Shown: one piece after another, positions 1 to 64,000 of the stretch
Layout of the letters: every line of letters begins with the position of its first letter
Numbering within the stretch: the first letter of the stretch is position 1
Source: Escherichia phage ECML-606-1
DNA length: 64,000 nt
Sequence record: OL631484.1
Direction: 5' to 3' (one strand)
Program-made: the position numbers and the translations under genes
The notes under the pieces: generated by a model
Databases searched by the model: none
What the model was told of the DNA's origin: nothing
The model's input: only the letters and a program-made list of their open reading frames with translations

Positions 1-593
1 CTGAGTTTGAGGCCGCTAACAAAGGCAATTACATCGTAAGCGCCGACATGTACGACCGGATCCGCTATATCCGCGACGCCGTTTGGTCAGAGCCTGAGTG
101 CGCTGGCTTGCTGGCGGGGATCATCCCTGAGCAATCCGTATATGGTTTGATGGATATCCCGACGCTGGAAGGTGACGAGCTCGTTACCGATGAAAATGGT
201 GTGGTGATGCAGGGGCTGGTTAAGTGCCAGTTTGACGGCATCGCGCCGGACTTCTCTTATGCGCTCGACCTGAAAAGCACGGAAGATGCCAGCGAGGAGG
301 GCTTTGCCCGCTCCATGGCTAACTACCGTTATGACGTGCAGGATGCCTGGTATGAAATGGTCAGCGAATCGGCCTTTAACCGCCACCCTGAGGAATTCAT
401 TTTCCTGTGTTATGAGAAAGAGCCGCCTTACGTGTCCGGCATTTACTGGTGTACAAAGACTGACCGTATGCTGGCATCACAGGCCGCACGCCGCGACTTT
501 GCGAAAATTGAGCATCATCGCCGCCTTGGGGTATGGCCTCAGTACAGCGCCACACCTCGCACTATCAGCCTGCCCGGCTGGTATCGTCGTTAA
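1..593 (+). CDS. PD-(D/E)XK superfamily nuclease (recombination exonuclease-like); 5' end lies outside the window
   Basis: Reading frame is open from base 1 with no in-frame stop before the first Met at 48; contains a D..(D/E)xK-type core (DFSYALDLKSTED) and a downstream QD/Y motif typical of RecB/Cas4-type nucleases; first gene of a + strand recombination cluster. Confidence 0.55.
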   Translation, partial: EFEAANKGNYIVSADMYDRIRYIRDAVWSEPECAGLLAGIIPEQSVYGLMDIPTLEGDELVTDENGVVMQGLVKCQFDGIAPDFSYALDLKSTEDASEEGFARSMANYRYDVQDAWYEMVSESAFNRHPEEFIFLCYEKEPPYVSGIYWCTKTDRMLASQAARRDFAKIEHHRRLGVWPQYSATPRTISLPGWYRR

Positions 594-611
594 TTTAAAA
601 GGAAGCCCATC

Positions 612-1946
612 ATGTATGTTACTCGCGTAAAAATTACCAACGTTCTCGGCATTGAGCACCTCGACTTTGAGCCGGGCAAAATTACTGAGATCTCCGGCCC
701 TAACGGCTCCGGTAAAACTTCCGTGCTGGAAACCATTCAGGCTGTGTTGAAAGGCGGTAACGATGCCACCCTGCTGCGTAAGGGTGCCGCCAAAGGTGAA
801 GCCGTTCTGGTACTGGATGACGGCACGGAGATCACCCGCGCCATTACCGCGACCACCAGCACGACGACCGTCCGCGACGCCGAAGGTAAAAAGCAGGCTC
901 GCCCTTCTGACATCCTGCGTAACCTGACCGACCTTTACAGCGCTAACCCGGTTGAATTCCTCAGGGCACCGAAAAAAGACCGTGTGCGCGTGCTGCTGGA
1001 GACTATGCCGCTCAAAGTGGATGCCGCAGCCATTGAGGAGATTACCGGAGAGCCGTGCAGCGCGACCGAAAACGCCCATGCGGTAGACGTGATCAACGGT
1101 CTGCATAAGGGCTACTACGACGAGCGCACTGGCGTTAACCGCGTCATTGACGAGAAGAAAAAAAGCATCAAGCAGCTGAAAGAGGCGGTGCCTGAGGCCC
1201 CGGCTGGCGTTGAGGGCAGCGAGGACGAGATCCGCATTGCCATTAAGACTGCCGACGATGCCCGCGACGCGGAAGAAAAGCGCATCAGCGAGAAGCTGAG
1301 CACCATTAAGACGCAGATGGCAGAAGAAGCCGGGAAGATTGATACCGCGCTGGCTGAGGCCATTGCCAAGCTCCAGCAGGAAGCGGAAGCCAACAAACAG
1401 GCGCTGCGTGACAAGCTGGCTGGCATTCAGGTTGCCGCTGAGAAACAGCGCACTAAAAACATCACCACCCACAGCGAGACCACGGCACCGCTGATCGCCG
1501 CGCTGAATCTGATTGTGGCGAACCGTGACGCGCACGCCAAACGTGAGCAGACGCTGAAAAACATCACCCAGCTGGAAACCGACCTCGAAAAATTCCAGGA
1601 TGATGCGCTGCGTCTGGATAAGATCATGGCTGGTCTGGAGGCGTACAAAGCGACGCTGCTGGCATCCCTGCCGATCCCCGGTCTGGAAGTCCGCGCGGGC
1701 GAGATCTTCCGTGATGATGTAGCTTTTGACCGTCTGAACACGGCTCAGCAGGTGAGCATCGCGGTGGAGATCGCCAAGCTACGCACGGGTGAGCTCGGCT
1801 GCTGCTGCGTGGATGGTCTTGAGTTGCTGGATCCTGCTGCGTATGAGGCATTCAAAGCGCAGGCCGTAGAATCGGGCCTCCAGATGTTTATTTCTAAGGT
1901 GACGGGCGAAGATTTTACTATTAATCCGCAGGGCACTGTAGCATAA
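612..1946 (+). CDS. SbcC/Rad50/RecF-like AAA ATPase
   Basis: Walker A GPNGSGKTS near the N-terminus, long charged coiled-coil middle, C-terminal D-loop-like ELGCCCVDGLELLD; RBS AAGGAAG about 6 nt upstream of ATG. Confidence 0.7.
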   Translation: MYVTRVKITNVLGIEHLDFEPGKITEISGPNGSGKTSVLETIQAVLKGGNDATLLRKGAAKGEAVLVLDDGTEITRAITATTSTTTVRDAEGKKQARPSDILRNLTDLYSANPVEFLRAPKKDRVRVLLETMPLKVDAAAIEEITGEPCSATENAHAVDVINGLHKGYYDERTGVNRVIDEKKKSIKQLKEAVPEAPAGVEGSEDEIRIAIKTADDARDAEEKRISEKLSTIKTQMAEEAGKIDTALAEAIAKLQQEAEANKQALRDKLAGIQVAAEKQRTKNITTHSETTAPLIAALNLIVANRDAHAKREQTLKNITQLETDLEKFQDDALRLDKIMAGLEAYKATLLASLPIPGLEVRAGEIFRDDVAFDRLNTAQQVSIAVEIAKLRTGELGCCCVDGLELLDPAAYEAFKAQAVESGLQMFISKVTGEDFTINPQGTVA

Positions 1947-1994
1947 TCATTTTTGCTTAAAGGCGGGGCGCAAGCCCCCTAACGGAGTCATATA

Positions 1995-3293
1995 ATGAGT
2001 AACCAACCTGTAAACCATACGCCGATTGTGCGCCAGCAGGATTCCGGCAATTTCAATATGACATCTGGCCCCGGTCTCCCGGCTGACCAGATGAATAGCA
2101 GCGTCGTTTCCATTGAGCAACAGCGTGCCATCGCAGAAGCTCAGGGCCAGCTGGTACTGGCGAAGCGCTTCCCGCGTAACTTCGCTCAGGCCATGGAGGA
2201 GATCCTGACCTCCTGCGCCTACATGGAGTTTGCGGAGGAAGCCTTTTACGCCCTTCCTCGTGGCGGTCAGACCGTGCGCGGCCCATCTATCCGTCTGGCT
2301 GAGGAGATCGCCCGCTGTTACGGTAACTTCCAGTACGGGCACCGTGAGCTCGCGCGTAATGAAGGCGAGAGCGTGGTGGAGGTGTACGCGTGGGATGTTG
2401 AGAAGAACAACCGCAGCACCCGCCAGATCACCATCCCTCACATCATGGACACGAGAAGCGGTGGCAAGAAGCTGACCGGGCAGAAAGAGATCACCGATTA
2501 CATTGCCAACGTGGCATCCAAGCAGATGCGTTCCCGTATTCTGGCCCTGCTGCCTAAGCCGCTAGTTGCCGCAGCCATCAAACGCTGTGAAATGACGCTG
2601 GCAGGCACTGGCGAGCAGACCATCCAGCAGCGTCTGGAGAAGATGCAGGGGATGTTTATCAAGTACGGCGTGACCGTCAAGATGCTGGAAAGCTATCTCA
2701 ATCACCCGCTTTCTGAAACCACCACCGACGAGATCACCGATTTGATCGCGGTGTACACCGCTATTAAAGACGGTGGCAACGCCAAAGACTTCTTTACCGT
2801 GTCCAGCGATCCGGTCGATGATGAGAGCAGCAAAAACGTCAAAGACATTATCGCCAAAAACAACGCCGCAGCTGCTAGCGCTGGCGCTGGCAATAAGCCT
2901 AACGTCAATACCCAGCCGACCGGGCAGCGACTGGTTAAGCCTGAGCCACAGCCTCAGGATAACGCACAGGCTGGCAATGACGCGCAGGCAGCAGCTCAGG
3001 AGACTAAGACTGCTACCAAAAGCGATAAGAAGAATGCAAGCGCTGGCACTGGCAAGAAAACAGCTGCAAACGCCAAAACCGAAGCCGCAGCAGCCCAGCA
3101 GCCTGAGGATAAAACTGGGGTAGATACTGCTGGCGCTACCGTTGATGGTCAGAGCGCTGGTGCTAATACGCCGCTGCCGGATTCTCACCCTGAGGAACCG
3201 CTGCCGCCGCAGGAAGAAGACGCGCCAAACGTTGACCTGACGCCGCCGCCGATGGATATCCCACCACCAGAAAGCGAAGACGATTATTTCTAA
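1995..3293 (+). CDS. ssDNA-binding / single-strand annealing-type protein with acidic C-terminal tail
   Basis: Folded N-terminal roughly 270 aa followed by a long low-complexity A/Q/K/P-rich linker and an acidic tail ending EEDAP...ESEDDYF (terminal aromatic, as in SSB/gp2.5-type proteins); placed between recombination ATPase and HU. Confidence 0.45.
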   Translation: MSNQPVNHTPIVRQQDSGNFNMTSGPGLPADQMNSSVVSIEQQRAIAEAQGQLVLAKRFPRNFAQAMEEILTSCAYMEFAEEAFYALPRGGQTVRGPSIRLAEEIARCYGNFQYGHRELARNEGESVVEVYAWDVEKNNRSTRQITIPHIMDTRSGGKKLTGQKEITDYIANVASKQMRSRILALLPKPLVAAAIKRCEMTLAGTGEQTIQQRLEKMQGMFIKYGVTVKMLESYLNHPLSETTTDEITDLIAVYTAIKDGGNAKDFFTVSSDPVDDESSKNVKDIIAKNNAAAASAGAGNKPNVNTQPTGQRLVKPEPQPQDNAQAGNDAQAAAQETKTATKSDKKNASAGTGKKTAANAKTEAAAAQQPEDKTGVDTAGATVDGQSAGANTPLPDSHPEEPLPPQEEDAPNVDLTPPPMDIPPPESEDDYF

Positions 3294-3329
3294 CAATCGG
3301 GCCTCCGGGCCCTTAACTGGAGCATTACC

Positions 3330-3605
3330 ATGCTGACTAAAGCACAAATCGTGGAACACATCGCCAAAGAGCAGAATATCACCAAGTCACAGGCTGAGCG
3401 CTTTTACAGCTGCTTCACCCAGCTGGTGACTGATACCCTGAAAGCTGGCGAAGAAGTAAAACTGAATGGCGTCGGCACGCTGAAAGTGGCTGCGCGTGCA
3501 GCTCGTACCGTGCGCAATCCGGCTACTGGTGCCCCTCTGGATATCCCGGAAACCCGTACCGTGAAGTTTTCTGTAACCAAAGACCTGAAAGACGCGCTGA
3601 ATTAA
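3330..3605 (+). CDS. HU/IHF-family histone-like DNA-binding protein
   Basis: 91 aa; N-terminal MLTKAQIVEHIA, GVGTLKV...RNPATG...FSV arm typical of HU/IHF (bacterial DNA-binding protein fold); followed by an intrinsic terminator. Confidence 0.85.
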   Translation: MLTKAQIVEHIAKEQNITKSQAERFYSCFTQLVTDTLKAGEEVKLNGVGTLKVAARAARTVRNPATGAPLDIPETRTVKFSVTKDLKDALN

Positions 3606-3636
3606 TCAGCACCCTATTACAAAAGGATTCCCTGAT

Positions 3637-3666
3637 AAAAGGCCCGTTACAGGGCCTTTTCTTTCT
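3637..3666 (+). terminator. Rho-independent terminator after HU gene
   Basis: GC hairpin GGCCC-gttaca-GGGCC followed by TTTTCTTTCT. Confidence 0.6.
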
Positions 3667-3676
3667 GGAGGTATCA

Positions 3677-4042
3677 ATGCTCAGGAAAGATGTTGTACAG
3701 GTGCTGGAAGGGCTGGCGAAGGATTTACCGCCCCCTCCGACGCCTGAGGAAGTCCGCAAGATCCGCGCCCGGCACGCTGGGCACATCAGCCCGGTAACGG
3801 TCTGCGAATGTGGGTGGAGTGACTTTTTTCACCGCATGGGGTGCCGGAACCAGACGGACTTTCTTGATAATACCGGGCATCAAATTAAATGGCTGTTCCT
3901 CGCGCACGATGGCCCGTTAGAAGGCAGCGGCAGCAGGATTATTGAACACGGCGTCCATTTTTGTTTCACGGGAGATAACGATGCAATTCACCCAGACTCA
4001 GGGGTCAGCGATCCAGCAGGTAGCGAAGTGGGCAAACAGTAA
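3677..4042 (+). CDS. hypothetical small protein (Cys/His-containing)
   Basis: ORF with strong RBS GGAGG 6 nt upstream; overlaps the annotated helicase start so either this ORF or the long helicase start (3942) is mis-assigned. Confidence 0.3.
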   Translation: MLRKDVVQVLEGLAKDLPPPPTPEEVRKIRARHAGHISPVTVCECGWSDFFHRMGCRNQTDFLDNTGHQIKWLFLAHDGPLEGSGSRIIEHGVHFCFTGDNDAIHPDSGVSDPAGSEVGKQ

Positions 4043-5093
4043 GGGCGGGCCTCAGGTCATGCGTCTGTTTGGCTACGCGGGAACTGGGAAAACGACCGTT
4101 GCCAAAGCTATCGCTGAGGAGGTCAAAGGCACCGTACTGTTTGGCGCGTTCACGGGGAAAGCCTCGCTGGTCATGCGTAAGAAGGGCTGCACCAATGCCA
4201 GCACGCTGCACAGCCTGATCTATATGCAGGATGAAGACGCGCCTCCGGGCCCGCATCCTAAGTTTATTCTTAACCCTGAAAGCTCCCTTCGTTACAGTCG
4301 CCTGCTGATTGTCGATGAATGCTCAATGGTCGGCCCTGATCTCGGCGCTGACCTCCTCAGCTTTCATCGTAAAATTCTGGTGCTGGGCGATCCGGCGCAG
4401 CTCCAGCCAGTCAACGGAGAGGGCTTTTTCTGCGCTCCCGGCGTCCAGCCTGACATCATGCTCACAGAGGTTCATCGTTCGGCGGCTGAATCGCCTATCA
4501 TCCGGTTGTCTATGGACTTGCGCGAGGGGCGTCGCCTCCAGTACGGCACCTATGGTGACAGCTGCATCATTGAGCGCAAGCACCTCGGACAGCGCCGCGT
4601 GCTGGAATCTGACATCGTGCTTTGCGGCATGAATAAAACCCGCATCAACCTCAATGAGAAGATCAGGAAGCTGAAAGGGGTTGAGAGCCCATTCCCGGTG
4701 GCTGGCGATAAGCTGATTTGCCTCAAAAACGACAAAGAGCTCCAGATGTACAACGGCTCGATCTGGACAGCGAAGCACGCCGCAGAGCCAGACCGGAACG
4801 GGCTGGTAATGCTCACAGTTGAGACCGAAGACGATCCGACCGTTGATTACCCGGTTGAGGTCATGGTACCGGAGAAATTCTTTCTGGGCCGCGAGAAAGA
4901 GCTCCACTGGACTGAGTTGCAGGGCATCCAGCAGATGTACTACGGCAACGCGATCACCTGCCATAAAGCGCAGGGCTCAGAGTGGGAGCATGTTGTGATA
5001 TTCGACGAGGGCGGGATCTTTAAACAGGATGCGTGGCGCTGGCGGTATACGGCGATTACACGCGCCAGCGAGCGGTTTACCTATATTATGTGA
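3942..5093 (+). CDS. Dda/RecD-like superfamily 1 DNA helicase
   Basis: Walker A GYAGTGKTT, Walker B LLIVDECSMV, C-terminal ITCHKAQGSEWEHV and YTAITRA motifs characteristic of RecD/Dda-type helicases; alternative start ATG at 3981 has a better RBS (GGGAGA). Confidence 0.8.
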   Translation: MNTASIFVSREITMQFTQTQGSAIQQVAKWANSKGGPQVMRLFGYAGTGKTTVAKAIAEEVKGTVLFGAFTGKASLVMRKKGCTNASTLHSLIYMQDEDAPPGPHPKFILNPESSLRYSRLLIVDECSMVGPDLGADLLSFHRKILVLGDPAQLQPVNGEGFFCAPGVQPDIMLTEVHRSAAESPIIRLSMDLREGRRLQYGTYGDSCIIERKHLGQRRVLESDIVLCGMNKTRINLNEKIRKLKGVESPFPVAGDKLICLKNDKELQMYNGSIWTAKHAAEPDRNGLVMLTVETEDDPTVDYPVEVMVPEKFFLGREKELHWTELQGIQQMYYGNAITCHKAQGSEWEHVVIFDEGGIFKQDAWRWRYTAITRASERFTYIM

Positions 5094-5357
5094 TTACATG
5101 CCTTGGCTGGCTATCCAGTCAGCCTTATTCTTGTCCCGCGTGGCACAATCGCCGTACATGCCTAACAGGTCAGAATATGCCTTATACAGCGTCCCCATGT
5201 TTTCTCCGGGGTCGAGGTCTACGGCAGGGCAGGTAACGCGCAGCGATTCGCTCATGTGTGGCTTGGCCTGATCAACGACAACCTGCGTCGCCGGGCGAGG
5301 CTTATCGCTACAACCAGCGATAAAAGTCAGGGCGGCCACCAGCATCAGTTTTTTCAT
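5094..5357 (-). CDS. o-spanin (Rz1-like outer-membrane lipoprotein)
   Basis: Signal peptide plus lipobox (LTFIAGC), short Pro/Cys-containing mature part; start overlaps stop of upstream i-spanin (ATGA); last gene of lysis cassette. Confidence 0.6.
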   Translation of the reverse strand: MKKLMLVAALTFIAGCSDKPRPATQVVVDQAKPHMSESLRVTCPAVDLDPGENMGTLYKAYSDLLGMYGDCATRDKNKADWIASQGM

Positions 5358-5815
5358 TTTGATGCCTCCGCAGGAACTACGCCGATGAATTGCGCGTTGA
5401 TATCCCGTGTCTTATTGAGCAGGATCTCACGACCGGACGCGGGGAGTTTACAGTCGGTATAGACTGTCTTTTCGGTCTCTTTCTGAATGGTGTTGTTGTA
5501 GGTCTTGTTGACGATCTGGATGTTGTTCAGCGCGGTGAGGAAGTTTTTCTCCACGATCTGAGCACGATGCTCAGCATCAATGCGCCGGGCCTCCTTCTCC
5601 TGTAAGGCTACGTTCTGAGCATCAATCAGGGCCTGACGTTCCCCCGCCATGCGTAGCGCTTCGGACTCCGTACCCGATTTAAACCCAAAATAAAGGCCGG
5701 AACCGCCAGCGCCCATCATTGCGATAAGGCAAGCAACAATTATCCATGGGACAGCTTTTGTTCTAACGACTGCGGCACCCGCAATCTCTACCGTTTCTTT
5801 CAGTGGATTACTCAT
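5354..5815 (-). CDS. i-spanin (Rz-like)
   Basis: N-terminal transmembrane segment followed by charged coiled-coil periplasmic domain; immediately upstream of lipoprotein gene. Confidence 0.6.
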   Translation of the reverse strand: MSNPLKETVEIAGAAVVRTKAVPWIIVACLIAMMGAGGSGLYFGFKSGTESEALRMAGERQALIDAQNVALQEKEARRIDAEHRAQIVEKNFLTALNNIQIVNKTYNNTIQKETEKTVYTDCKLPASGREILLNKTRDINAQFIGVVPAEASK

Positions 5816-6270
5816 TGGATTATCCTTAGGTTTACAGGTGGCAAAATAACCACCGTGTCACCGTTGATAATACCGTCACGGAAACTTACAGTGCTTCTGA
5901 TTCTGTAGTCTCCCACAGGAAGATCAGGCATAACGAATGCGTAAGATCTCAGGTGGCACCCACCATCTGTAAGAATCTCCAATGGAGGCAGAGGAAAAAC
6001 CGTGCCATCAGGTGCCACCAAAGCCGGAGAAGAATTGAGTTTTAACTTCCCCTTTACGCAATACAGCCGCTCAATTCTGACCTCATCACCAGCCATGAAA
6101 TTCATGGAGTTTTCGCCGTGAGCATCCAGCAGCTCAGTGCGCTTTACCGTGAATGTCGCTGTGTCGGTAAAGATGTAAAACCATCCCCCGGCAAGGAAAG
6201 CAGCCAGGACGAATAGGTATGTAAGGGCACCTACTAGCGCCCTCCTGTGCTTGTAATTTCTGGTCGTCAT
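5812..6270 (-). CDS. membrane protein of unknown function within lysis cassette
   Basis: N-terminal TM helix (LVGALTYLFVLAAFLAGGWFYIF), Cys-containing extracytoplasmic domain; between endolysin and spanins. Confidence 0.35.
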   Translation of the reverse strand: MTTRNYKHRRALVGALTYLFVLAAFLAGGWFYIFTDTATFTVKRTELLDAHGENSMNFMAGDEVRIERLYCVKGKLKLNSSPALVAPDGTVFPLPPLEILTDGGCHLRSYAFVMPDLPVGDYRIRSTVSFRDGIINGDTVVILPPVNLRIIQ

Positions 6271-6479
6271 TTAATGATCACTTTTGCCAGTACAGCCATC
6301 ATGACGGATGACAGGACAGCGGTTGCTAACCCGTAGGCGATCAGTTTTACAGGCGTAAATTCTTCACGGGTTATCTTTTCTTTGACCAGATTTTCCAGTG
6401 TCGAGACCTTCTCCTGTAACCGAACCACGTTCAGATTTAGCTCAGTAATTTTTTTGATGTCTTCGGAGTCTAGTGCCAT
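6267..6479 (-). CDS. small tail-anchored membrane protein (lysis-associated?)
   Basis: 70 aa, coiled-coil N-terminus and C-terminal TM helix (LIAYGLATAVLSSVMMAVLAKVII). Confidence 0.35.
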   Translation of the reverse strand: MALDSEDIKKITELNLNVVRLQEKVSTLENLVKEKITREEFTPVKLIAYGLATAVLSSVMMAVLAKVIIK

Positions 6480-6485
6480 CGCTCA

Positions 6486-7208
6486 TCACTCAAAGTATGG
6501 AATATATTTAGCACGGCGAACATGAATAATGTTCGATACGTACTCTCGGTTTATTCTGAAAAACGACTGACCATAGCCCTGCTTTGGGGTTTTGGATTTC
6601 AGGCTGTACCGCTCGACGTGGTTCCACCAGCGGGACGAATCGCAGCCCCGCGTGTTGGCGCACAGACGGCGATCCTGTAGCACTCCACCCTCTCCACCGT
6701 TGTAAGCACTCAACGTGAAGGCCAGCCGCTCATCAGCGTTAGCCGCTCCTTTCTGGCGGCTGAAAATGGCTTTATCCATTTCCACGATGGCTTTGAGTTG
6801 ATAGTCGGCGTCATATCGGTTCTCCCAGCTCCAGCCCATCAGGCTTTTGTGGGCCGCAGCCAGCTCGCTGATCTTGTCGAACCTGATAGAGCCATCTTTA
6901 TTGTATGCGCGGGTGAACTGCCCCAGACCGATCCCGTTCTCCCGGCTTGTTTTGAGCTCAGCACGCGGATCCCAGCATCGTGAATGTTTCAGGGTGATGC
7001 AGCTTTCCTGCTCAATCTGCCCCGCCAGAAACGATGGCATCGGGGCGTCGGGCCAGATGGTGCGCTGGGCCTGCACCAGATCCGGCAGATACTTTTCAGC
7101 CTTGGGCGGCACACTGGCGCGGGCATCCTCCAGTGAAACCACAAGGGCAATCACCAGCGCGAACCAGACAGCCGTTAACGCCCAGAGCCGTCTCATGCCT
7201 TGGCCCAC
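6486..7208 (-). CDS. endolysin, lytic transglycosylase (SLT-domain) with N-terminal signal/SAR segment
   Basis: SLT-type motifs EQESC, GIGLGQFT, SAYNGG; hydrophobic N-terminus LWALTAVWFALVIALVVSL; overlaps holin gene end. Confidence 0.8.
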   Translation of the reverse strand: MGQGMRRLWALTAVWFALVIALVVSLEDARASVPPKAEKYLPDLVQAQRTIWPDAPMPSFLAGQIEQESCITLKHSRCWDPRAELKTSRENGIGLGQFTRAYNKDGSIRFDKISELAAAHKSLMGWSWENRYDADYQLKAIVEMDKAIFSRQKGAANADERLAFTLSAYNGGEGGVLQDRRLCANTRGCDSSRWWNHVERYSLKSKTPKQGYGQSFFRINREYVSNIIHVRRAKYIPYFE

Positions 7209-7513
7209 GTAACGAGGGACAGGATAAGCAGCCCGACGAATAGCAGCAGCCCGGCGACGACCGTCCCGGATGCCCTGTTACCCCCGTGCGCCTCATTCAG
7301 CAGCCGGGTAAGCTCGATCTGCGGGAACATCATGCGGGAGACAATGACAGCCAGCCCGGTAATGATTGGCGCGACCAGCAGCCACTGCACGACTGTAATG
7401 GTCATGGCCTTATCAATAAACCAGAGGATGATAAAACAGGGGAGGATCATCAGTAGTGCGGTCTTATCGACCAGCGCCCGCAGGCGTTTGACGATGGATT
7501 GTAAAACAGTCAT
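7193..7513 (-). CDS. holin
   Basis: 106 aa with 2-3 predicted TM helices and charged C-terminus; directly upstream of endolysin. Confidence 0.55.
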   Translation of the reverse strand: MTVLQSIVKRLRALVDKTALLMILPCFIILWFIDKAMTITVVQWLLVAPIITGLAVIVSRMMFPQIELTRLLNEAHGGNRASGTVVAGLLLFVGLLILSLVTWAKA

Positions 7514-7543
7514 AAAAAAGCCCTCATACGTTGGTATGAGGGC
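7514..7543 (-). terminator. intrinsic terminator (minus strand) between tail fiber A and holin
   Basis: On minus strand GCCCTCATAC-caac-GTATGAGGGC hairpin followed by TTTTTT that abuts the holin ATG. Confidence 0.5.
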
Positions 7544-7570
7544 AGTTTGTCATCACGACCAGGACTGGTC

Positions 7571-9751
7571 TTATTTTTTGCCTTCGAGCGCCTCGAGACG
7601 GCGGGACAGCACCTGAATCGCAGCCAATGCGTCCAGCAGCAGGGCGTTACTATCCAGCTCTTTCATTTCGAACGGGGCACCATTGGCGTTGGGGTAATGG
7701 CGAGTTTTCACATACAACGGATCGACAGTTTCCGCTTGCTGTGCAATGACGCCACGACGCAACCGATGCTGCTCATCATTGTTATAAATGAAGCTCTTGA
7801 ATACCAGATCTTCAATTTTCGCCAATGATTCTTCGGGTGCATAATCATTAATATCGTGCTTTGCCCGTTCATCCGACGTCGCATTTTTCGTGAAGGTATA
7901 CGTTTCAGTGCCATCATTACGCATGTACTGAATATCGAAGGATTCAGAAACGAACAGCGCGGATCGTGAAGGGACTGAAGAAGCCCCCGTATTTAGATTC
8001 CAATCCCAGGTATTCGCAATGACTGCAACCGGGTGTGTGGCGTCCCCGTTTTTGGGGCAAAGGGCACCAAAAGAAATAAATCCACGATAGCCACCCCCAG
8101 CGGTACCTCCGCCACCGCCGACAATCGGGGCATAGGCTGAATACCCTGCGGCATTCCAAAAATTACCGGCATTGAAGGCAACCGATGACGGGGAGGCGTC
8201 AGTCCCGGTGCCAGCTGGTCGGTTATTGATTCTCAGCATCCCGCCGCTAAACGACATGCCATTCCCACGGACGTAATTTCCCTGCGCATCATACAGCGCA
8301 GTATTGAAATTCATTTGTGGATTCTCGTCGCCCCAGCGATAAGTGGTAATAACGCTCGTAGCCGCACGCGTAACGCCAGCTACGGTGTAGTTAGACTCTA
8401 CCGTACCACCATGAGCGATAAATCCAGTTTGCGGCTCTGCCGCATCGGCATTGATGACCGAAAAGGACGTCCCCGCAGCGATAAAAGAACCGGAGGCGCG
8501 GATAATCCAGATGCCCAACGCCGCGTTGGGACGAATTTCGTTTGTTGCAAATCTCCCATATGCAGCGTTACTTTTTGATGCGTCGAGTGTCAGCGTGTTA
8601 GACGCAGCGGTTGCAGAAGATGGGGTAATAGCACCATAGGGGGCTGCCGCACCAGAAAAGAGCGCTGTACCCACGCCGTTGCCGGGGTTGAAAGCACCCG
8701 CGCCCGCTGTCGATACCCCGCCAGTGATGTTGGGGGCGGCGTTTTCAATAATGTTACCAACACCATTCCCGAACAAGCGCCCTGAACTCCGCAAAAACAG
8801 ACCTTGTGGCGTCCAGCGCTGAGCGGGGTCATTCCACTGACTGTTTAAATCTGGGATGCGGAAAGTGGTCGAGCCATCACCCGGAGAATACATTCCTCGG
8901 TTGTTCCACTCCGCTCCGGGAACACCGCTGTTTTGCCAAGCCGCATCACTTGCAGCGGAGACAAGGATCCCAGCGTTTACCGCCGCCCACAGATCCGCCG
9001 TACTTGGGTCGGTACGACTGGCCAGCTGACCATCGGCAGCAATATAGCCTGCCGGGAGTTTCGCACGCGAGCCATTAAACCATTCGACCGCACCGATGAA
9101 GTTATTCATCACGCCATTCATGGATGCCCCGCCAGCGCCGCCAGAAGCCGCACGTAGCTGTTTCAGGGTTACGGCGTCATAATCACCAGCGGCATCGCCG
9201 CCTAAGCGCAGAGGCCCGCTGAGCGCGTTTAATGAGGTAATGTCATTGTTCGCACCAGATGCAGCCAGCCCGGTGATCGCCCCGGTCTTCCCGTTGACGC
9301 TGGTCACGTTGGTGCTGGTCAGCTCACGCCAGTTGCTCAGTACGCTCGGCGGCATCTGGGTGAGGATGAAGGTTTTACCCAGATCCTCACGGATAGCGAT
9401 ATCGCCGCGCTCACATTGCAGGCCCAGCATTGAAGCCTCGTTAGGCACCGGGAAGGTATCGATCACAGCGATAGACGGCATCAGTGAGCCGTCAATTTTC
9501 CCATCCGGGCCAGTTTGCACTACCGTAGACGGCAGGTTAGCTTTATTCAGCTTGCCGTTTGCGTCCAGCTTGGCGATGACATCGGACAGCATATCATCGG
9601 CAATCTTCCCGGTTGTCTGGTCGCGCGTAACGACCAGCACATCCAGCAGGTTTAACGTGTCGCGCAGGCGCTCCACGTCATCTTGAAGGAAGTTGTCAGT
9701 GTACGGCAGTAAAAGCCCCAGACGGGGCGTTTTCTGGTCTACTAAAGCCAT
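7571..9751 (-). CDS. tail fiber protein A with C-terminal intramolecular chaperone (peptidase S74-like) domain
   Basis: N-terminal TPRLGL..PY anchor motif, GDYDAVTLKQL collar motif, Gly-rich beta regions, GIWIIRASG motif, C-terminal SDERAKHDI...LEALEGKK resembling the autocleaving S74 chaperone domain. Confidence 0.7.
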   Translation of the reverse strand: MALVDQKTPRLGLLLPYTDNFLQDDVERLRDTLNLLDVLVVTRDQTTGKIADDMLSDVIAKLDANGKLNKANLPSTVVQTGPDGKIDGSLMPSIAVIDTFPVPNEASMLGLQCERGDIAIREDLGKTFILTQMPPSVLSNWRELTSTNVTSVNGKTGAITGLAASGANNDITSLNALSGPLRLGGDAAGDYDAVTLKQLRAASGGAGGASMNGVMNNFIGAVEWFNGSRAKLPAGYIAADGQLASRTDPSTADLWAAVNAGILVSAASDAAWQNSGVPGAEWNNRGMYSPGDGSTTFRIPDLNSQWNDPAQRWTPQGLFLRSSGRLFGNGVGNIIENAAPNITGGVSTAGAGAFNPGNGVGTALFSGAAAPYGAITPSSATAASNTLTLDASKSNAAYGRFATNEIRPNAALGIWIIRASGSFIAAGTSFSVINADAAEPQTGFIAHGGTVESNYTVAGVTRAATSVITTYRWGDENPQMNFNTALYDAQGNYVRGNGMSFSGGMLRINNRPAGTGTDASPSSVAFNAGNFWNAAGYSAYAPIVGGGGGTAGGGYRGFISFGALCPKNGDATHPVAVIANTWDWNLNTGASSVPSRSALFVSESFDIQYMRNDGTETYTFTKNATSDERAKHDINDYAPEESLAKIEDLVFKSFIYNNDEQHRLRRGVIAQQAETVDPLYVKTRHYPNANGAPFEMKELDSNALLLDALAAIQVLSRRLEALEGKK

Positions 9752-9760
9752 TTTTTATCC

Positions 9761-11032
9761 TTATACCAGAGATACGCGGCAGTTAGGTACGTAGACGCGC
9801 TTGTTAGCGCCACCTTTGAGGATCACCTTCAAACGCACCGCAGCACCAGCGATCAGCTTGCCGTTGGTCGTTACACCAGCCGTGGTGTCGCCAGCCTTGA
9901 TCGTAAACTTGCGGTCTGTCATGTTGGCCTGATTCCCCGGTGTTGATCCGGTTTGCTCCAGCTTCGTCCAGACCATAGAGCTCGACGGGTTCTTGTCGAT
10001 AGCCAGATAGACCTCAATGGTAGCGTTGTTCGCATCTGCCGCAGTCAGGTACACCGTCGCTGTCATTGGGTTCTGAGGGTCGCCAGCAAAAGCACGGCTG
10101 ACGTATGAGCCCTCGGTGGCAATGGAGCCAGCGATAAGCTGCGATCCCGGATCCAGCAGTGCAGACGCATAGCCGTCAGGTGTCGAGCGCACGACCGCAG
10201 ACACTTTGATGTCTCCGGTGATCGCAGACGCGTTCTGGATAACCTGACCATCAGAAACGGTTTGCGTGGTTCCGTTCGGGAACTCCAGCAGAAAGTTAGC
10301 GTCGGCCCCGGTTGCAGGAACGGTCGAAAGCATAGACACAAGAAAATCGGTCGCGTTATTCACGGTCACAGTGCCAAGAGCCATGGTTTTCGATGCCTGT
10401 GTATATTTGCGGCACAGCAGGCGGAACGTCAGATCGCGGTCTTGGTGCGCCGTCCACGTTGAGGCGTTCGCAGAGCTCAGCAGCACGCCGACCTGATACG
10501 GCTGGCTGGAAACGTAGCCACCACCCGCGAGGTTAGGCTTGCCAAGCTCAGAGATACCCACAGCCATATCCGCATCGTTACAGAGCACTACCACCGCATA
10601 TTCGGTATTCGGCAGGCTGTAGAACGGCTCAGCGAATACCACGCGGTTATAAGCGCCCTCAACGATGTTAGCCGGATCCAGTCGGCCCTCCGCCAGAATG
10701 GTCGTGGTCGGGAAGCCTACCTGAGTGTCGCGCAGCTGGACGATCAGCGGGGTGCTGCCCTTCTTCGTCACCCAGATCTCAACCGCAGCCAGATGGCGTG
10801 CAGAGTCAGCGATAAAGGTCTGCGCCAGCGGATCGTAATACGCCTGCGAAACGTTGGTGACTTTGCGCATGTTGTTGGTAACGACAGTACCCTGCCCGGT
10901 AAACATCGCGTCGCCGTTGCCGCCCTGAGTGCCTTTAAATTGCACCAGTTTTGTCCCCGCCCTTACCTTGGGCGGGATTTTGAACTTGCCGCGCACTACG
11001 CCATTGGCATCGGCTTTTAATGAAGTTGGCAT
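9761..11032 (-). CDS. tail/baseplate structural protein (unknown function)
   Basis: 423-aa ORF inside tail module directly upstream of tail fiber A; Thr/Ser/Gly-rich beta-type composition. Confidence 0.4.
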   Translation of the reverse strand: MPTSLKADANGVVRGKFKIPPKVRAGTKLVQFKGTQGGNGDAMFTGQGTVVTNNMRKVTNVSQAYYDPLAQTFIADSARHLAAVEIWVTKKGSTPLIVQLRDTQVGFPTTTILAEGRLDPANIVEGAYNRVVFAEPFYSLPNTEYAVVVLCNDADMAVGISELGKPNLAGGGYVSSQPYQVGVLLSSANASTWTAHQDRDLTFRLLCRKYTQASKTMALGTVTVNNATDFLVSMLSTVPATGADANFLLEFPNGTTQTVSDGQVIQNASAITGDIKVSAVVRSTPDGYASALLDPGSQLIAGSIATEGSYVSRAFAGDPQNPMTATVYLTAADANNATIEVYLAIDKNPSSSMVWTKLEQTGSTPGNQANMTDRKFTIKAGDTTAGVTTNGKLIAGAAVRLKVILKGGANKRVYVPNCRVSLV

Positions 11033-11045
11033 TTAAAACTCCTTA

Positions 11046-13166
11046 TTACGGCGTCGGGTTGACAGAGATACTGTCAAAGAATACGGAATCCAGCGGCTCA
11101 TTCGGCGCAAAGCCAGTCAGGACAAAGGCCACGTCGATTTCTCGCAGGTACTCATCATCGCGGGTAGTCGTGCTCACCAGCTCAGTGGTGTCCATCGTAC
11201 CCGTGACCTGAGTCGCGCCGTGGATGCCCAGCTGGAATGACCACGGCGCGTACACTACCGTTGTGAAATAACGCGTTTCAGCGGATAGCCAGTTGGTCTC
11301 GGTGCGCACCCAGCGGTCGATTGACGGGTTGAGCGTGACCTGAGCCGGGAACGGCGCAAACGCCATGTACGGGTTAACTTTCATTTCCCCGGTACGCGCG
11401 GTGTTACTCAGCACGGTCTCGTACACAAAGTCACACGACAGCTGAGAGGTGATATCCGCGCTTGGCGTTGACACGTCAGTGACTGCCGGGCCAGCGATAG
11501 GCAGCTGTAATGCGCCTGACGCGATGGCGGCTGTCTGTGTGAACGATGGATCGCGGTTATCTTCCCCGGTCATCGGATCGACAAATACGCCTTTCTTCGC
11601 AGCACTCTCACGGGTGTTAACGTCCGTCAGCAGGTTCAGCTGGGCAATGAGGTCAGTCATGGTGTCCATGCGCTGATTCATGCCTTCCAGATCCGACATT
11701 GAGACCATGCGCACAGCGTCGCTGATCACATAGTCCTGATTATGTCCTGATCCCTGAGGGCCGGAATACCAGGTATGATAGACCTGAGCCAGTGCGAGGA
11801 CGTTGCTCGGTACCTGCGGATAAATTGGGTTGAAGTCAGACGCAACGCCGTTAATCCAGCTAAATTTTCCGGTCTCGTCGATAACCAGACGGTCAATACG
11901 TGGCAGCTTACTTTCGTAAGAAACCAGAATATCGGTACCTGCCACCGCGCCAGTGATCTGGAATGCGGTATCGGTGAAGCTGTCCGCTACAGCCAGACCA
12001 TCGGTGTAGGTGTAGATGGCGTGATATTTCTGGCCCACGGCTGGCTCTTTAGAGCCCGAACCACTCAGCGACCAGTCAATCTGGTCAGTGATGTCCTGCC
12101 CGGTGCTGGTTTTCGCGTACTGCCAGTCAGTACCCTTGATGTAGACCACTTCCGCAGGCGTACCGCCCGGCCCTGCTGGTACATAGACCTTGCTGATCGC
12201 TTTCGCGGTCGGCTGTCCAAGGTTGTCGATACCACCAGCCTGCTGTCCGCGCGTCAGCTCCTCATCGGTCTGGCGGGTGATCACCACTTTGGTGATGCGG
12301 TTGATAGGCGGACGGAACACGTCAACAGATTCGGTGCCACCGCCCTTGGCGTTGTGCGCCTCAGAGTCGATGACTTTCAGATCCGGCGTGAATGCCTGCA
12401 ACAGACGGCGTGCAGCTGGCAGCGCAATAGCGAAGCCATTAACACGGGCGCGGCCTGCGTCGATGTTGAATACGTACTTTTGCGAGCCCGGATCATCATC
12501 CATGCGGGAAACGCGCATACCGCTCACCACATAGTTGGAGCCGTTCGAGTCCACGTCATACTTGGCGATGGCCTGCGTAACGGCGTCGAGGTTCGGCGGC
12601 GGCTCTTTCGCACGCAGCTGACCGTCATCCACGTAGTAGATCGGGAAGAATTCGGCCCCGGTCGTGCCATCACCCTGCCAGCCCCACGTTGGGATAATTT
12701 GCAGACGCTCAGCGCCCGGCTCGTTATAACCACGCGTACCTGCTGCCGGGTCAAGCAGTGACGGGTCATCAGCGGAGGTAATGATCTTCTGAATCATCCA
12801 GACGCCGATAACCACTGTTCCGGTCTTCGAGATTGAGAAGCTGCCCGGCCCTACACCGCGCATCGCGCCAGCCAGATAAATCGCGCCTGACTCCAGCGTA
12901 ACTTTCGCCATGGTGGAGTTATTCGGGTCATCATCCAGAATGCAGCGTGCATCGCGGGAAATGTCGCCGTCCTTAAACAAGGAGTCAGCGATGCTTTTCA
13001 GTCGGGCCTGAGAAGCAGATACGATTTCGTTTGCCTCAGCGGACTGGAAGATGCGCCCGGCGACAAACATCGGTCGGTCGTAGTTCTTCCCGTCTTGCGA
13101 GCCATCTAAAATGCGGTCATAGAATCCGTCGAGTGGAATCGTGCCGCCAGTCACAGGGGTAGACAT
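11046..13166 (-). CDS. tail/baseplate structural protein (large, unknown function)
   Basis: 706-aa ORF in tail module; composition typical of virion beta-rich proteins. Confidence 0.4.
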   Translation of the reverse strand: MSTPVTGGTIPLDGFYDRILDGSQDGKNYDRPMFVAGRIFQSAEANEIVSASQARLKSIADSLFKDGDISRDARCILDDDPNNSTMAKVTLESGAIYLAGAMRGVGPGSFSISKTGTVVIGVWMIQKIITSADDPSLLDPAAGTRGYNEPGAERLQIIPTWGWQGDGTTGAEFFPIYYVDDGQLRAKEPPPNLDAVTQAIAKYDVDSNGSNYVVSGMRVSRMDDDPGSQKYVFNIDAGRARVNGFAIALPAARRLLQAFTPDLKVIDSEAHNAKGGGTESVDVFRPPINRITKVVITRQTDEELTRGQQAGGIDNLGQPTAKAISKVYVPAGPGGTPAEVVYIKGTDWQYAKTSTGQDITDQIDWSLSGSGSKEPAVGQKYHAIYTYTDGLAVADSFTDTAFQITGAVAGTDILVSYESKLPRIDRLVIDETGKFSWINGVASDFNPIYPQVPSNVLALAQVYHTWYSGPQGSGHNQDYVISDAVRMVSMSDLEGMNQRMDTMTDLIAQLNLLTDVNTRESAAKKGVFVDPMTGEDNRDPSFTQTAAIASGALQLPIAGPAVTDVSTPSADITSQLSCDFVYETVLSNTARTGEMKVNPYMAFAPFPAQVTLNPSIDRWVRTETNWLSAETRYFTTVVYAPWSFQLGIHGATQVTGTMDTTELVSTTTRDDEYLREIDVAFVLTGFAPNEPLDSVFFDSISVNPTP

Positions 13167-13177
13167 TCAGGCGCTCC

Positions 13178-13729
13178 TTAGAACTGGATAACGAATTCAA
13201 ACTGCTGACGGATAGTTTCGGCGCGAGTCAGTTTGTCGATGTACTCAAGCACCAGCAGCTGTCCCGGCGAGGAATACTCAGCCACAGCGTTAGGCGAGGC
13301 AGCAGCCATCAGATAATCCGGGAAATTCGGGTTATAGGCATTCTGCCCGGCAGGCTGAGCACCCAGCGGTACAGTGTTGATAAACACGCCCAGCTCACGA
13401 ATTACTGGGTTAGTGCTCGGCGCGTTCGGATCCACGGCTGCGTCTTTGAAGTCAAACGCAAAGCGCAGGTACAGGAATTTAGTCGGGTTCGTGGTGAATT
13501 CAAAACGGTTTCCCGGCACCACGATGGAGCCATTTGGATCCAGTACCACATAAGATTTTTGAGTTACCACGCGGCGACCGATTTCCTTCACCAGCCCGGT
13601 GGCAGATGCAGGTTCAGTCGGTCGGGAGGCATCCCATGACGGATCGCCAGAGCCCCACGCACAGTGAATGGTTTGGTTCATGATTGCGGTGGCCACTGCG
13701 GCGCGACCAGCTTCCACTAAAATTGCCAT
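13178..13729 (-). CDS. tail structural protein (unknown)
   Basis: 183-aa ORF with RBS GGAGGG; in baseplate region. Confidence 0.35.
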   Translation of the reverse strand: MAILVEAGRAAVATAIMNQTIHCAWGSGDPSWDASRPTEPASATGLVKEIGRRVVTQKSYVVLDPNGSIVVPGNRFEFTTNPTKFLYLRFAFDFKDAAVDPNAPSTNPVIRELGVFINTVPLGAQPAGQNAYNPNFPDYLMAAASPNAVAEYSSPGQLLVLEYIDKLTRAETIRQQFEFVIQF

Positions 13730-13773
13730 AAGTCCCTCCTGAGGATTGGCTCTAGATTAAAGTCACGACGCTG

Positions 13774-15168
13774 TTAAGGTGTCGGGTTAGTTGGGTCAGT
13801 CGGGTCGCTGCCGTATAACCAGTCATTACTGGTGTCCCAGTTGTCCGGGTCTTCCCATGTAGCGCCGCTGATTTTCGTGGCGTAAACCTTCGCCCCGGTG
13901 AGCATCCCACTGGCATTGAGGAAGAATTTATTTTCCTCTTTGTAGTGGTTGGAAAATACCATCCACTCATATGGCTTGCTCCATGTCTGGAAGCCGCGCC
14001 ATGTGCCTGCATCGCGCCATGTTTTCAGCGCTTCCGGGTAGGCTTGGGCAAACTTAACGTCCGAAGCACCCAGCCCACCCATCCACGCGGCTACTACATG
14101 GGCGTCCGCCGTGTAGCTGAGCAGATGGCTGTCTTTGCCCCATATGCGGCCCAGCAGGCGCTCTTTTGGCGTCAGCATGGATTGCATGGAGGTGATCGCG
14201 GCTTTGTAGTGCATAGCCAGCTCGACCGGAGTATCAAAGCGCATATCATCGAGTCGGTAATACTCGTTGAAGGCGATGAAGGCGATGCGCATATCCCAGA
14301 TACTCGTCCAGATCTCGCCTGCCAGCGGATCGTTGACGTAATAACGCATACGCGGCTCAGGTGTCATGATGTCAACGCCTGCGGCCTTGTTGCGCTGAAT
14401 AATCGGGATAATCTTCTCAGTCCAGTCCAGAGGCGGTATTGTCTGGTAGCTGACGGGCTTAATCAGGAAGTACCCGATTGAGTCCTTGTCATAGAAGCGG
14501 CTGGCGCTGTCAAAGCGACCATAGTCGAGGCGGAAAATGTCATTCCACGGCTCCTCAATGGTCACATCGTACCCGGTCAGCTCCTTGATCGTGTTCTCAA
14601 TGGCGATGGCGTTCACGCGGATGCGAAACGCCTCTTTGGGGATCAGGGCCTGATAGCCATTGTCGCTCATCCCATCCGGGCGAGTGATGCCGAACAGCTT
14701 CCCCCAGTAGGCCAGCCAGCTGCCTTCTGCCTGTGTGATGATCATCTGCCTGAGGGCTTGGGTCACGGCGGCGCGGGCATCCCGGATCATTGTGGCATAG
14801 GCACCCATGATCACATGCAGCTCATCGGCAAAACCCATAACCCATGACGGCGTAGCCTTCTGCACCAGCGTGCTCCCCTCTAGCATAATGCAGGCGCTGA
14901 GCGCTTTACTGTCAGTCTGGAGGTTGAAGATATCGAATCCATCCAAGGCCAGCTGTGCTGCCAGCTGCTCCACCGTCAGCGCGGTAAGGTCATACGTGTA
15001 ATCGTATGTGCCACCGGGGAGCAGGTTGATAATCAGTTTTTCTTCGGCAACGTTCAGGCGCAGGTCTGAGGTTTTGCGTGAAATAGCAAACAGCCGGACT
15101 TCCTCGGCGGAGGTATTGAATACGGCGCGGTGCAGGTTACTCAGGAGGCGCTTTAGCGTTGTTTTCAT
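13774..15168 (-). CDS. baseplate protein (unknown subtype)
   Basis: 464-aa ORF immediately downstream of and overlapping baseplate J-like gene. Confidence 0.4.
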   Translation of the reverse strand: MKTTLKRLLSNLHRAVFNTSAEEVRLFAISRKTSDLRLNVAEEKLIINLLPGGTYDYTYDLTALTVEQLAAQLALDGFDIFNLQTDSKALSACIMLEGSTLVQKATPSWVMGFADELHVIMGAYATMIRDARAAVTQALRQMIITQAEGSWLAYWGKLFGITRPDGMSDNGYQALIPKEAFRIRVNAIAIENTIKELTGYDVTIEEPWNDIFRLDYGRFDSASRFYDKDSIGYFLIKPVSYQTIPPLDWTEKIIPIIQRNKAAGVDIMTPEPRMRYYVNDPLAGEIWTSIWDMRIAFIAFNEYYRLDDMRFDTPVELAMHYKAAITSMQSMLTPKERLLGRIWGKDSHLLSYTADAHVVAAWMGGLGASDVKFAQAYPEALKTWRDAGTWRGFQTWSKPYEWMVFSNHYKEENKFFLNASGMLTGAKVYATKISGATWEDPDNWDTSNDWLYGSDPTDPTNPTP

Positions 15169-16295
15169 GGCAGCACGATCCCTAAGGTGGAGATAGTCAC
15201 CTGATCATCGGAGGAGGTCAGCACCTCATTCTGTCCACAGGTGATGTTGGCGCTCATGGAAACCGTGACTTTTTCAATGCCAGCCACCTGCAATGCCGCC
15301 GATTTCACATCGTCCGGTCGCAGAATTTCCCCGGCTTGTACAGATCCCAGCAGGCTGTAATAGGCATTGCGGATAGATTGCTTGATCGCTGGCGTCAGGG
15401 TGTAGCCAGACTGCATCCCAACGAGGAAGGTCATCGGTACGACTCGCGCCGACATCGCGCCGACATCGGTACGCACGCCAGCAGCTGAGTAACCGGGGAT
15501 CCTCTCTCCGGTCGTGGGATCCTGATACCCGGTAATAATTTCCTGAGCGCGGGCCAACAGTGCCGGGCTCGGAGCGCCAAGGTTAGACCAGATGTAAAGA
15601 TGGTTATAGCCAAGCGTGTAGTCATAGCCGCGTCGGGTGACGAATTCCACCATCACGCCATTGGAGTCCCTGATCACCGCCGTAGTCAGCGCGTACATCA
15701 GGGATTCGTAGGTGCCACGGGAAAGGGATGCAATGTACGACGCAAAGCGCACCATGCGATCCGCTTCGGTCTCCGCATCGCTGCCCCCGGTGATCTCCGT
15801 GTTGGAGATCGTGAAGTCTGCCGGGGCGAAGAAAGGCGAGGCGTTAATCTCACCTACGGCAGCATTACCCTTAAAGCCCGGTGATAATGCCTGCACAGGC
15901 ACACGGATAGTCGCCTCGGTAATGGGCCATGTCATTTCACCGCTCGACGCGTACTGGCGTCCATCCTTCGCCGTGAACACGGTGCCCTTTGGGATGGTAA
16001 TAGGCTGAGTTAGCGGCTTATTCGTGGTTACAGTGACGAGGCCGGACGCATAAGTAGCGCCCAGCAGGACGAAATTAAACGAGCGATAAGTGGCGACCGG
16101 GATCGCCTCCAGTAGCCCGTTAAACATTTGGATGTAGAGCTCCTCGACCTCTTGGGCGGGAGCCTCAATCAGCGTTCGGGAAACAGAGCCCGGCTGGAGG
16201 TCAGTAATTTTAACGGTCGTGCCGCGCACATAGTTGAGCGCCCCGGCGACGATACTGACAAAGTTTTTGATCTGAAACATGCGCAGGCCCACCAT
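15165..16295 (-). CDS. baseplate J-like protein
   Basis: Size (about 376 aa) and N-terminal region resemble baseplate J (gp47/gpJ) family; position between spike and fiber genes. Confidence 0.55.
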   Translation of the reverse strand: MVGLRMFQIKNFVSIVAGALNYVRGTTVKITDLQPGSVSRTLIEAPAQEVEELYIQMFNGLLEAIPVATYRSFNFVLLGATYASGLVTVTTNKPLTQPITIPKGTVFTAKDGRQYASSGEMTWPITEATIRVPVQALSPGFKGNAAVGEINASPFFAPADFTISNTEITGGSDAETEADRMVRFASYIASLSRGTYESLMYALTTAVIRDSNGVMVEFVTRRGYDYTLGYNHLYIWSNLGAPSPALLARAQEIITGYQDPTTGERIPGYSAAGVRTDVGAMSARVVPMTFLVGMQSGYTLTPAIKQSIRNAYYSLLGSVQAGEILRPDDVKSAALQVAGIEKVTVSMSANITCGQNEVLTSSDDQVTISTLGIVLP

Positions 16296-16331
16296 CAGCA
16301 GAATGCCGATAGTGTGCCATCACGACCAGCC

Positions 16332-16949
16332 TCAGACGTCCACCTTGAGGTCGATAGCTGCGCCAGCGATAGGCGTCAGGTCGGCGCTGATACTCATCGC
16401 ATCGCCGTTCTGGCTGGCGACCACGCTGTTAACCGAAGCCACGCGGTAATCAGCTTTCAGTGACGCTTTGACGTAGCCAGCGCCCAGAGTGGTTTTCGTC
16501 GGGCCAGTGACCACACCATGCAGGAGGTTCACCTTGCAGCCATATTCCGGGTGGCGATGAAGCTGCCCGGTCGGCGTGCGGATCCGGTGATTCAGCTGCT
16601 GAGTCAGGTTGTCGAGCCCTGCGCATACTGCGAGATCCCCATCCACGGCTTTCAGGCGACGGTTGACCATCAGACAATCGCGTTCGAACAGCTGATCGTA
16701 ATCGGTCTTGTCGGTGTACACGCCTGCGGGGGCCGGGACGCGGATCAGGGATCCATTCAGCAGCACGCCATCCTTCACGGCGGTAGGGTCATCCGTCAGA
16801 TACGGATAGGTCAGCGAATTGAGCCAGAGCAGCTCAGCCCAGCGATTTGCGTCGTTGAGCTCGCGTCGGGACACCGCTTGCAGGTCATCGCCGTATTGGG
16901 TCTGTACCAGCCGATAAGACGGCATCTGGCGTTCGAATTCATTAGCCAT
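16332..16949 (-). CDS. baseplate/tail protein with LysM-like segment
   Basis: YRLVQTQYGDDLQAVSRRELNDANRWAELLWLN resembles a LysM-like fold found in tail protein X/baseplate proteins. Confidence 0.35.
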   Translation of the reverse strand: MANEFERQMPSYRLVQTQYGDDLQAVSRRELNDANRWAELLWLNSLTYPYLTDDPTAVKDGVLLNGSLIRVPAPAGVYTDKTDYDQLFERDCLMVNRRLKAVDGDLAVCAGLDNLTQQLNHRIRTPTGQLHRHPEYGCKVNLLHGVVTGPTKTTLGAGYVKASLKADYRVASVNSVVASQNGDAMSISADLTPIAGAAIDLKVDV

Positions 16950-18126
16950 TGTAAGAGATCCCGTTATTAATCGTGGTCAGGTGGCGATTGAGCTCAGCCA
17001 CATCCTTTGGAGCCATTACCGGATCGTTGTTACCCAGCTCGGACACGGAAGCCGCTGCCGCACTGGACAGCTGTACCGGAGATTTCTGGTCATCCATCAT
17101 GGCAAAGGCGTTACTGTCCACATAGAGGCTGCGTGCGCTGCCGCCAGTCGTTGATGAGCAGTTTGACGCCCCGTACAGGCCATCGTAGTTGTCATAAGTT
17201 TTACGCGGCTTGAGGGAGTTTTTAAAGATACATACCACTTCCTGAAACGAGCCGGAAACACGCATAAACGCCTGTTTAACATCATCAGGGATATCCGCGA
17301 TGTTGGACAGCGTGCGGTTGAGGTTTACCCCGACGCGGGCCATATCGTGCGCGATGCCGATCAGGTCATTCGCGGTACCGTTGATGGCGTTCTGTCCGGT
17401 AGCGATAACGCTGTTTACCGTGTTGAAAATGCGGTTTGCGCTTTCGGTAAAGGCCCGGACGGTTGAGGCAAACGGCGCGATAGCGGCATTTTTCAGATCC
17501 ACCGCCTGCTTAATCCATCCCTCAATATCCTTTCCGTAGCCCTCAATGGTGCTTACCACGTCATTAAGCGCTTTCAGGCCGGAGAAGATAGAGCCGGAGA
17601 AAGGCAGGATCATCAGCGGATTATCAATGTCTGTATCGACACACTGGAGATTCATCGAATACTGGAACAGCAGCGGACGGGAGCGGGATCGGCGCAGCAC
17701 AAAGTTGGACGGCGAGACCACCCATGTAAAGTTGTTCAGCATATCCACGTACAGGAGTTTCACCTGACGGGGATCCTGCCCGTTGTCGATGGCCTGCTGT
17801 TTGGCCTGAGGGTACTGGTGCGCGATCAGCTGATTGAGGGTTTCAAACGCCTGAGCACCATCCTCGCCGGAGCCCTGCGCGGTTCTCCAGCCAGTATGCC
17901 CACTGATACTCAGTTTCGGGAGGCCCTCGCCAAACTGATCCTCCCAGCCCTGCACGCCACGACCCAGCGTCTGCGTAACGTTGGAGCGCAGTGGTTCCTC
18001 GCGCGTGAAGTCTTCCGGGCGCAGCTTGAGCGTTACCGGGGAATTGAGCCCGGACGGCGTTTGCAGCACGAAAGCAATTGGCTTTACGCCTGCTCGCTGG
18101 TCGGTTGGCCTGCTGCTTAGAAACAT
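16942..18126 (-). CDS. baseplate protein (unknown)
   Basis: 394-aa ORF between spike and LysM-like protein genes. Confidence 0.35.
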   Translation of the reverse strand: MFLSSRPTDQRAGVKPIAFVLQTPSGLNSPVTLKLRPEDFTREEPLRSNVTQTLGRGVQGWEDQFGEGLPKLSISGHTGWRTAQGSGEDGAQAFETLNQLIAHQYPQAKQQAIDNGQDPRQVKLLYVDMLNNFTWVVSPSNFVLRRSRSRPLLFQYSMNLQCVDTDIDNPLMILPFSGSIFSGLKALNDVVSTIEGYGKDIEGWIKQAVDLKNAAIAPFASTVRAFTESANRIFNTVNSVIATGQNAINGTANDLIGIAHDMARVGVNLNRTLSNIADIPDDVKQAFMRVSGSFQEVVCIFKNSLKPRKTYDNYDGLYGASNCSSTTGGSARSLYVDSNAFAMMDDQKSPVQLSSAAAASVSELGNNDPVMAPKDVAELNRHLTTINNGISYNG

Positions 18127-18137
18127 GGATTATCCCC

Positions 18138-18920
18138 TTACTCTGGTGTTTTGGTCTTGCTGCCGCCAGACTGGACGCCACCATGAATGTGCCCGATTTG
18201 GCTGATATTGCCCGCGATCTGGTCGCCGTCAGATTTCACCATGCCGTTGGTAGTAATATCGCCATCGACGTGCAGTTTTTGCGTTGCATGAACCATCGGC
18301 GTGTCCAGCAGAATACCGTCACTCGCTTTGATAGTCGCCTGCGTACATTCCGCATAGATTTCGTCCTGGGCAATCAGGCGCACTTTACCCTCAGGGGTAA
18401 AGGTCATCTCCACCACGTTCCCAGCCATGCCGATGCGGAAATAAGGCTTTGTTCCGGTGTTCCGGTCAACAGCCAGATTTTTGTCAAAGTTTGCCCCGGC
18501 AAAGTCGCGGCGATCCGGTTTGGTACCCATGGTGATGTAAGCGCCGGACGGGTGCAGCAGCCCAGTGTTACCTTCTGCGTCGGTGTACCGGATCACGTCA
18601 GAGTCAGAGCGCTCAAACTCCAGCCCGTCCTCATCAAAGGTCATCTGGCTGATCTGCGGGTACAGGAAGCCCGTGACGACCGGGGATCTCCCGATAAAGT
18701 CCACCGTCGCCATGACCTCCTGCCCAGTCTGCTGGCTGATATTCCACTTATCCGCCCCACGGTCACGCACGCGGGGGATCTTATTGCTCCCAGTACGCGC
18801 TGAGCCTGAGGCAGTCAGCACCTGCACCCCGGCAAAGCGGGCATAGTTGTCTACCATGATGAGGTCACAGGCGTGGTCTTTGGGATAGCTAGCCACCACA
18901 ATGGCTTTACGTAGGGCCAT
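18138..18920 (-). CDS. baseplate central spike protein
   Basis: OB-fold-like N-terminus and C-terminal beta-helix-like tip with HIHGG (His-rich apex) as in gp5/gp45/VgrG-type spikes. Confidence 0.5.
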   Translation of the reverse strand: MALRKAIVVASYPKDHACDLIMVDNYARFAGVQVLTASGSARTGSNKIPRVRDRGADKWNISQQTGQEVMATVDFIGRSPVVTGFLYPQISQMTFDEDGLEFERSDSDVIRYTDAEGNTGLLHPSGAYITMGTKPDRRDFAGANFDKNLAVDRNTGTKPYFRIGMAGNVVEMTFTPEGKVRLIAQDEIYAECTQATIKASDGILLDTPMVHATQKLHVDGDITTNGMVKSDGDQIAGNISQIGHIHGGVQSGGSKTKTPE

Positions 18921-20488
18921 CAGAAAATATCCTTTTTGAGAGAAAAAAGGGCATCCAGATCCTTCCCGGCGCTGGTCAGGTCATTGCCACGGGTAGCCTG
19001 TTCTTTCAGCCATGGGCTTACGCCTCCCCCGGTGCTGCTGACGCGTTCGGCAAATCCGGTACCGCGTGCAAACTCCAGCGCGGTGCTGTATGAGTTGTAC
19101 GGGATGAAATTATCCTGCACGCTAATGATATAGGCGCTCCATGAGATTTGCCCATCCAGCACGGTGAGGTAATCACCGCTGCGGAGCGCATCGGTCGAGT
19201 TATCCCGCGTCGGGCCACCCTTCATTGACAGTGCGCCAAACTCCAGCACCACGTTATCTTTATTGGATTGGATCATGATGTCACGGCGATCCTTAATCCA
19301 GTCCAGCATGTAGCCGCTGCGCTGCTCTTGAGGGTTCTGCTCCAGTCCGCTGGAAACGCTGGTCACATCGTCAGGGCTCATCACGGAATCCGCGTACATG
19401 GCACGCACGCCATAGTATTTCTTCGCCGTGTTCGGGTATTCCATGGTCTGCTGGGTACCGCCAGCCATAATGGCCTCAACCTTGCGATAAATGTCATCGA
19501 CCATCGCAAAGCGGTTATTCGTCACCCAGTAATAGTTATAAACGCTCGAATCGTTGCGCGTCTGGCGGATATCGGAGATATAGCCATCTGGTACCGTTCC
19601 GTTTTTCGGCGGCTGCGGCAGGTTCTGAATGGCTCGCCCGGTCATCAGGTCAATTGCTGGTACCGGACGCCAGACGAGGTATACGCCATCCTCGCGGTCT
19701 TCAATAAAAAGCTCATTCCATACGCCCACATCCAGATACTGCTTCATGAGGTCGTATACTGAGCCCTCCTGATTCATCCAGCTGTCAGACACTGAGCCTG
19801 AGGCTTGCAGATCAGGCTTGATGACGCGCGGCACGCCGTTATTTTTCGGCAGCAGGGTATCAAGCAGCGGGTTAATGGCTTTGTCCAGCAGCAGGTTGAT
19901 GAATTCAGCCCCGGTGATGACGTTCTTCACGTTGCCACCAAACTGCTCGAAGAAATTCCACCCGGTCAGCAGCGGTGCCGATCCGTCATAGCTTGGGATG
20001 TAGAGCAGCTGGAATGACTGGAGGATCTTGCCGTAATCCTGCCCGCTCACCACCACCGTGCGCATCGGCTTGCCATCCTTGCCCATCTGGCGACCACGGC
20101 TGATCTCGCTGACGAATCCGCGCATCTTAATCGGCAGGGGATTCGGGCATGGGCCGATTCCGTTCCACATGCGGATCTCTACCACGTCCATTGGCTCTAC
20201 GAGCCCATAAATGGACTCCAGCCCGGCGCGGTCGAGTACCTGGCCCATGTTCTGCCCGGACACGTTCGGCTTGTCTGAGAAGCTCAGGGAGAAGGTACCG
20301 CAGGGTTGCCCGATGTTCTTCGTGGTGCTGATACTTGTCCCATCGCCAAAAAACGGCGTCAGGTCAATGTATGCCTCTTTGTTGGCGTAGCGCTCAGAAG
20401 TAGGAAGGCCAGCCTCTCTTGGCTGGCGCATTATGGTCTTGTACAGGCGCACGCTGATCTTCGGCGTGGCAACGATAACTTTTGGCAT
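18920..20488 (-). CDS. tail protein downstream of tape measure (possible hub/DNA circularization-type protein)
   Basis: 522-aa ORF immediately following tape measure gene; function inferred from position only. Confidence 0.35.
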   Translation of the reverse strand: MPKVIVATPKISVRLYKTIMRQPREAGLPTSERYANKEAYIDLTPFFGDGTSISTTKNIGQPCGTFSLSFSDKPNVSGQNMGQVLDRAGLESIYGLVEPMDVVEIRMWNGIGPCPNPLPIKMRGFVSEISRGRQMGKDGKPMRTVVVSGQDYGKILQSFQLLYIPSYDGSAPLLTGWNFFEQFGGNVKNVITGAEFINLLLDKAINPLLDTLLPKNNGVPRVIKPDLQASGSVSDSWMNQEGSVYDLMKQYLDVGVWNELFIEDREDGVYLVWRPVPAIDLMTGRAIQNLPQPPKNGTVPDGYISDIRQTRNDSSVYNYYWVTNNRFAMVDDIYRKVEAIMAGGTQQTMEYPNTAKKYYGVRAMYADSVMSPDDVTSVSSGLEQNPQEQRSGYMLDWIKDRRDIMIQSNKDNVVLEFGALSMKGGPTRDNSTDALRSGDYLTVLDGQISWSAYIISVQDNFIPYNSYSTALEFARGTGFAERVSSTGGGVSPWLKEQATRGNDLTSAGKDLDALFSLKKDIF

Positions 20489-20490
20489 TC

Positions 20491-23271
20491 TTACCTCGTT
20501 GCGAAGCTGCGCGGTTGGATAAAGCTGGAGCTCACTGGCAGCTGTTCGGTTTTAATAACCTGCCCCGACGAATCTTTATGCTGTACCTCCAGCGGAGCCG
20601 CCTTAATATCAATCCGTCCACCAGTCTGAGGCATCGTTTTCGGGTCGATGTTGTTCAGGTCTTTCAGCTTATCTTCCCACGCATAGACGCCCGGCGCATA
20701 GTTCCGGTTTTCAGATGTGTAACGCCCGGCCCCGGTACCGCCGTTGTAACGGCTCAGGGCTTCATATTCGTTACCACCAGCAGCATCCAGATCGTCGCGG
20801 AGGTGCGCAGCACCAGCCATGATATTCCCGCGTTGGGTGTAGATATCGTACTGGCGCATATATTTGGCGTTCCACTTCGGTACCAGCTGAGCAGCACCGA
20901 TAGCGCCAGCGCGGCTGACCGCTTTGTTACTGAAACGGGATTCCTGCGCGATCAGTCCACGTAACAGGCTTGGGCGGATGTTGTACTTCTTCGCCGCGTC
21001 CTGAATGTCCTTTTCCATGCTTTTCGCGCGCGCAGCCATATCGCCCGGCACGTTCTCCGGCAGACTGGCTTTCGCGTTTTCGATCAGCGCAGCCGGAGAA
21101 TCGCCCAGCGTTGAGGTGTCCATGGCCCCGGTTTCCGCTGACGAGCTATACCCACCTGCGAGCTCATCAACACGGCGATTCATCGCAGCAGTTTCAATAT
21201 CGCGCTGACGGTTGTTTGCGGCCTGCTTATCAATGATTGCTTTACGCTTGGCGTTCGCCTCAGCGTCATTCCCTGTCACCATGTTCAGCTTGGCTTGCAA
21301 TTCGCGGTTGGCATTGTCGAAACGCATATCAATGCGACGTTTGCCCTGCGATTTCTCGCGGTCGATATAGTTCTGCCTCAGGCTGGCTTCATCGCCCACA
21401 CCAGCCATCTTGACCAGTGCCATGCGCATTATATCCAGCGACGGCAGAGCGCGATCTGCAAAGCGGGTCATGGTGTTGTCCAGCTTCGCTACGTTATCGC
21501 GGATCTGGGATCCTTCTGTTTTGGTGCCACCGTGAACGCTGACCAGCTCAGCCATTACATCTTTCAGCTTCTCGGTATCGCTGCCCTTATAGGCACCCAT
21601 CAGGCGCTGACGCTCGGCATCGGTCAGGTCTTTTCGGCCCAGATAATCCTTCGCCATGCTGCCCAGACCAGTACCACCCCCCTCAATGATCCCCATCTGA
21701 GCCATCAGCTGCGGGGTCACGTTCAGGCCCAGACGCTTGGCGCGAGAGTCCGCCCCGGTTAACTGCGTCATAGAGGTATTGGAGAGGGTCATGGCCTCAT
21801 TAAGCCCGGTGCCCATATGGTTAGCCAGCGCCATGTAATACTCAGGTGTACCCTGCCCATACTGGCGAGCCATCTGGCGTTTAACCAGATCAAACATGGT
21901 TGTGCTGCCCTGCGGGCCAGCGCCAAACGCGCGACCGTATGGCGTGTTAGCGCCAAAGGCGGAGCTCAGCGTGCCAAACATCCCAGTTTCCTGAAACGCT
22001 CGCGTCTGGTACGGGTTCAGGCCCGCTGCCATACCCATTCTGGCGGTGAAGGCTTGGGACGCTTCACCCATGTTGCCGCCGCGTGACAGGGACGCGTTGA
22101 CGCGGCTCAGGAGCGATGCAGCGCCCTGCACATCCATTCCCGGCAGGCCAGTTTGCATCAGGCCAGCCAGAGCGCCGCCATAGCCAGCGACGTTTGGCCC
22201 GGTCAGGCTTTGCCGTGCTGCCGTGGTGGCGAAGTTGGTGATCGCCTCCATGGCTTCATTGGCCTGCCCGAAAGCGCCGGATTTACCGATGGCCTCACCG
22301 ATAAGCGCACCCATGCGGCGAGTGTCCTGATCGGAGCGCCCGATATTAGCACCGCGTAGCCGCGCCATGCTTCCAGCTACGCTATTCGGATCCAGACCAA
22401 AGGTACGCGCCATGCCCCCGGCAGTGAGCAGCCCGGTCATCGGGTTCTCACCCGGTCGCAGGTTCGCGCGGGAATAGCTTGACGCCATTGCAATAGCGTC
22501 GGAGGTCTTCATGCCCAGCGTATCAGCCAGACCGCCTGCGCCACCAATGGAGTTTTTCAGCACAGCATACGAGGCAACGCCCCCGACCTGACGATACAGT
22601 TTATCGAGGCCAATGGCGTTATCCTGCGCCTGCGCGACCTTATCCGCGATAGCACCGATGATCTTACCCACGCCCAGCGCAGCCAGACCGCCCACAAGCC
22701 CCATCAGGCCAGCTCCAGCACCAGCCGATAACCCGGTGCTCAGAGCACTGGAAAATACACCACCGACCGGGCCCGTTGCTCGCAGCCCGGACTGCATGAT
22801 ATTAAGCCCATGAGCGCCCCAGCCTTGACGCCAGTTGAATCCACCACCGCTTCCACCACTTCCCGGAGGCAGCGCTGGAGGCGGCGTCGGAGGTGTTGGG
22901 CGCGGTGGCTTCGGCTTTGGGTTATCGTCAAAATCCACGCCAAGAAATTGCAGCATAGACTGCATTTTCTTGATGCGTTCAGCCTGATCGCCATACATCT
23001 TTTTCCAGTCAGCCATGAGCGGGTTAGTCGATCCTTGGCCCGTTTTACCCATAGTTGTTCTGAGCTCAGTCTGTACTTTAAGCAGCTTCTGCATCTGCTT
23101 GATGAAGGCGTCCAAATCCTCTTTCGATTTGACGTTAATCGGCTCAAACTTCTGGTTGTTGGCCTGACCGACCTGCGACGCGAGGATGCGGATCTGGTCA
23201 TTAACCATCTGGATCTGCTGTTTCAGGTCTGCCGCATCGAACTGGGCACTAACCGGAATTTTAATTGCCAT
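20491..23271 (-). CDS. tail tape measure protein with lytic transglycosylase domain
   Basis: 926 aa, long coiled-coil N-terminal part, Gly/Ala-rich TM-like middle, SLT-like motif (AQESRFSNKAVSRAGAIGAAQL) near the C-terminus; follows overlapping chaperone ORFs. Confidence 0.75.
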   Translation of the reverse strand: MAIKIPVSAQFDAADLKQQIQMVNDQIRILASQVGQANNQKFEPINVKSKEDLDAFIKQMQKLLKVQTELRTTMGKTGQGSTNPLMADWKKMYGDQAERIKKMQSMLQFLGVDFDDNPKPKPPRPTPPTPPPALPPGSGGSGGGFNWRQGWGAHGLNIMQSGLRATGPVGGVFSSALSTGLSAGAGAGLMGLVGGLAALGVGKIIGAIADKVAQAQDNAIGLDKLYRQVGGVASYAVLKNSIGGAGGLADTLGMKTSDAIAMASSYSRANLRPGENPMTGLLTAGGMARTFGLDPNSVAGSMARLRGANIGRSDQDTRRMGALIGEAIGKSGAFGQANEAMEAITNFATTAARQSLTGPNVAGYGGALAGLMQTGLPGMDVQGAASLLSRVNASLSRGGNMGEASQAFTARMGMAAGLNPYQTRAFQETGMFGTLSSAFGANTPYGRAFGAGPQGSTTMFDLVKRQMARQYGQGTPEYYMALANHMGTGLNEAMTLSNTSMTQLTGADSRAKRLGLNVTPQLMAQMGIIEGGGTGLGSMAKDYLGRKDLTDAERQRLMGAYKGSDTEKLKDVMAELVSVHGGTKTEGSQIRDNVAKLDNTMTRFADRALPSLDIMRMALVKMAGVGDEASLRQNYIDREKSQGKRRIDMRFDNANRELQAKLNMVTGNDAEANAKRKAIIDKQAANNRQRDIETAAMNRRVDELAGGYSSSAETGAMDTSTLGDSPAALIENAKASLPENVPGDMAARAKSMEKDIQDAAKKYNIRPSLLRGLIAQESRFSNKAVSRAGAIGAAQLVPKWNAKYMRQYDIYTQRGNIMAGAAHLRDDLDAAGGNEYEALSRYNGGTGAGRYTSENRNYAPGVYAWEDKLKDLNNIDPKTMPQTGGRIDIKAAPLEVQHKDSSGQVIKTEQLPVSSSFIQPRSFATR

Positions 23272-23605
23272 CTACGTCTTCCCAGTCGTTAACTTCGGTT
23301 ATGTCGGTTTCGCTACCTGCTGGCGTTTGCTCCCCGGATTCTGCTTCCTCTGCCCACTGCTGCATGATCGCAGTAGCATCAAAGGATTCATCCTCGACGA
23401 CATCCATCATCTTCGGATTATCCTGATACGTGTGGGCCCAGTATTCAGTCAGCCGTTCCTCAAACGTTGTCTCCATGTACAGGGGGCTGTTCGGGGGCAG
23501 GCGGAATGTCCGGCGATACCACAGATCCACCGTGTTCACCATTTTCCGCGCTGTTTTCTTCGCCCGGTGTTCTAGGTTTTCTGCGAAATGTTTCCTCACG
23601 CTCTC
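23261..23605 (-). CDS. tail assembly chaperone frameshift-extension ORF (GT-like)
   Basis: Open frame overlapping the 3' 140 nt of the upstream chaperone ORF in the +1 (= -2) frame; classical position between tube and tape measure. Confidence 0.45.
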   Translation of the reverse strand, partial: ESVRKHFAENLEHRAKKTARKMVNTVDLWYRRTFRLPPNSPLYMETTFEERLTEYWAHTYQDNPKMMDVVEDESFDATAIMQQWAEEAESGEQTPAGSETDITEVNDWEDVDGN

Positions 23606-23888
23606 TCAGAGCGGCAAACACACGCCCCAGCTTCTGATACGTTTCGTCATCCAGAGGATCCATGTTTTCCATGTCCCAGCCTTCTGGAGCGTCAACTACC
23701 AGCACGCGCAAGGTTGAAAGGTATTCAGCGAGAGTGATCAGCCATGCGGTCGGTTCCACGCCGCCAGCCATTGACGCGTATTCGCGCTGGATCTCCACCT
23801 CAATAGCCATGGTTCGACGCGCCGCACGGAAGCGACCGATATCCGGCACGTCAAAGTAATAGTCATTTGCTTTTGGTTGTCTTGCCAC
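23460..23888 (-). CDS. tail assembly chaperone (G-like)
   Basis: 142-aa acidic protein directly downstream of tail tube and upstream of tape measure. Confidence 0.5.
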   Translation of the reverse strand: MARQPKANDYYFDVPDIGRFRAARRTMAIEVEIQREYASMAGGVEPTAWLITLAEYLSTLRVLVVDAPEGWDMENMDPLDDETYQKLGRVFAALREREETFRRKPRTPGEENSAENGEHGGSVVSPDIPPAPEQPPVHGDNV

Positions 23889-23910
23889 GTTGGAATCCTC
23901 GGAAAGGGAG

Positions 23911-23934
23911 AAAGAAGCCGCCCCGAAGGGCGGC
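23911..23934 (-). terminator. putative intrinsic terminator after tail tube gene
   Basis: GCCGCCC-ttcg-GGGCGGC hairpin followed on minus strand by U-rich tract. Confidence 0.4.
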
Positions 23935-23943
23935 AGGTATCAC

Positions 23944-24366
23944 TTACGCGCCGTCACCGCTCACGTCCAGCGCGTTAAACTGGGCGTTGGAGGTAACGAT
24001 GGCGTGTTTCTGGGTCTCGATGGAACCAGATGCGTAGCTCACGCCAGTGTACTTACGCAGCAGAGCGCCAGTCAGGCCATCATACTGCTCAATGTCGAAT
24101 ACCAGACCTTGCAGCACGGCGTCGCCGTTCTCCGGCACAATGCCCGCAGCTTGCAGCTGGGACTTGTTCAGGAGCATGGCGCTCACGCTCAGCTGGTGAC
24201 GCGCCATAGTCGGCACCCACTCCTGTACGTGAATGTCACCGATACCGGAAGCAGGTTCCGGCGCGTAGTCATCGTTCATAGAAATGTTCTGGATCAGGCC
24301 GATCTGCTTGCCATCAAAGATGACCTTGATCTGGTTGCCTGACCGTACATTGCGGTTCTGCTTCAT
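23944..24366 (-). CDS. tail tube protein
   Basis: 140-aa protein immediately downstream of sheath gene (conserved sheath-tube order). Confidence 0.55.
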   Translation of the reverse strand: MKQNRNVRSGNQIKVIFDGKQIGLIQNISMNDDYAPEPASGIGDIHVQEWVPTMARHQLSVSAMLLNKSQLQAAGIVPENGDAVLQGLVFDIEQYDGLTGALLRKYTGVSYASGSIETQKHAIVTSNAQFNALDVSGDGA

Positions 24367-24376
24367 CGCTTACTCC

Positions 24377-26173
24377 TTAGACGGTCGCGGTGCCGCTGTA
24401 CGGACGAGCGTACATGGTCACGAGGATGTAGTTGTTAGGGACGACCGGGGATGCCTCGTACTGAATACGCATTACATCGCCCTCAACAGTCCCGGTAATG
24501 TTGCGGAATGCCGGGCTGTTTTCGTCACCCGCCAGCACTGCCGGGCCCATTGGTTCTGGCTTAGCCAGCTCAGTCAGCTGACCTTTAACAGTGCTCAGTG
24601 CCTGAGACAGCAGGATCGGGGACTGCTTGGAGCCGCGCAGCTGATCCACCGCCTGACGCACGTTACGCTGTGTGAAGTCGATAGCCACGCCGCAGGACTG
24701 CTCGCGTTTGTTGAATTTGCTATCAACCAGCCAGGTCGAAATGGACTGCGTGATTTTGTAGCCAGTATCGGTGTTCTCGATAGGCATCACGCCGCCAAGG
24801 ATCAGCTCGTCGGTCTCGGTCGGGTTGTCCAGATCGCGCTCCAGCCCGTTCACGCTGATCACCTTGTTGGTGAGCGGAGTGCCCGGATTCACGCCACCAA
24901 ACGCGGCGGCCACCAGTGCTGCGGTCATGTACGCCGGGCGCAGCGTCAGCACGCCAGTGTCGTCATACGCGTAGTGCCCGATGTGAACCAGAGAAACGCG
25001 GTCGCTGTTCAGTACCTTGGCGCGGCGAATTGCTTCGTCGTTGGAGGTGCTGATCGGCGTGCCGACGATAGCGCGGCGCTCTTTGTAGCGGTTTGAGTTG
25101 AACTCAACATGCGCCTTAACGAAACCATGTACGGCTTCATCACCGGAGCACGCTGCCACCCACTGCACGTTGCGCTCTTTCGCCAGCAGATCCAGAGCAT
25201 TGCTCCAGTCAGCAGGCAGCGGAGCCACGACAGGCTGAGAGGTCAGGTATTTGTAATCCTGAATCTGCGGGCCATGCCAGATGGCAATCGCGTTAGCAGC
25301 GTTCAGCTCGAAGTCCAGCCAGTTGCCTACGGCATCCTTAAACCATTTCTGGAAGCTGTAGCCGTTCCAGTAGAAGTCGGCGTCCAGCGTTGGCGTAGCG
25401 GTATCAGTTTTATATGCCTTCTGATCCAGCACGCTCGGAGACAGAGAACGATAACCAGTGCTCAGGAACGTCATTTCGAACGGTTTCGCGCCGGATGCGT
25501 TAGCGGTCACGCTGTTCACGTAATCAGCGATGTCGCCCAGCGTTTTATACTGGGTTAAATCCAGCTCAATCTTCTGGAATACGCCATCGCCGCCCTGCTC
25601 GTCAGTGACGATCTCAAAGACGCCCGGAGCCACCAGAATATGGCAGTCCTTCTCTTTGATTTTGAGGTGTACGCCCGGCGCGTTGATGTCGTTGCCAGTC
25701 ACAGACCATGCAGATGCGCCAGTGCCGCCAGCAACGGTCACGGTGTACAGGCCAGCTTTTGAGCCCTGCTCAATCTTGGCTTTGATGCCCAGATCGGTTT
25801 TGCTGTACGCCTTGCCTTTCAACGTGCCGAAAGCGCCAGTGGCATTCGTCGTCCCTGCGATAATTGGCAGGTCGAGGGTGGCCTGAAACGCTTTGTTTAC
25901 GCGTATAGCGATGACAGTCTGAGGAGAGCCAGTCTGAGAGGACGGGGAGAAGGCTTTCACCACCGCATCGCAGAGCTCGCCACCGACCAGCGCCTGTTTA
26001 GCCGCGTTGGGGGTGCTGAATTTCAGCAGTTTGAATGACTCACCACCATCAGCCTGACCGATGTAGGCAACAACGTTCGTTACCGACAGGTTCTGGTTCA
26101 GCATGGCGTCATCGTTCACTGCGGATGCAGTGGTAGGCGTCGTCAGCAGTTGACCATTAAAAAATACGCTCAT
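24377..26173 (-). CDS. contractile tail sheath protein
   Basis: 598 aa, size and position (upstream of tube, chaperones, tape measure) typical of myovirus sheath. Confidence 0.7.
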   Translation of the reverse strand: MSVFFNGQLLTTPTTASAVNDDAMLNQNLSVTNVVAYIGQADGGESFKLLKFSTPNAAKQALVGGELCDAVVKAFSPSSQTGSPQTVIAIRVNKAFQATLDLPIIAGTTNATGAFGTLKGKAYSKTDLGIKAKIEQGSKAGLYTVTVAGGTGASAWSVTGNDINAPGVHLKIKEKDCHILVAPGVFEIVTDEQGGDGVFQKIELDLTQYKTLGDIADYVNSVTANASGAKPFEMTFLSTGYRSLSPSVLDQKAYKTDTATPTLDADFYWNGYSFQKWFKDAVGNWLDFELNAANAIAIWHGPQIQDYKYLTSQPVVAPLPADWSNALDLLAKERNVQWVAACSGDEAVHGFVKAHVEFNSNRYKERRAIVGTPISTSNDEAIRRAKVLNSDRVSLVHIGHYAYDDTGVLTLRPAYMTAALVAAAFGGVNPGTPLTNKVISVNGLERDLDNPTETDELILGGVMPIENTDTGYKITQSISTWLVDSKFNKREQSCGVAIDFTQRNVRQAVDQLRGSKQSPILLSQALSTVKGQLTELAKPEPMGPAVLAGDENSPAFRNITGTVEGDVMRIQYEASPVVPNNYILVTMYARPYSGTATV

Positions 26174-26182
26174 GTGATCCCC

Positions 26183-26452
26183 TTAGATCAGCGGAGTTTC
26201 GAGGAATTCCGCATAACGTTTTTCGTAAGCGGATGGAATATCGCGCACGCGCCCGGCAGATGTCTCTTTCGTCCAGAAGCCAGTGATCAGCACATAGCGC
26301 TTTTCGGTCAAAGACAGACGCGTGCAAAACTCGTCAAGCGATAGTGGGATCTCAGTGCTTACTGCCGCTGCATCCACTTCCGCTGCGATTGCTTTTGATG
26401 GTTGTTTAGCCATTAGGATTAACCTCAGTAATGACATCCACGATAGTGGCAT
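26183..26452 (-). CDS. hypothetical virion-associated small protein
   Basis: ORF upstream of sheath; likely true start at internal Met (about 26413) to avoid 47-nt overlap. Confidence 0.3.
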   Translation of the reverse strand: MPLSWMSLLRLILMAKQPSKAIAAEVDAAAVSTEIPLSLDEFCTRLSLTEKRYVLITGFWTKETSAGRVRDIPSAYEKRYAEFLETPLI

Positions 26453-27248
26453 CAGATTTAAGCCCTACGCGGATCGGCGCAGTGCAGTTGAAATTCCCGG
26501 TAACAAGGTACATAGGGGAATCATATTCGCCGCTCACCGCATCTTCGGTGCTCAGCGATAACTTAGGCAGCGTGATCCCGGCGTCTGCCAGCACGGTCAG
26601 ATTGGCGATGATCACACGGCGGATGGCCTTTCTCAGCTCCAGACGCTCATCCGGGTTGAGAGACCAGCCAGTAATGGAAATATTGACATCTGCGAGCCAG
26701 CCAGCCTGCTCAGTAAACATGTCGTCGGCTTCATCCATGTACTCAACGTTGATGGTGTCGCCAATAAAGCGCTCGCTTGGCTCCTCGCTTTCCAGCGACA
26801 GCGTGACGCATGGCAGCATCAGGTTGTTTTCCATCTGCGGTGGCGCGGTGAAAACTTGGATATAGCCCAGCTCATTCATCAGCGTTTTGCGCTCGACCTC
26901 TACCATCAGCCCGGCTTCCAGACGGTCGCGCAGCAGCTGGAGCGTATCGGTAGACGCATCCTGATAGGTCGCCATCGGCGTCCCGTAGTTCTCGTTGCTG
27001 GGCTCCCAGACGCCATTGACGTAGTAAAACGCCTTGTAGAAATACTTGACGTTGTTCTGGAGGAAGTGGTGATCGACAAACGCGATGTTGTCCCCCTCGT
27101 AAACGATAAGGGCGTCCGGGTCGCTCATGTCGTCCTTAATCCCTGAGCGGGGGAGGCGCAGCACTTGCCAAGCCGTCGCGCCAGCGGGAGGCTGGAGGAA
27201 TACTTGCAGTGCGTTGCCGCAGGACTGTGGCAGAATCAGCGTAATCAT
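26406..27248 (-). CDS. neck/tail completion-type structural protein (unknown)
   Basis: 280-aa ORF between head and sheath genes, preceded by conserved GTCGTGACGGCACA motif. Confidence 0.35.
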   Translation of the reverse strand: MITLILPQSCGNALQVFLQPPAGATAWQVLRLPRSGIKDDMSDPDALIVYEGDNIAFVDHHFLQNNVKYFYKAFYYVNGVWEPSNENYGTPMATYQDASTDTLQLLRDRLEAGLMVEVERKTLMNELGYIQVFTAPPQMENNLMLPCVTLSLESEEPSERFIGDTINVEYMDEADDMFTEQAGWLADVNISITGWSLNPDERLELRKAIRRVIIANLTVLADAGITLPKLSLSTEDAVSGEYDSPMYLVTGNFNCTAPIRVGLKSDATIVDVITEVNPNG

Positions 27249-27307
27249 GGCTATATTGTGCCGTCACGACGCCGGGCGTGATGCTAACCTTTGAATCGGA
27301 GGCGCTT

Positions 27308-28147
27308 ATGGCTAAAGACTATTCAATCCAGATCAACCTCGGCAGTACCATGGATATCCTCGGAACTATCAACAAAGAGGTGTTCCCCTACCTGCATCAG
27401 GCCGTCAACGCGGTCGGGAATAAAGTGGCGCAAAAGTGGAAAAAGGAGGTACTGGAGTCGGATTTATGGAGCGGGGAAAAGGATAAGTACGCCAAGTCAA
27501 TCAGCTGGCAAATGACCGGGGATTTCTCCGGCTATGTCGAGGCGACGTATAAATGGGCTGAGGAAATTGAGAGTGGACGCCCTGAGCGCGATCTGAAAAA
27601 GATGCTCAATACCTCGCTGAAAGTCCGCCGTACAAAGTCCGGCAAACGCTTCCTCGTCATCCCGTTCCGCCATAATGTGAAGGATATGCCGGACGAGCTC
27701 TACGCGCAGGCCAAAGCGCTGGAAGCCTCCAAAGTCACCGGGCAGACGCAGCGCCGCAGCGGAGAGATCACTTTCCTCTCGCGTAAAACCGGGATGCAGC
27801 CAGCCAAGCGGCAGACGCCATTCCTGACTAACGTTAAGACGCATGGCCCGATGATGGTCAATCAGTCCCAGTACAAATGGGGCGGACGCATCCACGCGGG
27901 CTATTTCGGCCCTAACCCGAAAGGGAAGGTCGATCACGCGGCAGGCATGGTGCGGTTCGATACCAGCAGCGGCAAGCAGAAGTCCAGCGACTATATGACA
28001 TTCAGGATCATGATGGAAGGCCAGCAGGGCTGGGTTGTGAAGCCACAGCCGGGAAAATGGATTGCGCGGAAGGTGCGAGACGATATGGCACCGAAGGCAG
28101 CGGAAGCATTCAAAGCCACTATGGGCTGGACACTGAAAGTGAAGTAA
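27308..28147 (+). CDS. hypothetical protein encoded on opposite strand inside the late module (moron candidate)
   Basis: ATG at 27308 with RBS GGAGG 8 nt upstream (track ORF begins at GTG 27278); only + strand gene within 7.5-37.7 kb; followed by hairpin. Confidence 0.45.
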   Translation: MAKDYSIQINLGSTMDILGTINKEVFPYLHQAVNAVGNKVAQKWKKEVLESDLWSGEKDKYAKSISWQMTGDFSGYVEATYKWAEEIESGRPERDLKKMLNTSLKVRRTKSGKRFLVIPFRHNVKDMPDELYAQAKALEASKVTGQTQRRSGEITFLSRKTGMQPAKRQTPFLTNVKTHGPMMVNQSQYKWGGRIHAGYFGPNPKGKVDHAAGMVRFDTSSGKQKSSDYMTFRIMMEGQQGWVVKPQPGKWIARKVRDDMAPKAAEAFKATMGWTLKVK

Positions 28148-28176
28148 AAAAAAAGCCGCGAGGCGAGTCGCGGCAG
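28146..28176 (-). terminator. intrinsic terminator (hairpin flanked by A-run, functional on minus strand; possibly bidirectional)
   Basis: AAAAAAAAA-GCCGCGA-ggcga-GTCGCGGC; on minus strand hairpin followed by U9. Confidence 0.5.
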
Positions 28177-28258
28177 GGAAAAGTAGGCGTTCAAAACAGC
28201 TTTTTTGTTTTCAGGCAAATGGACTATAGACAGGGCTCACCGTCCGGTCAACGTCTTT

Positions 28259-28918
28259 TTAGCTGATATTTCTCGCGCCACGACCGTACAGGTCGAATTT
28301 GCGAAGCACGACGCGTTTTGGCAGGCGCATCCCTTGGTGCTCGTTACGGTCTGACGGGTAGGCATCCAGCATGAAATATTCGCTGTAGCGCTCCCCGGTG
28401 ATCGTGTACTGCTTGCCCGCTGGCGGTTCGCCACCGTTGGGCCACGTCAGTTTGCCGTTGGGTGCCACCTCAGGGATCCCGCCCTCAATAACGCCAGTCC
28501 GGGCATCATTAAGCCAGAAAACTCGCTCAATGCTCTTGGGATAGCGCCTGAGCCGTTCAGTCGGTGCGCCGTGGGTCAGCACGTCTGAAAAGCCATCGAG
28601 GCCATCCAGCGTGGTTACACGGTCATATTGCCCGCCCCAGTCCCATGCTGGCTGATCCTCCGGTAGGCTCACCACCATGTCGCCATGCTCCCACAAGCCC
28701 ATTTTTGCCCATTTCATCTGGGTTTCCTGAGAGGCGACGCCCACCACCATTTCCTCCGGCGCATCCCAGATCCTGCCCATCCCGGTACAGAGCGGGCAGC
28801 TCGGATCAGCAGATCCAGACTGCGCATTACGGCATGGGCAGGCCCAGTTACGCGCCCAGAGGACGCGCTGACCGATATTATTCAGGTGACGGTTAAAGTT
28901 TTGTTGGCTGAAACGCAT
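28259..28918 (-). CDS. Cys-rich virion protein (putative zinc-binding head/neck protein)
   Basis: CPC...CPLCTG cysteine cluster; located between head and neck genes. Confidence 0.35.
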   Translation of the reverse strand: MRFSQQNFNRHLNNIGQRVLWARNWACPCRNAQSGSADPSCPLCTGMGRIWDAPEEMVVGVASQETQMKWAKMGLWEHGDMVVSLPEDQPAWDWGGQYDRVTTLDGLDGFSDVLTHGAPTERLRRYPKSIERVFWLNDARTGVIEGGIPEVAPNGKLTWPNGGEPPAGKQYTITGERYSEYFMLDAYPSDRNEHQGMRLPKRVVLRKFDLYGRGARNIS

Positions 28919-28928
28919 ATTCTCCCCC

Positions 28929-30044
28929 TTAGAAAATCATGCTGCGCACGCCATGGATAGCAGCCTGCAAGCCACCATTCCCGCTTTTCTCCGGCCCGTC
29001 GATGATGCGATCGATCTGGTCTTGATACTTGCTCAGATCGACGCTCATGGACTCGCTCAGGCCATCGGCGCTGATAGAGCCGGACTGCGGCAGGAAAGTG
29101 TCAGTGATGATCTTCGTCACCGCCAGTTTCATGATGGCGTCGATGAGATCAGGGTACTGGGTAGCGGCGTCCACCAGCCCGGCTGTGTAGTCGAGGTGAA
29201 CCATCTGCGGGATGCGGCTTTGCCACGTCAGCGCGGTGAAGCCAAGCACGGAGGTAGTCACCAGCGTGGCGTTAGTCACCGGAATGATCTCAACGTGCCC
29301 ATACTTCTGATCGATGCGCAGCCACTCCTGCGGGATATCAAAATACTGGCCCCCGGCAGACGGCATGATGAAGCGCAGACGCTGCACGTTCACCACCGGA
29401 TGATGACGCGTGACAAAGTAGCCCCACTTGTCGCGGTCGAACATGGTCGGCTCATAGTCCTGCGGCGTGTCTTTTACCCACGGCTCACCGTTCAGCTCAG
29501 CGATCTGGTCATCGGTCGGAGTGCTTTGGAATACCCGCGTCGGGACGAGGAACACGCGTAGACGGCGAGAGATTTCGGCCTCGGCGGCAATCAGTTTGCG
29601 CCAGATATAATCATCGGACACTTTCATATCGCGCAGGGCACCCGCTGACGCTGCCATAAGCTGATCCTCGCGCAGCTGCGGGATCACCAGCTCTTTGATA
29701 AACAGCTGCGACCGGGTGAGCTCAAATGGCTCCTTAATCTCAGCCGGGAACATGGCCCGACCGACCGGGAAGCCGGACACGCACAGGATCACGTCATTGC
29801 GCGTGGCGAATTCAGCCTGGTAAGGATCGGTCGTCCCGTCGATAACGATGACGATGGCACCATTTTTCAGGTTGGTACCCGTAGCAGTCAGGTCAACAGG
29901 CGTTTGCTTGTTGGCGATCAGCTGGCCCTGCTTGGTAATCAGCGCCCACGTCAGGGACTCCCCGCCAGTCAGCGCGATGGGTTTCCCGTCTTTTTTCAGC
30001 TCTACAATGACCGTGCTGACGGTATTGCGTTCAATGGTAATCAT
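28929..30044 (-). CDS. head-tail connector/neck-region structural protein (unknown)
   Basis: 371-aa ORF with RBS GGAG; downstream of capsid-associated genes. Confidence 0.35.
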   Translation of the reverse strand: MITIERNTVSTVIVELKKDGKPIALTGGESLTWALITKQGQLIANKQTPVDLTATGTNLKNGAIVIVIDGTTDPYQAEFATRNDVILCVSGFPVGRAMFPAEIKEPFELTRSQLFIKELVIPQLREDQLMAASAGALRDMKVSDDYIWRKLIAAEAEISRRLRVFLVPTRVFQSTPTDDQIAELNGEPWVKDTPQDYEPTMFDRDKWGYFVTRHHPVVNVQRLRFIMPSAGGQYFDIPQEWLRIDQKYGHVEIIPVTNATLVTTSVLGFTALTWQSRIPQMVHLDYTAGLVDAATQYPDLIDAIMKLAVTKIITDTFLPQSGSISADGLSESMSVDLSKYQDQIDRIIDGPEKSGNGGLQAAIHGVRSMIF

Positions 30045-30055
30045 GCGTTACTCCA

Positions 30056-30080
30056 ATAAAAAAGCCGCCCTGAGGCGGCT
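30056..30080 (-). terminator. intrinsic terminator (minus strand)
   Basis: AGCCGCC-tcag-GGCGGCT hairpin followed on minus strand by U6. Confidence 0.5.
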
Positions 30081-30106
30081 TAACAGGGCTTTACGCCAGC
30101 TGCAAA

Positions 30107-30796
30107 TTACGAAATAGTGATAGAGCAGGTTGCCGGAGATCCGGTGATGGTCTGCCCGGCCTTAGCCGTCGCTGTTACTGTCACTGTGCCAGTAGCATCA
30201 GCGTCCAGAGTCAACACGCCAGTAGTCGGAGCTACTGCGCCACCTTTAGAGCCAGCTACCGGGCTCACTACATAATCGAAGTCGGTCGCTACAGCGCCGC
30301 CCGTGCCAACATCAAACATCTGAGCGAAAGTCACAGTCGCGCCAGCGGCTGCGGTTACACCTGTTTTAGCTGCAATGGTCTTAACCGGAGCAGGCGGCGT
30401 AATGCCAGCAATAACGGCGTCCACAGCCTGATCCACGATATCACCGAAACCTATATCAGCCAGCCCCAGATTGAGGTTGTTAAGCACGCGCACCAGCTCG
30501 GCACGCTTATGCGGGGTAAGCGCCTGAGCAGCTGCCTCGCGCTGCGCCTGAGAGTGCAGGAAAGCCTGCATCAGGTCTCCAAAGCCCAGCTTGGCAGTGC
30601 CAAGGTTGAGATTGTTGAGCAGGCGTCCAATGTCGGAAGCCTGCGCATCGGTGATGCTGGTATCGGTCGTGCCAGTGTCCAGCAGGTTAACAAAGTGTGT
30701 CCCGAAGTCGGCGGCGGCGATGCCCAGATTCAGGTTGTTCAGCAGGTGCTTTAGTTTACCTTTTGAACTTTCAGAGAGTGTCACAAGGGCGACCAT
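30107..30796 (-). CDS. repeat-containing protein with C-terminal Ig-like/beta region (possible head decoration)
   Basis: Three tandem copies of LLNNLNLG.A..GFGD-containing unit, then Thr/Ala/Gly-rich beta segment; immediately downstream of capsid. Confidence 0.4.
   Translation of the reverse strand: MVALVTLSESSKGKLKHLLNNLNLGIAAADFGTHFVNLLDTGTTDTSITDAQASDIGRLLNNLNLGTAKLGFGDLMQAFLHSQAQREAAAQALTPHKRAELVRVLNNLNLGLADIGFGDIVDQAVDAVIAGITPPAPVKTIAAKTGVTAAAGATVTFAQMFDVGTGGAVATDFDYVVSPVAGSKGGAVAPTTGVLTLDADATGTVTVTATAKAGQTITGSPATCSITIS
30420..30755 (-). repeat. intragenic tandem repeat (3 units, about 126 bp each)
   Basis: DNA motif AGATTGAGGTTGTTAAGCA recurs three times at about 125-bp spacing, encoding the LLNNLNLG repeats. 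Confidence 0.5.
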
Positions 30797-30816
30797 AGCC
30801 GACTCCTATAAGCAGA

Positions 30817-31212
30817 TTATTCAGCCCCTTTAGCCGATTCCGCTGCCAGCCGCGCCTTGCGCTCAGCAGGAGTTTCGCGCTTAGGGGTTTGCGTATTTGC
30901 AGTGGCTTTTTTAGCCCCTGCCCCTTTCTGGATTTTACTGTCACTACCTGCCGCAGGGGCTTGCGGTTTCACATCTGGTTTCACTTCCTGCTTAATCTCC
31001 GGCACTGGCACCTTCGGAGTGTTTTCTTCCGGCTTCTTAGGCGCTTCCTCAGCGATAAAACCGGGAATGGTAAGGTAGCGTGCCACCTGCTCCTCAGTGA
31101 GGTCAGGGGACAGGTAACGGTACTCGCCTTCTGGCGCTTCCAGCTGAGTGAACGTCATCCCGTCAAGTTTGCAGTCAGGGCCCATCTGGTGAATGTTAAT
31201 TACTTTTGGCAT
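30817..31212 (-). CDS. hypothetical head-associated protein
   Basis: ORF after capsid terminator; ATG at 31212 with RBS GAGG preferred over TTG at 31227; Lys/Pro-rich C-terminus. Confidence 0.3.
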   Translation of the reverse strand: MPKVINIHQMGPDCKLDGMTFTQLEAPEGEYRYLSPDLTEEQVARYLTIPGFIAEEAPKKPEENTPKVPVPEIKQEVKPDVKPQAPAAGSDSKIQKGAGAKKATANTQTPKRETPAERKARLAAESAKGAE

Positions 31213-31234
31213 GGTTGGAATCCTCAATTTTCAG

Positions 31235-31260
31235 AAACAAAAGGGCCCCGTAGGGCCCTT
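31235..31260 (-). terminator. intrinsic terminator after major capsid gene
   Basis: GGGCCC-tacg-GGGCCC hairpin followed on minus strand by UUUUGUUU. Confidence 0.6.
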
Positions 31261-31275
31261 CAAATCGCCTACTGG

Positions 31276-32808
31276 TTATTCGCCAGTATGCGGACGCCAT
31301 TTTGCCTGAGTAGGCAGAATGTTTTTGATGTAGCCATGGTGTTTCGGCTTGGTAATACGCAGATAACCAAACAGGAACTGGAACCATGACATTACAGGCA
31401 TCCCGCCTACACCGAATGGCAGAGGGATCTTGGTCATCGGTTGGAACTGACGCCAGCCGATTGCATCCGCGCCAGCGCCAAGGTTCAGCATTGGTACACA
31501 GATGGTGCCCGGCAGAGTGCGGTTGTCGTCGTGGAACTTGGTCTTACCACCAGCGGAGCTAGAGGTATCAATTTTCACGTAACCGACCAGACGCATATCG
31601 CGCAGGGTGTCCAGATCATCAGCAGCTTTCGCCACGTCCTGACGACCACGATAGATGGCGAAGCCGCCGCAATCAGTGGATGCCGGGTTGGTGATGGACA
31701 GCACGATTTCTTCGCCAGAGGCAACAGTAACCTGATCCACGATCACCGCTTCGGACAGGCCAGCGCCGGAGGTGCTGATACCTGCGATAGCGTAGACGTA
31801 CTTACCAGCACGTTTGCCAGTGAAGCGAGCCGCGCCGTTGGTAGCCGCTGCGCCAGTTGTCGCGCCCGGTTTCAGTGCGGAGTTTTTCGCCGCCAGATCC
31901 GGGTTGGTCAGCTGGAACACATGCACCATCGGGTTGGTCTCGTCATGGATAAAGGTATCCATGTGAGTTTTCAGGATGCCAGTAGTCAGGCGGATCCCGT
32001 TAACATGACCACCGATAGTTGGTGTGTTCTGGCCTTCTGGCATCCAGCGGAATGCTGGATCTAAGCCCATGTTCAGATCGTTCTGAACAGAGTTAGGCAG
32101 GAAGATATCGGTTGACTGGCCCCAGTTGCCGTAGGAGTTAACTTCTACGTTAATCTGAGACATCGGCTCAACGCTGTTCAGCGCGGTACCGTTCAGGTCA
32201 ACGATGTGCTCCGGTGCCATTTTCCCCGCAGCCACTTCTTTGTCGATCTGGGTAAAGATACCGTCAAACTGCGTACTAACAACGTCAGCGTTACCATGAT
32301 AAAGCAGGTAGTTGGCGTCGGTCAGCAGTTGCAGTGCGCCGTTACGTTCTTCGACCGCAATCGGCTCAGCGATGTTTTTACCGATGTTCAGGACATAGCC
32401 GACCTGACGCAGAGACATCAGGAATTTGACCAGACCTACTTCACGGCTGTATTCGCCCTGTGCGGCACGTACAACGCCCATCTGGGTGTTGGTAGAACCA
32501 CCAAGGAAACCACCGACAGATGACTGGCGGCTGTATTCGTCAACGATGTTGATCGCGTTGGACTGCTGCAACATGTTGAACAGCGTAAAGTGCTTGTTCT
32601 CCTGAATCGTGGTCTTCATCGCAGTATCAAGAGACTGCACGCCTAACGCGCCGCCGCCCTGCAATTTGCTCACGTCAGTCTGATAGTCCGAAGCCTGAAG
32701 CGCTTTGGTCAGCTCCTCAAACTGGGCCATATTACCGCCCAGAGAGCCGCCAAGAGCAGCTGCGCCGCCCGGCAATGCGTTCTGGAACAGTTGGGCGATG
32801 TTTTGCAT
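31276..32808 (-). CDS. major capsid protein
   Basis: 510 aa, strong RBS AGGAG, position after scaffold and before a strong terminator; N-terminal segment shared with upstream 294-aa protein. Confidence 0.65.
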   Translation of the reverse strand: MQNIAQLFQNALPGGAAALGGSLGGNMAQFEELTKALQASDYQTDVSKLQGGGALGVQSLDTAMKTTIQENKHFTLFNMLQQSNAINIVDEYSRQSSVGGFLGGSTNTQMGVVRAAQGEYSREVGLVKFLMSLRQVGYVLNIGKNIAEPIAVEERNGALQLLTDANYLLYHGNADVVSTQFDGIFTQIDKEVAAGKMAPEHIVDLNGTALNSVEPMSQINVEVNSYGNWGQSTDIFLPNSVQNDLNMGLDPAFRWMPEGQNTPTIGGHVNGIRLTTGILKTHMDTFIHDETNPMVHVFQLTNPDLAAKNSALKPGATTGAAATNGAARFTGKRAGKYVYAIAGISTSGAGLSEAVIVDQVTVASGEEIVLSITNPASTDCGGFAIYRGRQDVAKAADDLDTLRDMRLVGYVKIDTSSSAGGKTKFHDDNRTLPGTICVPMLNLGAGADAIGWRQFQPMTKIPLPFGVGGMPVMSWFQFLFGYLRITKPKHHGYIKNILPTQAKWRPHTGE

Positions 32809-32869
32809 CGTTTACTCTCCTGAGTAGTTAAAGTATTCCCGACCGTAGAGCGGCGGGAGTCGGGAAAAA

Positions 32870-33559
32870 TTACAGGCCAGTGCCCAGCACTTTCGCCAGA
32901 ATCGCCGGATCAGGCTGATAACCGTTGCGCAGTGCGCAGTCGATCATGTTCAGCTGCACGCCAGTGATCTTGCCTTCGTTGTATGCAACGTTGGACTTAA
33001 TCATCAGGTCAGCGCCAGTGATCTGGGTATCTTCCGGCTGCTCAGTCGTTGCCTGAGTACCTGCCATGGATTTTGCCATCACGACAACCTGAGATTTACG
33101 CCCGGCACCCTGAGCGCCTGCATTAATCTGGTTCTGCTGCAATGATTTGATCAGCTCGCCCTGAGCCGCGATGGTGTTGCCCATGCGCTCCATCATCTGC
33201 ATCATCAGCGGGAAACCAGTATTCAGCGCTTCGTTGGTGCTGTTTACGGATTTTTGCAGGGTTTCCAGCACTTCGGTGGCGTCGATCATCTGCTCACCAT
33301 TTGCGCCTTCTACCGCAGGCAGAGATTTAGTCAGCTCGGTGTTTTCGCCCTGACCTTTGGTCTCGCCGTTCTCGTCTTTGTTTTCTTCGGTGTTTTCACC
33401 GGAACCAGCGCCAGCGCCTTCGCCGTTGTTGGCAGGGGATTCACCCGCAGCCGCCTGGATATTTTTGTCATCCTGAGCGGCTGGAATTGATTTCGCTAAA
33501 GTCTCTTTCTGCGAAGCATCGAGAGTCTGGAGCGTTTCCAGCAGATTTTTAAAGGACAT
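32870..33559 (-). CDS. scaffolding-like protein
   Basis: 229 aa, acidic, low-complexity Gly/Glu/Asn N-terminal region and helical C-terminus; located between portal-proximal genes and capsid. Confidence 0.45.
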   Translation of the reverse strand: MSFKNLLETLQTLDASQKETLAKSIPAAQDDKNIQAAAGESPANNGEGAGAGSGENTEENKDENGETKGQGENTELTKSLPAVEGANGEQMIDATEVLETLQKSVNSTNEALNTGFPLMMQMMERMGNTIAAQGELIKSLQQNQINAGAQGAGRKSQVVVMAKSMAGTQATTEQPEDTQITGADLMIKSNVAYNEGKITGVQLNMIDCALRNGYQPDPAILAKVLGTGL

Positions 33560-33562
33560 AAT

Positions 33563-34447
33563 TTAGCCTCTTTGTTGTAAGGAAATATCGCTCAGAAAGC
33601 GATGCACCCAAGCAGCCGCCTCGGATGGCGACATACTAAAGTTTGCGGCGCAGTATTGCGCCAGACCTTCTTCTGAGGTCAGGTAATCGGCGGTGATAGC
33701 ACCGGAGATTAACGCGACGCTCAGCTGGTCACGGAACTCGTAATAGCTGATCGGCTGGTTGCCGCCCGTATCAAGCGACTGCACACCAAAGGCACCGCCA
33801 CCAGTCAGCTGGCTCATATCGCTGCAATAAGACGCCTCCAGCGCCTTGCTCAGCACGATCCCGCCCATGGATTTGGTCAGGGTGCCGATAGGAGACAGGG
33901 AGGCTGTGCGCAGATGTTGGTTAACTGGCGTCTGGGACAGGGCGATATTCGTCCAGCGGACTTTATCGACCATTGTGACTTTTTGCTGGGTTTCCGGGTC
34001 TACCTGCACGCTTTTAGCGAGCACGGCACCACCGACAGAAGGGTACCAGCGCTGAGGCGGATTAAGCTGCGTCATTGATTCCCAGACCATGTTTGCATTC
34101 TCAGCCATCGGGCCAGTGCCCTCATACAGCTGCGCTTTTACAAACGTGGTGTTGCCATCGATCTTGACATCGACCGGGCGACCAATTTCGTAGCTTTTGG
34201 CTTCTTTGAGCGACATCCCCAGCTTTTGCCCGATAACGGTAAAGTGGTCAATGTCGATGTTACCGAACTTTAAAAACAGGTCGGTACTCTCAGCGAGGGC
34301 CTTAGCCATGATCTTCTCATTCGTCTGGTCGAGCCCTTCATTGGACGCCTCCAGAAAGATAAAACGCTTCCCGCCCTCGGCTTTCGCGTGGGCTTTGAGC
34401 ATCATATCCATACGGATAAGGTTGTCGGTATTCTCGGTGTCGATCAT
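33563..34447 (-). CDS. head maturation protein (prohead protease or capsid-related scaffold; uncertain)
   Basis: 294-aa ORF upstream of scaffold; contains block LEASYCSDMSQLTGGGAFGVQSLDT nearly identical to major capsid N-terminal segment. Confidence 0.35.
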   Translation of the reverse strand: MIDTENTDNLIRMDMMLKAHAKAEGGKRFIFLEASNEGLDQTNEKIMAKALAESTDLFLKFGNIDIDHFTVIGQKLGMSLKEAKSYEIGRPVDVKIDGNTTFVKAQLYEGTGPMAENANMVWESMTQLNPPQRWYPSVGGAVLAKSVQVDPETQQKVTMVDKVRWTNIALSQTPVNQHLRTASLSPIGTLTKSMGGIVLSKALEASYCSDMSQLTGGGAFGVQSLDTGGNQPISYYEFRDQLSVALISGAITADYLTSEEGLAQYCAANFSMSPSEAAAWVHRFLSDISLQQRG

Positions 34448-34500
34448 GGGGTTTGCCCTTTCAAAACATGCTTAAATTCTGCCGTCACGACGCAAATACG

Positions 34501-35604
34501 TCATGCAAGGATTTTTTCGAGCAGCGCCGCAAAATCAGGATCGTCACCCGGTTGCGCTTTCGTGGTGGCCACCCAGCGCCCCCGGCAGTGTGGATGCGCC
34601 AGCCCGGCAGGAAGTTGCCAGAGCTCGTCCTCAGTCCGCTTCACCAGCTTCCCGGCGACGCGCTTATATGGCGACGCTGAGCGCCCGATATTGTTTTTAC
34701 CGGGCCAGATCATCGTCGCGGGATCTTTGTTGGGGTAATCAGCCGGAACCACCGTGGCGATCTTCCCGTGAATCTTTTTACAGAATGGGCAGGCGGTGCC
34801 GTACATTTCGACACGCTCCACTTTTGACATCGGCTCGCACGCGGCGATAAAGCCCTGTAGCTGGCACTCTCCAGCCTCTGTGACGGCGATTCGACGCCAG
34901 TCCCTGTTCAGCTGCGCGAAGTTGTCAAAAAGCTCCTGCTGGAGCGCCTGCTGCGTTCCCGGCTCCCCCAGCTGTTTGCGCTCCTCGCTGCGCATGATCA
35001 CGCCCCGCATCATCTTCCGGGTGTTGTCCGCCAGATTGACCACGTTCTCAGCCGCGCGAGCGCTGGCAAAGTCCAGCGTGGTCTTTTCGATTTTGGTCAG
35101 CGGTACGCCCCCGGACTCCTCTTTGGTGTTGGGCAGAGCCATCAGCAGCTTGGCGGCGTCGTTAGCCGTCAGCTCTTTTTCCCAGTTAGCCTGGACTTTT
35201 CCCAGCAGCGTGGCTTTGGTCGCCAGCCAGTCGGCTTCTGCGATCAGGACATCCTTCGGCATGTAGGTTTGCACCGTCAGCTCGACGGCGAGAAAATGAT
35301 CGTCCAGTGTCCACTGGTCGAACGGCAGCACGCGCAGGTACAGATCCACCAGCTCGCGCTCCTCCTCAGTCCAGACCTGCATCATGCCCACCTGCGGCTT
35401 TGGCTGCGGTTTTCCTGCCTTCTGGTTCTTCCCCAGCTCCCACGCCTCAATCGCCTTTCTGACGTTGCCCAGATGCAGCAGGCCGCGCTGGGTGAACAGC
35501 TCCACCAGCTTGCGGATAAGCGGGCTTTCGTGCGGACGCCAGATATCGCCATCTTCGCCACCGCGAATGGCTTTGTGCATGGTCTCCAGCACTTCATTTG
35601 TCAC
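34501..35604 (-). CDS. MuF-like minor head (head morphogenesis) protein
   Basis: Size and downstream-of-portal position; C-terminal CPFC...HPHC cysteine/histidine motifs common in MuF/SPP1 gp7-family proteins. Confidence 0.6.
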   Translation of the reverse strand: MTNEVLETMHKAIRGGEDGDIWRPHESPLIRKLVELFTQRGLLHLGNVRKAIEAWELGKNQKAGKPQPKPQVGMMQVWTEEERELVDLYLRVLPFDQWTLDDHFLAVELTVQTYMPKDVLIAEADWLATKATLLGKVQANWEKELTANDAAKLLMALPNTKEESGGVPLTKIEKTTLDFASARAAENVVNLADNTRKMMRGVIMRSEERKQLGEPGTQQALQQELFDNFAQLNRDWRRIAVTEAGECQLQGFIAACEPMSKVERVEMYGTACPFCKKIHGKIATVVPADYPNKDPATMIWPGKNNIGRSASPYKRVAGKLVKRTEDELWQLPAGLAHPHCRGRWVATTKAQPGDDPDFAALLEKILA

Positions 35605-35866
35605 GTATGGCGTGAGCGATGTCAGATCGAGCGTAATGATGGCGTAGTCTCCTTAAATTAGGTGCCCCCCTTCTGGGAGGGGCGTGCAACCATTCGGCTA
35701 CCCTTGCGGGCTGGTTGCTGCGTTCGCTGGCACAGTCACGCAGAGGCCCATCAGCCTCACCCTCAGTCAGCGTGAGGGAGGATTCCCCGGAGGCTCAACC
35801 TCCTCCAAGCCCCGGCGACTAGCGGGGAATGCACAGGTTTGCTTTCGCAATCGGAGCACCAAAAAC

Positions 35867-37660
35867 TTACAGGTCGGGCAGACCAAACGATTTGTAGAGC
35901 CCTTCCTCGTCGAGGTTCTGCAATGTGTTATGCAGCTCATCGAATTTTTTCTTATTGTCGGCTTGCAGCTGCTCCTGCTCGGCCTGCTGCTGTGCAGCTG
36001 CGTCGGCGTCGTCAGGGTTGGCAGGATCAGCGCCCAGCTCCTCGCCCGGCTGCTGTAGCTCGGCCTGCTGCGCCATCTGCTCGGCCTGAATATCAGCGTT
36101 GACCTTAGCCATATAAGGCTGCATCGAAACGCTGTTAAGCGGGGAGTTGGCCCAGTCTTCTTTGATTTCTTCCCAGTTGCGAGCGCGGCGTGCTTCGTTG
36201 ACGGTAAGGAGCGTTTTCTCCTCGTCCCACGCCTGCTTCGGATCCTTCTCATCCAGACCTGTCCAGCGGAACACGTACTTATCTGAGAAGTCGGAAATGA
36301 TGTAATCGGTGAATAAGTCCTCAAAGTGCGACAGCAGCGGTCGCAGGCCCTTATCCTTCGAGTTGATCAGCTTCTCCTCCGTGTCACTGCCGGACAGCGA
36401 ACTGGTACCAGCAGTGAAGGATTCGAAGTTGATCTCGTCCGGGGCGATGCCATAAATAGCGCAGATGATCGCGGTTAAGAACGTCATCCATTTGGCAAAC
36501 ATGATCTCGTTAACGTCTACGCCAAAGTTTTCAAATTTCGCCGTGGATTCCGAAGTTTTGGAAACCATGACGGGCAATGTCCATGCGTTATTGATGCCCT
36601 TCACCATGCTATTCCAGTACCGCTTAAAGGAGTTGAGATCCTCGGTAGAATAGTCGCCGGAGAGATGGAGCAGACCTTTCGGGATGGCGTTCGAGTCGAA
36701 ATACTTCTGGTTGTACGTCATGGCGTTCAGGAAGCCCGTGACGGTGTTTACCAGCAGCTCAGTTTCGCTCATCCCGTAACCTCCGTTCAGCACATCGGTG
36801 CGGGTGTTGCGCGGAACATAGATCAGGTCGTTGTAGGTGTAAGCGGTGCGGATGTTCCCCTGCACCACCTGTAAAGCAAAAATCTCATCATCGCCCTTGT
36901 AGCCGTCCTCAGTACAGAGGCGGATCGTGGCACCATCGACGGCATAAAGCCCGTCCATGCCTAGCGAGCGGTTTTTCTTGAATTCGGTCTCAATCGGCGC
37001 GGAGTCCATCACCAGCGAGTCGCGCACCAGCTTGCTCATGAAGCCTGAGAAGTTATCGCGCTTGAGGCGAGCACGCACGCGGGGGTTACTCTCCCAGCCG
37101 CAGTTTTGCATGAACATTTGCAGCGCGTTGATGGAGTCCTGCTCAGGCTTCGCCAGCCGCTGTGAGCCATTCTGCTCTTTCAAGCGAATCTGGAAGCCGG
37201 GGCCCACGCCTTTCTCACTGGCGCGGCAGAAGCGTTTGATCTGGCGGATGCGGGTCATCACCACCGCCGACAGGATTGGCGTCTTGTCCACCATGTAGCG
37301 CATGGCATCAAAGCCAAAGTTTGTCGGACGCTCATACCAGTCTCCCAGAATCTGCACCTGACGGTCATCCAGCCAGACAGACTGCATACCTTCTTTCTTG
37401 CCCTCGCGGACAGCCTGAGAAGGGTAATCGACCAGTGTATTTTTCTGGAGGGACTTGTAAAATTCCTGATCAGCATATGACTGGGCAATATGCTGAATCA
37501 GCGGAGCCAGATCCGGCACGCTGGAAGGCATTGCAGCTTTCTGCGCTTGCGCCATCGCATCCTGCTGTTCGTCGGCAGGCGCGGCAGGGTTGTGCGCGGT
37601 TTGGATGGCGTTGTCAGACATACGGTTAACCTTTGCAAAGTAGTTCGCAGAGAGTGACAT
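35867..37660 (-). CDS. portal protein
   Basis: About 600 aa, located between terminase and MuF-like gene, acidic C-terminal tail; track start TTG 37678 lies inside the conserved GTCGTGATG motif so ATG 37660 or 37621 is more likely. Confidence 0.7.
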   Translation of the reverse strand: MSLSANYFAKVNRMSDNAIQTAHNPAAPADEQQDAMAQAQKAAMPSSVPDLAPLIQHIAQSYADQEFYKSLQKNTLVDYPSQAVREGKKEGMQSVWLDDRQVQILGDWYERPTNFGFDAMRYMVDKTPILSAVVMTRIRQIKRFCRASEKGVGPGFQIRLKEQNGSQRLAKPEQDSINALQMFMQNCGWESNPRVRARLKRDNFSGFMSKLVRDSLVMDSAPIETEFKKNRSLGMDGLYAVDGATIRLCTEDGYKGDDEIFALQVVQGNIRTAYTYNDLIYVPRNTRTDVLNGGYGMSETELLVNTVTGFLNAMTYNQKYFDSNAIPKGLLHLSGDYSTEDLNSFKRYWNSMVKGINNAWTLPVMVSKTSESTAKFENFGVDVNEIMFAKWMTFLTAIICAIYGIAPDEINFESFTAGTSSLSGSDTEEKLINSKDKGLRPLLSHFEDLFTDYIISDFSDKYVFRWTGLDEKDPKQAWDEEKTLLTVNEARRARNWEEIKEDWANSPLNSVSMQPYMAKVNADIQAEQMAQQAELQQPGEELGADPANPDDADAAAQQQAEQEQLQADNKKKFDELHNTLQNLDEEGLYKSFGLPDL

Positions 37661-37696
37661 CACGACATCACGACGCAAAATAATTTAAATACCCTC

Positions 37697-37725
37697 TTGC
37701 TATCATCTTTTTTGCGTGCTTTAAT
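37697..37725 (+). promoter_or_regulatory. putative sigma70-type promoter for the tRNA island
   Basis: TTGCTA -35, 17-bp spacer, TTTAAT -10, upstream of tRNA-like elements on + strand. Confidence 0.35.
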
Positions 37726-38168
37726 CCATCCCGTAGCGCTGATTGGGATGTCTTTCGAAATTGCGTTTTCATTTTCTGTCAATGTCAGTTATGGGACGGA
37801 AGACATCAACCAATGAGCGCTTGGCTTTGACTACTCAATACGGATTTGTCGTTATTTCGCGTATACGGTTGTCAAGTGCTCAGCCATGTTCTAACCCGCG
37901 CAGTATTGCTAAAGCCCAAGTGGGGCCGTCTTCAATACTCGCGGCAGTGAACGGCGAATGGCAAGCTACTGGCCTGACTTTCCTTCTTTCAAAGCAAAGA
38001 TTGAAGTGGGCGGCGTCGGCTCATTGAAACAACGGCGCAATCGGGTGAAAATCCCGTTCAAATTCTACCGATTAGTGACGATGAAAGGGGCCTTCGCGAT
38101 CCCCAAGTAATTGGCAGGTTGCCTTAGGTCACAAGCCGCAGCGGAGATTGCAAGCGAAGCTGTAGGAT

Positions 38169-38196
38169 AGAGGTTCGACTCCTCTGATCGGTGCCA
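38169..38196 (+). other. tRNA-like 3' module (T-arm plus acceptor 3' strand plus CCA) without canonical 5' half
   Basis: AGAGG-TTCGACT-CCTCT T-arm followed by GATCGGT-G-CCA; matching acceptor 5' strand only found about 120 nt upstream. Confidence 0.3.
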
Positions 38197-38338
38197 TTTT
38201 TGCGGTTACACAAGTGTGCAGATAGCATGACGAGGAAAGGCGTTCCGTGCGACGCTGGAGGCGATGGTAGGGTAAGCACCCTCTCCTATGACTCACGACT
38301 CAACCTCTCCGGGTAACGACCGGAGCCGCAAAACAGAT

Positions 38339-38462
38339 TGAAGCGTAGCTCATTGGCAGAGCAGCACACGGATGCGGATCCGCGCCAGCACAAGGCTCCT
38401 TCGGGGTGTGCCGCTGGCTCCAGAAGTGTATGTAACTGGTTCGATCCCAGTCGCTTCAACCA
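38339..38462 (+). other. oversized tRNA-like element (canonical acceptor, D-arm and T-arm but about 124 nt long)
   Basis: 5' TGAAGCG-TA-GCTC-ATTGGCA-GAGC and 3' ACTGG-TTCGATC-CCAGT-CGCTTCA-A-CCA pair as acceptor/D/T arms, but no standard anticodon arm; contains palindrome GCGGATCCGC and a UUCG-like hairpin. Confidence 0.3.
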
Positions 38463-38466
38463 TTTT

Positions 38467-38542
38467 GATTCTGTAGCTACAGCGGTAGAGCGGCGCACTG
38501 TTAATGCGCGGGTCGCTGGTTCGAATCCAGCCAGAATCGCCA
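38467..38542 (+). tRNA. tRNA-Asn (anticodon GTT)
   Basis: 76 nt cloverleaf: acceptor GATTCTG/CAGAATC, D-arm with GG, anticodon stem GCGCA/TGCGC with loop CTGTTAA, T-arm GCTGG-TTCGAAT-CCAGC, discriminator G and encoded CCA; close match to enterobacterial tRNA-Asn. Confidence 0.85.
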
Positions 38543-38707
38543 GAGTAATCATGGGTTGGTTACAAGCCTGTCAGAAGGCAATCCCGCCCCGGCTTCTCCT
38601 CAGGTCGCCGGGGCACCTTCCCAGAATTAAGGGCAGTCCCTTACTTCTGCGTCGGTAAGAGCGGAGAATCAGGAAATTTCGACCGTAGTACCAAAACATT
38701 GCTTCCT

Positions 38708-38733
38708 TGCCGCCCCCGTGGGCGGCTTTTTTT
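38708..38733 (+). terminator. Rho-independent terminator after tRNA island
   Basis: GCCGCCC-ccgt-GGGCGGC hairpin followed by T8. Confidence 0.6.
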
Positions 38734-38751
38734 TAGCCTGAGGAGTAACCC

Positions 38752-39267
38752 ATGAATATCTTTCGCCGCATCCTGAATAAAATCTTTGGCATCCCACCAG
38801 TGCCACCAGAGCCGAAGATCGAGCCGCCAAAGTTCGGCGGTGATTTCCCGCGCCCGGTCTCCGTCACCATGAAGGCTACCCAGACCGTCAAGCAGGATCC
38901 GATGGCTGCGGCGGTCGCCCGTGCAAAAAGGGACGCGGAGAAAACTGCCGTAAAAGGCAACGTCAGCAGCGCGAGCAGCAGCTCAACACAGCGCCCATTT
39001 ATATCCCTGTTAGATCCGACTCATCCGCTCTATCCTTTTAATGGCGTGCGGGATGATGATGCAGCCACTCAGCACCGCGTACAGCATCAGGACGCGACGA
39101 CGATCAGCGATACCACGCACCGACACGTCGCCAGCCATTCTGAGCCAGTGCGTAGCCATAGCTCGCACAGCAGCAGCCATTCAAGCCCAAGCTATGACCA
39201 TAGCCCCAGCCATGACAGCAGCCCATCCTATGACAGCTCACCGTCACACCACGACAGCAGCTGGTAA
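38752..39267 (+). CDS. small protein with His/Ser-rich low-complexity C-terminus
   Basis: RBS GAGGAG; Pro-rich N-terminus, C-terminal SHSSHSSSHSSPSYDHSPSHDSSPSYDSSPSHHDSS repeats. Confidence 0.4.
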   Translation: MNIFRRILNKIFGIPPVPPEPKIEPPKFGGDFPRPVSVTMKATQTVKQDPMAAAVARAKRDAEKTAVKGNVSSASSSSTQRPFISLLDPTHPLYPFNGVRDDDAATQHRVQHQDATTISDTTHRHVASHSEPVRSHSSHSSSHSSPSYDHSPSHDSSPSYDSSPSHHDSSW

Positions 39268-41883
39268 TTAATCGTCACCTTTCGAAATGAAGCCGGAGCA
39301 GCCAATATCCTCCGGCTTCACCTGCATCATGATCTCATGGCAGGATCTGGTCTCCGGGTCGTAGTTCACACAGCGCCCGCAAACATCCCCGCGATACTTC
39401 ACGTTGTTCACCTCATCCATGTAGCTCACCAGCGTCTGATCGACGCCGATATCCAGCGGGCTCAGTCGCTCGATCTTCACCTGCGGGGCATCCGGCAGAA
39501 TAAACGTACTGGTGCCATGGGCGCGACTCCATGCGACATCGCACAGCAGGTTTGCGTAGGAGAAGTGGGGATCGATGCCGATTTTCTTCACGCTGCGCTT
39601 GTACTGGTTCGTTTCCTCGTCCTTCTCAGCCACCAGCGCCGTTTTGGTGAAGTGCGTGAACATTACCGGGGCCACGGCTTCCACGCGCGTGACGCCCTTC
39701 TCACGAATCTCCTGCACCAACCCCTGAGGGTCTGGGATGAGGCAGATTGGCTCGTCGGCAGTGAAGCGGGCCATTGAGACCTGCATACACTTATACTGGT
39801 CAATGCGGACGGTGTAGCGATCCTGTTCGTTCTCGTCGGTGCGCACATCGGACTTGTCCAGCTTCATGCTGTCATTCCACTGGATCATGCCATCCGCCAC
39901 GGTGCCGAAGCTGTTACAGATGAATACCCGGCCTTTGTGACGGTTGGCGAAGCGCTTGGCGTCGTTGTAGTTCGGGTTGATTTCCACCACGCAGCAAGCC
40001 ACGCCGTACTGGTTCATCAGCTCGCTACAGCGGGCAAACGGATCCTCGCTGTAAATCATTTCGATGTGGACAATTGCTTGGTGGCCGGAGGGCAGTCGCT
40101 CCTTGATAACCACCACGTTAAACTGGCCCATCTGGTCAATACCCATGTAGCAGTTATCCGCGCGGGACTTCCACTGCACGCCAAAACGCAGGCCATGCTT
40201 AACGCAATTCGCCAGGTGTTCCAGCGTTACCGGAACCAGCGACGGATCGAGGAACGGCTTGCCCAGCTTACGGTTATAGAAGTTTTTCATATCCGTAGCG
40301 TTGTTGAAGGCGGAAATAATCTCGCCGGGGCTGATTGTCGGTGACAGGAACTGCGGGAAGTGCGCCGACCGGATGCACATTTCCCCTTCCTCATTCTCCG
40401 GCGCATCCGGGATCCATTCCCCGCGCTGCGTGTCCTCAATCCATCCTCCGCAGCTGTAGCAGACATATCGGTGGCGTCTGGTGTCCGGGTCGTACTTAAT
40501 GCACTGCGGGAAATAGTCATCCAGCGGTTTCTTTTCGAGGCAGTGCGGGCATTCGGTATGGAAACGGTACTGGGATCCCAGCTTGTACCAGTGGTGGATA
40601 TCGGAGTCGGGCCAGTTGGCGGTGGAGCCCATCAGGCTGTAACGGATCGGGGATGCAGATAGACGCTCGCGCGTTTTCTCCATCTGCTCCAGTGACATTT
40701 CCTGCACCTCATCGAAGCTCAGGACATCCATCGGGATGGATTCGGTAGTCGCGCGGCCCGATGTCCAGCTGAATACAAACATCGCCTCACCGATGCGACG
40801 GGTACGCACGTTACCCTCACCTTTCTTGCGACCGCCGCCTTTCTCATCGTCCTGCACCATCAGCGCATGTACCTCAGGTACGGTGCGCACAATCGGCATG
40901 AAGCGCTCGGAGGACTTGATCCCCGCCAGCGCGGCATCCGGCAAGAACATGCCGATAGTCATCGGCTGGAAGCGCAGGCCAAGGTAAATAACAGCGAGCA
41001 TTTCCATGACGGTAAAGCCCACCTGCGCACACTTCATCAGCACCAGCGTTTTGCGGTATGCCTCCTCGACGGTGCTGGGGATCTGGTCATAAATCCACGC
41101 CATCGCCGGGCGGTTGTCCAGCTTGAACGGGCGACCATCCACTTTGAGGCCCGTTTCGCCCAGCCGGATGCACCACTCCAGAAAGGTCTCGTTTGGCTTG
41201 AGGATTTTCTGCGAGGCGGTCAGGACAAAGGTCGTATCGAGGAATTCAGCATCGTAGCGCTGGCGCTTCTCATCCCCGGTCGTGTTGTCCATTTTCTCCA
41301 GGAATGCCGCGTCGAGATTATGGCGGTTGGTCTCGGTCGGCACGCGGCGTCGGAACCAGTCAGGATCCAGCTCGGCCTCCATCCACAGGCGATAAAAGTC
41401 GTGATTCTTCCCGTAGGCACCGGACAGGAACCATGCACTGCCGTGGTACTCGCGCAGGCACTCAGCCAGCGTGTCACCCCAGATCTGCATGAAGTTGTAA
41501 ATCTCGCGCACGTCATCAATGATCATCAGGCCATACTGCCCATTAACCTCTTTCAGGCTGTCAGCCGCGTAAAGGTCAATGTACTGGCCCGATAGCAGCG
41601 TGATGCGCCTGCTGGTTGAGCTCTTGATGAGGGGATCGATGGCCTGTACGATCCGCGTGCGAACCTCCATAAGGTCTTTGTACGTAGCGCTCATCCACAT
41701 CGCCGGGGCAGGGTTATTCATGATGCCCTGTTTCCCAGCCACCAGCGCCTCTATGCCAAGCGTTGTTTTTCCTGCCTTCTCGCCCATGGCAATAACGTTA
41801 AAACGCGCCGCACGGTCGATACAGACCTGCAACGCGTCATTGAGAATGGGCAGCTTAATTTTAACGGTCTTTTGGCGTGCCAT
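39268..41883 (-). CDS. terminase large subunit, GpA (lambda A)-like, with about 250-aa N-terminal P-loop extension
   Basis: Internal KCAQVGFT (cf. lambda gpA KSARVGYS), zinc-finger-like FHTECPHC...YVCYSCGG, C-terminal nuclease-like region; additional N-terminal Walker A GEKAGKTT and Walker B-like LMIIDD. Confidence 0.75.
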   Translation of the reverse strand: MARQKTVKIKLPILNDALQVCIDRAARFNVIAMGEKAGKTTLGIEALVAGKQGIMNNPAPAMWMSATYKDLMEVRTRIVQAIDPLIKSSTSRRITLLSGQYIDLYAADSLKEVNGQYGLMIIDDVREIYNFMQIWGDTLAECLREYHGSAWFLSGAYGKNHDFYRLWMEAELDPDWFRRRVPTETNRHNLDAAFLEKMDNTTGDEKRQRYDAEFLDTTFVLTASQKILKPNETFLEWCIRLGETGLKVDGRPFKLDNRPAMAWIYDQIPSTVEEAYRKTLVLMKCAQVGFTVMEMLAVIYLGLRFQPMTIGMFLPDAALAGIKSSERFMPIVRTVPEVHALMVQDDEKGGGRKKGEGNVRTRRIGEAMFVFSWTSGRATTESIPMDVLSFDEVQEMSLEQMEKTRERLSASPIRYSLMGSTANWPDSDIHHWYKLGSQYRFHTECPHCLEKKPLDDYFPQCIKYDPDTRRHRYVCYSCGGWIEDTQRGEWIPDAPENEEGEMCIRSAHFPQFLSPTISPGEIISAFNNATDMKNFYNRKLGKPFLDPSLVPVTLEHLANCVKHGLRFGVQWKSRADNCYMGIDQMGQFNVVVIKERLPSGHQAIVHIEMIYSEDPFARCSELMNQYGVACCVVEINPNYNDAKRFANRHKGRVFICNSFGTVADGMIQWNDSMKLDKSDVRTDENEQDRYTVRIDQYKCMQVSMARFTADEPICLIPDPQGLVQEIREKGVTRVEAVAPVMFTHFTKTALVAEKDEETNQYKRSVKKIGIDPHFSYANLLCDVAWSRAHGTSTFILPDAPQVKIERLSPLDIGVDQTLVSYMDEVNNVKYRGDVCGRCVNYDPETRSCHEIMMQVKPEDIGCSGFISKGDD

Positions 41884-41895
41884 TGTGAATCCTTT

Positions 41896-41918
41896 GGTAA
41901 AAGGGCCCCGAAGGGCCC
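41896..41918 (-). terminator. intrinsic terminator between tail fiber B and terminase
   Basis: GGGCCC-ttcg-GGGCCC hairpin followed on minus strand by UUUUACC. Confidence 0.5.
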
Positions 41919-41928
41919 TGAATGGGGG

Positions 41929-44778
41929 TTATGCTTTGAGTCGGTCTACTTCATCCGCCAGCGTTTTGACGGATTCGATCAGGTCTGCGATGAGCGCGTT
42001 TTGAGACACGTTCAGCACCCCGTTAACCTCATAGGTATAGATCGGGTCAATCTTCTGGAGCTCCTGCGCGATGTAGCCACGGTCATGGCGTCCGTCATGC
42101 TTCCAGTCGAATTCCCGCGCAACAATCTCACGGATGCGAGACAGTGCGCCCGGCTTGGCATCCTCCGCATTATCTTTCAGCGCGATATCGGAGGCATTAA
42201 ACTGAACTGTGCCCAAAGGCCCGGTAATATCACCGTTAGCTTGGAAAGCCCAGTCTTTATTTACCCCTCCTGAGTTTTGCTGGAGGGTGATTTGGTAAGC
42301 GAGAAGATCCGTACTGGCTCCTCGGACAGCGCCAGTCTGAACAAAGCCATTACACCATTGGTAGCTTGTCCATCCCGTCCAACCATTCGGGATGCTGCTC
42401 TTTCTGTTATTGAGCTCGACTCTGTTTTGCTCACCTGCTCGCACCCCACAACCACCACCCGCAGCGGTATGCAGATCATTACAGGTGACGAGCGCGGAGA
42501 TATCCAGCGCGTTTCCTGTCCATGGCTTGATGTTATTCGCCAGCAAATAACGTGGCACCGTCAAGTCACCATTGGTATCAAAGATGAAGTTTTGGAAGGC
42601 CCCGGAAACCTCATTTTTTGCCTGAATGACAGCCATGCCCACGATAGATGATTCAGTGGTGGCATATCTTCCGCTGGCTACCAGCGAGGCCGAAAGTTTA
42701 TCCGCGCCACCGATGGTATAGCGGGAATAGACCATCCCGCCCAGCACGCTCGTATTAGCACCCGGCGCGGTAGCATCACCAGAGATCACGCTGAAATTGG
42801 TGTTCGCTGACTGGAAGGCACCAGAGGCTCGGATGATCCAGATGCCCACAACCGAGTTCGGGCGCACCTCAGTACCACGTCCATACGCGGGGTTAGATCG
42901 GCTAGCATTAAATTTAAACCCGTTATAGGTTCCCGCTACAACTGGACCGGGTTGAATATTGTTAGGGAATGAGTCCCCTTGATAAACGGCGCTTTGAGGG
43001 TCGTTAACCGCCGCGAATGCACCAGCACCTGAGTTGCCGATAAGACCCGTAATATTCGGCGCGGCGTTGTATTTAATCGCGCCTACGCCGCCGATCTCGC
43101 TAGTAAAATGACCACCACCATCACCACGCAGGAAGTTAGCCCCCGGAGTAAATCCATCAGCGTATGCGCCATTAAGATCAGGCACACGGAATTTCCCTGT
43201 ACTTGATTGCTTAACATATGCGCCTCGGTTTTCACCTTTCCGCAGACCGTCAGCGCTACCGCTGTTTTGCCAAAGGGCTTCCGTTACCGTGACAACCCTG
43301 CCAGAATTCACCAAAGCATACAGATCTGCGGTTGCAGGATCTGTTTGGCTGCATTCCTGACCGTCGGCGGGGATATATCCAACGGGTAAGCTGGCACGCG
43401 ATCCGTTCCACCATTCCACCGCGCCAACAAAGTTATTAAGCACGCCATTCATCGTTGGGCCAGAGCCGCCTGAGTTTGCTTTCAGCTGGCGCAGCGTAAC
43501 TGCGTCATAATCTCCTGCTGCGTCGGCATTCAGCGTAAGCGGGCCTTGCAGACCTGTCAGCTGGGTGATGTCACTATTAACACCAGACTGTGCCCCTTTT
43601 CTCCAGTCGGTGAATACGCTGCCATCATAGCTGCGCGAAGCAATACGCCCACTTTTAGCGATGTAAACCTGAGTGACGCCACCAGATGCGCCGAACGGGA
43701 ATACAGTCAGCTGACCGGGCTCATCAAACGGGAAGTTGTTGGCTGCAACAGCACCAGCAGCACTGGTCAGAGATACCACGCCATAATGCGCCGGGAGAAT
43801 GCGGTCATTCAGGTTGATAACCGTTGAAATGCCATCCATCTGGGCGACGGCTTTCACTTCGGATGCCGCAGGCGGGTTATCGCTGGTATACATCCGGCGT
43901 GGTGCGCTCCAGTTGGTCGTCGTGCGCGTGATGCGATAAACCCACGTTGGCGTCGCGCCCTCAGACGCGAAGATGAAGACAGTCGATGTGCGATCCTCGT
44001 TGATGCCCTCACAGTGGATGCGCCACGCTGTAGCACCAGCGCCAGTGATGGTCGCCGGGAAGCCATTGGCAGTAATCGCATCGGCGGCCTTCACGCGCAT
44101 AGTTTCACCTACGCGCCAAACGTGCGAGGTGATCGTGTCTCCGGTGGCAGCGAAGTCGAAGTAAGGCAGTTTGATGCCCATAAGTCCAGCATAACCCGCT
44201 GTGAGCACCGCCCCGTCGCGGGTGATGGTTGGACTGGCGATCTCCTGATCGGTCAGGGAGCGGGCGATATTCAGCGCTACGCCTCCGGTCGGCTGAGCAC
44301 CGCTGCTGTGTGTCCAGTCGATTGTTGCACCGTTACCCGCGATCAGTAGGCCAGTCCATTTGCGCGGTGCAGTGCTCGGTGCGATGTTAAACCAGATCTC
44401 ATAGGTGTCGGCTGCGACCTCCACCAGCTTACCGCCAAGGATGGTCGCTGAATTCGCGCCAAGATTGGTCTGAGCAGTAACGGTGATGCGTGCCGGATCA
44501 CCGACAGTGGTCACAGAGCCGTCGCCTGTCTGCATGACAATGTTGGCGAAGCCAGTACCAGTCACCACCATCAGCGTAATGGCAATTTTGCCCTGCGCGA
44601 GATTGGAGATCTTGCCCATCTTCTGCCAGCTATCTGACGTGATATCCCAGTCAGTGAGCATCACGGCATTTTTATCCAGCATGGTCAGAGCATCGGTCAG
44701 CTTGCCCACATCAATTTTTAACGGGTTGGTCAGGTATGGGACAGGAAGCCCAAGCCGGGGAGTAGTTTTGTCCACCAT
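41929..44778 (-). CDS. tail fiber protein B (mosaic paralog of fiber A) with C-terminal S74-like intramolecular chaperone domain
   Basis: Shares TPRLGL..PY N-terminus, GDYDAVTLRQL...MNGVLNNFVGAVEWWNGSRA block and GIWIIRASG motif with fiber A; C-terminal SDIALKDN...DRLKA chaperone-like end. Confidence 0.7.
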   Translation of the reverse strand: MVDKTTPRLGLPVPYLTNPLKIDVGKLTDALTMLDKNAVMLTDWDITSDSWQKMGKISNLAQGKIAITLMVVTGTGFANIVMQTGDGSVTTVGDPARITVTAQTNLGANSATILGGKLVEVAADTYEIWFNIAPSTAPRKWTGLLIAGNGATIDWTHSSGAQPTGGVALNIARSLTDQEIASPTITRDGAVLTAGYAGLMGIKLPYFDFAATGDTITSHVWRVGETMRVKAADAITANGFPATITGAGATAWRIHCEGINEDRTSTVFIFASEGATPTWVYRITRTTTNWSAPRRMYTSDNPPAASEVKAVAQMDGISTVINLNDRILPAHYGVVSLTSAAGAVAANNFPFDEPGQLTVFPFGASGGVTQVYIAKSGRIASRSYDGSVFTDWRKGAQSGVNSDITQLTGLQGPLTLNADAAGDYDAVTLRQLKANSGGSGPTMNGVLNNFVGAVEWWNGSRASLPVGYIPADGQECSQTDPATADLYALVNSGRVVTVTEALWQNSGSADGLRKGENRGAYVKQSSTGKFRVPDLNGAYADGFTPGANFLRGDGGGHFTSEIGGVGAIKYNAAPNITGLIGNSGAGAFAAVNDPQSAVYQGDSFPNNIQPGPVVAGTYNGFKFNASRSNPAYGRGTEVRPNSVVGIWIIRASGAFQSANTNFSVISGDATAPGANTSVLGGMVYSRYTIGGADKLSASLVASGRYATTESSIVGMAVIQAKNEVSGAFQNFIFDTNGDLTVPRYLLANNIKPWTGNALDISALVTCNDLHTAAGGGCGVRAGEQNRVELNNRKSSIPNGWTGWTSYQWCNGFVQTGAVRGASTDLLAYQITLQQNSGGVNKDWAFQANGDITGPLGTVQFNASDIALKDNAEDAKPGALSRIREIVAREFDWKHDGRHDRGYIAQELQKIDPIYTYEVNGVLNVSQNALIADLIESVKTLADEVDRLKA

Positions 44779-44834
44779 TTCCGGGATCTCTCTTGTTCAG
44801 GAATAGCGGATATTCTGGAATCACTACGGGGAAA

Positions 44835-44858
44835 TAAAAAGCCCGGACAGTACCGGGC
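44835..44858 (-). terminator. intrinsic terminator upstream of tail fiber B
   Basis: GCCCGG-tactgt-CCGGGC hairpin followed on minus strand by U-run. Confidence 0.5.
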
Positions 44859-44866
44859 TGGAAGGT

Positions 44867-45121
44867 TTACCACTTGAATTGTCGCTGATCGTCCTCGCAA
44901 AACTCGAACAGCTTATGCACGCCCCAGTAAACAGCCCCGGCGGCGACGACCACCATCACAAGGCCCATCAGCATGGATCCGAATCCCAGAGCCGCGAGGC
45001 CAGAAGTGATGCCTGCTGCACTCAATCCTGAAACCTTCCCCAGAAGGCTGATCAGCAGGATAGGCGTTCCTGCCGCTGCTGCACCTGCTGTGACTTGTTT
45101 TGCCACTGTGTACCCGTTCAT
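44867..45121 (-). CDS. small membrane protein (two TM helices)
   Basis: 84 aa, Gly/Ala-rich hydrophobic helices (LISLLGKVSGLSAAGITSGLAALGFGSMLMGLVMVVVAAGAVYW). Confidence 0.4.
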   Translation of the reverse strand: MNGYTVAKQVTAGAAAAGTPILLISLLGKVSGLSAAGITSGLAALGFGSMLMGLVMVVVAAGAVYWGVHKLFEFCEDDQRQFKW

Positions 45122-45549
45122 TACCGCCCCTTTTTATGTGTCGCTGAGCGGTGCTGTCCGCTGTAGCGATGGTTTCCGTATGCCTGCTCGTCACGCCAGT
45201 TAATCTGCTGCTGACGCTTACCGGAATAAGCGGAGTAAGGCGGTTTTGGCTGGAGTTTAGCCATTACATGCCAAACGTCATAGCAGGCATCATGGAAACG
45301 GCGATCCGTTGTCGAGTCCTTGAAATTGCTGTACATCATTTCCGCGACGTACTGCGCCAGCATGGATTGCAGCTCCTCGCGGTTGACGAACACTCGGAAC
45401 TGGTAATCGCGGTGATCGTGCGTGACCACTTCTTTGGTCGGGAAGTATTTGTTCAGATGCTCTTTACGGCGAGCACGTACTTGGATCACTTCCGGGTCTT
45501 GTTTGTCTACGACAGCAGACAGGAAGCCATCAGATAAAATCAGCCACAT
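45121..45549 (-). CDS. hypothetical protein
   Basis: 142-aa ORF, start overlaps preceding gene (ATGA). Confidence 0.3.
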   Translation of the reverse strand: MWLILSDGFLSAVVDKQDPEVIQVRARRKEHLNKYFPTKEVVTHDHRDYQFRVFVNREELQSMLAQYVAEMMYSNFKDSTTDRRFHDACYDVWHVMAKLQPKPPYSAYSGKRQQQINWRDEQAYGNHRYSGQHRSATHKKGR

Positions 45550-45610
45550 GGCGTATTCCTCAGGTTGGATTGGTTAACGGCTGAGATAATACGTCATGCG
45601 TGCCGTATGG

Positions 45611-46474
45611 TCAATCTTTTTTCTTACCTAAATACGCGTCAAGCACCATTTGGTCGGGCTTCATGTTCATTAGCTCGCGCAGCTTGTTTTTTGGTACCAG
45701 CTGGACGGCCTGCGTTTCCCAGCCCATCGCTACCGGGGAACCACCGACGCGCTTCGCCAGATACATGCGAGAAACAGACGTGGTGCGCTCAAAGTCACCC
45801 AGCACGCCAGTGATCTCGATCTGTAGCCCGGACTCCTCCCATGTCTCTTTGATGGCGTTCTGCTGGAGCGTGAGCCCCGGCTCAGTGCCACCCTTCGGGA
45901 AAGTGTTCTGGTAGCCGCCGAAAGCGTTGGTCGGGCTGATAATCCACACGCGACCGTCAGGCTCCTCAATGATGACGCCGGACGCTGGACGCTTCCCGGC
46001 TGGTACCATTAACGGCTGCTCGGTCATCTGTTTGGTGCCCTTCACAAAGGCCCAGCCCGCGTCGGTTTTCGGTGCGCCAGTCCACGGCGCGACCGGGACG
46101 CCATTCAGCTCCTGCGGTGCTGCACCATTAGGCGTGAAGGTGGCCACCTCGTTGCTCGCGGCCCACGTTGGCGCTTCGGTCGGTTTGCTCGGATGGTTAA
46201 CCACGACGCGGTTGCCCTTCTCACCCAGTCGCGGATGGTGGACAATCTTCGTCGGTAGTCCTTTGCTGGCGGTAGTCCTGTGCGTGCCATACGGCGTCGT
46301 GGGCAGCGCTGGCTTGCGGTAATAGGCTTTCTTGGCCTGAGGCTTCGCAGGCGCTTTGGGGGCCGCAGGCGCATCAGGTTTGGCTGCTGCCTTCCCGTTG
46401 TCGTGCGGCTTCACCCATACGCCATCGCTCCGGCGATAGCCCTTCACCTGCGCTTTCAGGAAAAGTTTAGTCAT
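45611..46474 (-). CDS. Nudix hydrolase with basic Pro/Ala/Lys-rich N-terminal extension
   Basis: Nudix box GGTEPGLTLQQNAIKETWEESGL (G-x5-E-x7-REUxEExGU pattern); start placed at ATG 46474 with RBS GGAAGG rather than track start 46588. Confidence 0.7.
   Translation of the reverse strand: MTKLFLKAQVKGYRRSDGVWVKPHDNGKAAAKPDAPAAPKAPAKPQAKKAYYRKPALPTTPYGTHRTTASKGLPTKIVHHPRLGEKGNRVVVNHPSKPTEAPTWAASNEVATFTPNGAAPQELNGVPVAPWTGAPKTDAGWAFVKGTKQMTEQPLMVPAGKRPASGVIIEEPDGRVWIISPTNAFGGYQNTFPKGGTEPGLTLQQNAIKETWEESGLQIEITGVLGDFERTTSVSRMYLAKRVGGSPVAMGWETQAVQLVPKNKLRELMNMKPDQMVLDAYLGKKKD

Positions 46475-64000: not shown

Follow-up and report, generated by a model that had tools for sequence, protein, structure and literature searches.

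When two transcription units run towards each other and their last genes touch without a single base in between, where and how do the two transcripts end? A junction in Escherichia phage ECML-606-1 (OL631484.1) raises this question: in the 64,000-nucleotide stretch of DNA analysed here (the window), a helicase gene on the + strand and an outer-membrane spanin gene on the − strand meet at 5093/5094. The first-pass annotation had reasoned that termination signals must lie within coding sequence or that convergent transcription collides at this point. Our analysis suggests a compact boundary of two transcription units with asymmetric 3'-end formation, a proposal to which we assign, as a whole, a probability of about 0.5.

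The junction and the genes on either side

Sequence and open reading frame (ORF) list agree on a spacer of zero, as the ORFs 3942..5093 (+) and 5094..5357 (−) leave no base between them. The + strand reads ...TATATTATG TGA|TTA CATGCC..., in which the helicase stop codon TGA (5091..5093, +) is directly followed by the o-spanin stop codon TAA (5094..5096, −; TTA on the + strand). The window belongs to an approximately 95-kb myophage of Enterobacteriaceae and is 97–99% identical to Enterobacter phage phiT5282EW, the annotation of which shows the same arrangement (recD2 at 573..1685 on the + strand, next CDS at 1686..1949 on the − strand). The abutting convergent stop codons and the tail-to-tail meeting of a + strand module with a − strand lysis cassette, both claimed in the first-pass annotation, are borne out. 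Its statement that an intergenic terminator is absent holds trivially, as no intergenic DNA exists there.

The + strand gene (3981..5093, start taken from the phiT5282EW annotation) encodes an SF1 RecD/Dda-like DNA helicase with a P-loop ATPase core (Walker A motif GYAGTGKT) and a UvrD-like C-terminal domain. Its Pfam matches to AAA_30 (2.7e-23; 83.2 bits, cut-off 27) and UvrD_C_2 (4.6e-12; 46 bits, cut-off 27.4) lie above the curated cut-offs, and it matches the Dda-like helicase family phrog_325 at 5.4e-98. The helicase gene is the last of a six-gene + strand unit, where it follows a recE-like gene ending at 593, genes at 612-1946 and 1995-3293, an HU gene at 3330-3605 and a further gene at 3677-4042.

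On the opposite strand, 5094..5357 encodes an 87-aa protein predicted to be the outer-membrane lipoprotein subunit of a spanin (o-spanin). At its N-terminus, it carries a lipoprotein signal peptide whose lipobox, LTFIAG|C, ends in Cys (MKKLMLVAALTFIAG|C); G15 and C16 are invariant in an alignment. The protein has 39 homologues and matches phrog_456 ('Rz-like spanin') at 3.5e-7. A Pfam search with the protein of the window gave no match, homologues matched PF23793 LysC weakly, and an o-spanin profile search of genome contigs returned no match. The start of the gene is overlapped by 4 nt by a predicted i-spanin gene (5354..5815, −; phrog_1152, 2.9e-7), the product of which has an N-terminal transmembrane segment and a periplasmic coiled coil. 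Further upstream in the cassette lie two small genes (5812..6479, −; ORF list) for proteins of 152 aa and 70 aa with one hydrophobic segment each and no Pfam or PHROG match, the endolysin gene (6486..7196, −; phrog_669, 1.3e-28; start from the phiT5282EW annotation) and, as first gene, the holin gene (7193..7513, −; phrog_8226, 6.6e-26). The two small genes are found in most relatives, but the 152-aa gene is without a full-length counterpart in the Yersinia phage (L002) and in L030. Based on these matches, the lipobox and the 4-nt overlap, which also support the earlier calls of helicase and o-spanin, we hold that the 5094-5357 product is the Rz1-like o-spanin of a two-component spanin, closing a holin/endolysin/spanin cassette.

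All nine relatives with the helicase as spanin neighbour keep the zero spacer, down to an o-spanin identity of 47% (lineages with the abutment: the window, L001, L003, L004, L023, L002, L024, L027, L028, L008/L022 and L030). The stop codons vary among them though the spacer is constant, and TGA, TAA and TAG are used interchangeably on both sides. Distant helicase homologues (≤49% identity, L009–L019) were set aside as uninformative on the junction, since co-directional or unrelated genes come next. Two of the four convergent junctions of the genome abut with zero spacer, a second zero-spacer convergent junction is present in the Yersinia relative at 9980/9981, and 75 overlapping convergent gene pairs are described for E. 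coli K-12 (PMC4161906). The abutting arrangement is ordinary genome compaction and not unusual; the first-pass annotation implied more oddity than is warranted, given how commonly convergent genes abut or overlap. Most simply, the conserved abutment can be read as a compacted state that was inherited and whose limits are set by the constrained C-termini of both proteins (...FTYIM* and ...WIASQGM*). A PLSDB search for a plasmid or phage-plasmid origin gave no match, and a literature search on phiT5282EW and Yersinia phage fHe-Yen8-01 found no paper on either.

A terminator-like hairpin in the last o-spanin codons

A consensus terminator scan detected a hairpin with a T-rich tail in the helicase-sense strand, starting 12 nt past the helicase TGA. 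Scan and folding describe a candidate intrinsic terminator stem of the helicase unit with 8 bp and a 4-nt loop (GGCUGGCU-AUCC-AGUCAGCC; 5105..5124, +), followed by a U-rich tail with seven U in ten positions (UUAUUCUUGU; 5125..5134, +). The hairpin is encoded by the o-spanin codons (K)ADWIAS(Q) and the tail by the codons K-N-K, read in reverse. Including five G-C pairs and one G-U pair, the stem exceeds the minimum of 5 bp, and the loop falls into the range of 3–8 nt expected of such elements. In the + strand RNA, the hairpin has an energy of −12.9 kcal/mol (z −3.0; 1 of 200 shuffles as stable), while the − strand version is weaker (−8.7 kcal/mol, z −1.3). The G:U pair of the + strand corresponds to an A·C mismatch in the − strand RNA, so that folding is favoured in the helicase-sense RNA. 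An Rfam search at E≤1 over 3000-8000 returned no known RNA family.

How much weight can such a hairpin bear? In a genome-wide control, 7% of the 60-nt windows carried a local hairpin of equal or greater stability, and the minimum free energy of the 60 nt at the junction fell on the 32nd percentile; we thus dropped hairpin stability as stand-alone evidence. The weight is carried only by the combination of the hairpin with its tail, its position and its synonymous conservation. Sites of the same class number 28 across 128 kb of strand sequence, and 18 of these match or exceed it in stability; a given stop codon would thus be followed by one on the right strand, at a distance of up to 30 nt, with a chance of approximately 0.004-0.007. 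At least nine − strand sites with uninterrupted U-runs fall into intergenic gaps after − strand genes, indicating that the phage does use hairpin/U terminators. The U-tract of the embedded hairpin is interrupted (UUAUUCUUG), whereas those of the intergenic terminators of the genome form runs of U4–U9.

Comparison with Yersinia phage fHe-Yen8-01 revealed a 27-nt block (CCTTGGCTGGCTATCCAGTCAGCCTTA) with 100% identity, against 68% identity overall. In a codon alignment with this phage, 40-42% of the identical degenerate residues share their codon, and no run of identical codons in six genes is longer than KADWIASQ, the sole run of eight (the next comprises five codons in the endolysin gene), with odds of roughly 0.4^7 = 0.002. 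Is the hairpin simply forced by the peptide? We could rule this out: in L025, L029 and L026, where the o-spanin gene has another convergent neighbour, KADWIASQG (KADWITSQG in L026) is written in other codons that form no hairpin, showing that the peptide can do without the structure. In L025, for instance, Ser TCG stands in place of AGC and Ala GCC in place of GCT. Among the relatives with the helicase as neighbour, L004 and L023 differ from the hairpin of the window in the loop only and have UUAUUUUUGU/AU as tail, while the tail reads UUACUCUUAU in the Yersinia phage. In L024, L027 and L028, a stem of 6-7 bp persists and the U-tract is lost (UUGGCCCCGU); in L008 and L030, all that forms is a weak hairpin in a shifted position (−6.6 to −8.3 kcal/mol, z about 0). 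Five of nine relatives thus lack either the U-tract or an intact stem. None of the eight pairs of the 5105-5124 stem shows a compensatory change; divergent lineages simply lose pairs.

These losses, the lack of covariation and the inconspicuous place of the hairpin in the genome-wide empirical distribution (7th percentile) would also fit neutral compaction without dedicated termination, in which the hairpin would be a by-product of codon choice or shared ancestry, polymerases would read through both ways, and antisense RNA would be tolerated or avoided by different expression times. Such a scenario gains further from the recurrence of zero-spacer convergent pairs in these genomes and the commonness of overlapping ones in E. 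coli. Temporal separation, too, is compatible with the promoter-like motifs: the late-gene motif GTCGTGAY precedes the holin gene and is absent from the + unit, which in phiT5282EW has a weak sigma-70-like site (TTGCAG-17-TAGAAT) upstream of its first gene. What a mere by-product does not readily explain is that stem and U-rich tail occur together at the expected place and on the expected strand (p about 0.005), that identity to the Yersinia phage at synonymous sites does not extend beyond the hairpin block, and that the same peptide comes without a hairpin where the neighbour differs. We therefore consider neutral compaction alone possible, but rather unlikely. The evidence for an embedded terminator, conserved in part of the clade, is mixed; as a candidate intrinsic terminator, the hairpin probably ends the helicase transcript. 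The expectation of signals in coding sequence or collision was hence a reasonable one, as a coding-embedded terminator-like hairpin is present, but it missed this hairpin and left out Rho-dependent termination.

Read-through, antisense RNA and the − strand exit

At the far end of the lysis cassette, a second + strand hairpin (GACCA-GGAC-UGGUC, then UUAUUUUUUG; 7557..7580, +) is a candidate back-stop terminator for + strand read-through. Its stem covaries, with GACTG/CAGTC in L008 and L024 and GACTC/GGGTC in L030, and a covarying terminator at this position suggests substantial + strand read-through across the cassette. In the ORF list and the phiT5282EW annotation, the + strand from the helicase gene up to this element is free of annotated genes. 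Could the antisense RNA itself be of use? A leaky embedded hairpin would let RNA of the helicase unit cross the spanin, endolysin and holin genes up to 7557-7580, thereby damping or delaying the lysis genes until the + unit is switched off. The + strand hairpin with its T-rich tail and compensatory stem changes in helicase-type lineages, the gene-free + strand before it and the weakness or absence of the embedded terminator in several lineages are in line with this idea. However, the 7557-7580 element overlaps a GTCGTGAT motif and may serve another purpose, and antisense control of lysis timing is not established for the clade; we regard such regulation as improbable. More improbable still, in our view, is the stronger version, in which the zero-spacer junction, its coding-embedded terminator being leaky by design, would be a lysis-timing device: antisense RNA of the helicase unit would pass through the whole cassette to a dedicated, covarying + strand terminator at 7557-7580 and keep the lysis genes down for as long as the + unit is on.

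The − strand has a different set of elements. A strong hairpin (GCCCUCAUAC-CAAC-GUAUGAGGGC, then U6; 7520..7543, −) directly adjoins the holin ATG. We propose that it could attenuate and/or structure the − strand RNA heading for the junction, and it may lower − strand flux towards it. Past the o-spanin stop codon, − strand scans for terminators from 5093 to 3243 found nothing terminator-like. The sole fairly good − strand stem, at about 5036-5069 in the helicase 3' end (z −1.2), was rejected as a − strand terminator, being without an adjacent U-tract and having non-complementary arms in the Yersinia phage. A promoter-like − strand site at 5113..5085 (TAGCCA-17-CATAAT) was attributed to chance, with three such matches against 3.5 expected in the region. 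Nor does the embedded hairpin have the 5' A-tract and 3' U-tract of a bidirectional terminator, as its − strand tail reads AAGGCAUGUAAU and its − strand energy is the low one given above.

The − strand RNA past the o-spanin gene is untranslated and of rut-like composition: between 4974 and 5058 (−), it is C-rich and G-poor (C ~38-40%, G ~15-18%, C/G 2.3-2.6). This ratio, found within 35-120 nt past the stop codon, compares with 1.35-1.47 at the 90th-95th percentile, and the stretch is present with C/G ≥2.0 in all eight lineages tested. By the standard rut criterion, C exceeds G over about 78 nt of untranslated RNA (PMC6407284), and antisense RNA that is not translated is a known target of termination by Rho/NusG (PMC11551753). 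With approximately 80 untranslated nucleotides and C>G, the o-spanin-distal RNA has the composition of a Rho terminator, and its most likely fate, judged from base composition, would be Rho-dependent termination as untranslated antisense RNA. The G-rich codons of the helicase (W, R, G, E) would yield a C-rich − strand in any case, and the Rho assignment is a matter of composition only.

Polymerases from both sides might also terminate each other, with the hairpin acting as a pause element that traps them until head-on and then rear-end collisions bring release. A model of this kind, including a hairpin requirement at the overlap of convergent units, has been described (bioRxiv 10.1101/2022.10.23.513370), and phage convergent pairs were suggested to act likewise (PMC10204088). 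The hairpin lies within 30 nt of the boundary and is foldable in both RNAs, and no other signal was found on the − strand. But on that strand the hairpin is weak and precedes the o-spanin stop codon, so that translating ribosomes would melt it; moreover, the model requires both units to be highly active simultaneously, and the hairpin with U6 at 7520-7543 may already reduce traffic from the holin side. Bidirectional termination driven mainly by collision thus appears unlikely to us.

From what is observed at the junction, namely its geometry, the gene identities, the hairpin with its tail, their nucleotide conservation in part of the clade, the C>G composition and the lack of a − strand hairpin/U signal, we infer transcription termination by these elements in the following way, which is our preferred reading of asymmetric 3'-end formation. 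At the tail-to-tail boundary between the six-gene + unit and the lysis cassette, deletion pressure would have removed all spacer down to the two constrained C-termini. With no spacer left, 3'-end formation has to use protein-coding sequence. A + strand polymerase leaving the helicase gene would transcribe the GC-rich 8-bp hairpin and the U-rich tract, both specified by synonymous and Lys/Asn choices within the final 13 codons of the o-spanin gene. This element would terminate transcription intrinsically with moderate strength and stabilise the 3' end. Leaking polymerases would run antisense over the lysis cassette and be stopped at 7557-7580. A − strand polymerase passing the o-spanin gene would meet no hairpin/U signal, its RNA being untranslated from the stop codon and at once C-rich and G-poor; this RNA would most likely be released by host Rho, with head-on collision contributing when both units are active.

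Relation to known systems

The arrangement is of a known kind and opens no new question in transcription biology. Its value lies mostly in annotation and engineering: without intergenic DNA, 3'-end signals can sit in synonymous sites of the opposing gene, and recoding or refactoring the o-spanin C-terminus could thus alter how the helicase unit terminates and how much antisense RNA burdens the lysis genes. With a 50-nt element, two orientations and natural stem and tail variants, the junction is also a small and clean test case for terminator versus coding constraint.

Like the convergent overlaps of E. coli K-12 (PMC4161906), the phage genes meet tail-to-tail without intergenic DNA, in an evolutionarily stable arrangement that is created and limited by stop-codon positions; in contrast to those overlapping pairs, the phage spacer is exactly zero and is kept across nine phage lineages. 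Closest to the embedded hairpin in layout are three intrinsic terminators noted inside the convergent downstream gene in Bacillus cereus (PMC5381666), where hairpin and U-tract of one gene likewise lie within coding sequence of the opposite strand. The three were predicted in the chromosome of a Gram-positive bacterium, whereas the phage stem, itself a predicted terminator, lies in a conserved spanin C-terminal peptide and has an interrupted U-tract. In phage LUZ7, too, one hairpin marks the boundary of two convergent genes: T50, a canonical intrinsic terminator that works bidirectionally (PMC10204088). But T50 is intergenic and flanked by A-tract and U-tract, while the hairpin described here lies in coding sequence with a U-rich tail on one side only (− strand tail AAGGCAUGUA). 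In the collision-driven termination described for ynaJ-uspE and other convergent pairs of E. coli (Ju 2019; Wang 2023; bioRxiv 10.1101/2022.10.23.513370), the boundary hairpin of the convergent units need not be a full intrinsic terminator either; the phage hairpin differs in being translated on one strand, and collision is only a candidate here. Finally, the − strand exit resembles Rho/NusG silencing (PMC11551753; PMC6407284) in that the RNA is untranslated from the stop codon onwards and turns C-rich and G-poor within 35-120 nt, a likeness in base composition.

Junction of the helicase gene and the lysis cassette

The first-pass annotation had claimed that a helicase gene and the o-spanin gene closing the lysis cassette meet stop to stop. 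The abutment is real: on the + strand (...TAT ATT ATG TGA / TTA CAT GCC...), the TGA of the helicase ORF ending at 5093 (5091-5093) is followed directly by the o-spanin stop TAA, read as TTA (5094-5096; - strand ORF 5094..5357), with a spacer of 0 bases. Profile matches, lipobox and cassette neighbours showed that the gene labels were correct as well. The + strand protein matches AAA_30 (2.7e-23), UvrD_C_2 (4.6e-12) and phrog_325 (5.4e-98), which mark it as an SF1 RecD/Dda-like enzyme. The 87-aa - strand protein carries a lipoprotein signal with the lipobox LTFIAG/C and hits the phrog_456 'Rz-like spanin' profile (3.5e-7). A 4-nt overlap joins the start of its gene to the end of the gene for a type II membrane protein that matches i-spanin phrog_1152, and upstream of the spanins lie two small genes without assigned function, an endolysin (phrog_669) and a holin (phrog_8226). 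The helicase belongs to a six-gene + strand unit (a recE-like gene truncated at the window start, 612-1946, 1995-3293, HU-like 3330-3605, 3677-4042, helicase), several orthologues of which carry particle-associated annotation in Yersinia phage fHe-Yen8-01.

The near-identical Enterobacter phage phiT5282EW (PQ352032, 95.5 kb, circular; 96.7-99.8% identity to the window) is annotated with the same abutment (recD2 573..1685 on the + strand, next CDS 1686..1949 on the - strand), and by that annotation the helicase begins at window position 3981. Use of this ATG results in a 62-nt overlap (3981-4042) with the upstream 121-aa ORF 3677..4042. The orthologue in the Yersinia phage has an annotated length 26 codons below this, which makes 3981 a tentative start.

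A zero spacer was found in every relative with the helicase as o-spanin neighbour: phiT5282EW and two IMG/VR contigs (L001, L003, L004; o-spanin identity to the window ~99-100%), L023 (82%), fHe-Yen8-01 (L002; 62%), L024 (59%), L027 (57%), L028 (53%), L008/L022 (51%) and L030 (47%). Both proteins end in Met-stop throughout (helicase ...FT[YLM]IM, o-spanin ...ASQGM), while stop codons interchange (helicase TGA/TAA/TAG, spanin TAA/TAG/TGA). In more distant relatives, a small gene takes the place next to the o-spanin; after it comes an integrase in L025 and L026 (7-nt overlap at the junction) and, in L029, another small ORF at which the contig ends (7-nt gap). The tyrosine integrase lies two genes from the lysis cassette (L025 3059-4351, L026 3066-4349; ~93-kb contigs, o-spanin 43-51% identical) and occupies the place of the helicase unit; the clade thus includes apparently temperate members.

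Zero spacers are nonetheless frequent in this genome, whose four convergent junctions have spacers of 0, ~110, 0 (TAATTA at 39265-39270) and 26 nt; the Yersinia phage has a further zero spacer at 9980/9981, and 75 overlapping convergent pairs are known in E. coli K-12 (PMC4161906). We read the abutment as ordinary compaction, in which loss of the spacer stopped at two constrained C-termini and the arrangement was then inherited. At the second zero-spacer pair (TAA/TTA), a + strand ORF with many SPSYD/SPSHD repeats (38752..39267; tRNA-Asn upstream) meets the - strand ORF 39268..41883, whose last ~17 codons contain the hairpin GAAGCCGGAGG...CCTCCGGCTTC (39288-39320; 11-bp stem, z about -3 on both strands, no clear U-tract). 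The pair abutting at 9980/9981 of the Yersinia phage (L005), with a stable hairpin 25-65 nt into opposing coding sequence, is orthologous to the window pair 28147/28259, which has a ~110-nt gap with a canonical - strand terminator (28174..28155, then T9); spacers and terminators were thus gained and lost within the clade.

A hairpin within the o-spanin codons

From the missing spacer, it had been argued that termination signals must lie within coding sequence, or that transcription collides. A terminator-like hairpin does lie in the o-spanin codons on the + strand, overlooked by the first-pass annotation. In a consensus scan, GGCTGGCTATCCAGTCAGCC followed by TTATTCTTGT was detected at 5105-5124, starting 12 nt past the helicase TGA; the stem is coded by o-spanin (K)ADWIAS(Q) and the U-rich tail by K-N-K in reverse. 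The + strand RNA has a folding energy of -12.9 kcal/mol (z = -3.0), the - strand version one of just -8.7 kcal/mol (z = -1.3), because a G:U pair becomes an A·C mismatch. A canonical bidirectional terminator was tested and rejected, A-tract/U-tract symmetry being absent.

Our own scan yielded 28 hairpin and T-tail sites of this class in 128 kb of strand sequence (18 at least as stable), hence a chance of ~0.004-0.007 that one would lie no more than 30 nt from a given stop and on the appropriate strand. At least nine - strand sites with uninterrupted U-runs fall in intergenic gaps after - strand genes, indicating that the phage uses such signals. Over the 27 nt that contain the stem, the window and the Yersinia phage are 100% identical, compared to 68% overall. 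The two phages share the codon in just 40-42% of identical degenerate residues, and KADWIASQ is the longest identical-codon run and the sole run of eight codons across six genes (next: five, endolysin). L004 and L023 differ in the loop alone; the same peptide in L025 and L029 (KADWITSQG in L026) uses other codons and forms no stem.

Position, synonymous conservation and codon choice thus argue for more than chance, while stability, tail and stem loss count against it. An equally stable local hairpin occurs in 7% of the genome's 60-nt windows (an empirical control, not shuffles) and the U-tract is interrupted. In L024, L027 and L028 a 6-7-bp stem persists without a U-tract, no more than a weak, shifted stem (z about 0) is left in L008 and L030, and compensatory changes were found at none of the stem pairs. 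The latter set of observations would suit neutral compaction with no dedicated signal, an explanation that we consider rather unlikely given the former set.

Transcript ends and the holin start

Scans of the - strand from 5093 to 3243 gave no hairpin/U sites; of the stems in the helicase 3' end, just one is decent, and it shows neither a U-tract nor conservation. Past the o-spanin stop, the lysis transcript is untranslated, C-rich and G-poor (C/G 2.3-2.6 at +35 to +120 nt; 90th-95th percentile 1.35-1.47) in 8/8 lineages checked. Such composition is the basis for rut site prediction (PMC6407284), and untranslated antisense RNAs are ended by Rho/NusG (PMC11551753). From composition we infer a probable Rho-dependent end, bearing in mind that G-rich helicase codons would yield the same C>G bias anyway.

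We favour, at a probability of about 0.5, asymmetric termination. For the + unit, a moderate intrinsic terminator written into the final codons of the o-spanin would end transcription, and a back-stop at 7557-7580 would catch read-through. The - unit would be ended by Rho acting on the untranslated antisense-helicase RNA, perhaps helped by collision. Collision-driven bidirectional termination (bioRxiv 10.1101/2022.10.23.513370; proposed for phages in PMC10204088), which would make the hairpin a pause element at the touching genes, appears improbable as the full account.

The putative back-stop consists of a small hairpin on the + strand (GACCA-GGAC-TGGTC) and the TTATTTTTTG (UUAUUUUUUG) that comes after it; the hairpin stem covaries among relatives (GACCA/TGGTC, GACTG/CAGTC, GACTC/GGGTC). 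No annotated + strand genes lie between the helicase and this site, and its simplest role would be to stop helicase-unit read-through after antisense crossing of the lysis cassette, implying that the embedded terminator is leaky. That the crossing RNA itself regulates lysis timing has slender odds.

Beside it, between the tail-fibre gene and holin, lies the strong - strand hairpin GCCCTCATAC-CAAC-GTATGAGGGC followed by T6 (U6 as RNA; 7543..7520). It abuts the holin ATG (7513-7511), and GAGGG in its 3' arm, 8 nt before the ATG, is likely the holin Shine-Dalgarno sequence. Every relative has a strong hairpin here; in L025, L026 (both with integrase) and L029 its sequence is wholly different and lacks a U-tract, so structure rather than sequence is conserved. 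It would thus act as a 5' stem-loop or in sequestration of the ribosome-binding site, not in termination.

The motif GTCGTGAY, often lengthened to GTCGTGAY-GGCA-N-AAT, occurs 10 times in the window (3.7 expected). The late-gene (-) strand carries nine of them (53765, 37674, 37666, 34491, 33085, 27270, 16326, 13769, 7559), 14-45 nt upstream of structural-gene and holin start codons; the + strand helicase unit has none. It is likewise enriched in the Yersinia phage (8 vs 1.6 expected; L005 529, 3726, 10874, 21889, 24377, 30137), and it may be a late promoter or a regulatory element specific to the phage. One copy, GTCGTGAT-GGCAAAAT at 33078-33085, lies inside the - strand ORF 32870..33559, 10 nt ahead of an internal ATG that looks in frame, and could mark a nested start, e.g. 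of a scaffold- or protease-type internal product. GTCGTGAT also lies upstream of a 2257-aa - strand ORF (46959-53732), hypothetical in phiT5282EW.

Comparison with known systems

We found no literature on phiT5282EW or fHe-Yen8-01, and the clade is unstudied. Taken together, the first-pass observation stands, and its interpretation holds in part. All components are of known kinds: the junction belongs with overlapping or abutting convergent genes, the embedded terminator has its counterpart in three predicted B. cereus cases of terminators inside a convergent gene (PMC5381666), and the proposed end of the - unit in Rho silencing of antisense RNA.

Follow-up and report, generated by a model that had tools for sequence, protein, structure and literature searches.

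The late promoters of phage T4 (TATAAATA), which are served by gp55, gp33, and gp45, and the phiEco32 promoters of the gp36 type are confined to the -10 region and contain no -35 element; in both cases, the late genes are transcribed by the host core RNA polymerase in combination with phage-encoded specificity. The middle and late promoters of Thermus phage P23-45 likewise lack a -35 element. Leaderless mRNAs, such as that of lambda cI transcribed from PRM, are common in Actinobacteria, Deinococcus, and archaea. In phage P1, the late promoters, whose anatomy is taken here from the annotation of the P1 GenBank record, consist of a 9-bp "-22 region," 4 bp, and a -10 hexamer, with no -35 element, in a form resembling AAGTGACTT-N4-TAnAAT. 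Late expression in P1 requires the phage factor Lpa, an activator that acts on the host RNA polymerase, and the host protein SspA (PMC8198154, PMC8201110).

A motif beginning with the heptamer GTCGTGA recurs in the window (the whole 64,000-nt stretch of Escherichia phage ECML-606-1 analyzed here). Judged from the comparison of related sequences, it is probably the late promoter of a clade that comprises Enterobacter phage phiT5282EW, Yersinia phage fHe-Yen8-01 (Yen8), Aeromonas phage ST4, Bordetella phage vB_BbrM_PHB04 (PHB04; genus Phabquatrovirus), and many uncultured relatives. This late promoter is apparently specific to the clade and not previously described; neither a study of transcription in these phages nor a prior description of the motif was found in the searchable literature. 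Among the known systems, its closest analogue would be the Lpa-dependent late promoter of P1.

The window shares ~97% identity with phiT5282EW (PQ352032, 95.5 kb), in which nearly all genes are annotated as hypothetical; Yen8, ST4, and PHB04 are more remote, and Pseudomonas phage Jeremy and Morganella phage Mecenats66 are further distant relatives. Integrases are annotated in ST4 and PHB04, so several members of the clade look temperate. The minus strand of the window carries, from ~5.1 kb to 53.8 kb, the genes for lysis, tail, baseplate, head, portal, terminase, and a giant virion protein, and Pfam matches among the window proteins include Phage_portal, Baseplate_J, a baseplate-wedge component, and the S74 fibre chaperone, together with a C-terminal ADPrib_exo_Tox (ADP-ribosyltransferase) domain in the 2253-aa protein. 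All genes downstream of the motif are structural, packaging, or lysis genes; according to Pfam and the annotations of the relatives, they include those for the portal, Baseplate_J, the baseplate wedge, the fibre, the holin, and the virion ADP-ribosyltransferase.

GTCGTGAYG matches the minus strand of the window at eight places and the plus strand at none, with 1.08 matches expected, and eight or more were obtained in 0 of 100 shuffles. The refined pattern GTCGTGA-N4-A-N3-T also occurs eight times, against 0.36 expected; every copy is on the gene strand, and seven of the eight lie in non-coding DNA, which makes up about 5.5-5.7% of the window. The heptamer by itself is in mild excess (12 copies vs. 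6.9 expected), and nine of the 12 are located in the intergenic DNA, about 5.5% of the window (binomial p about 9e-10), which excludes equal frequency in coding regions. In an unbiased screen of 7-mers, GTCGTGA stands level with the T-runs of terminators at the top of intergenic enrichment and ranks first among non-homopolymer 7-mers. At every copy, the orientation of the motif matches that of the downstream gene. Scanning with a position-weight matrix (PWM) revealed two extra variant intergenic copies (+27275 and -44827) and intragenic matches at 33085 (strong) and 30947 (weak); about one chance match to the motif is expected in the window. An earlier note on this DNA had reported seven minus-strand sites, all of which are present (Table 1), and had overlooked the two variant copies and the intragenic copy at 33085. 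Its statement that the motif always follows the stop of the preceding gene fails at 27270, which lies in a divergent intergenic region, and at 37666, which lies in a 1.1-kb gap. In the motif string proposed there, the CACA part is not fixed and is replaced by a degenerate -10-like hexamer.

Table 1. Copies of the motif in the window, with the genes that they precede and related copies in other phages. Promoter assignments, start sites, and leaderless transcripts are predicted.
Feature	Core sequence	Coordinates	Strand	PWM score	Gene context	Remarks and related copies
Predicted promoter	GTCGTGATGCCACACT	53750..53765	-	22.8	Before the 2253-aa virion ADP-ribosyltransferase gene	G1 lies in the TAG stop codon that ends the preceding 65-aa gene; start predicted at ~53743; orthologous copies at Yen8 77765 and ST4 87002
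Predicted variant promoter	GTAGTGATTCCAGAAT	44812..44827	-	14.4	Intergenic, 49 nt before the 949-aa tail-fibre gene	
Predicted portal promoter	GTCGTGATGTCACTCT (functional copy, 37666-37651); GTCGTGAT (8-bp tandem duplicate ahead, without A12 spacing)	37651..37674	-	19.1 and 11.8 (two copies)	Portal	Orthologous portal promoters at Yen8 529, ST4 70172, and PHB04 39198, those of ST4 and PHB04 leaderless
Predicted promoter	GTCGTGACGGCAGAAT	34476..34491	-		Prohead protease / scaffold / major capsid operon	Orthologues at Yen8 3726, ST4 66785, PHB04 20539, L009 2827, and L011 3453
Full-strength copy	GTCGTGATGGCAAAAT	33070..33085	-	22.2	Within the 229-aa gene that precedes the major capsid gene	
Predicted promoter	GTCGTGACGGCACAAT	27255..27270	-		280-aa head-to-tail adaptor gene	ATG 27248 = motif position 23
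Predicted variant promoter	GGCGTGATGCTAACCT	27275..27290	+	15.9	Divergent 279-aa gene	ATG 27308
Predicted promoter	GTCGTGATGGCACACT	16311..16326	-		Before the Baseplate_J gene	Orthologues at Yen8 21889 and ST4 48360
Predicted promoter	GTCGTGACTTTAATCT	13754..13769	-		Before the 183-aa baseplate-wedge gene	Orthologues at Yen8 24377 and ST4 45873
Predicted lysis-cassette promoter	GTCGTGATGACAAACT	7559-7544 (feature 7520..7559)	-		Before the holin ATG 7513	Promoter-hairpin-T-run-ATG layout also at Yen8 30137, ST4 37545, PHB04 90389, and Mecenats66 64878

The tandem half copy lengthens the portal match to 37674. The large terminase gene comes after the 949-aa tail-fibre gene, and the GTAGTGA variant is also found at promoters in Yen8, ST4, and Mecenats66. 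The intragenic copy at 33085 is shared with phiT5282EW and is absent from the equivalent place in Yen8, ST4, and PHB04; it may have arisen by chance or be an internal promoter particular to this lineage.

When the G of GTCGTGA is numbered as position 1 (G1), sites from three enteric/Aeromonas genomes that were picked by the heptamer alone (23 sites) agree in further positions: A12, T16, and an A or C at position 15 are present in all 23, a pyrimidine occupies position 8 in 22 and G occupies position 9 in 18, and CAT is frequent at positions 22-24. In an alignment of 69 sites from 17 genome pieces, the spacing between box and hexamer is rigid to the base pair in 69/69, and G at position 15 occurs in none. 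There is no -35 signal, with at most 0.2 bit at each position from -40 to -1 relative to G1. In the proposed anatomy, an 8-bp specificity box, GTCGTGAY, would occupy positions 1-8 (-22 to -15); two variable bases would separate it from a degenerate -10 hexamer, n-A-n-n-(A/C)-T, at positions 11-16; and transcription would start at position 23 or 24, ~7 nt past the end of the hexamer and mostly at the A of CAT, with position 23 taken as +1. A12 would then be A-11 and T16 would be T-7, the two -10 bases that are flipped out by factors of the sigma-70 family; these two bases and the predicted start ~7 nt further on agree with the -10 arrangement of a canonical sigma-70 promoter. A sigma-70-like promoter in the middle region (TTGACA-17-TAATAT, 55721-55693) abuts a module of hairpin, T-run, and ATG in the same way that the motif adjoins such a module at the holin gene, which places positions 11-16 in the -10 slot. 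Matches to canonical sigma-70-type promoters are not enriched in the late region (7 vs. 11.3 and 9 vs. 10.5 expected from shuffling).

In phages of 47%, 56%, 60%, and 65% GC, orthologous copies of the motif stand ahead of the genes for the giant toxin, portal, protease, adaptor, baseplate J, wedge, and holin. Relatives in IMG/VR, with 44-71% GC and adaptor proteins of 32-48% identity, retain the motif while the flanking DNA is unalignable. Outside the region equivalent to the window, phiT5282EW carries two more copies before accessory genes, at 64928 and 64323. In Mecenats66, what is left of the box at a few late genes is the decayed form ..GTGAT..; thus, the rule is not universal among the distant relatives. 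Across the collection, a 15-base version of the motif was found at no fewer than 120 loci, many on IMG/VR contigs of 81-98 kb and often several per contig, a count that is near the rough chance expectation and is used qualitatively only.

The distance between the motif and the start codons provides a clue to the start site. In 31 of the 69 sites, the ATG of an open reading frame of at least 60 codons lies at position 23 (mostly) or 24, 7 bases past the hexamer; the promoter box fills the Shine-Dalgarno space at these sites, and the N-termini of the proteins are conserved. Because the box takes up the space for a ribosome-binding site, these genes would be translated from a 5′-terminal AUG, so the transcript should not start downstream of position 23. 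Transcription is thus placed at position 23/24, and the mRNAs of these genes are predicted to be leaderless. At the remaining sites, the genes have leaders between roughly 10 and 75 nt long (mostly 17-60 nt) that contain Shine-Dalgarno sequences, and A is modestly preferred at position 23 (15 of 38 leadered sites). As in known leaderless mRNAs, the predicted transcription start falls on the start codon, which leaves no place for a Shine-Dalgarno sequence; the difference is that here the arrangement would be systematic in the late structural genes of a clade of proteobacterial phages.

The adaptor gene illustrates the arrangement. Its ATG at position 23 leaves no room for a Shine-Dalgarno sequence, so its mRNA is predicted to be leaderless, and the ATG is kept at position 23/24 in 12 diverged genomes, including Yen8, ST4, PHB04, and eight IMG/VR contigs, at adaptor identities down to 36%; the N-terminus of the protein ("MI..") is conserved from residue 1. 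The predicted share of leaderless sites is 7/13 in PHB04, 3/3 in L011, 4/10 in ST4, 1/7 in Yen8, and 1/8 in the window, with leaderless sites common in the high-GC members and scarce in the enteric ones.

Two leaders in the window have features of their own. In the protease leader, the predicted start, A 34469, opens a two-codon mini-ORF (ATG TTT TGA, 34469-34461), and the ATG of the protease gene is at 34447; in ST4, PHB04, and L011, it is the protease gene itself that is predicted to be leaderless at this place. At the lysis promoter, a 10-bp hairpin and T-run (7543-7520) directly follow GTCGTGATGACAAACT and extend up to the holin ATG. The predicted start (~7537) falls inside the 5′ arm of this terminator hairpin, the 3′ arm of which carries the Shine-Dalgarno sequence of the holin gene. 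This layout, kept in five lineages despite different hairpin sequences, would stop read-through transcripts yet let transcripts initiated at the promoter express the holin.

The resemblance to the P1 late promoters is considerable. In both systems, a -10 hexamer without a -35 element is preceded at a few bp by a short box (here 8 bp, 2 bp, and the hexamer, in nine intergenic copies), and the promoters occur in many copies, in P1 in a ~94-kb myovirus genome before the head, tail, packaging, lysis, and virion anti-restriction operons. The P1 box AAGTGACTT and the present motif have a GTGAC core in common, and the hexamers are similar (CAGAAT, TACAAT, TACCAT). However, the P1 box is palindrome-like (AAGT-N-ACTT), whereas GTCGTGAY is non-palindromic; the GTGAC core lies 6 bp from the hexamer in P1 and 2 bp from it here, 4 bp closer; and the P1 late promoters shown in the record have Shine-Dalgarno leaders, whereas the present clade often puts the ATG at the predicted start. 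Furthermore, no homolog of Lpa (gp10) was detected by tblastn of P1 Lpa against six genomes (best E 1.4), by phmmer (best E 0.12), or by hhalign against small alignments of each phiT5282EW protein of up to 400 aa (best probability 2.1%). With the P1-like logic but a different core spacing, a non-palindromic box, and no Lpa, the motif is filed as an analogue of the P1 late promoter and not as a member of that family.

With T4 and phiEco32, the motif shares the lack of a -35 element and the restriction to the -10 region together with the bases just upstream of it. However, membership of the T4 type was rejected: TATAAATA is unrelated in sequence to the G+C-rich box and degenerate hexamer found here, and no protein resembling gp55, gp33, or gp36 was detected among the best 25 Pfam families listed for 88 + 85 phage proteins. 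Extended -10 promoters (TGn), including the -35-less promoters of P23-45, likewise rely on bases just upstream of the hexamer, and the enteric members often have TG at positions 8-9 (-15/-14). Nevertheless, TG is not conserved in the clade (position 8 is T in 19 of the 69 sites and position 9 is G in 39, and many sites have AC, CG, or CC there), and the conserved part extends to -22, which, to our knowledge, lies beyond the reading range of sigma region 3. By analogy, the element would work like a -35-independent, factor-dependent late promoter of the P1/T4 type while apparently belonging to none of these families.

In the favored model, melting of the hexamer would rely on contacts of the sigma-region-2 type made by a bacterial multisubunit RNA polymerase, and the role of the missing -35 contact would fall to a phage-encoded factor that reads the box and may be an activator, a sigma appropriator, or a highly divergent sigma; these promoters would thereby be confined to late infection. 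The seven strong and two variant copies in the window would then serve the operons for the virion toxin, fibre/terminase, portal, protease-capsid, adaptor, baseplate, and lysis functions. We infer both the start site and the late timing from the arrangement of the sites. It is likely that the reader of the motif is phage-encoded, because the motif is unchanged across hosts.

Searches with the phage proteins brought up no recognizable reader of this kind. Pfam gave no match to sigma-70-family or gp55-like proteins among 88 + 85 phage proteins (among the best 25 families listed, E to ~0.03), and no Ogr/Delta-like protein was detected among the phage proteins. In the non-structural and small proteins, Pfam, PHROGs, and NCBIfam identified only HTH_3-type regulators, an HU-like protein, a ParE-like toxin, and DUFs. 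According to tblastn, the non-structural proteins found in all five complete genomes are g072 (DUF7696, 85 aa), g099 (113 aa, with a zinc ribbon), and g100 (181 aa), in addition to the replication and recombination genes; a small HTH protein was found in four of the five and was undetected in Mecenats66. In PHB04, the genes for g100, g099, and g072 make up a short early operon whose end directly adjoins the first late promoter. The g100 protein contains nine invariant Cys/His residues and a C-terminal QGELF (QLRLW in PHB04) that resembles a beta-clamp-binding peptide; its confident structural model is a Cys-rich mixed alpha/beta fold, for which no structural neighbor was found. Sequence searches of the PDB with g072, g099, and a g100 profile yielded no match, and nothing informative came from the folds or sequences of the three. 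In PHB04, g045, the 65-aa gene immediately next to the first late promoter, is missing or below detection. As readers of the motif, g100, g099, g072, and the HTH protein are no more than candidates. A complete scheme in which a new phage specificity factor, for which the early Cys-rich proteins g100 and g099 are the best placed, retargets the host RNA polymerase to the -22/-15 box, could couple late transcription to replication as in T4 if the clamp motif of g100 is real, and gives rise to a largely leaderless late transcriptome in Proteobacteria deserves little credence as yet.

The motif might instead be the promoter of a highly divergent phage RNA polymerase or of a full replacement sigma, without involvement of the host sigma-70. 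Minimal sigmas that read only a -10-region element have precedents in T4 gp55 and phiEco32 gp36, a phage-borne reader would account for a motif that is invariant from Aeromonas to Bordetella hosts, and many proteins of these phages have no detectable family. Nevertheless, screens of Pfam, NCBIfam, and PHROGs revealed no RNA-polymerase- or sigma-like domain, the clade-conserved proteins outside the virion and replication modules are all 181 aa or shorter, and the one that was modeled, g100, is not sigma-like. In addition, promoters of single-subunit polymerases are ~20 bp long and fully conserved, unlike the present motif with its variable internal positions. This explanation appears unlikely.

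Promoter activity would be turned around if the heptamer were the operator of a phage repressor, placed over weak extended -10 sigma-70 promoters to silence the late operons. The temperate appearance of several members and the TG often found at positions 8-9 in the enteric and Aeromonas members, a possible extended -10, would suit such an operator, and in P1 the asymmetric C1 operators are dispersed singly over the ~94-kb genome (GenBank record). However, the high-GC members have no TG at positions 8-9, poor hexamers (GACAAT, TACCAT), and no -35 element, so their promoters would be nearly inactive without positive help. The rigid spacing is a better fit to a single recognition complex, and the sites are at structural and lysis operons, whereas prophage repressors normally act at early genes. 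A repressor operator is thus a decidedly unlikely reading.

The earlier note had also offered an RNA processing site as an option, and the motif could act in RNA either as an endoribonuclease cleavage site in polycistronic late transcripts or as a loading site for an antiterminator of the nut/boxA kind. It does stand on the sense strand between genes, and cleavage ~22 nt downstream would likewise give leaderless 5′ ends. However, the 59-bp divergent region at 27249-27307 contains two opposed copies, one for each gene, and the only transcript that could arrive from upstream of either copy is the antisense transcript of the neighbor. The arrangement is kept in the relatives, where the orthologues of the divergent gene have the variants GGCGTGA or GTAGTGA and an ATG at position 23/24 in 8 of 12. 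With no sense transcript reaching either copy from upstream, this region argues against RNA processing. Several copies also lie directly after intrinsic terminators: hairpins or T-runs immediately precede copies in the window (44859-44840, with a T-run, before GTAGTGATTCCAGAAT), at PHB04 10713, at L013 515 and 13229, and at L014 4582, and in PHB04 and IMG/VR contigs the terminator sequence GGCCTTTTTTTC is joined to the motif sequence GTCGTGAC. The invariant A and T, four apart and 7 nt before the start codon, fit DNA melting by RNA polymerase, and we know of no RNase site with this pattern. A known structured RNA was rejected as well, since a scan of the window at the Rfam gathering thresholds found only a tRNA-Asn (38467-38542) and no family overlapping the motif. 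An element acting in RNA is therefore very improbable. By contrast, the other suggestion of the earlier note, a phage-specific late promoter or activator-binding site, is supported by the comparative evidence of orientation, A12/T16, ATG spacing, the divergent pair, terminators, and gene functions.

Other candidates were rejected: a canonical sigma-70 promoter with a -35 element (TTGACA-like, 16-18 bp upstream), since no position upstream of G1 in the 69 sites carries more than 0.2 bit; sigma-54 (TGGCAC-N5-TTGC; GG at -24, GC at -12), since TGGCAC does occur in a few window sites but positions 9-10 vary across the clade and A12/T16 are invariant; an ECF/sigma-E-type -10 ("GTC"), with no conserved -35 and a start that would lie upstream of the invariant A and T; a sigma-32-like promoter (GTCGTGA as -35, CCAT as -10), whose start would fall downstream of the ATGs at position 23; and a methylation/restriction target or packaging site, neither of which would account for so strict a preference for one strand and for intergenic DNA.

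A late-promoter rule would thus be gained for a widespread, little-studied clade of ~85-100-kb myoviruses and prophages that infects Enterobacter, Yersinia, Aeromonas, Bordetella, and Pseudomonas and occurs in large numbers in metagenomic data. Such a rule permits operon maps to be drawn and start codons to be corrected; for example, the ST4 portal and PHB04 adaptor genes appear to begin at a leaderless ATG. As read from the sequence, the promoter is compact and portable (23 bp) and, if infection-dependent as predicted, could serve as a reporter or engineering part. The late promoter would also imply a regulator that redirects the host RNA polymerase without a recognizable homolog of sigma, Lpa, Ogr, or gp55. 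Finally, these sites point to frequent leaderless late mRNAs in proteobacterial phages, and the apparent shift towards Shine-Dalgarno-containing leaders in the enteric lineages may offer a tractable system for the study of leaderless translation.

The hairpin that precedes the holin gene contains the predicted start site of the lysis promoter in its 5′ arm, and GAGGG in its 3′ arm is the sole Shine-Dalgarno sequence there. The same arrangement of promoter, hairpin, T-run and ATG recurs, with differing hairpin sequences, in Yersinia phage fHe-Yen8-01 (position 30137), Aeromonas phage ST4 (37545 and 3897), Bordetella phage PHB04 (90389) and Morganella phage Mecenats66 (64878). The holin hairpin may stop read-through transcripts, and transcripts initiated at the promoter may escape it with the Shine-Dalgarno sequence exposed. 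In the middle region, two sigma-70-like promoters and their hairpin + T-run + ATG modules, which stand ahead of genes for a ParE-like toxin and a 133-aa protein, form compact terminator/Shine-Dalgarno/promoter units.

The mini-ORF at the protease promoter is also kept in fHe-Yen8-01; in ST4, PHB04 and the relative represented by sequence L011, the equivalent position is the start of the protease ORF itself. The mini-ORF looks like a leaderless-start relic or a re-initiation device. Homology and promoter geometry indicate that two annotated starts probably lie too far downstream: the ST4 portal start at 70060, for which the real start would be the leaderless ATG at 70150 (sequence pieces L005/L006), and the PHB04 adaptor start at 13967, for which it would be the leaderless ATG at 13976 (L026). 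As for motif copies within coding regions, conservation of the full-strength copy is limited to the phiT5282EW lineage, and it represents either a coincidental match or an internal promoter of recent origin.

Features in the window and, where a sequence piece is named, in phiT5282EW (L002) or PHB04 (L027)
Feature	Position	Strand	Context
HU/IHF-family DNA-binding protein gene	3330-3605	+	Bac_DNA_binding, E = 1.6e-29
10-bp hairpin + T-run	7520-7543	-	between lysis promoter and holin ATG
Lysis promoter	7544-7559	-	motif copy
Intragenic motif copy	30932-30947	-	in 131-aa gene past capsid terminator
Intragenic motif copy, full strength	33070-33085	-	in 229-aa gene upstream of capsid gene
Mini-ORF ATG TTT TGA, two codons	34461-34469	-	opens at protease promoter's predicted start site
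1.1-kb gap, mostly non-coding	37622-38751		between portal gene and terminase-side genes
Lone GTCGTGA heptamer	38299	-	in gap; without -10 part
tRNA-Asn	38467-38542	+	in gap
Strong terminator	38709-38726	+	in gap
Virion protein, 2253 aa	46959-53720	-	C-terminal ADP-ribosyltransferase toxin domain
Unit with TTGACA-17-TAATAT	55668-55721	-	sigma-70-like promoter, then hairpin + T-run + ATG
Unit with TTGATG-16-AATAAT	59474-59555	-	sigma-70-like promoter, then hairpin + T-run + ATG
g100	L002:26447-26989	-	outside window
g100 counterpart	L027:11037-11555	-

The early protein g100 (181 aa) is present clade-wide, has nine invariant Cys/His residues and a basic NARGKxP segment, and is always followed by the gene for a 113-aa zinc-ribbon protein. 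Its conserved extreme C-terminus, QGELF (QLRLW in PHB04), is similar to QLxLF, the beta-sliding-clamp binding motif. Its AlphaFold model (pLDDT 82) had no fold matches in PDB or BFVD.

The HU/IHF-family gene is unannotated in the phiT5282EW record because it crosses the record origin; in fHe-Yen8-01, the annotation describes its homologue as particle-associated. Transcription of the giant virion protein gene is predicted to begin at the first late promoter. The protein recalls enzymes that are injected and modify RNA polymerase, for example T4 Alt.

Follow-up and report, generated by a model that had tools for sequence, protein, structure and literature searches.

Two overlapping open reading frames in Escherichia phage ECML-606-1 (OL631484.1) probably encode a tail assembly chaperone pair of the G/GT type, in which low-level +1 slippage of tRNA-Phe from UUU to UUC at 23588-23585 would give a 208-aa G-T fusion. 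We put the probability of this reading, which comes from comparative analysis of sequences, at roughly 0.8. Coordinates are those of the window, i.e. the whole 64,000-nt stretch of DNA which was analysed, and the features described below lie on its minus strand. Most ribosomes would read the first frame (ORF1) to its stop codon, giving G (142 aa), and a minority would shift by +1 while UUU (23588-23586) occupies the P site and the A site, over CGC (23585-23583), is empty. The peptidyl-tRNA-Phe (anticodon GAA) would leave UUU and re-pair one base downstream on UUC (23587-23585) with a full Watson-Crick match, after which decoding would resume at GCA (23584-23582) in the +1 frame and continue up to the TAA at the overlap with the tape-measure start codon. 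The predicted product is 24.2 kDa with the junction ...REETF-AENLEHR..., and the T part would be made only as the C-terminal half of this fusion. On the model of lambda gpG/gpGT, binding of the tape-measure protein would fall to the G portion and recruitment of the tube protein to the T portion, with GT held at a fixed low ratio to G.

The window is 99.9% identical to Enterobacter phage phiT5282EW. The tail sheath gene (24377..26173, 598 aa) matched Pfam PF04984 (E = 5e-8) and phrog_279 'tail sheath' (E = 8e-49) and is a context marker of the contractile-tail module. Directly 5' of the chaperone pair lies a tail tube-like gene (23944..24366, 140 aa; phrog_985, E = 2e-38), whose homologs in phages Dolphis and ST4 are annotated as 'major tail protein'. 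ORF1 (23460..23888), which encodes G as the standard-decoding product of 16.0 kDa, runs from a GTG at 23888 to a TGA at 23462-23460, and the T part (23261..23584) comprises 107 codons and a TAA at 23263-23261. These are followed by a 926-aa tape-measure candidate (20491..23271), which has PHROG matches to lytic tail proteins and a C-terminal lytic transglycosylase domain (PF01464 SLT, E = 4.5e-17, residues 756-852); its ATG (23271-23269) overlaps the end of the T frame (ATGGCAATTAA). This order of sheath, tube, ORF1, +1 ORF and SLT-domain protein was found in the window and in 8 annotated relatives, confirming the position between the tube and tape-measure genes which an earlier note on this DNA had identified as that of a G/GT pair.

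The same note had described a 142-aa ORF at 23460-23888 overlapping a downstream ORF by about 140 nt, and we found an overlap of 140 nt when counting from GTG 23599, the first listed start of the second frame (112 aa), and of 146 nt for the whole open frame (23605 to 23264). A +1-frame TGA (23606..23608), 17 nt before the TTT, sets the 5' limit of the possible shift window in ECML-606-1. Codons of ORF1 start at coordinates equal to 2 mod 3 and those of the second at 1 mod 3; this offset of one base downstream makes the second frame +1, or equivalently -2, relative to the first. The -1 frame is unusable because it contains stops at 23598, 23574, 23538 and 23451.

We compared the overlap across 60 non-identical related loci, which formed 15 clusters at 60% G identity and in which identity of the G part fell as low as 26%. 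The second part was present in the +1 frame in 59 of the 60, a recurrence which makes the arrangement more than chance, and the same layout was found in phage Mecenats66, a more distant relative. Together with the conservation of T 5' of start codons and a chaperone profile match across the junction, this upholds the proposal, for which comparison with homologous phages had been suggested, that the extension of the pair lies in the +1 (or -2) frame and not in the -1 frame. In the single exception, L061 on a 2-kb metagenome contig, TCT TTT CGC and the AK..GK motif of the +1 frame are retained and an extra base is required immediately before EFWYR, which is most simply explained by an indel or an assembly error. 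In frame 0, conservation extends through F (100%) and R (96%) and falls off after codon +1, relatives having stops from codon +6 on, while the +1 frame is interrupted by stops as far as codon -6 and becomes conserved at codon +8; the crossover falls at the TTT codon. In all 59 loci which keep TTT_C the T frame remains open to a point upstream of the TTT, and the stop-bounded window common to these loci extends only from -14 to +18 nt around it; inside this window T-T-T-C-G alone is invariant or nearly so.

The T frame is conserved as protein 5' of any start codon and has no conserved start codon of its own, and five loci lack any ATG, GTG or TTG in the T frame before the conserved core. These observations, and the frame remaining open past the TTT, make it very unlikely that the downstream frame is a separate small gene with its own start, such as ATG 23542 or, as annotated, ATG 23410, and that no fusion is made. 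GenBank records of all relatives do place a distinct ORF of about 45-60 aa ahead of the tape-measure gene (in phiT5282EW this is a truncated 49-aa ORF which covers only the last 49 codons of the T frame, 23410-23261), but the annotated ORFs begin 3' of the best-conserved T motifs (FWYR, LPPNDP and EYWA). The window also has a T-frame ATG at +46, as do about a fifth of the loci; however, this is preceded by the conserved Ala-Lys at codons +8/+9, and since the position is usually Leu or Arg the Met is just a variant residue.

A fusion of G and T is also favoured by the protein comparisons. ORF1 consists of a conserved domain (residues 1-101) and a non-conserved tail (residues 102-142) which is predicted to be disordered; in an AF2 model the pLDDT was about 75-85 for residues 1-104 and < 50 beyond, in the 0-frame tail. 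ORF1 has no Pfam match and is tied to known chaperones by a PHROG profile alone, phrog_25000 'tail assembly chaperone', which matched the predicted fusion with E = 2.9e-9 vs 3.9e-5 for ORF1 by itself, a 10^4-fold improvement. The alignment to the window's predicted fusion spans residues 17-168 and thus crosses the junction, with G and T collinear, which argues further against two separate genes, and the profile matched 22/22 diverse predicted fusions. Across loci the T part carries the motifs AK..G(R/K)..T..FW(Y/F)R..Y.L...DP..L..T.E....(E/D)YWA...(E/D)D.DFD...DWE. An uninterrupted G+T frame or an annotated fusion in a relative was not found among 45 protein-database hits, all of which were G-only with a coverage of at most 57%.

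The conservation crossover and the codon constraint both point to ACA_UUU_CGC (23583..23591; E, P and A sites) as the shift site. TTTC was found in 59/60 loci (23588-23585 in the window) and was followed by CGH, never CGG, in 58/60; the A-site codon was CGC in 26 loci (including the window), CGA in 26, CGT in 6, CAG in 1 and CGG in 0. Relative to control codons drawn from the same genes and matched for phylogeny, and with P-values which treat the loci as independent though they are related, the junction Phe codon was strongly biased to TTT (TTT/TTC 57/0 vs 85/124 at other conserved Phe positions, p = 5e-19), the E-site serine to TCY (39/44 vs 104/351, or 30%, elsewhere, p = 3e-14, counted in a somewhat reduced set of 57 coding sequences) and, against other conserved Arg codons, the A site was enriched for CGA (26/58 vs 24/303, p = 8e-11) and depleted of CGG (0/58 vs 53/303, p = 6e-5). 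These biases show that the E-, P- and A-site codons, as well as the AAGGAG described below, are under synonymous constraint. It should be noted that the E site is TCC or TCT in 42/60 loci and ACA in the window, so that UCY holds for most relatives and not for ECML-606-1. Since these phage genes use CGC commonly, a 'hungry A-site codon' explanation is weak, and the preference for CGH over CGG could alternatively stem from a need for Ala, Asp, Glu or Val, and not Gly, as the first residue in the +1 frame.

The earlier note had offered four other strings as shift sites, namely AGAAAACC (23582-23575), GAAGAAAAC (23561-23553), GGAAAAT (23547-23541) and CCCCCT (23486-23481). All four were found on the minus strand inside the 146-nt overlap, and CCC_C-type runs do permit +1 re-pairing of tRNA-Pro, but the role proposed for them did not hold. 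Within T, the CCCCCU and the other C5 run specify the conserved LPPNxP motif and GAAGAAAAC the conserved Ala-Lys, and GGAAAAT lies further downstream, so that a shift at any of these would skip conserved T residues; in addition, ORF1 of Dolphis, PHB04 and others ends long before all of them. AGAAAACC lies inside the permitted window but is not conserved, being absent in relatives such as fHe-Yen8-01 and PHB04, and offers poor re-pairing. We therefore regard a shift at any of these strings in ECML-606-1 as extremely unlikely. The interval 23460-23605, suggested in that note for a reporter, contains the conserved site ACA_TTT_CGC (23591-23583).

In one lineage (L084/L085) the old position reads TTC GAC and the T frame opens right after a TGA, at GTG AAA AGC. 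An AAA_A tetranucleotide further downstream, with AAGGAG 5 nt upstream of it, permits +1 re-pairing; this lineage has lost the TTT_C site and probably uses AAA_A instead, a natural relocation of the shift site. The relocation offers a comparison by which the part played by the SD-like element can be judged.

Geometry alone cannot separate a +1 from a -2 shift, and a -2 shift at or near the same place would add one residue (...ETFR-AENLEHR..., 209 aa). PMC3498833 and PMC5009743, citing Xu et al. 2004, describe such a -2 shift, with a low efficiency of about 2.2%, in the gpGT gene of Mu, which is likewise a contractile-tailed phage with its T frame +1/-2 relative to G. However, the conserved bases, when inspected, offer mismatches two bases upstream: tRNA-Phe leaving UUU would meet CYU (CAU in the window) and tRNA-Arg leaving CGH would meet UUC, both poor matches. 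Bases -2 and -1 are variable across loci, whereas the invariant C at +3 and the absolute preference for TTT over TTC are exactly what +1 re-pairing on UUC needs, and the relocated AAA_A in L084 also suits +1. In influenza the identical motif yielded a +1 peptide only (PMC3498833). The shift is thus most likely +1, giving a product without the extra residue, and we consider the -2 alternative improbable. The junction peptide is predicted to be EETFAENLEHR for a +1 shift and EETFR plus AENLEHR for a -2 shift. By analogy with lambda, these chaperones are not expected in the virion, so that virion proteomics would miss the fusion.

The frame change also appears to occur on the ribosome. Known sites of transcriptional slippage are long homopolymer runs of about 7 or more A/T, and the run conserved here has just three T (four in some loci) ahead of an invariant CG; moreover, the constrained codons in the flanking E and A sites are a mark of translation. 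Addition or omission of a base by RNA polymerase, although a known route to frame-shifted products in bacteria and some viruses (PMC5009743), is on these grounds a most improbable explanation of the T frame.

Besides the codons at the site, the predicted +1 slippage may be tuned by a purine tract upstream. The hexamer at -12..-7 was AAGGAG in 33/60 loci and CAGGAG in 7/60, so that most relatives have a Shine-Dalgarno (SD)-like (A/C)AGGAG 6 nt upstream of the TTT; the equivalent in the window is GAGGAA (23592..23597). The Glu98 codon was GAG in 47 cases and GAA in 6, vs 108/101 at other conserved Glu positions (p = 3e-7, the loci again being treated as independent). We infer that GAGGAA is a candidate stimulator, weaker in ECML-606-1 than the tract of most relatives. 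Its role is uncertain because the tract is separated from the P-site codon by 5-6 nt, codes for a conserved Lys-Glu and is missing in Mecenats66. Downstream RNA structure would play no part: we rejected a stimulatory structure within the 70 nt 3' of the site in 45 loci (mean z -0.24, no common fold), and no Rfam match was found in 23000-24100. No phage tRNA able to alter decoding at the site was found, the window carrying only tRNA-Asn.

Lambda and most phages use a -1 shift on an X_XXY_YYZ heptamer. ECML-606-1 resembles lambda gpG/gpGT in having two overlapping ORFs between the major tail (tube) gene and the tape-measure gene, a layout kept despite low protein similarity, in the lack of an initiation signal of its own for the second ORF and in a conserved shift-prone sequence in the overlap; it differs in that the -1 frame is closed and the predicted +1 shift takes place on a tetranucleotide. 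PMC5009743 reviews the lambda-type chaperone frameshift (Levin 1993; Xu, Hendrix & Duda 2004), and -1, -2 and +1 shifts are all documented for tail assembly genes (PMC5009743; PMC10885494). Forward (+1) tail chaperone shifts have been described in the archaeal virus HSTV-2 and in 350 annotated SEA-PHAGES actinophage cases (PMC5009743; PMC10885494), which share both gene position and direction with ECML-606-1, and a +1 shift in a tail chaperone pair is therefore not new as a class. However, those sites are mostly annotator guesses, and according to PRFect no general forward motif has yet been established for phages (PMC10885494). Internal +1 sites are notoriously hard to recognise; here, in phages of Proteobacteria, 60 loci locate a single codon and make the E/P/A-site constraint measurable.

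The closest likeness in sequence is to influenza PA-X, in which UCC_UUU_CGU gives +1 P-site slippage, as found by mass spectrometry (PMC3498833). That site prefers CGN in the A site, where a change of CGU to CGG halved shifting, and its E-site UCC is stimulatory and not essential (PMC3498833). The phage loci share the UCY E site (42/60), the UUU_C P site (59/60) and the CGN A site (58/60), the disfavoured CGG, the absence of downstream structure and an expected low efficiency. They differ in involving bacterial ribosomes and a dsDNA phage, in contrast to eukaryotic ribosomes and RNA viruses, and in the SD-like tract upstream in most members; the window itself has the UUU_C P site and the CGN A site with ACA, not UCC, in the E site. 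The +1 frameshift of E. coli prfB (RF2) also has an upstream SD-like element, AGGGGG, in its case 3 nt from CUU_UGA. In contrast, the A site here is a sense Arg codon (CGC), the SD-like spacer is 5-6 nt, with the tract weak in the window (GAGGAA) and absent in Mecenats66, and the purpose would be a fixed ratio of two structural-assembly proteins.

In the open-access literature we found UUU_CGN or UCC_UUU_CGU only for eukaryotic viruses and genes (influenza and some other eukaryotic viruses among them), UUU_C together with bacteriophage tail frameshifting only in the general papers PMC5009743 and PMC10885494, and no mention of a frameshift or chaperone in papers naming these phages. A UUU_CGC-type +1 motif in a phage thus appears to be undescribed, +1 chaperone shifts as such being known. 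We tentatively suggest, at a little under even odds, that UCY_UUU_CGH is a 'PAX-like' +1 signal which also works on bacterial ribosomes and by which a clade of 85-100-kb proteobacterial myoviruses sets its chaperone ratio. If true, the signal would act universally on ribosomes with tRNA-Phe(GAA) and tRNA-Arg(ICG), needing neither RNA structure nor rare-codon starvation, and this would be its first prokaryotic example, the bacterial add-on being the SD-like tract 5-6 nt upstream. Why an A-site CGN and an E-site UCY promote +1 slippage on UUU_C was left unresolved by Firth et al. 2012, and the coincidence of the phage site with the proven influenza motif makes the question testable in E. coli-type systems.

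The pair is mis-annotated as a 'hypothetical protein' and a truncated mini-ORF in phiT5282EW, fHe-Yen8-01, PHB04, Dolphis, Jeremy, Touem01, ST4, Mecenats66 and dozens of metagenomic relatives. For the window we propose the 208-aa fusion predicted here, join(23888..23586, 23584..23264), as a putative corrected annotation.

A terminator-like hairpin (23917..23934) with 7 G-C pairs, a UUCG loop and a T-rich tail lies between the tube gene and ORF1; it was found by a terminator scan whose own count gives it no significance. A hairpin and U-run were present at the same position in 7/7 annotated relatives, with unrelated sequences, and this element may attenuate transcription into the chaperone and tape-measure genes.

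The two overlapping frames lie on the minus strand. ORF1, the G part, reads for 142 aa from GTG at 23888 to TGA at 23462–23460, and the second (T) frame is open at 23605–23264, directly after a TGA at 23608–23606, and closes with TAA at 23263–23261. Codons start at coordinates which are 2 mod 3 in ORF1 and 1 mod 3 in the second frame, which places the second frame one base downstream (+1, equivalently −2), as the earlier note had proposed; the −1 frame is unusable because it contains stops at 23598, 23574, 23538 and 23451. Counted from GTG 23599, the first possible start, the overlap spans 140 nt, in agreement with the previous estimate of about 140 nt; counted over the whole open frame it spans 146 nt. 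Its position between tube and tape-measure genes was also borne out: upstream of ORF1 lie genes for a sheath protein of 598 aa (PF04984, phrog_279) and a tube-like protein of 140 aa (phrog_985), and downstream is a 926-aa tape-measure candidate (20491–23271) whose C-terminal part holds an SLT lytic transglycosylase domain (residues 756–852). Predicted sizes are 142 aa (16.0 kDa) for G and 208 aa (24.2 kDa) for the GT fusion. The tape-measure gene and the T frame share 11 nt, from the tape-measure ATG (23271) to the end of the T frame at 23261 (ATGGCAATTAA); ribosomes finishing GT would stop just within the tape-measure gene, so that translational coupling is possible.

Several other features of the region were observed. 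Tape-measure homologues in relatives are variously labelled as endolysin, lytic transglycosylase, mltC or internal virion protein. Between the tube and chaperone genes there is a GC-rich hairpin followed by a U-run (23934–23917, minus strand), with 7 G–C pairs and a UUCG loop; a hairpin and U-run of unrelated sequence was found at the equivalent tube-to-ORF1 position in 7/7 annotated relatives (including loci L002–L006 and L089). This suggests a conserved partial terminator, which may keep chaperone and tape-measure expression below that of the tube gene. The 64-kb window gave a single tRNA gene, for tRNA-Asn (GTT; 38467–38542, plus strand).

Identity between the window and Enterobacter phage phiT5282EW (PQ352032.1, 95.5 kb) is 99.9%, and tblastn with ORF1 as query also gave relatives in Aeromonas phage ST4, Bordetella phage PHB04, Yersinia phage fHe-Yen8-01 and three Pseudomonas phages, Dolphis, Jeremy and Touem01. 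Each of the seven annotated genomes has a +1 frame that stays open past the ORF1 stop and on to the tape-measure start, with the T-frame protein motifs T(V/I)(D/E)(L/F)W(Y/F)R, LPPNDP, EYWA, (E/D)D.DFD and DWE. Further loci were fetched with an alignment of the predicted fusions, from 47 viral contigs, 3 contigs of bacterial genome assemblies and 29 metagenome contigs. Comparison with homologous phages, which the earlier note had named as a check, upheld the arrangement: when the G and T parts were searched separately by tblastn, T was in the +1 frame at 59 of the 60 non-identical junctions, among loci with G-part identity down to 26% (15 clusters at 60% identity, 33 at 70%). Morganella phage Mecenats66 has the same layout, though its G part is too diverged to detect. 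A query with the fusion against 5.8 billion proteins matched only G-type proteins of 115–142 aa, all "hypothetical" and without a Pfam domain, and no single-frame or annotated G–T fusion was found among them.

Two further observations concern the T part. Its C-terminus (approximately 23290–23264, and in relatives) ends in a conserved motif of acidic and aromatic residues, (D/E)(D/E)W(E)(D/E/T)(L/I/V), through which it could touch the tube protein or some other partner. The 2-kb metagenome contig L061 (approximately 308–380) keeps TCT TTT CGC and the +1-frame AK..GK motif but is one base short ahead of EFWYR; an indel or assembly error is the probable cause, or possibly the locus is a pseudogene.

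The junction sequences align codon for codon. Among loci which retain TTT_C, the latest opening of the +1 frame is 14 nt before one TTT codon (loci L017–19 and L065) and the earliest ORF1 stop is 18 nt past it (L052, L053 and L087), so a homologous site must fall within a window of approximately 35 nt. The only invariant or near-invariant bases in these 35 nt are T-T-T-C-G, with TTTC at 59/60 loci and CGN at 58/60; the only non-CGN A-site codon was in TTT CAG (L050 and L086). Protein conservation in the related loci switches frame exactly at this TTT: in frame 0, conservation lasts as far as Phe (100%) and Arg (96%) and falls to background after that, with stops from codon +6, and the +1 frame contains stops up to codon −6 and is conserved from codon +8 (Ala, Lys). 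No conserved T-frame start codon was found in the related loci, five of which (L016, L024, L046, L048 and L050) have no ATG, GTG or TTG at all before the conserved T core. The site we propose is ACA TTT CGC at 23591–23583 (minus strand). The A-rich stretches and CCCCCU previously put forward as shift sites are all present in the window, and we rejected them in favour of ACA_UUU_CGC.

Codon choice at the site was compared with that at other conserved positions within one set of 57 coding sequences, so that site and controls have a common phylogeny; it should be noted that the P values below overstate significance because sequences were treated as independent. The junction Phe was TTT in 57 sequences and TTC in none, while four other conserved Phe positions had 85 TTT and 124 TTC (P = 5e−19). 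The E-site Ser was TCC or TCT in 39/44 cases and in 104/351 elsewhere (P = 3e−14). At the A-site Arg, CGA was found in 26/58 sequences against 24/303 at controls (P = 8e−11), and CGG in 0/58 against 53/303 (P = 6e−5). Three codons upstream of the junction, Glu was encoded by GAG 47 times and GAA 6 times, compared to 108 and 101 at controls (P = 3e−7), and AAG or CAG followed by this Glu codon gave (A/C)AGGAG in 40/60 loci. Comparison with bulk codon usage gave the same direction. Even so, the contrast with matched positions is unambiguous, and the protein sequence cannot account for codon choice at the site.

One metagenomic lineage (loci L084, at 1798–1860, and L085) has TCC TTC GAC where others have TCC TTT CGA C, and has lost TTT_CGN. 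Its T frame opens only at GTG AAA AGC, 19 nt beyond the old position and right behind a +1-frame TGA, with AAGGAG 5 nt upstream of AAA_A. Like UUU_C, AAA_A is a tetranucleotide which allows perfect re-pairing of the P-site tRNA after a +1 move, and this lineage appears to have moved its shift site 18 nt downstream to AAA_A with the architecture kept.

In the proposed mechanism, tRNA-Phe on UUU would re-pair with UUC one base downstream, and decoding would go on at GCA in the +1 frame. Slippage of this kind on UUU_C would explain the invariant C, the absolute TTT preference, the crossover position and the relocated AAA_A site, and +1 is the most likely direction. A −2 shift would lead into the same frame, but would require re-pairing on CYU (CAU in the window), or of tRNA-Arg on UUC, both of which are poor, and the bases involved vary among loci. 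We consider it probable, at roughly 80%, that a GT fusion is made by +1 slippage at the UUU_C site. The Shine–Dalgarno (SD)-like tract upstream is a plausible stimulator, given its synonymous constraint and its recurrence at the relocated AAA_A site. This role is inferred, since the tract lies 5–6 nt from the P-site codon (the SD-like spacing in prfB is 3 nt), encodes a conserved Lys-Glu, is just GAGGAA in the window and is absent in Mecenats66. No downstream RNA structure was found over 45 loci (mean z = −0.24, no common fold), and there was no Rfam match near the site.

Tail assembly genes use −1, −2 or +1 programmed shifts, differing by phage, with a −2 shift in phage Mu and probably +1 in the archaeal myovirus HSTV-2 (Atkins et al. 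2016, PMC5009743). PRFect lists 350 forward cases in SEA-PHAGES annotations, with no general forward motif identified (PMC10885494). Given HSTV-2 and these 350 cases, the +1 frame itself is not new. The site is distinctive, and resembles that of influenza A PA-X, UCC_UUU_CGU, where +1 slippage on UUU_C was found by mass spectrometry, the E-site UCC stimulates, and changing CGU to CGG halved shifting (PMC3498833); the phage-family consensus UCY_UUU_CGH matches it. It also fits UUU_CGN sites that have been proposed in amalgaviruses, fijiviruses and bee paralysis-like viruses. Firth et al. (2012) anticipated a whole class of sites of this kind and did not explain the CGN preference. In the searchable open-access literature we found no report of a UUU_CGN-type motif outside eukaryotic viruses or genes, and nothing on frameshifting in this phage group. 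The phage site is a well-defined candidate of the PA-X-like +1 type, validated on comparative grounds, in a virus of bacteria, and it gives access, in a tractable bacterial model, to a +1 signal that is so far unexplained. By analogy, its biological role is presumably the conventional one of setting the chaperone ratio.

The reading of the locus as a G/GT-type tail assembly chaperone pair was supported by synteny, profile matches across the junction and the recoding pattern. Gene position and recoding architecture correspond to the G/GT paradigm. ORF1 alone matched phrog_25000 ("tail assembly chaperone", a 230-position profile) at residues 17–111 (E = 3.9e−5), and the predicted fusion matched it across the junction, at residues 17–168 (E = 2.9e−9), as did 22/22 diverse predicted fusions (best E = 3.3e−15). 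A match across the junction indicates that members of phrog_25000 are collinear with G+T as one polypeptide, which is independent support for the fusion. In the AF2 model, the ordered part of ORF1 extends to approximately residue 104 and comprises a beta-hairpin, two helices, a strand and a long helix at 81–102; the 0-frame tail is disordered, which would fit its being a dispensable read-out. No significant link to known chaperones emerged from Pfam or from searching solved and predicted viral structures by fold and by sequence; chaperone membership is supported by synteny, the PHROG profile and the recoding pattern, not by structure.

No frameshift is annotated in the records of phiT5282EW, fHe-Yen8-01, PHB04, Dolphis, Jeremy, Touem01 or ST4. 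ORF1 and a 45–60-aa ORF before the tape-measure gene are each a "hypothetical protein" in almost all annotated relatives, the exception being Touem01, where a single 115-aa T-frame ORF is annotated and ORF1 is not. In public records the small ORFs begin at an internal Met downstream of the best-conserved T motifs; that of phiT5282EW (phiT5282EW_00020) corresponds to 23410–23261 and so covers no more than the final 49 codons of the open frame. The GT reading would correct annotation across the whole phage clade. G homologues were also found on contigs of approximately 87–102 kb in isolate assemblies of Salmonella enterica, E. coli and Nitrosomonas (database matches P0006, P0014, P0020–P0025, P0033, P0035, P0037 and P0038, and locus L057 on an 87.5-kb contig of Nitrosomonas sp. 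Nm132). These contigs are the size of whole phages and may be carried or pseudolysogenic phages, phage-plasmids or contamination; in length and coordinates the Nitrosomonas contig agrees exactly with IMG/VR entry UViG_2675903038.

Follow-up and report, generated by a model that had tools for sequence, protein, structure and literature searches.

How the maturation protease enters the procapsid, stays inactive until assembly, and chooses its cuts is understood for only a few model phages. In HK97, the maturation site of gp5 is K103|S104. This site reads FNK|SLGSDADSAGSL, and HK97 gp4 contains the sequence AAMK|SVDG just past its catalytic domain. T4 gp21 is a self-cleaving prohead protease, and the motifs of T4 gp21, phiKZ gp175, and SPN3US gp245 are short and have Glu at P1 (e.g., L/I-x-E or S/A/G-x-E). 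In herpesviruses, the maturation (M) site is common to the protease and the scaffold because a single gene encodes the two, one nested in frame within the other. Self-cleavage has also been described for SPN3US gp245, where it produces a propeptide (PMC10052503), and in Staphylococcus phage 80alpha, CP and SP have a Prp cleavage site in common with the host ribosomal protein L27 (PMC5744158).

[quoted passage not shown] The K|S junction logic of HK97 gp4/gp5 (MEROPS S78) is in common with the window phage. Kinship with HK97 gp4 is one of family neighborhood, via homologues in SPO1, Kayvirus, and A511-like phages that pass the PF04586 profile; an hhalign comparison of the window protease family with HK97 gp4 as a single sequence gave no significant match. 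HK97 gp4 and gp5 have only the K|S motif in common, without the long block, and HK97, unlike the window phage, lacks a separate scaffold and cuts off a delta domain of 103 residues. The prohead proteases T4 gp21, phiKZ gp175, and SPN3US gp245 cut themselves at the motif of their head proteins, as we propose for the window protease, whereas in the window phage P1 is Lys and a long capsid-arm-like segment follows the protease site.

The herpesvirus assemblin precursor (pUL26-type) belongs to the same fold class as the window protease on the basis of Foldseek comparison, and both herpesvirus assemblin and the arrangement proposed here involve a precursor whose catalytic domain is joined to a C-terminal portion remaining with the scaffold or capsid. 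In addition, the herpesvirus release (R) and maturation (M) sites illustrate a self-cleavage site that shares the consensus of the substrate sites, again as proposed here. Unlike in herpesviruses, the two copies in the window phage lie in separate genes, with the second copy in the capsid protein itself, and the likeness extends over ~27 to 45 prime-side residues rather than a short consensus. In 80alpha, as here, different head proteins conserve the sequence around one cleavage site. However, the 80alpha system uses a host protease, and conservation there concerns the non-prime side, an N-terminal propeptide that is cut off. Here, it is the prime side that is conserved and that would be kept in the mature capsid protein, and the protease itself is one of the two carriers.

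Members of the Herelleviridae (SPO1 gp3.2/gp6.1, Kayvirus Pro/Mcp, and A511-like Pro/Cps) have the same gene order of portal, protease, acidic scaffold, and MCP. Their MCPs and proteases are homologous to those of the window phage, and their block pairing also starts at K|S or K|A. The window phage is nevertheless a 95-kb Gram-negative myovirus whose MCP is only about 22 to 25% identical to those of the Herelleviridae, and its block is of a different type (ALxASxYxTD..GGGALGVQSLD versus SFxTGxGxxPDTQxDAGALRxE). A limited literature search returned no description of the MCP/protease block, including the pairing in the Herelleviridae. While the theme of a shared cleavage site is already known, a long, co-evolving copy of the capsid arm in the protease, as suggested by our alignments, appears to be new.

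Head module and the 294-aa protein

All of the head genes considered here lie on the minus strand. The MCP gene (positions 31276 to 32808; 510 aa) encodes an HK97-fold protein of the SPO1/phage 812 type, matching phrog_752 ("major head protein"; E = 4e-83). Alignment with HK97-fold capsids, a check proposed in a preliminary description of this DNA, established its homology to capsid proteins of known structure: in phmmer searches of PDB sequences, the MCP matched SPO1 gp6.1 (9vel; E = 6.9e-21, residues 21 to 491) and phage 812 MCP (5lii, E = 3.7e-7; 9row, E = 1.1e-6). Between the MCP and protease genes lies a gene for an acidic 229-aa protein (32870 to 33559), which is presumed to be the scaffolding protein from its gene position and composition; Pfam and PHROG searches with this protein found no match. 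The portal protein gene (35867 to 37678; PF04860 Phage_portal, E = 6.5e-21) completes the context.

The gene at 33563 to 34447 encodes the 294-aa protein, which is a prohead serine protease related to family S78 and predicted to have the T4 gp21/herpesvirus assemblin fold. It matches phrog_1028 ("head maturation protease"; E = 9e-21), an identity that the label "head protein" in the preliminary description had missed, and an alignment of its 67-sequence family matched SPO1 gp3.2 over 226 columns (hhalign; probability 97.3%, E = 1.7e-11). His68 (H68) and Ser137 (S137) are invariant in these 67 protease sequences and fall opposite the motifs FDH and FSVEG in the SPO1 gp3.2 alignment, from which we infer that they form the catalytic pair. 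PF04586 (Peptidase_S78) did not match the window protease even at E ≤ 5, and no Pfam threshold was reached; the homologues SPO1 gp3.2 (23.7 bits), Team1 Pro (26.7 bits), and LP-124 Pro (23.4 bits) score above the 21-bit cutoff of this profile.

The AF2 model of the protease comprises two confidently folded domains joined by a low-confidence linker. The catalytic domain (residues 18 to 177; 33917 to 34396), which includes H68 and S137, was predicted with pLDDT values of mostly 76 to 95. In a Foldseek search of the PDB, the best structural matches were to T4 gp21, with 5jbl chains occupying the top three positions (E = 1e-4 to 5e-4, probability 1.0), followed by herpesvirus proteases with weak E values. 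The C-terminal domain (residues 228 to 294; 33566 to 33766) was predicted as four helices (pLDDT, 86 to 92) and contains the conserved motifs SYFDFR and EAAxWVxRF. By analogy to the HK97 gp4 C terminus, this domain would target the protease to the procapsid. The linker (residues 178 to 226; pLDDT < 50) is presumably flexible in view of the model. Structure prediction, suggested earlier as a check on both proteins, was informative for the protease, which was predicted to have the gp21-type fold; in the model of the MCP, meant to place the block, residues 1 to 168 were below a pLDDT of 50, and their placement was uninformative.

The block shared by the MCP and the protease

Pairwise BLASTP aligned MCP residues 33 to 62 with protease residues 199 to 227 (21/30 identical with one gap; E = 3e-8), starting at LTKALQAS... 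in the MCP and at LSKALEAS... in the protease. The MCP copy reads LTK|ALQASDYQTDVSKLQGGGALGVQSLDT (32623 to 32712), and the protease copy, located in the AF2 linker, reads LSK|ALEASYCSDMSQLTGGGAFGVQSLDT (33767 to 33853). The two segments that had drawn attention in the preliminary description are LQASDYQTDVSKLQGGGALGVQSLDT (MCP residues 37 to 62), which lies precisely at the positions given there (32623 to 32700), and LEASYCSDMSQLTGGGAFGVQSLDT (protease residues 203 to 227), which had been placed at about 33752 to 33829 and actually occupies 33767 to 33841, a difference of 12 to 15 nucleotides (nt). Alignment is possible a little beyond the 25-aa block delimited initially. The sharing itself was borne out at the pair level and at the profile level, at which the MCP and protease families matched over 56 columns (hhalign; 46% identity, probability 97.4%, E = 1e-11), spanning MCP residues 18 to 82 (32563 to 32757) and protease residues 189 to 244. 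When all six frames of the window were scanned with a hidden Markov model (HMM) of the block, only these two open reading frames (ORFs) were recovered, each with an E value of ~1e-18, and the next best match had an E value above 1.

The block is rich in Gly and Ala. At the DNA level, the two copies are 70% identical (61/87 nt), as the earlier mention of DNA similarity would lead one to expect, yet this similarity merely mirrors the amino acid identity. Twelve of the 21 identical residues are encoded by different codons, and the fraction of identical codons across related phages (0.52) compares with 0.43 expected from codon usage; these values therefore argue against a recent DNA copy.

The block is present in both the MCP and the protease in 78 of 80 IMG/VR loci from related metagenomic phages. 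Scanning of 82 related head-module loci recovered the block in 82 MCP ORFs and 78 protease ORFs but in no ORF of any other kind. Because the block is confined to these two proteins both in the window and in the 82 loci, we rejected a T4-like targeting signal carried by many head proteins. The pairing also occurs in Bordetella phage PHB04, Morganella phage Mecenats66, Bacillus phage SPO1, Kayvirus Team1, and the A511-like phage LP-124, and it is present in a weaker form in Thermus phage Lalka8; the pairing is old and has been kept. Within the protease family, L203, A205, G217, A219, and S224 of the block are invariant, and conservation is 90% or higher at K201, D210, G216, Q223, and D226. In the proteases of loci L058 and L059, which are close relatives of each other, only RK|SL remains of the block, and a third locus (L079) has lost the QSLD end. 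Hence, the long block is not strictly essential.

A predicted maturation junction and its alternatives

The shared block has a sharp boundary. The P1 Lys is invariant in both proteins in 59 of 59 nonredundant pairs, and P3 is hydrophobic. The four residues upstream of the Lys are not similar (identity, 0.20) and show no co-variation. In the MCP family alignment, residues 1 to 32 are variable and the invariant columns start at K35, A36, and L37. The MCP block aligns to K24|S25 of phage 812 MCP, and the 439-aa chain deposited for the mature protein (9row) starts at S25 with SFQTGYG, exactly the first residue of the block; this anchor relies on a PDB chain sequence as deposited, aligned with only about 22% of residues identical. 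In Kayvirus, the block correspondingly begins at VVK|SFQTGYG in the MCP and at FMK|SFLTGHG in the protease. The literature search found no experimental N terminus or mass spectrum for the window phage or a close relative, and the supplement of the fRuSau02 study was without peptide data.

The consensus common to the protease site and the MCP site is [LMF]-x-K|[AS]-L-x-A-[GS], and the simpler motif [LIMFV]xK[SA] is concentrated in scaffolds and proteases. The scaffold of the window phage contains six occurrences (LAKS21, LTKS76, LQKS101, LIKS136, MAKS161, and MIKS186), versus 0.55 expected from shuffled sequences (P < 0.0005), and the window protease also contains six (0.79 expected). Among the related loci, the motif is enriched 8.2-fold in scaffolds (64/64) and 6.2-fold in proteases (71/71); the corresponding values are 2.4-fold for MCPs and 1.2-fold for background ORFs. 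Several of the protease's own K-[SA] motifs are part of its folded domain, where a cut is unlikely; therefore, the presence of the motif alone is no proof of cleavage.

Beyond the boundary, the two copies evolve together. With the alignments anchored on K and GG, block identity between the MCP and the protease was 0.585 within the same phage and 0.518 between different phages (z = 7.7; reached by none of 20,000 permutations). The signal was stronger in the 43 well-anchored pairs (z = 9.0), persisted when permutations were confined to clades (z = 7.2), and was found within clades both for P1' to P5' (z = 5.4) and for the distal GGxA..QSLD part (z = 5.9). Some 27 or more prime-side residues co-vary between the MCP and the protease within each phage, implying a common binding partner.

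Taken together, we consider it probable that the 294-aa prohead serine protease cuts two of its substrates at one and the same maturation junction, which the block marks. A common cleavage site had been among the possibilities raised in the preliminary description and is the best supported of them, through the invariant Lys, the start of the phage 812 chain, and the K-[S/A] enrichment, all of which are comparative evidence. We infer cleavage at K35|A36 of the MCP (codons 32704 to 32706 and 32701 to 32703), where alignment with phage 812 MCP places the predicted scissile bond, and at K201|A202 of the protease, the predicted self-cleavage bond; K192|S193, 9 residues upstream of the latter, is a second candidate. 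The specificity of the enzyme would be for a hydrophobic residue, any residue, and Lys before the cut and for Ala or Ser followed by Leu after it. Cleavage of the MCP would remove a variable, Gly-rich propeptide of 35 residues and retain the block as the new N-terminal arm of the mature capsid protein, and the scaffold would be cut at its six K-S sites. In the protease, the block lies in the low-confidence linker between folded domains and should therefore be reachable by a protease; cleavage there would part the catalytic domain from the C-terminal helical domain, much as at the herpesvirus release site and in other prohead proteases that cleave themselves toward the C terminus.

A short motif would suffice for cleavage alone, yet the co-evolving copy of the capsid N-arm that the protease keeps covers at least 27 prime-side residues and extends to as many as about 45. 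The scaffold K-S sites occur without the distal block, and the distal block is therefore not needed for cleavage. The extra length is most likely to mean that the protease linker or the C-terminal fragment engages the partner of the capsid N-arm in the procapsid; speculatively, this partner could be the scaffold C terminus, a neighboring capsid subunit, or a protease exosite. We tentatively extend this view to a possibility that we hold with considerably less confidence than the shared junction, namely, that self-cleavage exposes the capsid-arm mimic of the protease as a new N terminus and that this mimic then anchors the protease or its C-terminal fragment at the site on the scaffold or shell that capsid N-arms otherwise occupy.

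The block could instead be purely a docking segment, with the protease linker mimicking the capsid N-arm for recruitment to the procapsid and K201|A202 remaining uncut. In P22-like, 80alpha-like, and SPP1-like systems, the N-arms of coat proteins bind the scaffold C terminus, and a docking role would account for conservation and co-variation that continue some 27 or more residues past the Lys and include the distal part, for profile homology over about 56 columns, and for a distal block that is absent from the scaffold K-S sites and carried by the MCP and the protease only. However, the similarity starts exactly at the invariant Lys, with a hydrophobic residue at P3, in a motif enriched 8-fold in scaffolds; this start coincides with the first residue of the mature MCP chain deposited for phage 812; and lineages lacking the distal block still retain the K|S-L junction. 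We thus regard docking without cleavage as unlikely, while a docking function, which the preliminary description had also raised, is probably part of the story because the ~27 or more conserved residues beyond the scissile bond far exceed what a cleavage motif needs. Another reading, which we consider quite unlikely, is that of a pseudo-substrate or zymogen latch, in which the protease's own junction copy occupies either an exosite or the active site of the same or another protease molecule. On this account, the enzyme would be quiet until procapsid assembly supplied a large excess of capsid N-arms, whereupon self-cleavage would activate and release it. The enzyme and its main substrate do have the same junction and co-varying prime-side residues, the block does lie in a flexible linker adjoining the catalytic domain, and self-cleaving prohead proteases are documented elsewhere, e.g., SPN3US gp245 (PMC10052503). 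Against a latch, the AF2 model shows no confident intramolecular docking of residues 178 to 226; the linker is not placed in the active site but is merely of low confidence, so the model is uninformative on docking. The latch also overlaps with the shared-junction explanation rather than excluding it.

Two further explanations would deny the block a shared role or the protease its identity. Recent recombination or gene conversion, or chance similarity of low-complexity Gly/Ala sequence, would leave the two copies with no function in common. The composition of the block and its 70% DNA identity are in line with such an origin, and the fraction of identical codons, slightly above expectation, would allow for occasional conversion. 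However, the different codons at 12 of the 21 identical residues, the conservation of the pairing across diverse loci (78 of 80) and among the Herelleviridae, whose block sequences are quite unlike that of the window phage, and the pairwise and profile E values of 3e-8 and 1e-11 effectively refute a recent conversion or chance origin, and we consider this explanation very unlikely. Least credible of all is the suggestion, made in the preliminary description, that the 294-aa protein is a capsid-derived paralog, i.e., a second or minor capsid protein. Its one point of departure is the shared segment of about 30 to 56 aa, and only this linker segment is MCP-like. No other region aligns to the MCP, and the remainder of the protein is a prohead protease according to PHROG, to the SPO1 gp3.2 profile match over 226 columns, to the predicted gp21/assemblin fold, and to the invariant His and Ser; a whole-protein paralog of the MCP can thus be rejected.

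Implications for head maturation

The comparative data point to a specificity rule, hydrophobic-x-Lys|Ser/Ala, for a large and mostly unannotated lineage of proteases and capsid proteins, as well as to the mature N terminus of the MCP and to a site at which the protease would cut itself and so detach its C-terminal domain from the catalytic one. The copy of the capsid arm in the protease offers a mutable handle on substrate mimicry in recruitment or activation. If the docking proposal is true, arm mimicry rather than a dedicated targeting tail would govern the recruitment and timing of the protease and possibly its retention in the virion, and docking by mimicry of the capsid arm would constitute an undescribed mechanism of encapsidation. 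The lineage using such mimicry would then include Herelleviridae of Firmicutes, ~95-kb myoviruses of Proteobacteria, and a Thermus phage. Because therapeutic Kayvirus and Listeria phages share the feature, it may also be relevant to their engineering. Further, the cleavage rule should be useful for the annotation of head genes; in the closest GenBank genome, the head genes are all annotated as "hypothetical protein."

Head genes and the prohead protease

The window shares 99.1% DNA identity with Enterobacter phage phiT5282EW (95.5 kb), in which every head gene is annotated as "hypothetical protein." In the window, these genes lie on the minus strand and encode, in order, a portal (35867-37678; PF04860), a 367-aa protein located between the portal and a 294-aa protein (33563-34447), an acidic, scaffold-like 229-aa protein (32870-33559), and the 510-aa major capsid protein (MCP; 31276-32808; phrog_752, E = 4e-83). 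The sole tRNA gene of the 64-kb window, tRNA-Asn (GTT), is found just past the portal gene (38467-38542, plus strand). Another 229-aa open reading frame (ORF) (30107-30796, minus strand) encodes three LNNLNLG-x-A..FG repeats and, after them, a tail rich in Thr, Ala, and Gly; it has no Pfam match. In phiT5282EW, two overlapping coding sequences are annotated here instead, and the cause could be a frameshift difference or a split made during annotation.

The 294-aa protein is a prohead maturation protease. It matches phrog_1028, "head maturation protease" (E = 9e-21), and its family aligns with SPO1 gp3.2 over 226 columns (probability 97.3%, E = 1.7e-11), with the invariant residues H68 and S137 aligning to the His and Ser motifs of gp3.2. 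The Pfam Peptidase_S78 threshold is passed by SPO1 gp3.2 and by the Kayvirus and A511-like proteases and is not reached by the window protease. An AlphaFold2 model built on 67 homologues consists of a confident catalytic domain (residues 18 to 177), a low-confidence linker (residues 178 to 226; pLDDT < 50), and a confident four-helix C-terminal domain (residues 228 to 294). Its best structural matches are three T4 gp21 chains (5jbl; E = 1e-4 to 5e-4), followed by herpesvirus proteases with weak E-values. The preliminary description had considered that this protein might be a paralog derived from the capsid protein, a reading that we reject on the basis of the phrog_1028 match, the SPO1 gp3.2 alignment, and the T4 gp21-like model.

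The shared block and its lysine boundary

The block common to the two proteins occupies MCP residues 37 to 62 (32623-32700), exactly as previously placed, and the second copy is indeed present in the protease, inside the low-confidence linker, although it lies at residues 203 to 227 (33767-33841), 12 to 15 nt from the approximate position first proposed. Over the block and three upstream residues, 21 of 30 residues are common to both proteins, with one gap (BLASTP pair E = 3e-8), and profile-profile comparison of the two families detects homology over 56 columns, spanning MCP residues 18 to 82 and protease residues 189 to 244 (probability 97.4%, E = 1e-11). A hidden Markov model of the block matched only the MCP and protease ORFs, both in the six-frame translation of the window and in 82 related head-module loci. 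The DNA-level similarity noted earlier does exist (70% identity) but follows from the protein identity: different codons are used at 12 of the 21 identical residues, and the same-codon fraction across related phages is 0.52, versus 0.43 expected from codon usage. This comparison rules out a recent DNA copy as the origin of the block, and the codon analysis also argues against frequent recent gene conversion between the two copies.

Across 59 non-redundant phage pairs, both the MCP and the protease invariably have a Lys ahead of the block, and the residue two positions earlier is hydrophobic; the four residues upstream of the Lys have an identity of 0.20, with no similarity and no co-variation between MCP and protease. 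Within the MCP family, residues 1 to 32 are variable and Gly rich, and invariant columns run from K35-A36-L37. The phage 812 MCP has been deposited both as a full 463-aa sequence (5lii) and as a 439-aa chain (9row, 9rox, and 9roz) that starts at the S of SFQTGYG, the first block residue. Twort-like and A511-like capsid proteins lose approximately 23 to 24 N-terminal residues, in agreement with this chain start. The alignment predicts the equivalent scissile bonds to be MCP K35|A36 and protease K201|A202.

K-S-rich scaffolds are expected if the protease degrades the scaffold at K-S sites. Counted against shuffled sequences, the motif [LIMFV]-x-K-[SA] occurs six times in the scaffold-like protein (0.55 expected; P < 0.0005) and six times in the protease (0.79 expected; P < 0.0005), whereas it is no more frequent than background in the portal, the 367-aa protein, and three downstream proteins of the window. 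Across related loci, enrichment is 8.2-fold in scaffolds (64/64 proteins) and 6.2-fold in proteases (71/71), compared with 2.4-fold in MCPs and 1.2-fold in other ORFs, and K-S is also visibly abundant in the SPO1, Kayvirus, and A511-like scaffolds. Candidate sites in the protease are K192|S193 and K201|A202 in the linker and K18|A19, both residues of which are invariant, at the end of the low-confidence N-terminal tail. Residues 1 to 17 of this tail are variable, and the MLK-A that follows has counterparts in SPO1 (DILK-S), Kayvirus (DLKK-S), and Morganella phage Mecenats66 (SMLK-A); the protease may process its own N-terminal end at K18|A19. In the portal, LYK-S lies seven residues from the C terminus and FYK-S near residue 75; both fit the motif, and the portal may be trimmed by the protease as well.

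Co-variation of the two copies and a proposed mechanism

If the two copies had simply diverged after an ancient duplication, the MCP and protease blocks of one phage should be no more alike than those of different phages. Instead, block identity is 0.585 within the same phage and 0.518 between different phages (z = 7.7; none of 20,000 permutations was as high), and the 43 best-anchored pairs give 0.635 versus 0.563 (z = 9.0). There are two major clades, and the signal persists when blocks are permuted only among phages of the same clade (overall z = 7.2, with 5.8 and 4.2 for the individual clades); it is found both in the five residues just after the Lys (z = 5.4) and in the distal GGxA..QSLD part, 16 to 27 residues downstream of it (z = 5.9). 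The most economical explanation is that a single shared partner exerts selection on both copies. An extended 27-residue peptide is longer than a protease cleft, so that at least part of this partner probably lies outside the catalytic groove. More speculatively, candidates include the scaffold C terminus, a neighboring capsid subunit, and a protease exosite, and the block could serve in recruitment, ordering of cuts, or autoinhibition. Scaffold C termini bind coat-protein N-arms in several well-studied phages.

Of the other two readings in the preliminary description, a shared cleavage site is the best supported, given the Lys boundary, the phage 812 chain start, and the motif enrichment, and we infer cleavages at the MCP, scaffold, and protease sites; docking is possible as an added function of the block. 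We propose that the protease would be incorporated into the procapsid, probably tethered by its C-terminal helical domain, as an analogy to HK97 gp4 suggests. Cleavage of the MCP would remove a 35-residue propeptide and expose ALQASDYQTDV...GGGALGVQSLD as the mature N-arm, and the scaffold would be cut at its six K-S sites. The protease would also cut itself, in the linker at K201|A202 and perhaps at K192|S193 and K18|A19. The catalytic domain would thereby be separated from the C-terminal 93 residues, a fragment with a newly exposed N terminus similar to that of the mature capsid protein.

Distribution of the pairing and comparison with known systems

Retrieval with the protease family gave 80 IMG/VR loci, and in 78 of them both MCP and protease contain the block. 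The pairing is also seen in Bordetella phage PHB04 and in Mecenats66, in degenerate form in Thermus phage Lalka8, and, with a different block sequence, in Herelleviridae. The SPO1 block reads DKSLEAGYEVDPEKMEGGDVFRKESLDKD in gp3.2 and NKALEAGHTVNPLDLEGGGAFRVESLERS in gp6.1; that of Kayvirus Team1 reads FMK-SFLTGHGTSPDTQVDAGALRKEE in the protease and VVK-SFQTGYGITPDTQIDAGALRRE in the MCP, and the A511-like phage LP-124 follows this pattern too. In two closely related loci (L058 and L059), the protease retains RK-SL only, and in a third (L079) it lacks only the QSLD end; the MCP block is kept in L059 and L079, the two checked, despite these losses. Such partial losses suggest that the Lys junction is the indispensable part and that the long block is strongly favored but not absolutely required, and these loci offer natural "deletion mutants" for probing distal block function.

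The theme of proteases whose cleavage sites match those of their substrates is already well known. Functionally, the nearest counterpart is the herpesvirus protease precursor, which has a release site and a maturation site, and the self-cleaving prohead proteases T4 gp21 and SPN3US gp245 are close to the window protease; self-cleavage of gp245 yields a propeptide (PMC10052503). In 80alpha, different head proteins carry a conserved sequence around one cleavage site (PMC5744158), and in HK97, gp4 (AAMK-SVDG) and gp5 (FNK-SLGSD) have the K-S junction in common without the long block of the window pair. Unlike in all of these systems, the common element here resides in the protease and the capsid protein itself, falls wholly within the prime-side sequence that is retained, exceeds a cleavage motif in length by an order of magnitude, and is co-evolving. 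A limited literature search found no published description of the MCP/protease block pairing. For a large, poorly annotated phage lineage, these results supply a specificity rule that can be tested and a candidate mechanism based on mimicry.

Homologous protease and MCP genes (P0037, P0050, P0057, P0061, P0064, P0086, and P0131 to P0134) are located on contigs of approximately 66 to 102 kb, mostly approximately 100 kb, labeled in NCBI as Salmonella enterica, E. coli, or Enterobacter hormaechei; these may be phage-plasmids or co-assembled phage genomes. In the Lalka8 locus (L084, 6535-8705), an annotated CRISPR repeat region and a TnpB-family transposase gene are found directly downstream of the MCP gene.

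Follow-up and report, generated by a model that had tools for sequence, protein, structure and literature searches.

The 226 nt gap between the portal gene and the downstream head gene of Escherichia phage ECML-606-1 almost certainly encodes a real, conserved and strand-specific structured RNA of a new family. The analysis was carried out on one stretch of 64,000 nucleotides of this phage (OL631484.1), referred to here as the window. An initial annotation of the window had marked 35620-35866 as a GC-rich, structured non-coding region after the portal gene and had offered a structured RNA (a processing site or a translational control element), a packaging or origin-related site, or a remnant of a deleted gene as its nature. 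The region was confirmed, with the conserved gap spanning 35641-35866, and the first of the three options is the one that the data bear out, in the form of a conserved, covarying, strand-specific fold with pseudoknots.

The window is 99.6% identical to Enterobacter phage phiT5282EW, which has a genome of 95.5 kb. The portal gene, the gap and the head genes around the element all lie on the minus strand. The locus is as follows, in the order of transcription.

Upstream in transcription order, minus strand: tail fibre gene and gpA-type large terminase gene (terminase, 39268-41883)
Between terminase and portal, plus strand: a short stretch holding an ORF and a tRNA-Asn gene
35867-37678, minus strand: portal gene (Pfam PF04860)
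35867-35869, minus strand: TAA stop codon of the portal gene
35641-35866, minus strand: non-coding gap of 226 nt, from the portal stop to the start of the downstream head gene
35857-35866, minus strand: GUUUUUGGUG, directly after the portal stop, conserved in the clade of the window, L005 and Yen only
35649-35654, minus strand: AAGGAG, Shine-Dalgarno (SD) sequence of the downstream head gene
35638-35640, minus strand: AUC, probable non-canonical start codon of the downstream head gene (AUU in L005 and Yen)
34501-35640, minus strand: downstream head gene of 379 codons, the constant 3' neighbour of the RNA element
After the downstream head gene, minus strand: head maturation protease gene, then a 229-codon ORF, then the major head protein gene

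The conserved part of the coding sequence of the downstream head gene begins at 35640. The gap has a G+C content of 61.5% against 56.0% for the window, and the description as GC-rich therefore holds in direction and only modestly in degree. As the initial annotation had stated, no convincing open reading frame is present; stop codons interrupt all six frames across the gap. A small ORF within it (MGLCVTVPANAATSPQG) was discarded, as its frame is not kept among close relatives. A consensus scan predicted neither a sigma-70 promoter nor an intrinsic terminator in the gap of the window. The label "MuF-like", which had been given to the downstream gene, found no Pfam or PHROG support. The protein had no Pfam match even at E<=10 and no PHROG match at 1e-5, and membership of the Phage_Mu_F / SPP1 gp7 family is not supported, PF04233 and the MuF PHROG being unmatched. 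The likeness is confined to the gene order (terminase, portal, this gene, protease, major head protein) and to a CxxC...HPHCRG motif, which we take to resemble that of MuF. The record of Yersinia phage fHe-Yen8-01 describes the homologous protein as particle-associated.

Within the gap, the core of the element was matched by a covariance model (CM) at 35684-35832 with 128 bits (E 3e-31), and its borders were widened from this core by adding PK0, H0 and H7. The parts are listed from 5' to 3' of the RNA.

35664-35852, minus strand: whole RNA element of about 190 nt, made up of H0, three pseudoknots, H1-H4, P5/P6 and the terminal hairpin H7
35837-35852, minus strand: H0, hairpin UUGC-GAAA-GCAA, in the enterobacterial clade only and read from the sequences
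35835-35839, minus strand: 5' strand of PK0, AACCU, whose partner is the first five bases of the H2 loop, AGGUU (35797-35801)
35810-35827, minus strand: H1, 5-bp stem CCCCG/CGGGG, with 5/5 pairs covarying and 100% of cells paired
35815-35819, minus strand: 5' strand of PK1, GUCGC, in the H1 loop
35787-35808, minus strand: H2, 7-bp stem UUGGAGG/CCUCCGG, with 6/8 pairs covarying and 100% of cells paired
35779-35786, minus strand: joiner GGAAUCCU, conserved and unpaired
35760-35778, minus strand: H3, 6-bp stem CCCUCA/UGAGGG, with 6/6 stem pairs covarying
35766-35772, minus strand: 5' strand of PK2, the H3 loop CGCUGAC
35743-35758, minus strand: H4, GAGGC-UGAUGG-GCCUC, with 6/7 pairs covarying
35735-35739, minus strand: 3' strand of PK1, GUGAC, partner of the H1 loop, with all 5 pairs covarying and 95% of cells paired
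35725-35731, minus strand: 3' strand of PK2, GCCAGCG, partner of the H3 loop, with 5/7 pairs covarying
35719-35724, minus strand: AACGCA, conserved and unpaired (AGCGCA in distant members)
35686-35718, minus strand: 3' domain, consisting of P5 (GCAACCA/UGGUUGC around a single G), P6 and UAGCCGAA, with 10/10 pairs covarying and 98.5% of cells paired
35664-35683, minus strand: H7, a stable hairpin that begins 2 nt after P5 and has no usable U-run in the window

H1, H2 and H3 each engage their loop in a pseudoknot. In PK0 the partner of the H2 loop is the 5' flank, and the loops of H1 and H3 pair with two adjacent segments downstream of H4 (PK1 and PK2). PK1 occurs as GUCUG/CAGAC, GCCUG/CAGGC, GCCUC/GAGGC and UCUUC/GAAGA in other members. 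PK2, whose 3' strand is the seven bases preceding AACGCA, occurs as CGCUGGU/ACCAGCG, CGCUGUC/GACAGCG, GCCAUU/AAUGGC and UCGCU/AGCGG, with UA, CG, AU and GC alternating at three pairs. PK2 and PK0 were spotted by eye and then counted. PK0 has weaker support, with 4 bp conserved; its usual pair is AGCCC/GGGCU, from which AACCU/AGGUU of the window differs by a double compensatory change. The hairpins vary as well. H0 is UUGC-UGAC-GCAA in L005 and UCCAA-UUCG-UUGGA in Yen, the 8-nt loop of H2 is AGGUUGAG in the window and GGGCUAAN in the family consensus, and H4 has a stem of 4-7 bp with UUCG, UACG, GUAA, GUGA or GGCAAC as its loop in relatives. P6 is CCC-GCAA-GGG in the window and is inverted to CGGG-GUAA-CCCG in L030/L031. 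Stable tetraloops (GCAA, UUCG, UACG, GUAA and GUGA) are exchanged between members of the family. UAGYCGAA in the 3' domain is invariant across the family; together with the other conserved unpaired stretches, GGAAUCCU and AACGCA, it would be a candidate site of contact with a partner.

Three of the four hairpins named in the initial annotation are conserved helices. GCCCC...GGGGC is H7 (35664-35683), CCCTCA/TGAGGG is H3 (35760-35778), and GGAGG/CCTCC sits in H2 (35787-35808), where the conserved register is instead UUGGAGG/CCUCCGG with a loop of 8 nt. The remark that these hairpins lack U-runs also stood; H7 of the window has no usable U-run and no terminator was predicted there. The fourth hairpin, ATTCCCCG (35782-35789) with CGGGGAAT (35823-35830), is kept in the nearest relatives only and competes with the conserved H1. 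This pairing (AUUCCCCG/CGGGGAAU, AUACCC/GGGUAU in L026) may be an alternative conformer of the element.

The minimum free energy of a single sequence was dropped as evidence of structure, since its z-scores were no better than shuffles. The sense strand gave -92.5 kcal/mol against -87.6 +/- 4.7 for the shuffles (z -1.04), and the antisense strand gave z -1.51. The signal that exceeds chance lies in conservation and covariation across relatives and not in the folding energy. The covariation analysis across related phages, which the initial annotation had recommended, returned conserved and covarying helices. RNAalifold on the six closest sequences proposed 36 pairs, 19 of them with compensatory changes. 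For the full comparison, 13 to 16 sequences were segmented by hand, and each segmentation was verified as an exact substring of its locus. The segments were padded with N so that MAFFT held the register, and the pairs were then counted by a tool. The 3' domain was counted on a separate alignment; in the full-length hand alignment it was shifted by MAFFT, beyond about column 125.

As shown by these counts, H1-H4 and PK1 were paired in 98.6% of 366 cells, against 69.3% in shuffles and 32-46% with slid partners. Both sides change in 28 of their 31 pairs, and the covariation score of 0.768 against 0.219 was matched by none of 500 shuffles. For P5/P6, 98.5% of cells were paired against 66% in shuffles, all ten pairs covary, and the score was 0.918 against 0.284. 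Over both curated alignments together 98.6% of 496 cells were paired, a percentage inflated by the curation of the alignment by hand to fit the model, and 38 of the 41 pairs carried compensatory changes; slid controls over the same alignments gave 31-51%. Both kinds of control, slid and shuffled, are in line with the curated alignment, and so is the independent RNAalifold run.

The folded strand was identified from the wobble pairs. The nested helices and PK1 contain 30 G·U cells and 4 A·C cells, and pairing on the opposite strand would drop the proportion from 98.6% to 93.3%. The folded strand is therefore the gene-sense strand, which is the minus strand of the window. This excess of G·U over A·C bears directly on the idea that the gap is a site in DNA (pac, cos or origin), a remnant of a deleted gene or a run of chance hairpins. 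Such an origin is suggested by the single-sequence folding, which was no better than in shuffles, and by the packaging genes that adjoin the gap. A site in DNA would not be expected to show strand-specific covariation and loop-loop pseudoknots, which indicate an RNA of one strand, and in the linear record of fHe-Yen8-01 the element is internal, 2.3 kb inside the end. Against a remnant, compensatory changes keep the helices, even where the head protein is about 50% identical, and loop lengths differ by numbers that are not multiples of three. A protein-coding gene or pseudogene was rejected on the same grounds; all six frames contain stops, indels of 1-2 nt separate close relatives, and substitutions are paired across helices. 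Moreover, L027, L030, L036 and L120 contain both the element and the small ORF that is found after the portal gene in many relatives. We regard this whole group of explanations as scarcely credible, and the suggestions of a packaging or origin site and of a gene remnant are not upheld.

To determine the distribution of the element, about 100 loci encoding the downstream head gene were fetched from viral, genome and metagenome collections. They were searched with nhmmer and two covariance models, and a DNA-pattern scan added further loci. The element was present in 17 distinct loci among those examined, the window included: window, L002/Yen, L005, L025, L026, L028, L027, L030, L031 (= L118), L122, L123, L006 (= L121), L035, L037, L119, L120 and L036. 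The initial annotation had allowed that the region might not be conserved in relatives, and its presence in 16 other phage loci settles this point in favour of conservation. All element-bearing contigs long enough to judge were 76-96 kb, and among the loci examined the element appears confined to one clade of phages of about 76-96 kb. It was not detected with nhmmer or either covariance model in the remaining loci of the head gene, about 75 in number, in which the head protein is at most about 54% identical to that of the window. The second covariance model, built from 15 members, likewise revealed no hidden copies in them.

Beyond phiT5282EW, the sole similar phage record was Yersinia phage fHe-Yen8-01, which has an unannotated gap of 273 bp at the same place. 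A 46-nt block in this gap (CAGCGAACGCAGCAACCAGCCCGCAAGGGTAGCCGAATGGTTGCAC) differs from the window at two positions, and the flanking proteins are about 80% identical. One copy was found in the 64-kb window, both in a pattern search with 3 mismatches and with both covariance models, and a dispersed repeat (REP or MITE-like) was accordingly rejected. The plasmid collection gave no match to the element. Scanning viral contigs for an exact 19-mer turned up one additional match, in L015; it lies inside an unrelated ORF and was treated as chance. A gapped pattern for the 3' domain pointed to 12 extra loci (L104-L116 apart from known contigs), of which just one, L104, was confirmed by the covariance model; its contig is that of L025.

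We compared the element with known RNA families. A search of the window against Rfam 15 (4227 models, which include riboswitches, ribozymes, pRNA, ROOL, GOLLD, group I introns and tmRNA) at gathering thresholds returned the tRNA-Asn only. With positions 35400-36100 at E<=10 there were five matches at chance level, with 9-15 bits against cut-offs of 37-138, and with eight related loci at E<=1 nothing fell on the element. In the gap, ARAGORN called neither a tRNA nor a tmRNA. The literature searched on phiT5282EW and fHe-Yen8-01, on structured RNAs near portal genes and on antitermination RNAs contained nothing relevant. More than 10,000 candidate phage RNAs have been catalogued (PMC10690425), and the text of that catalogue refers to no motif near portal or head-morphogenesis genes.

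Several known systems resemble the element in part. GOLLD and ROOL are RNAs of phages and prophages with multi-pseudoknot folds that often lie beside tRNA genes and are of unknown function (PMC5737381). The element is likewise phage-borne and complex in fold, and occupies a slot that holds tRNA genes in relatives. However, at about 190 nt it is three to four times smaller than these RNAs of 581 nt and more, their Rfam models were unmatched, and it is confined to the one clade of phages of about 76-96 kb, in which it always precedes the same head gene. With a riboswitch followed by a terminator it shares a conserved, complex and covarying core, which is a criterion for riboswitches, invariant junction nucleotides, and a stable hairpin at a fixed distance of 2 nt, which is an intrinsic terminator in several relatives. 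It differs in matching no riboswitch family, in the lack of a U-run after the hairpin of the window, and in that the next protein gene has a promoter-like motif of its own in five relatives. Operators of the type of the T4 gene 32 leader are also pseudoknotted RNAs just upstream of a phage gene start, but the element is much larger and more complex, and the ribosome-binding site lies outside its fold and is open. According to the catalogue, the T4 gene 32 leader pseudoknot is itself absent from Rfam (PMC10690425).

Two further systems are relevant because of their position, namely antitermination RNAs within operons and the packaging RNA beside the portal, and each resembles the element in one respect. 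The HK022 put RNA and the EAR RNA of Bacillus are cis-acting structured RNAs for processive antitermination, located inside or at the head of long operons and ahead of terminators; put consists of two simple stem-loops of about 70 nt. The element also lies inside a long operon and ahead of terminators, but has no similarity to them in sequence or structure. The pRNA of phi29, about 170 nt long, is a structured RNA encoded by the phage, and it acts together with the portal. The element adjoins the portal gene in the window; it differs in the absence of an Rfam pRNA match, in the presence of a full-size gpA-type large terminase, and in that its neighbourhood to the portal is not conserved. The element could not be assigned to any of GOLLD/ROOL, riboswitch with terminator, put/EAR and pRNA.

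In every locus the element shares its strand with the same head gene and lies upstream of it. The distance to the start of this gene is 45-130 nt in 12 of the 17 loci and 0.37-1.15 kb in the other five. The portal gene is 6.6 kb from the element in L118, and the constant neighbour is the head gene and not the portal. In many relatives the interval between the portal and head genes holds tRNA genes. This arrangement is relevant to the possibility that the element is a passive stabiliser of mRNA, a REP-like set of hairpins with no specific fold that would block 3' exonucleases. Such a role would suit a GC-rich series of hairpins that lack U-runs and come straight after the portal stop. We consider it very improbable, as three covarying pseudoknots and invariant unpaired motifs far exceed what is needed to block an exonuclease, the element is a single copy rather than a dispersed repeat, and in L118 it is not tied to the 3' end of the portal gene.

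In relatives, a heptamer, GTCGTGA(Y), precedes the ATG of the portal, head-gene and protease genes at a constant distance of 22 nt. It is nearly confined to the gene strand and often comes straight after a hairpin and T-run. Genes with the heptamer have a -10-like hexamer about 7 nt before the ATG and no Shine-Dalgarno sequence. From this layout we infer that GTCGTGA(Y) is a phage promoter giving leaderless mRNAs. Three arrangements of heptamer and element were distinguished. In the window, L005, Yen, L025, L026 and L028 (arrangement a), the heptamer precedes the portal and protease genes and is missing from the gap. If the heptamer is a promoter, the RNA here would be intercistronic in a transcript running from the portal through the RNA to the head gene. 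In the phage of the window it would accordingly be part of this late transcript, with neither a promoter nor a terminator of its own. In L006, L035, L037 and L119 (arrangement b), the heptamer lies 32-34 nt before H1; the predicted transcript start is about 6 nt before the PK0 strand, and the RNA would form the 5' end of the head-gene mRNA. In L027, L030 and the L031 type (arrangement c), the RNA comes after another ORF and the promoter-like motif lies between the element and the head gene. In L030 and the L031 type, the head gene has its own terminator and promoter-like motif further on, beyond H7.

The status of H7 also varies among members. It is a predicted intrinsic terminator in L030, terminator-like in L036 and a terminator by sequence in the L031 type; a U-run follows it in L031, L118, L122, L123 and L030. 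In the window it is followed by ACCUAAUUUAAGG. In the L031 type the 5' strand of H7 contains a second copy of the 3' strand of P5, GAAUGGUGG; the window has no such repeat. Predicted folds showed no sequestration of the SD or start codon of the head gene by H7 or by the downstream sequence, and in five relatives a terminator and a promoter-like motif stand between the element and this gene.

These features were weighed first for a cis-acting leader of the head gene, that is, a riboswitch-like sensor, an attenuator or a processive antiterminator, in which the knotted core would bind a ligand, a protein or RNA polymerase and so control read-through at H7 or translation of the head gene. The constant strand and position upstream of one gene, with direct adjacency in 12 of 17 loci, would be expected of a leader. 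So would the start of H7 exactly 2 nt after P5 and its prediction as a terminator in two members, L030 and L036. The L031 type, in which H7 is a terminator by sequence, also has the repeated GAAUGGUGG, which provides for a possible switch by alternative pairing. In the L006 type the promoter-like motif comes first, followed by the element, H7 and the gene. Head genes with the element next to them begin with AUC, AUU or GUG, and in 11 of the 12 loci with an adjacent element this gene lacks the promoter-like motif that is present elsewhere. Against a leader, L027, L030 and the L031 type have a promoter-like motif between element and gene, with a terminator as well in L030 and the L031 type, and the element would therefore lie outside the leader of the gene in these phages. 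In the window itself, H7 has no U-run and is not predicted to terminate, the SD and start codon are open in the predicted folds, the duplicated P5 strand is missing, and no known riboswitch or antiterminator family was matched. A leader is the main alternative, and we judge it less likely than not.

An element for RNA processing was weighed in the same manner. Here a self-cleaving ribozyme or a guide for a host RNase would split the portal mRNA from the head-gene mRNA and set different stabilities for the two. A pseudoknotted fold with conserved unpaired nucleotides is ribozyme-like, and the element sits between cistrons that need very different protein doses. The window has AU-rich single-stranded flanks, GUUUUUGG at 35857-35866 and CUAAUUUAAGG after H7, and relatives carry tRNA genes, substrates of RNase P/E, in the same slot. 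However, no known ribozyme class was matched, the AU-rich flanks are not kept beyond the closest relatives, and in the L006 type the element would be at the very 5' end of the transcript, where the separation of cistrons is needless. Processing as the purpose of the element is improbable.

The explanation that we favour, tentatively and with a little less than even confidence, is that the element is an autonomous non-coding RNA rather than a cis-regulatory leader of the downstream gene. It would be a discrete module that folds on its own and works as RNA, placed in the same slot as the tRNA genes of relatives. It might be freed from the late transcript in the manner of embedded phage tRNAs or act within this transcript, and its conserved unpaired stretches would form the contact surface for a partner (a protein, a ligand or RNA polymerase). 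The putative transcript start sets the 5' border in one group of phages and the terminator sets the 3' border in another, and the unit is therefore taken to run from PK0 to H7. These borders, together with the tRNA genes in the interval, are why a discrete RNA module is favoured, and we do not think that the element is a dedicated on/off leader of the downstream gene. Other features speak against an autonomous RNA. In the window it would need to be cut out of an mRNA. The position 45-130 nt upstream in 12 of 17 loci, with the gene motif-less in 11 of 12, is leader-like; the weak AUC or AUU start of the head gene in the clade of the window hints at special translational handling; and a terminator H7 straight after a complex fold is the classic layout of a riboswitch or attenuator.

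In annotations, the gap merits an entry as an RNA feature, and the start of the downstream head gene needs correcting. Multi-pseudoknot RNAs with invariant junctions are rare in phages, and those studied have usually proved to be riboswitches, ribozymes or RNA-protein machines. It is possible, if less than probable, that the element is a new class of RNA with an activity of its own, such as a ligand- or protein-sensing switch that gates transcription of the head gene at H7, a self-processing ribozyme, or an RNA for head assembly or packaging like phi29 pRNA. The triple-pseudoknot fold with invariant junction nucleotides is of a type that such activities require. At about 190 nt the element is small enough for probing, crystallography and cryo-EM, two cultured phages that carry it (Enterobacter phiT5282EW and Yersinia fHe-Yen8-01) make genetics possible, and the family already supplies 17 natural sequence variants. 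The element lies at a spot in the late operon where the clade repeatedly places RNA genes, which prompts one to ask how late structural transcripts give rise to RNA products.

The head gene downstream of the element (34501-35640, minus strand) probably starts, judging from the sequence, at an AUC codon at 35638-35640 (-). AAGGAG is located 8 nt ahead of this codon, and no ATG, GTG or TTG is present between the in-frame upstream TAA and the GTG at 35604 (window 35604-35655, minus strand). AUU replaces AUC at the same start in L005 and in Yersinia phage fHe-Yen8-01, and the N-terminal peptide (I)ITLDLTSLTPY is kept with codons differing at third positions. The N-termini of the head proteins of relatives align with this peptide, their ATG starts being 2 or 3 codons earlier. 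Public annotation places the start of the gene at a GTG here and at a later ATG in fHe-Yen8-01; both annotations are likely to be short by at least 12 codons.

A heptamer, GTCGTGA(Y), was found in relatives L003-L123 and at two places in the window:
34475-34491, minus strand, GTCGTGA(Y) heptamer
about 37655-37675, minus strand, GTCGTGA(Y) heptamer
The heptamer is nearly confined to the gene strand, often follows immediately on a hairpin and T-run, and in many relatives is separated from the ATG of the portal, head and protease genes by a constant 22 nt. In these relatives the genes that carry it have no SD and show a -10-like hexamer about 7 nt ahead of the ATG. By its position and context the heptamer looks like a phage promoter giving leaderless mRNAs. 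The copy upstream of the portal gene is duplicated in the window. The copy ahead of the protease gene leads there into ATG TTT TGA, and the real protease-gene ATG, preceded by an SD, is at 34447.

Within the element, one further pairing was noted:
35782-35789 with 35823-35830, minus strand, alternative 8-bp helix AUUCCCCG/CGGGGAAU, kept in the window, L005 and fHe-Yen8-01
This helix cannot coexist with hairpin H1 and the base of hairpin H2. Its version in L026 is AUACCC/GGGUAU, preserved by compensatory change, and it is missing in distant members of the element family. The helix may represent a second conformer particular to the variants in which the element lies between the portal and head genes with no promoter-like motif in the gap.

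An exact 19-nt match to the most conserved block of the element (within L015 850-1236, minus strand; a 48.6-kb viral contig) was judged a chance match, as it sits within an unrelated 128-codon ORF.

With introns allowed, ARAGORN called two tRNA-like genes immediately upstream of tRNA-Asn (38467-38542) in the window:
about 38067-38196, plus strand, tRNA-like gene, Cys-gca?, 51-nt insertion by the anticodon loop
38339-38462, plus strand, tRNA-like gene, Arg-tcg?, 29-nt insertion by the anticodon loop
Neither was called in the window by default ARAGORN or Rfam. Possible explanations are RNAs with introns, disrupted RNAs or tRNA-like RNAs.

The portal-to-head-gene interval is a hot spot. In many relatives (L019, L029, L030, L033, L041, L047, L078, L120 and others) it holds an ORF of about 100 codons with the motif ...HKVKWEHVAGHK... 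and at least one tRNA gene, frequently tRNA-Met. Extra non-coding DNA of 0.4-1.1 kb, containing a conserved hairpin, CCGGAUAGCGUAACCGG, separates the terminator of the element from the head gene in L030 (1900-2970), L031 (2400-2940), L122, L123 and L120, and this stretch may be the site of further RNA genes.

Follow-up and report, generated by a model that had tools for sequence, protein, structure and literature searches.

Three tandem tRNA-framed elements without anticodon arms in a phage accessory cassette, one of them enclosing a putative pseudoknotted core found in unrelated phages

The locus considered here lies in a 64-kb window (the whole stretch of DNA that was analysed) from a 95-kb myophage for which we give Enterobacter as the host genus. 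With the portal gene on one side and a terminase gene on the other, there is an RNA operon of ~1 kb without ORFs, and within it three tandem tRNA-framed elements, A, C and B in that order, occupy positions 38067-38462 on one strand. The framed units are spaced by 2-6 nt and the array is directly 5′ of a tRNA-Asn, which starts 4 nt after the CCA of element B. The features, each with what identified it, are these:

37716-38064, plus strand: upstream structured non-coding region U (RNAalifold against phiT5282EW)
38000-38463, plus strand: accessory segment with A, C and B (BLAST against L031)
38067-38196, plus strand: element A, 130 nt (strict scan; Ackermannviridae covariance model)
38199-38335, plus strand: element C, about 134-137 nt (covariance model from four other phages)
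38226-38297, plus strand: pseudoknot of the C core (compensatory pairs across lineages)
38339-38462, plus strand: element B, 124 nt (minimum-free-energy fold; strict scan; tRNA-frame model)
38467-38542, plus strand: canonical tRNA-Asn (GUU) (ARAGORN; Rfam RF00005, 61.5 bits)
38543-38704, plus strand: conserved non-coding operon tail with hairpins, e.g., CCCCGGC..GCCGGGG
38709-38734, plus strand: intrinsic terminator, GCCGCCC CCGT GGGCGGC and then T8 (terminator scan)

Within region U, 37716-37732 pairs with about 37960-37976 in a long-range helix that closes a multi-branched domain, and three hairpins follow; RNAalifold gave 93 pairs, 8 of them with compensatory changes, and the region has no Rfam match. 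Frame-breaking indels relative to the related phage speak against a 94-aa ORF at 37743-38027. The operon tail, which differs from that of phiT5282EW by one substitution and is 99.7% identical to L031 (contig 3300011855_000001), contains no ORF and no Rfam family above noise. The segment between, which the window shares with phiT5282EW and IMG/VR contig 3300045988_109226, is missing from L031. As the latter, whose portal is 99% identical, keeps the flanks without A-C-B, the cassette is accessory: when 37681-38760 of the window was compared with it by BLAST, only 37681-37999 (82.6%) and 38464-38760 (99.7%) matched, and ~93 nt of unrelated long hairpin stand in place of the segment. The deletion junction in L031 carries ACCGATT, which may be a remnant of the 5′ strand of A or of a ...ACCA-TTTT end. 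Relative to phiT5282EW there are only 2 differences in 700 nt, with both flanks hypervariable, and long tRNA-like closures were not found in 38 related loci. None of the 49 ORFs of the window, surveyed with Pfam and PHROG, encodes a partner protein (Ro, RtcB, RNA ligase or CCA-adding enzyme), so that nothing there points to a pathway.

Would elements of this type be seen by the standard programs? By default ARAGORN calls only the tRNA-Asn at the locus, and Rfam, at gathering threshold and also at E ≤ 10, gives the same single call with no RF00005 match for A, B or C; a standard anticodon arm is thus absent from these other elements. A strict scan, which required a T stem of 5 bp with a T[TG][CA][GA]ANN loop and, at a distance of 60-220 nt, acceptor closure over 7 bp, identified only A, B and the tRNA-Asn on both strands of the window (128 kb of sequence), while 30 shuffles gave a mean of 0.1 matches. 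Both A and B have the 7-bp acceptor helix, a 5-bp T stem with a TTCRANN loop, a discriminator base and CCA, and in none of A, B and C is there an anticodon arm, i.e., a 5-bp stem and a 7-nt loop with U33 and an anticodon. The initial annotation had pointed to two elements with T-arms, 3′ acceptor strands and CCA, but no canonical anticodon arm, in the vicinity of a bona fide tRNA-Asn, and it was right in each of these respects; what it overlooked was a third closed element, C, between the two, and with it the existence in other phages of the core of C outside any tRNA frame.

In element A the acceptor helix is formed by ACCGATT (38067-38073) and GATCGGT (38186-38192), and its perfect 5′ strand makes A a closed 130-nt unit. 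The T-arm is AGAGG TTCGACT CCTCT (38169-38185), and G73 is followed by CCA at 38194-38196. The interior comprises a second helix, GTGAC/GTCAC, and hairpins GGGG..CCCC and GGCA..TGCC. BLAST with A retrieved only the 100%-identical relative. However, comparison of sequences and structures indicates that A has relatives throughout the Ackermannviridae. A covariance model, made with a hand-drawn structure from 10 Ackermannviridae A-like sequences only, has a single match in the window, and that match runs from end to end of A, 38067-38196, though at a modest score of 18.2 bits (E=0.0011). Common to A and these relatives are the blocks AAAGGGG, GGTTGCCT and GGTTCGACTCC, and A displays the complete A-like pattern of acceptor helix, second long helix, AAAGGGG hairpin, GGTTGCCT hairpin, GGTTCGACTCC T-arm and NCCA. 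The A-like units of the Ackermannviridae are of 126 nt and present, unannotated, in at least 12 genomes; the sequence around them begins to diverge precisely at the first base of the acceptor and, on the other side, after CCA.

Element B is the one closest in appearance to a tRNA. The perfect 5′ acceptor strand and D-arm previously noted for it are indeed there (TGAAGCG, 38339-38345, pairing with CGCTTCA, 38452-38458; GCTC/GAGC, 38348-38362), as are a T-arm, ACTGG TTCGATC CCAGT (38435-38451), and A73 with CCA at 38460-38462. The 66-nt insert, 38364-38429, is branched, with a stem GCAC/GUGU, a hairpin CGGAU-GCGG-AUCCG and a helix GCCAGC/GCUGGC capped by a cUUCGg-type hairpin around 38395-38408; the palindrome GCGGATCCGC at 38374-38383, like the UUCG-type hairpin, is as initially described. 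In the minimum-free-energy fold B is a cloverleaf with a three-way junction where the anticodon arm would be. BLAST with B gave only 100%-identical relatives and no relatives of the insert, and, since B has no diverged relatives, the structure given for its insert is a purely thermodynamic prediction. A check by covariance model had been proposed for such elements, and a tRNA-frame model that tolerates a large insert in the anticodon region gives B 41.8 bits (E=3e-10), a score such as real tRNAs obtain. That model was made from an 85-nt ‘tRNA-???’ of the Ackermannviridae, which has the same U1...A73-CCA frame and a T-arm, ACTGG TTCGAAT CCAGT, as B does, though it lacks B's insert. It acts as a general tRNA detector, and so a specific kinship of B to the 85-nt element, considered at one stage, was dropped, the score showing a full tRNA frame only.

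Element C is closed by an acceptor-type helix of 8 bp (38199-38206 with 38325-38332). It has a short hairpin in the D-position (about 38208-38219), an interior with a hairpin GGCGT/ACGCT (38239-38256) and a helix, P4 (38258-38261 with 38304-38307), and in the T-position a 5-bp hairpin, TCCGG GTAACGA CCGGA (38308-38324), whose GTAACGA loop is not a T-loop; the C of the window has no encoded CCA. A model built from four other phages without the window scores C at 81.5 bits (E about 1e-19). In the alignment 98.2% of cells are paired, and half of the pairs (19/38) are compensatory; 0/500 shuffles reach the observed level and slid controls pair at 32-47%. Strand x, CATGA (38226-38230), pairs with strand y, TCACG (38293-38297), which is situated in the loop that P4 closes, and thereby forms a pseudoknot, which probably continues with GGAAAGG (38234-38240) pairing to CCCTCTCC (38279-38286). 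The x:y helix was left out of the model, yet its pair 3 is U-A, A-U or C-G across lineages, and its pair 2 G-C, C-G or U-A, three compensatory pairs being counted for the pseudoknot. The window has one A.C mismatch in x:y and all helices of the core. It also contains every part of the motif that defines the core: the closing helix, ATAG-x5-CGAGGRWAGG, the hairpin GGCGU/ACGCY, P4, GAY...CACC..., GAC-y5-NCUCA and the x:y pairing.

As judged by these alignments, the insert of C is a pseudoknotted core conserved in at least five phage lineages with many compensatory changes. About 45 positions are invariant, and the pseudoknot is kept even in lineages without the tRNA frame. Pattern searches for the core covered viral contigs. 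With a full tRNA frame it occurs in the Ackermannviridae (about 36 isolates have C-like units, which are of about 145 nt and unannotated) and in Amona, a 42-kb Pectobacterium phage, where it is directly 5′ of a tRNA-Met. In a 78-kb contig of 61% GC the core has its closing stem and D-position hairpin without a T-arm, 180 nt 5′ of a tRNA-Tyr, and in a 28-kb contig it is behind a 5-bp closing stem only; no match to these two variants was found among phage isolates. Known ribozymes and riboswitches were considered by eye (an HDV-like topology, a hammerhead CUGAUGA box and fluoride-riboswitch-like strings) and rejected, as the order of helices does not fit and the boxes are not conserved across lineages; Rfam gave nothing at E ≤ 10. 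Neither the C-like nor the other tRNA-like elements of the Ackermannviridae are described families. Their context differs from that in the window, being a large ncRNA block in which there are also a gene for an HNH endonuclease and a tag frame like that of tmRNA.

Could these be genuine tRNAs with short introns or insertions, B a tRNA-Arg(UCG) and A a tRNA-Cys(GCA), that decode once the insert is removed or tolerated? Small insertions had been among the initial suggestions, and with its full acceptor, D-arm, T-arm and CCA, B lends itself to the idea. When the proposed intron-mode search with ARAGORN was run, B came out at the default threshold as a tRNA-Arg(tcg) containing a 29-nt intron, and A was called only at a threshold lowered to -ps80, as a tRNA-Cys(gca) whose intron is of 51 nt. 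However, these fits are forced. Their introns are at position 31/32 rather than 37/38, and for B a 24-nt variable region is needed, the 6-bp GCCAGC/GCUGGC helix is left unpaired and the anticodon is read from the cUUCGg hairpin. Introns of 29 and 51 nt, and the 66-nt domain of B for that matter, are far below group I size, and Rfam at E ≤ 10 has no Intron_gpI or tRNA match for A, B or C; to our knowledge, bacteria splice tRNA only via group I introns, which are of at least 200 nt. ARAGORN moreover gives similar Ackermannviridae elements unrelated anticodons, and what A's relatives conserve is the insert and not an anticodon loop, all of which makes this origin highly improbable. Functionless decay, i.e., pseudogenes left from a once larger phage tRNA cluster, fits somewhat better with the adjoining real tRNA, the near-identical phage that lacks the cassette, the want of diverged homologues of B and fold stabilities that are no better than those of shuffled sequence (z = +0.22 for A, -0.47 for C and -1.27 for B). 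Yet decay would strike at random, and the acceptor helices, T-arms and CCA of A and B are perfect; the conservation of A and C extends over different virus families and includes both compensatory changes and long single-stranded blocks that do not vary, and the near identity to phiT5282EW is amid hypervariable flanks. Decay is thus unlikely, and the initial suggestion of decayed tRNA genes fails for A and C, though B could be a recently disrupted tRNA. A further suggestion, that of attP-type 3′ tRNA fragments, is contradicted by the presence of both acceptor strands and by a search of E. coli chromosomes and plasmids, in which the tRNA-Asn alone has matches (this was the closest host collection, the annotated host of the nearest relative being Enterobacter sp.). 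We thus do not regard any of A, C and B as a tRNA that decodes or carries an intron, as a pseudogene or as an attP fragment.

Might the elements be punctuation only, tRNA-shaped signals for RNase P to free flanking RNAs or the tRNA-Asn? The array is tight, there is a tRNA-like closure at every boundary and RNase P is known to cut many non-tRNA substrates (PMC11143913). The earlier proposal of tRNA-like processing signals is probably right in part, as RNase P and the enzymes of 3′ maturation are most likely recruited by the frame. However, to free one tRNA there is no need for three signals in a row, each of 124-137 nt and together of 393 nt; L031 manages without them, and the constraint on C persists where its core has no tRNA frame; the conserved inserts suggest that the RNAs themselves are the product, and punctuation as the sole purpose is distinctly unlikely. 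Very unlikely is that they are mimics of the tRNA domain of tmRNA, with SmpB, alanyl-tRNA synthetase or the ribosome-rescue system as their partners. That idea has appeal since the Ackermannviridae block with A-like and C-like units also holds a tmRNA-type tag frame (AUAAAUGCAAACGAUAA..., giving ANDNTFLAVA* in Vi01, with ANDSEVLMAA* encoded by that of Klebsiella phage HMGUkp5), Rfam tmRNA_permuted scores 21.3 bits on the block, which is under its threshold, and engagement of this kind has been reported for a CDS-less, tmRNA-like RNA from mycobacteriophage DS6A (PMC11915505). Against it, 37650-38760 of the window has no match to the tmRNA clan (RF00023, RF04321) at E ≤ 10, ARAGORN in tmRNA mode (-m) finds nothing, G3.U70, as read off the sequence, is absent from A, B and C, and there is no SmpB-like ORF in the window. 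The one tag-like frame of the window, ANGKLLA* (37956-37979), for which a tag in the conserved island 37953-37980 had been entertained and then dropped, is the 3′ strand of the conserved long-range helix. Bacterial and phage Y RNAs also mimic tRNA, according to Chen et al. 2014 as quoted in PMC12282133, and the elements might be YrlA-type mimics by which a Ro60/Rsr protein is linked to an exonuclease. However, the two termini of YrlA pair into the Ro-binding stem, with the tRNA-like part distal to it, whereas here the termini make up the acceptor helix; there is no match to Rfam YrlA (RF02553), and no TROVE/Ro ORF among the 49 ORFs scanned in the window, ~30 kb of the phage genome being outside it. 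This we regard as extremely improbable.

That phage tRNA clusters contain RNAs which are shaped like tRNAs and do not decode has been known since work on T4 in the 1970s. The closest known analogues are T4 rnaC (139 nt) and rnaD (119 nt), ‘species 1 and 2’, which come last in the phage tRNA cluster, in the same orientation and 1-6 nt from their neighbours. Like A and B, rnaC has a canonical T-arm (CCGGG TTCGAAT CCCGG), which comes with an acceptor-like closure and extra hairpins at the D- and anticodon-arm positions, and the window elements share with the T4 pair the character of non-tRNAs of ~120-140 nt, in tandem with phage tRNAs and with tRNA-like closure. Both T4 RNAs have been found to be expressed and to be stable (PMC9697503), and a function has yet to be assigned to them (PMC9697503, PMC3014915). 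Homology to the window elements was not found by BLAST, and the 15 bits (E=0.05) that T4 rnaC obtains from model R1 of C are explained by the shared T-arm. The pseudoknotted core is not known from the T4 RNAs, which belong to the constant part of T-even genomes, whereas the window elements are an indel cassette. The tRNA-like domain of tmRNA, in two-piece and CDS-less forms, likewise has an acceptor helix and T-arm without an anticodon arm, and tmRNA has pseudoknots in its body and is matured by RNase P (PMC11915505, PMC11143913), but the window elements are much smaller (124-137 nt) and without G3.U70, a tag frame or any Rfam or ARAGORN signal for it. YrlA resembles them in being a small RNA that joins a tRNA-mimicking module to a second functional module, though with the reversed topology referred to above. 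As to mechanism, in the C4 antisense RNA of P1/P7 a tRNA-like fold gives exact 5′ processing and stability to an unrelated RNA (PMC11143913); this is an analogy of mechanism with no homology of sequence or structure, and processing in the window is a prediction. Engineered ‘tRNA scaffold’ RNAs, to which the same restriction applies, also gain precise 5′ processing and stability from a tRNA-like fold.

The reading that we prefer, and consider reasonably probable, is that A, C and B each represent an independent gene for a small non-coding RNA on a tRNA frame, the three forming a cassette 5′ of tRNA-Asn. The ~1-kb operon would give a single precursor transcript with its end at the terminator (38709-38734). 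Each unit is predicted to stack its acceptor-type helix on the T-position hairpin, with A and B adding canonical T loops and encoded CCA. Host RNase P would cut every 5′ end, and host 3′ exonucleases, with the CCA-adding enzyme where needed, would trim the 3′ ends as for the adjoining tRNA. T4 pre-tRNA dimers with similar spacing are cut by RNase P, and pre-tmRNA and the C4 RNA are among the non-tRNA substrates that it matures (PMC11143913). As C has no encoded CCA and no true T-loop, its recognition by RNase P is less certain. The tRNA frame may then be a scaffold for release and stability, and possibly a docking handle for host factors that bind tRNA, the working part being the domain that stands where the anticodon arm would be. 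For C the working part would be the conserved pseudoknotted core, which other phages hold behind a plain closing stem. Because the cassette is dispensable and exchanged between phages, we favour, over a role in decoding, one in host take-over or counter-defence via the binding or titration of a host or defence component, the anti-defence idea being drawn entirely from the accessory distribution. More tentatively, and with appreciable doubt, the insert of C may represent an undescribed class of pseudoknotted effector RNA, either a ligand- or protein-binding fold or a small ribozyme, that is exchanged horizontally and grafted onto a tRNA frame for release and stabilisation by the host, in which case A-C-B may be an arsenal of scaffolded RNAs for counter-defence or take-over.

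What does this mean for phage biology? There is a blind spot in annotation, for elements of this kind are called by neither ARAGORN nor Rfam and several are annotated as short hypothetical proteins. The C core is a knotted RNA motif, so far undescribed, that is common to unrelated phages. That one core occurs within interchangeable frames, a plain stem, a stem and hairpin or a full tRNA frame, suggests that scaffold is separable from payload, and such payloads appear to move among phages as unrelated as a 95-kb Enterobacter myophage, Ackermannviridae, a 42-kb Pectobacterium phage and high-GC uncultured phages. Phages that are near-isogenic and differ in having the cassette exist in nature and are ideal material from which to start a phenotype screen. 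If the scaffolded-effector interpretation is true, it would provide the first handle on the purpose of the 50-year-old RNAs C and D of T4.

PHROG and Pfam scans of the window show a myovirus structural module, which also has sheath, baseplate and tail-fibre genes. Two sequences match the window at ~94-97% identity: Enterobacter phage phiT5282EW, of 95.5 kb and with every gene annotated 'hypothetical', and a 95,985-nt IMG/VR contig. Portal and terminase are separated by ~1 kb without a credible ORF (37.7-38.74 kb), lying on the strand opposite to both genes.

Features of the portal-terminase interval and its surroundings
31279-32808, minus, major head protein (PHROG/Pfam)
35870-37678, minus, portal (PHROG/Pfam)
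38067-38196, element A
38199-38335, element C, a third element missing from the initial annotation
38339-38462, element B
38467-38542, tRNA-Asn
38709-38734, strong intrinsic terminator, at the 3' end of the ORF-free ~1 kb
39271-41883, minus, large terminase (PHROG/Pfam)

The initial annotation described A and B as tRNA-like elements lacking a canonical anticodon arm, and all the features it listed were found at their places. A strict scan was run for a T stem of 5 bp with a T[TG][CA][GA]ANN loop, followed at once by a 7-nt acceptor strand whose partner, 60-220 nt upstream, matches it fully with no more than one G.U. On both strands of the 64-kb window it gave three matches, 38067-38192 (+GCCA), 38339-38458 (+ACCA) and tRNA-Asn, against a mean of 0.1 on 30 shuffles. 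The 5' acceptor strand of A is also perfect and, since the scan pairs its acceptor strands, A is a closed 130-nt unit. In keeping with the earlier description, default ARAGORN calls nothing but tRNA-Asn, and Rfam finds tRNA-Asn only, both at the gathering threshold and at E<=10. Folding-energy z-scores of the elements are unremarkable. As C lies between the two reported elements, the array is A, C, B and tRNA-Asn, with gaps of 2, ~6 and 4 nt.

What is C? By BLAST against phage isolates, 38214-38305 has 78-82% identity to ~36 Ackermannviridae, Vi01-like phages of Salmonella, Klebsiella and E. coli, and to Pectobacterium phage Amona, all matches being unannotated or beneath a short 'hypothetical protein'. 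Such CDSs overlie the element at 2293-2598 of the Amona locus and 1536-1634 of that of Klebsiella phage HMGUkp5 (GenBank), on a strand that varies by phage; they are probably a mis-annotated RNA gene. In those phages the core sits in a frame of acceptor-type helix plus canonical T-arm (in Vi01, GTCGG TTCGAAT CCGAC CACCGCAA); around that of the window are TTTGCGGT/GCCGCAAA and the hairpin TCCGG GTAACGA CCGGA. A covariance model trained on four members, the window excluded, scores C at 81.5 bits (E ~1e-19). In the six-sequence alignment 98.2% of pair cells hold standard pairs and 19 of 38 pairs have changed on both sides, values reached by none of 500 shuffles; sliding partners by 1-3 columns lowers pairing to 32-47%. 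Fitting the alignment to the model favours the nested helices. The covariance model did not contain the pseudoknot helix, in which 5 nt lying before the invariant CGAGGAWAGG block pair with 5 nt of the P4-closed loop; between lineages this helix exchanges G-C for C-G, C-G for G-C and A-U for U-A. Some 45 positions outside helices are invariant (ATAG, CGAGGRWAGG, GAY, CACC, GAC, CUCA).

Related loci were gathered via the portal protein (n=39), and a pattern scan added others; the core is known from viral collections, i.e., phage isolates and viral contigs. Two more lineages carry it. In a 78-kb contig of 61% GC it scores 52.8 bits and has GTGATGGT/ACCATCAC as closing helix, plus a GNRA hairpin and no T-arm; a tRNA-Tyr is located 180 nt 3' of it. 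In a 28-kb contig a stem of just 5 bp encloses it, and the 1.9-kb locus around it has no tRNA. With these lineages included, two pseudoknot positions have three base-pair types each, P4 has compensatory changes all along it, and one pair of a probable extension of the pseudoknot switches from A-U to G-C. As the core occurs without the tRNA frame, the conserved unit is the pseudoknotted core and the frame an optional housing.

For A the sole BLAST match is the identical relative. Inspection by eye, followed by a pattern search, turned up an A-like element of 126 nt in at least 12 Ackermannviridae genomes. Common to it and A are the blocks AAAGGGG...CCC, GGTTGCCT, GGTTCGACTCC and an NCCA end, and the differences between acceptor helices and between second helices are compensated. 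Its flanks diverge exactly from the first acceptor base and directly after CCA, as the flanks of a discrete module should. A model built from Ackermannviridae copies only has a single match in the whole window, 38067-38196, end to end (E=0.0011); homology is accepted on this comparison, with a modest score of 18.2 bits.

The minimum-free-energy fold of B is a cloverleaf in which a three-way junction replaces the anticodon arm: a stem GCAC/GUGU, a hairpin CGGAU-GCGG-AUCCG and a helix GCCAGC/GCUGGC capped by a UUCG-type hairpin. Is B then a real tRNA with an intron? ARAGORN in intron mode does call it tRNA-Arg(UCG), but the call is regarded as a forced fit: it needs an 'intron' placed at 31/32 plus a variable region of 24 nt, and leaves the strongest insert helix unpaired. 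Under a model of an 85-nt Ackermannviridae tRNA-like element, a large anticodon-region insert being tolerated, B scores 41.8 bits, placed within the true-tRNA range (42-54 bits), so that its acceptor, D and T parts are fully tRNA-like. As no diverged relatives of B were found, its insert is where the analysis is least secure.

Further non-canonical tRNA-like genes end Ackermannviridae tRNA clusters. ARAGORN calls the 85-nt element 'tRNA-???'; 11 nt past it is a 150-nt element with a canonical T-arm, and one genome has an additional 62-nt element with a tmRNA-like T-loop (GGGTTCAACTCCC).

tRNA-like genes at Ackermannviridae cluster ends, by comparison locus
L017, 4380-4468
L019, 4674-4762 and 4770-4920
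L023, minus, 4985-5046 and 5087-5236
L026, minus

Could the elements be tmRNA-like mimics? The Ackermannviridae block housing A-like and C-like elements has a convincing tmRNA-type tag frame, at ~1787-1841 of the Vi01 locus (AUAAAUGCAAACGAUAAU...GCUUAA, encoding ANDNTFLAVA*), ~2343-2397 of HMGUkp5 (ANDSEVLMAA*) and in a third locus, L006. In the resume region every base of it agrees with the consensus of Rfam tmRNA_permuted, with a sub-threshold score of 21 bits; ARAGORN passes it over, and no mention of it was found in the literature searched. The window, however, has no tmRNA signal, and its one tag-like frame is a helix strand. The other rivals are pseudogenes, Y-RNA-like RNAs, and processing punctuation and nothing more. 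In the same block an HNH endonuclease gene is precisely inserted between a long hairpin and the tag-like segment (L002, HMGUkp5, 1829-2299; L006, 1911-2387), being present in Klebsiella and Agtrevirus phages and absent in Vi01, which instead has a ~290-nt insertion with the A-like element, flanked by GACT...TAAA repeats.

The ORF-free stretch 5' of A, 37716-38064, is a large structured RNA without an Rfam family match (93 pairs, 8 compensatory, by RNAalifold with phiT5282EW); pairing of 37716-37732 with ~37960-37976 explains an invariant island amid hypervariable sequence. The sole protein gene on the operon's strand, 38752-39267, starts 18 nt past the terminator T run (38734) with a good ribosome-binding site; its product (171 aa, Ser/His-rich, low-complexity) found no family match, and it is hypervariable against phiT5282EW (49 differences/200 nt). 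Elsewhere, the 2257-aa product of 46962-53732 (minus) carries an ADP-ribosyltransferase exoenzyme domain at its C-terminus (PF03496, E=5e-9) and is possibly injected to modify the host. The 146-aa product of 53974-54411 (minus) has a near-threshold match to a phage ProQ C-terminal-like domain (25.8 bits; cut-off 27); structured small RNAs being what ProQ/FinO proteins bind, it is a candidate partner for these RNAs.

The cassette, A-C-B, is accessory. With its downstream tail it has 2 differences/700 nt from phiT5282EW, between flanks hypervariable on both sides. IMG/VR contig 3300011855_000001 (95,548 nt; portal 99% identical) matches 37681-37999 and 38464-38760 (99.7%), thus keeping the upstream RNA, and has ~93 nt of unrelated long hairpin in place of 38000-38463 (~3580-3672 of its locus, L031, reverse strand; ~20-bp stem, TATATCAATCTGCTGG...CCAGCAGATTGATATA). 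Given this different hairpin, the site between upstream RNA and tRNA-Asn behaves as a variable cargo position. Long tRNA-like closures are missing from all 38 of the other related loci (288 kb).

The nearest known counterparts come from T4, where the tRNA cluster closes with stable RNAs C (139 nt) and D (119 nt), a few nucleotides away from tRNA-Arg; in rnaC a canonical T-arm is accompanied by an acceptor-like closure. Both RNAs are expressed, are stable and still lack a known function (PMC9697503, PMC3014915). RNase P matures tightly spaced T4 pre-tRNA dimers, and its non-tRNA substrates include pre-tmRNA and the P1/P7 C4 antisense RNA (PMC11143913). This likeness and substrate range lead to the proposal that the whole operon would yield one precursor transcript, from which acceptor/T-type closures would guide RNase P and 3'-end enzymes to free each unit, the frame serving as RNA stabiliser and the insert being the functional part. 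The cassette may have a role that depends on host or defence system, to judge from its accessory distribution and from exchange among unrelated phages.
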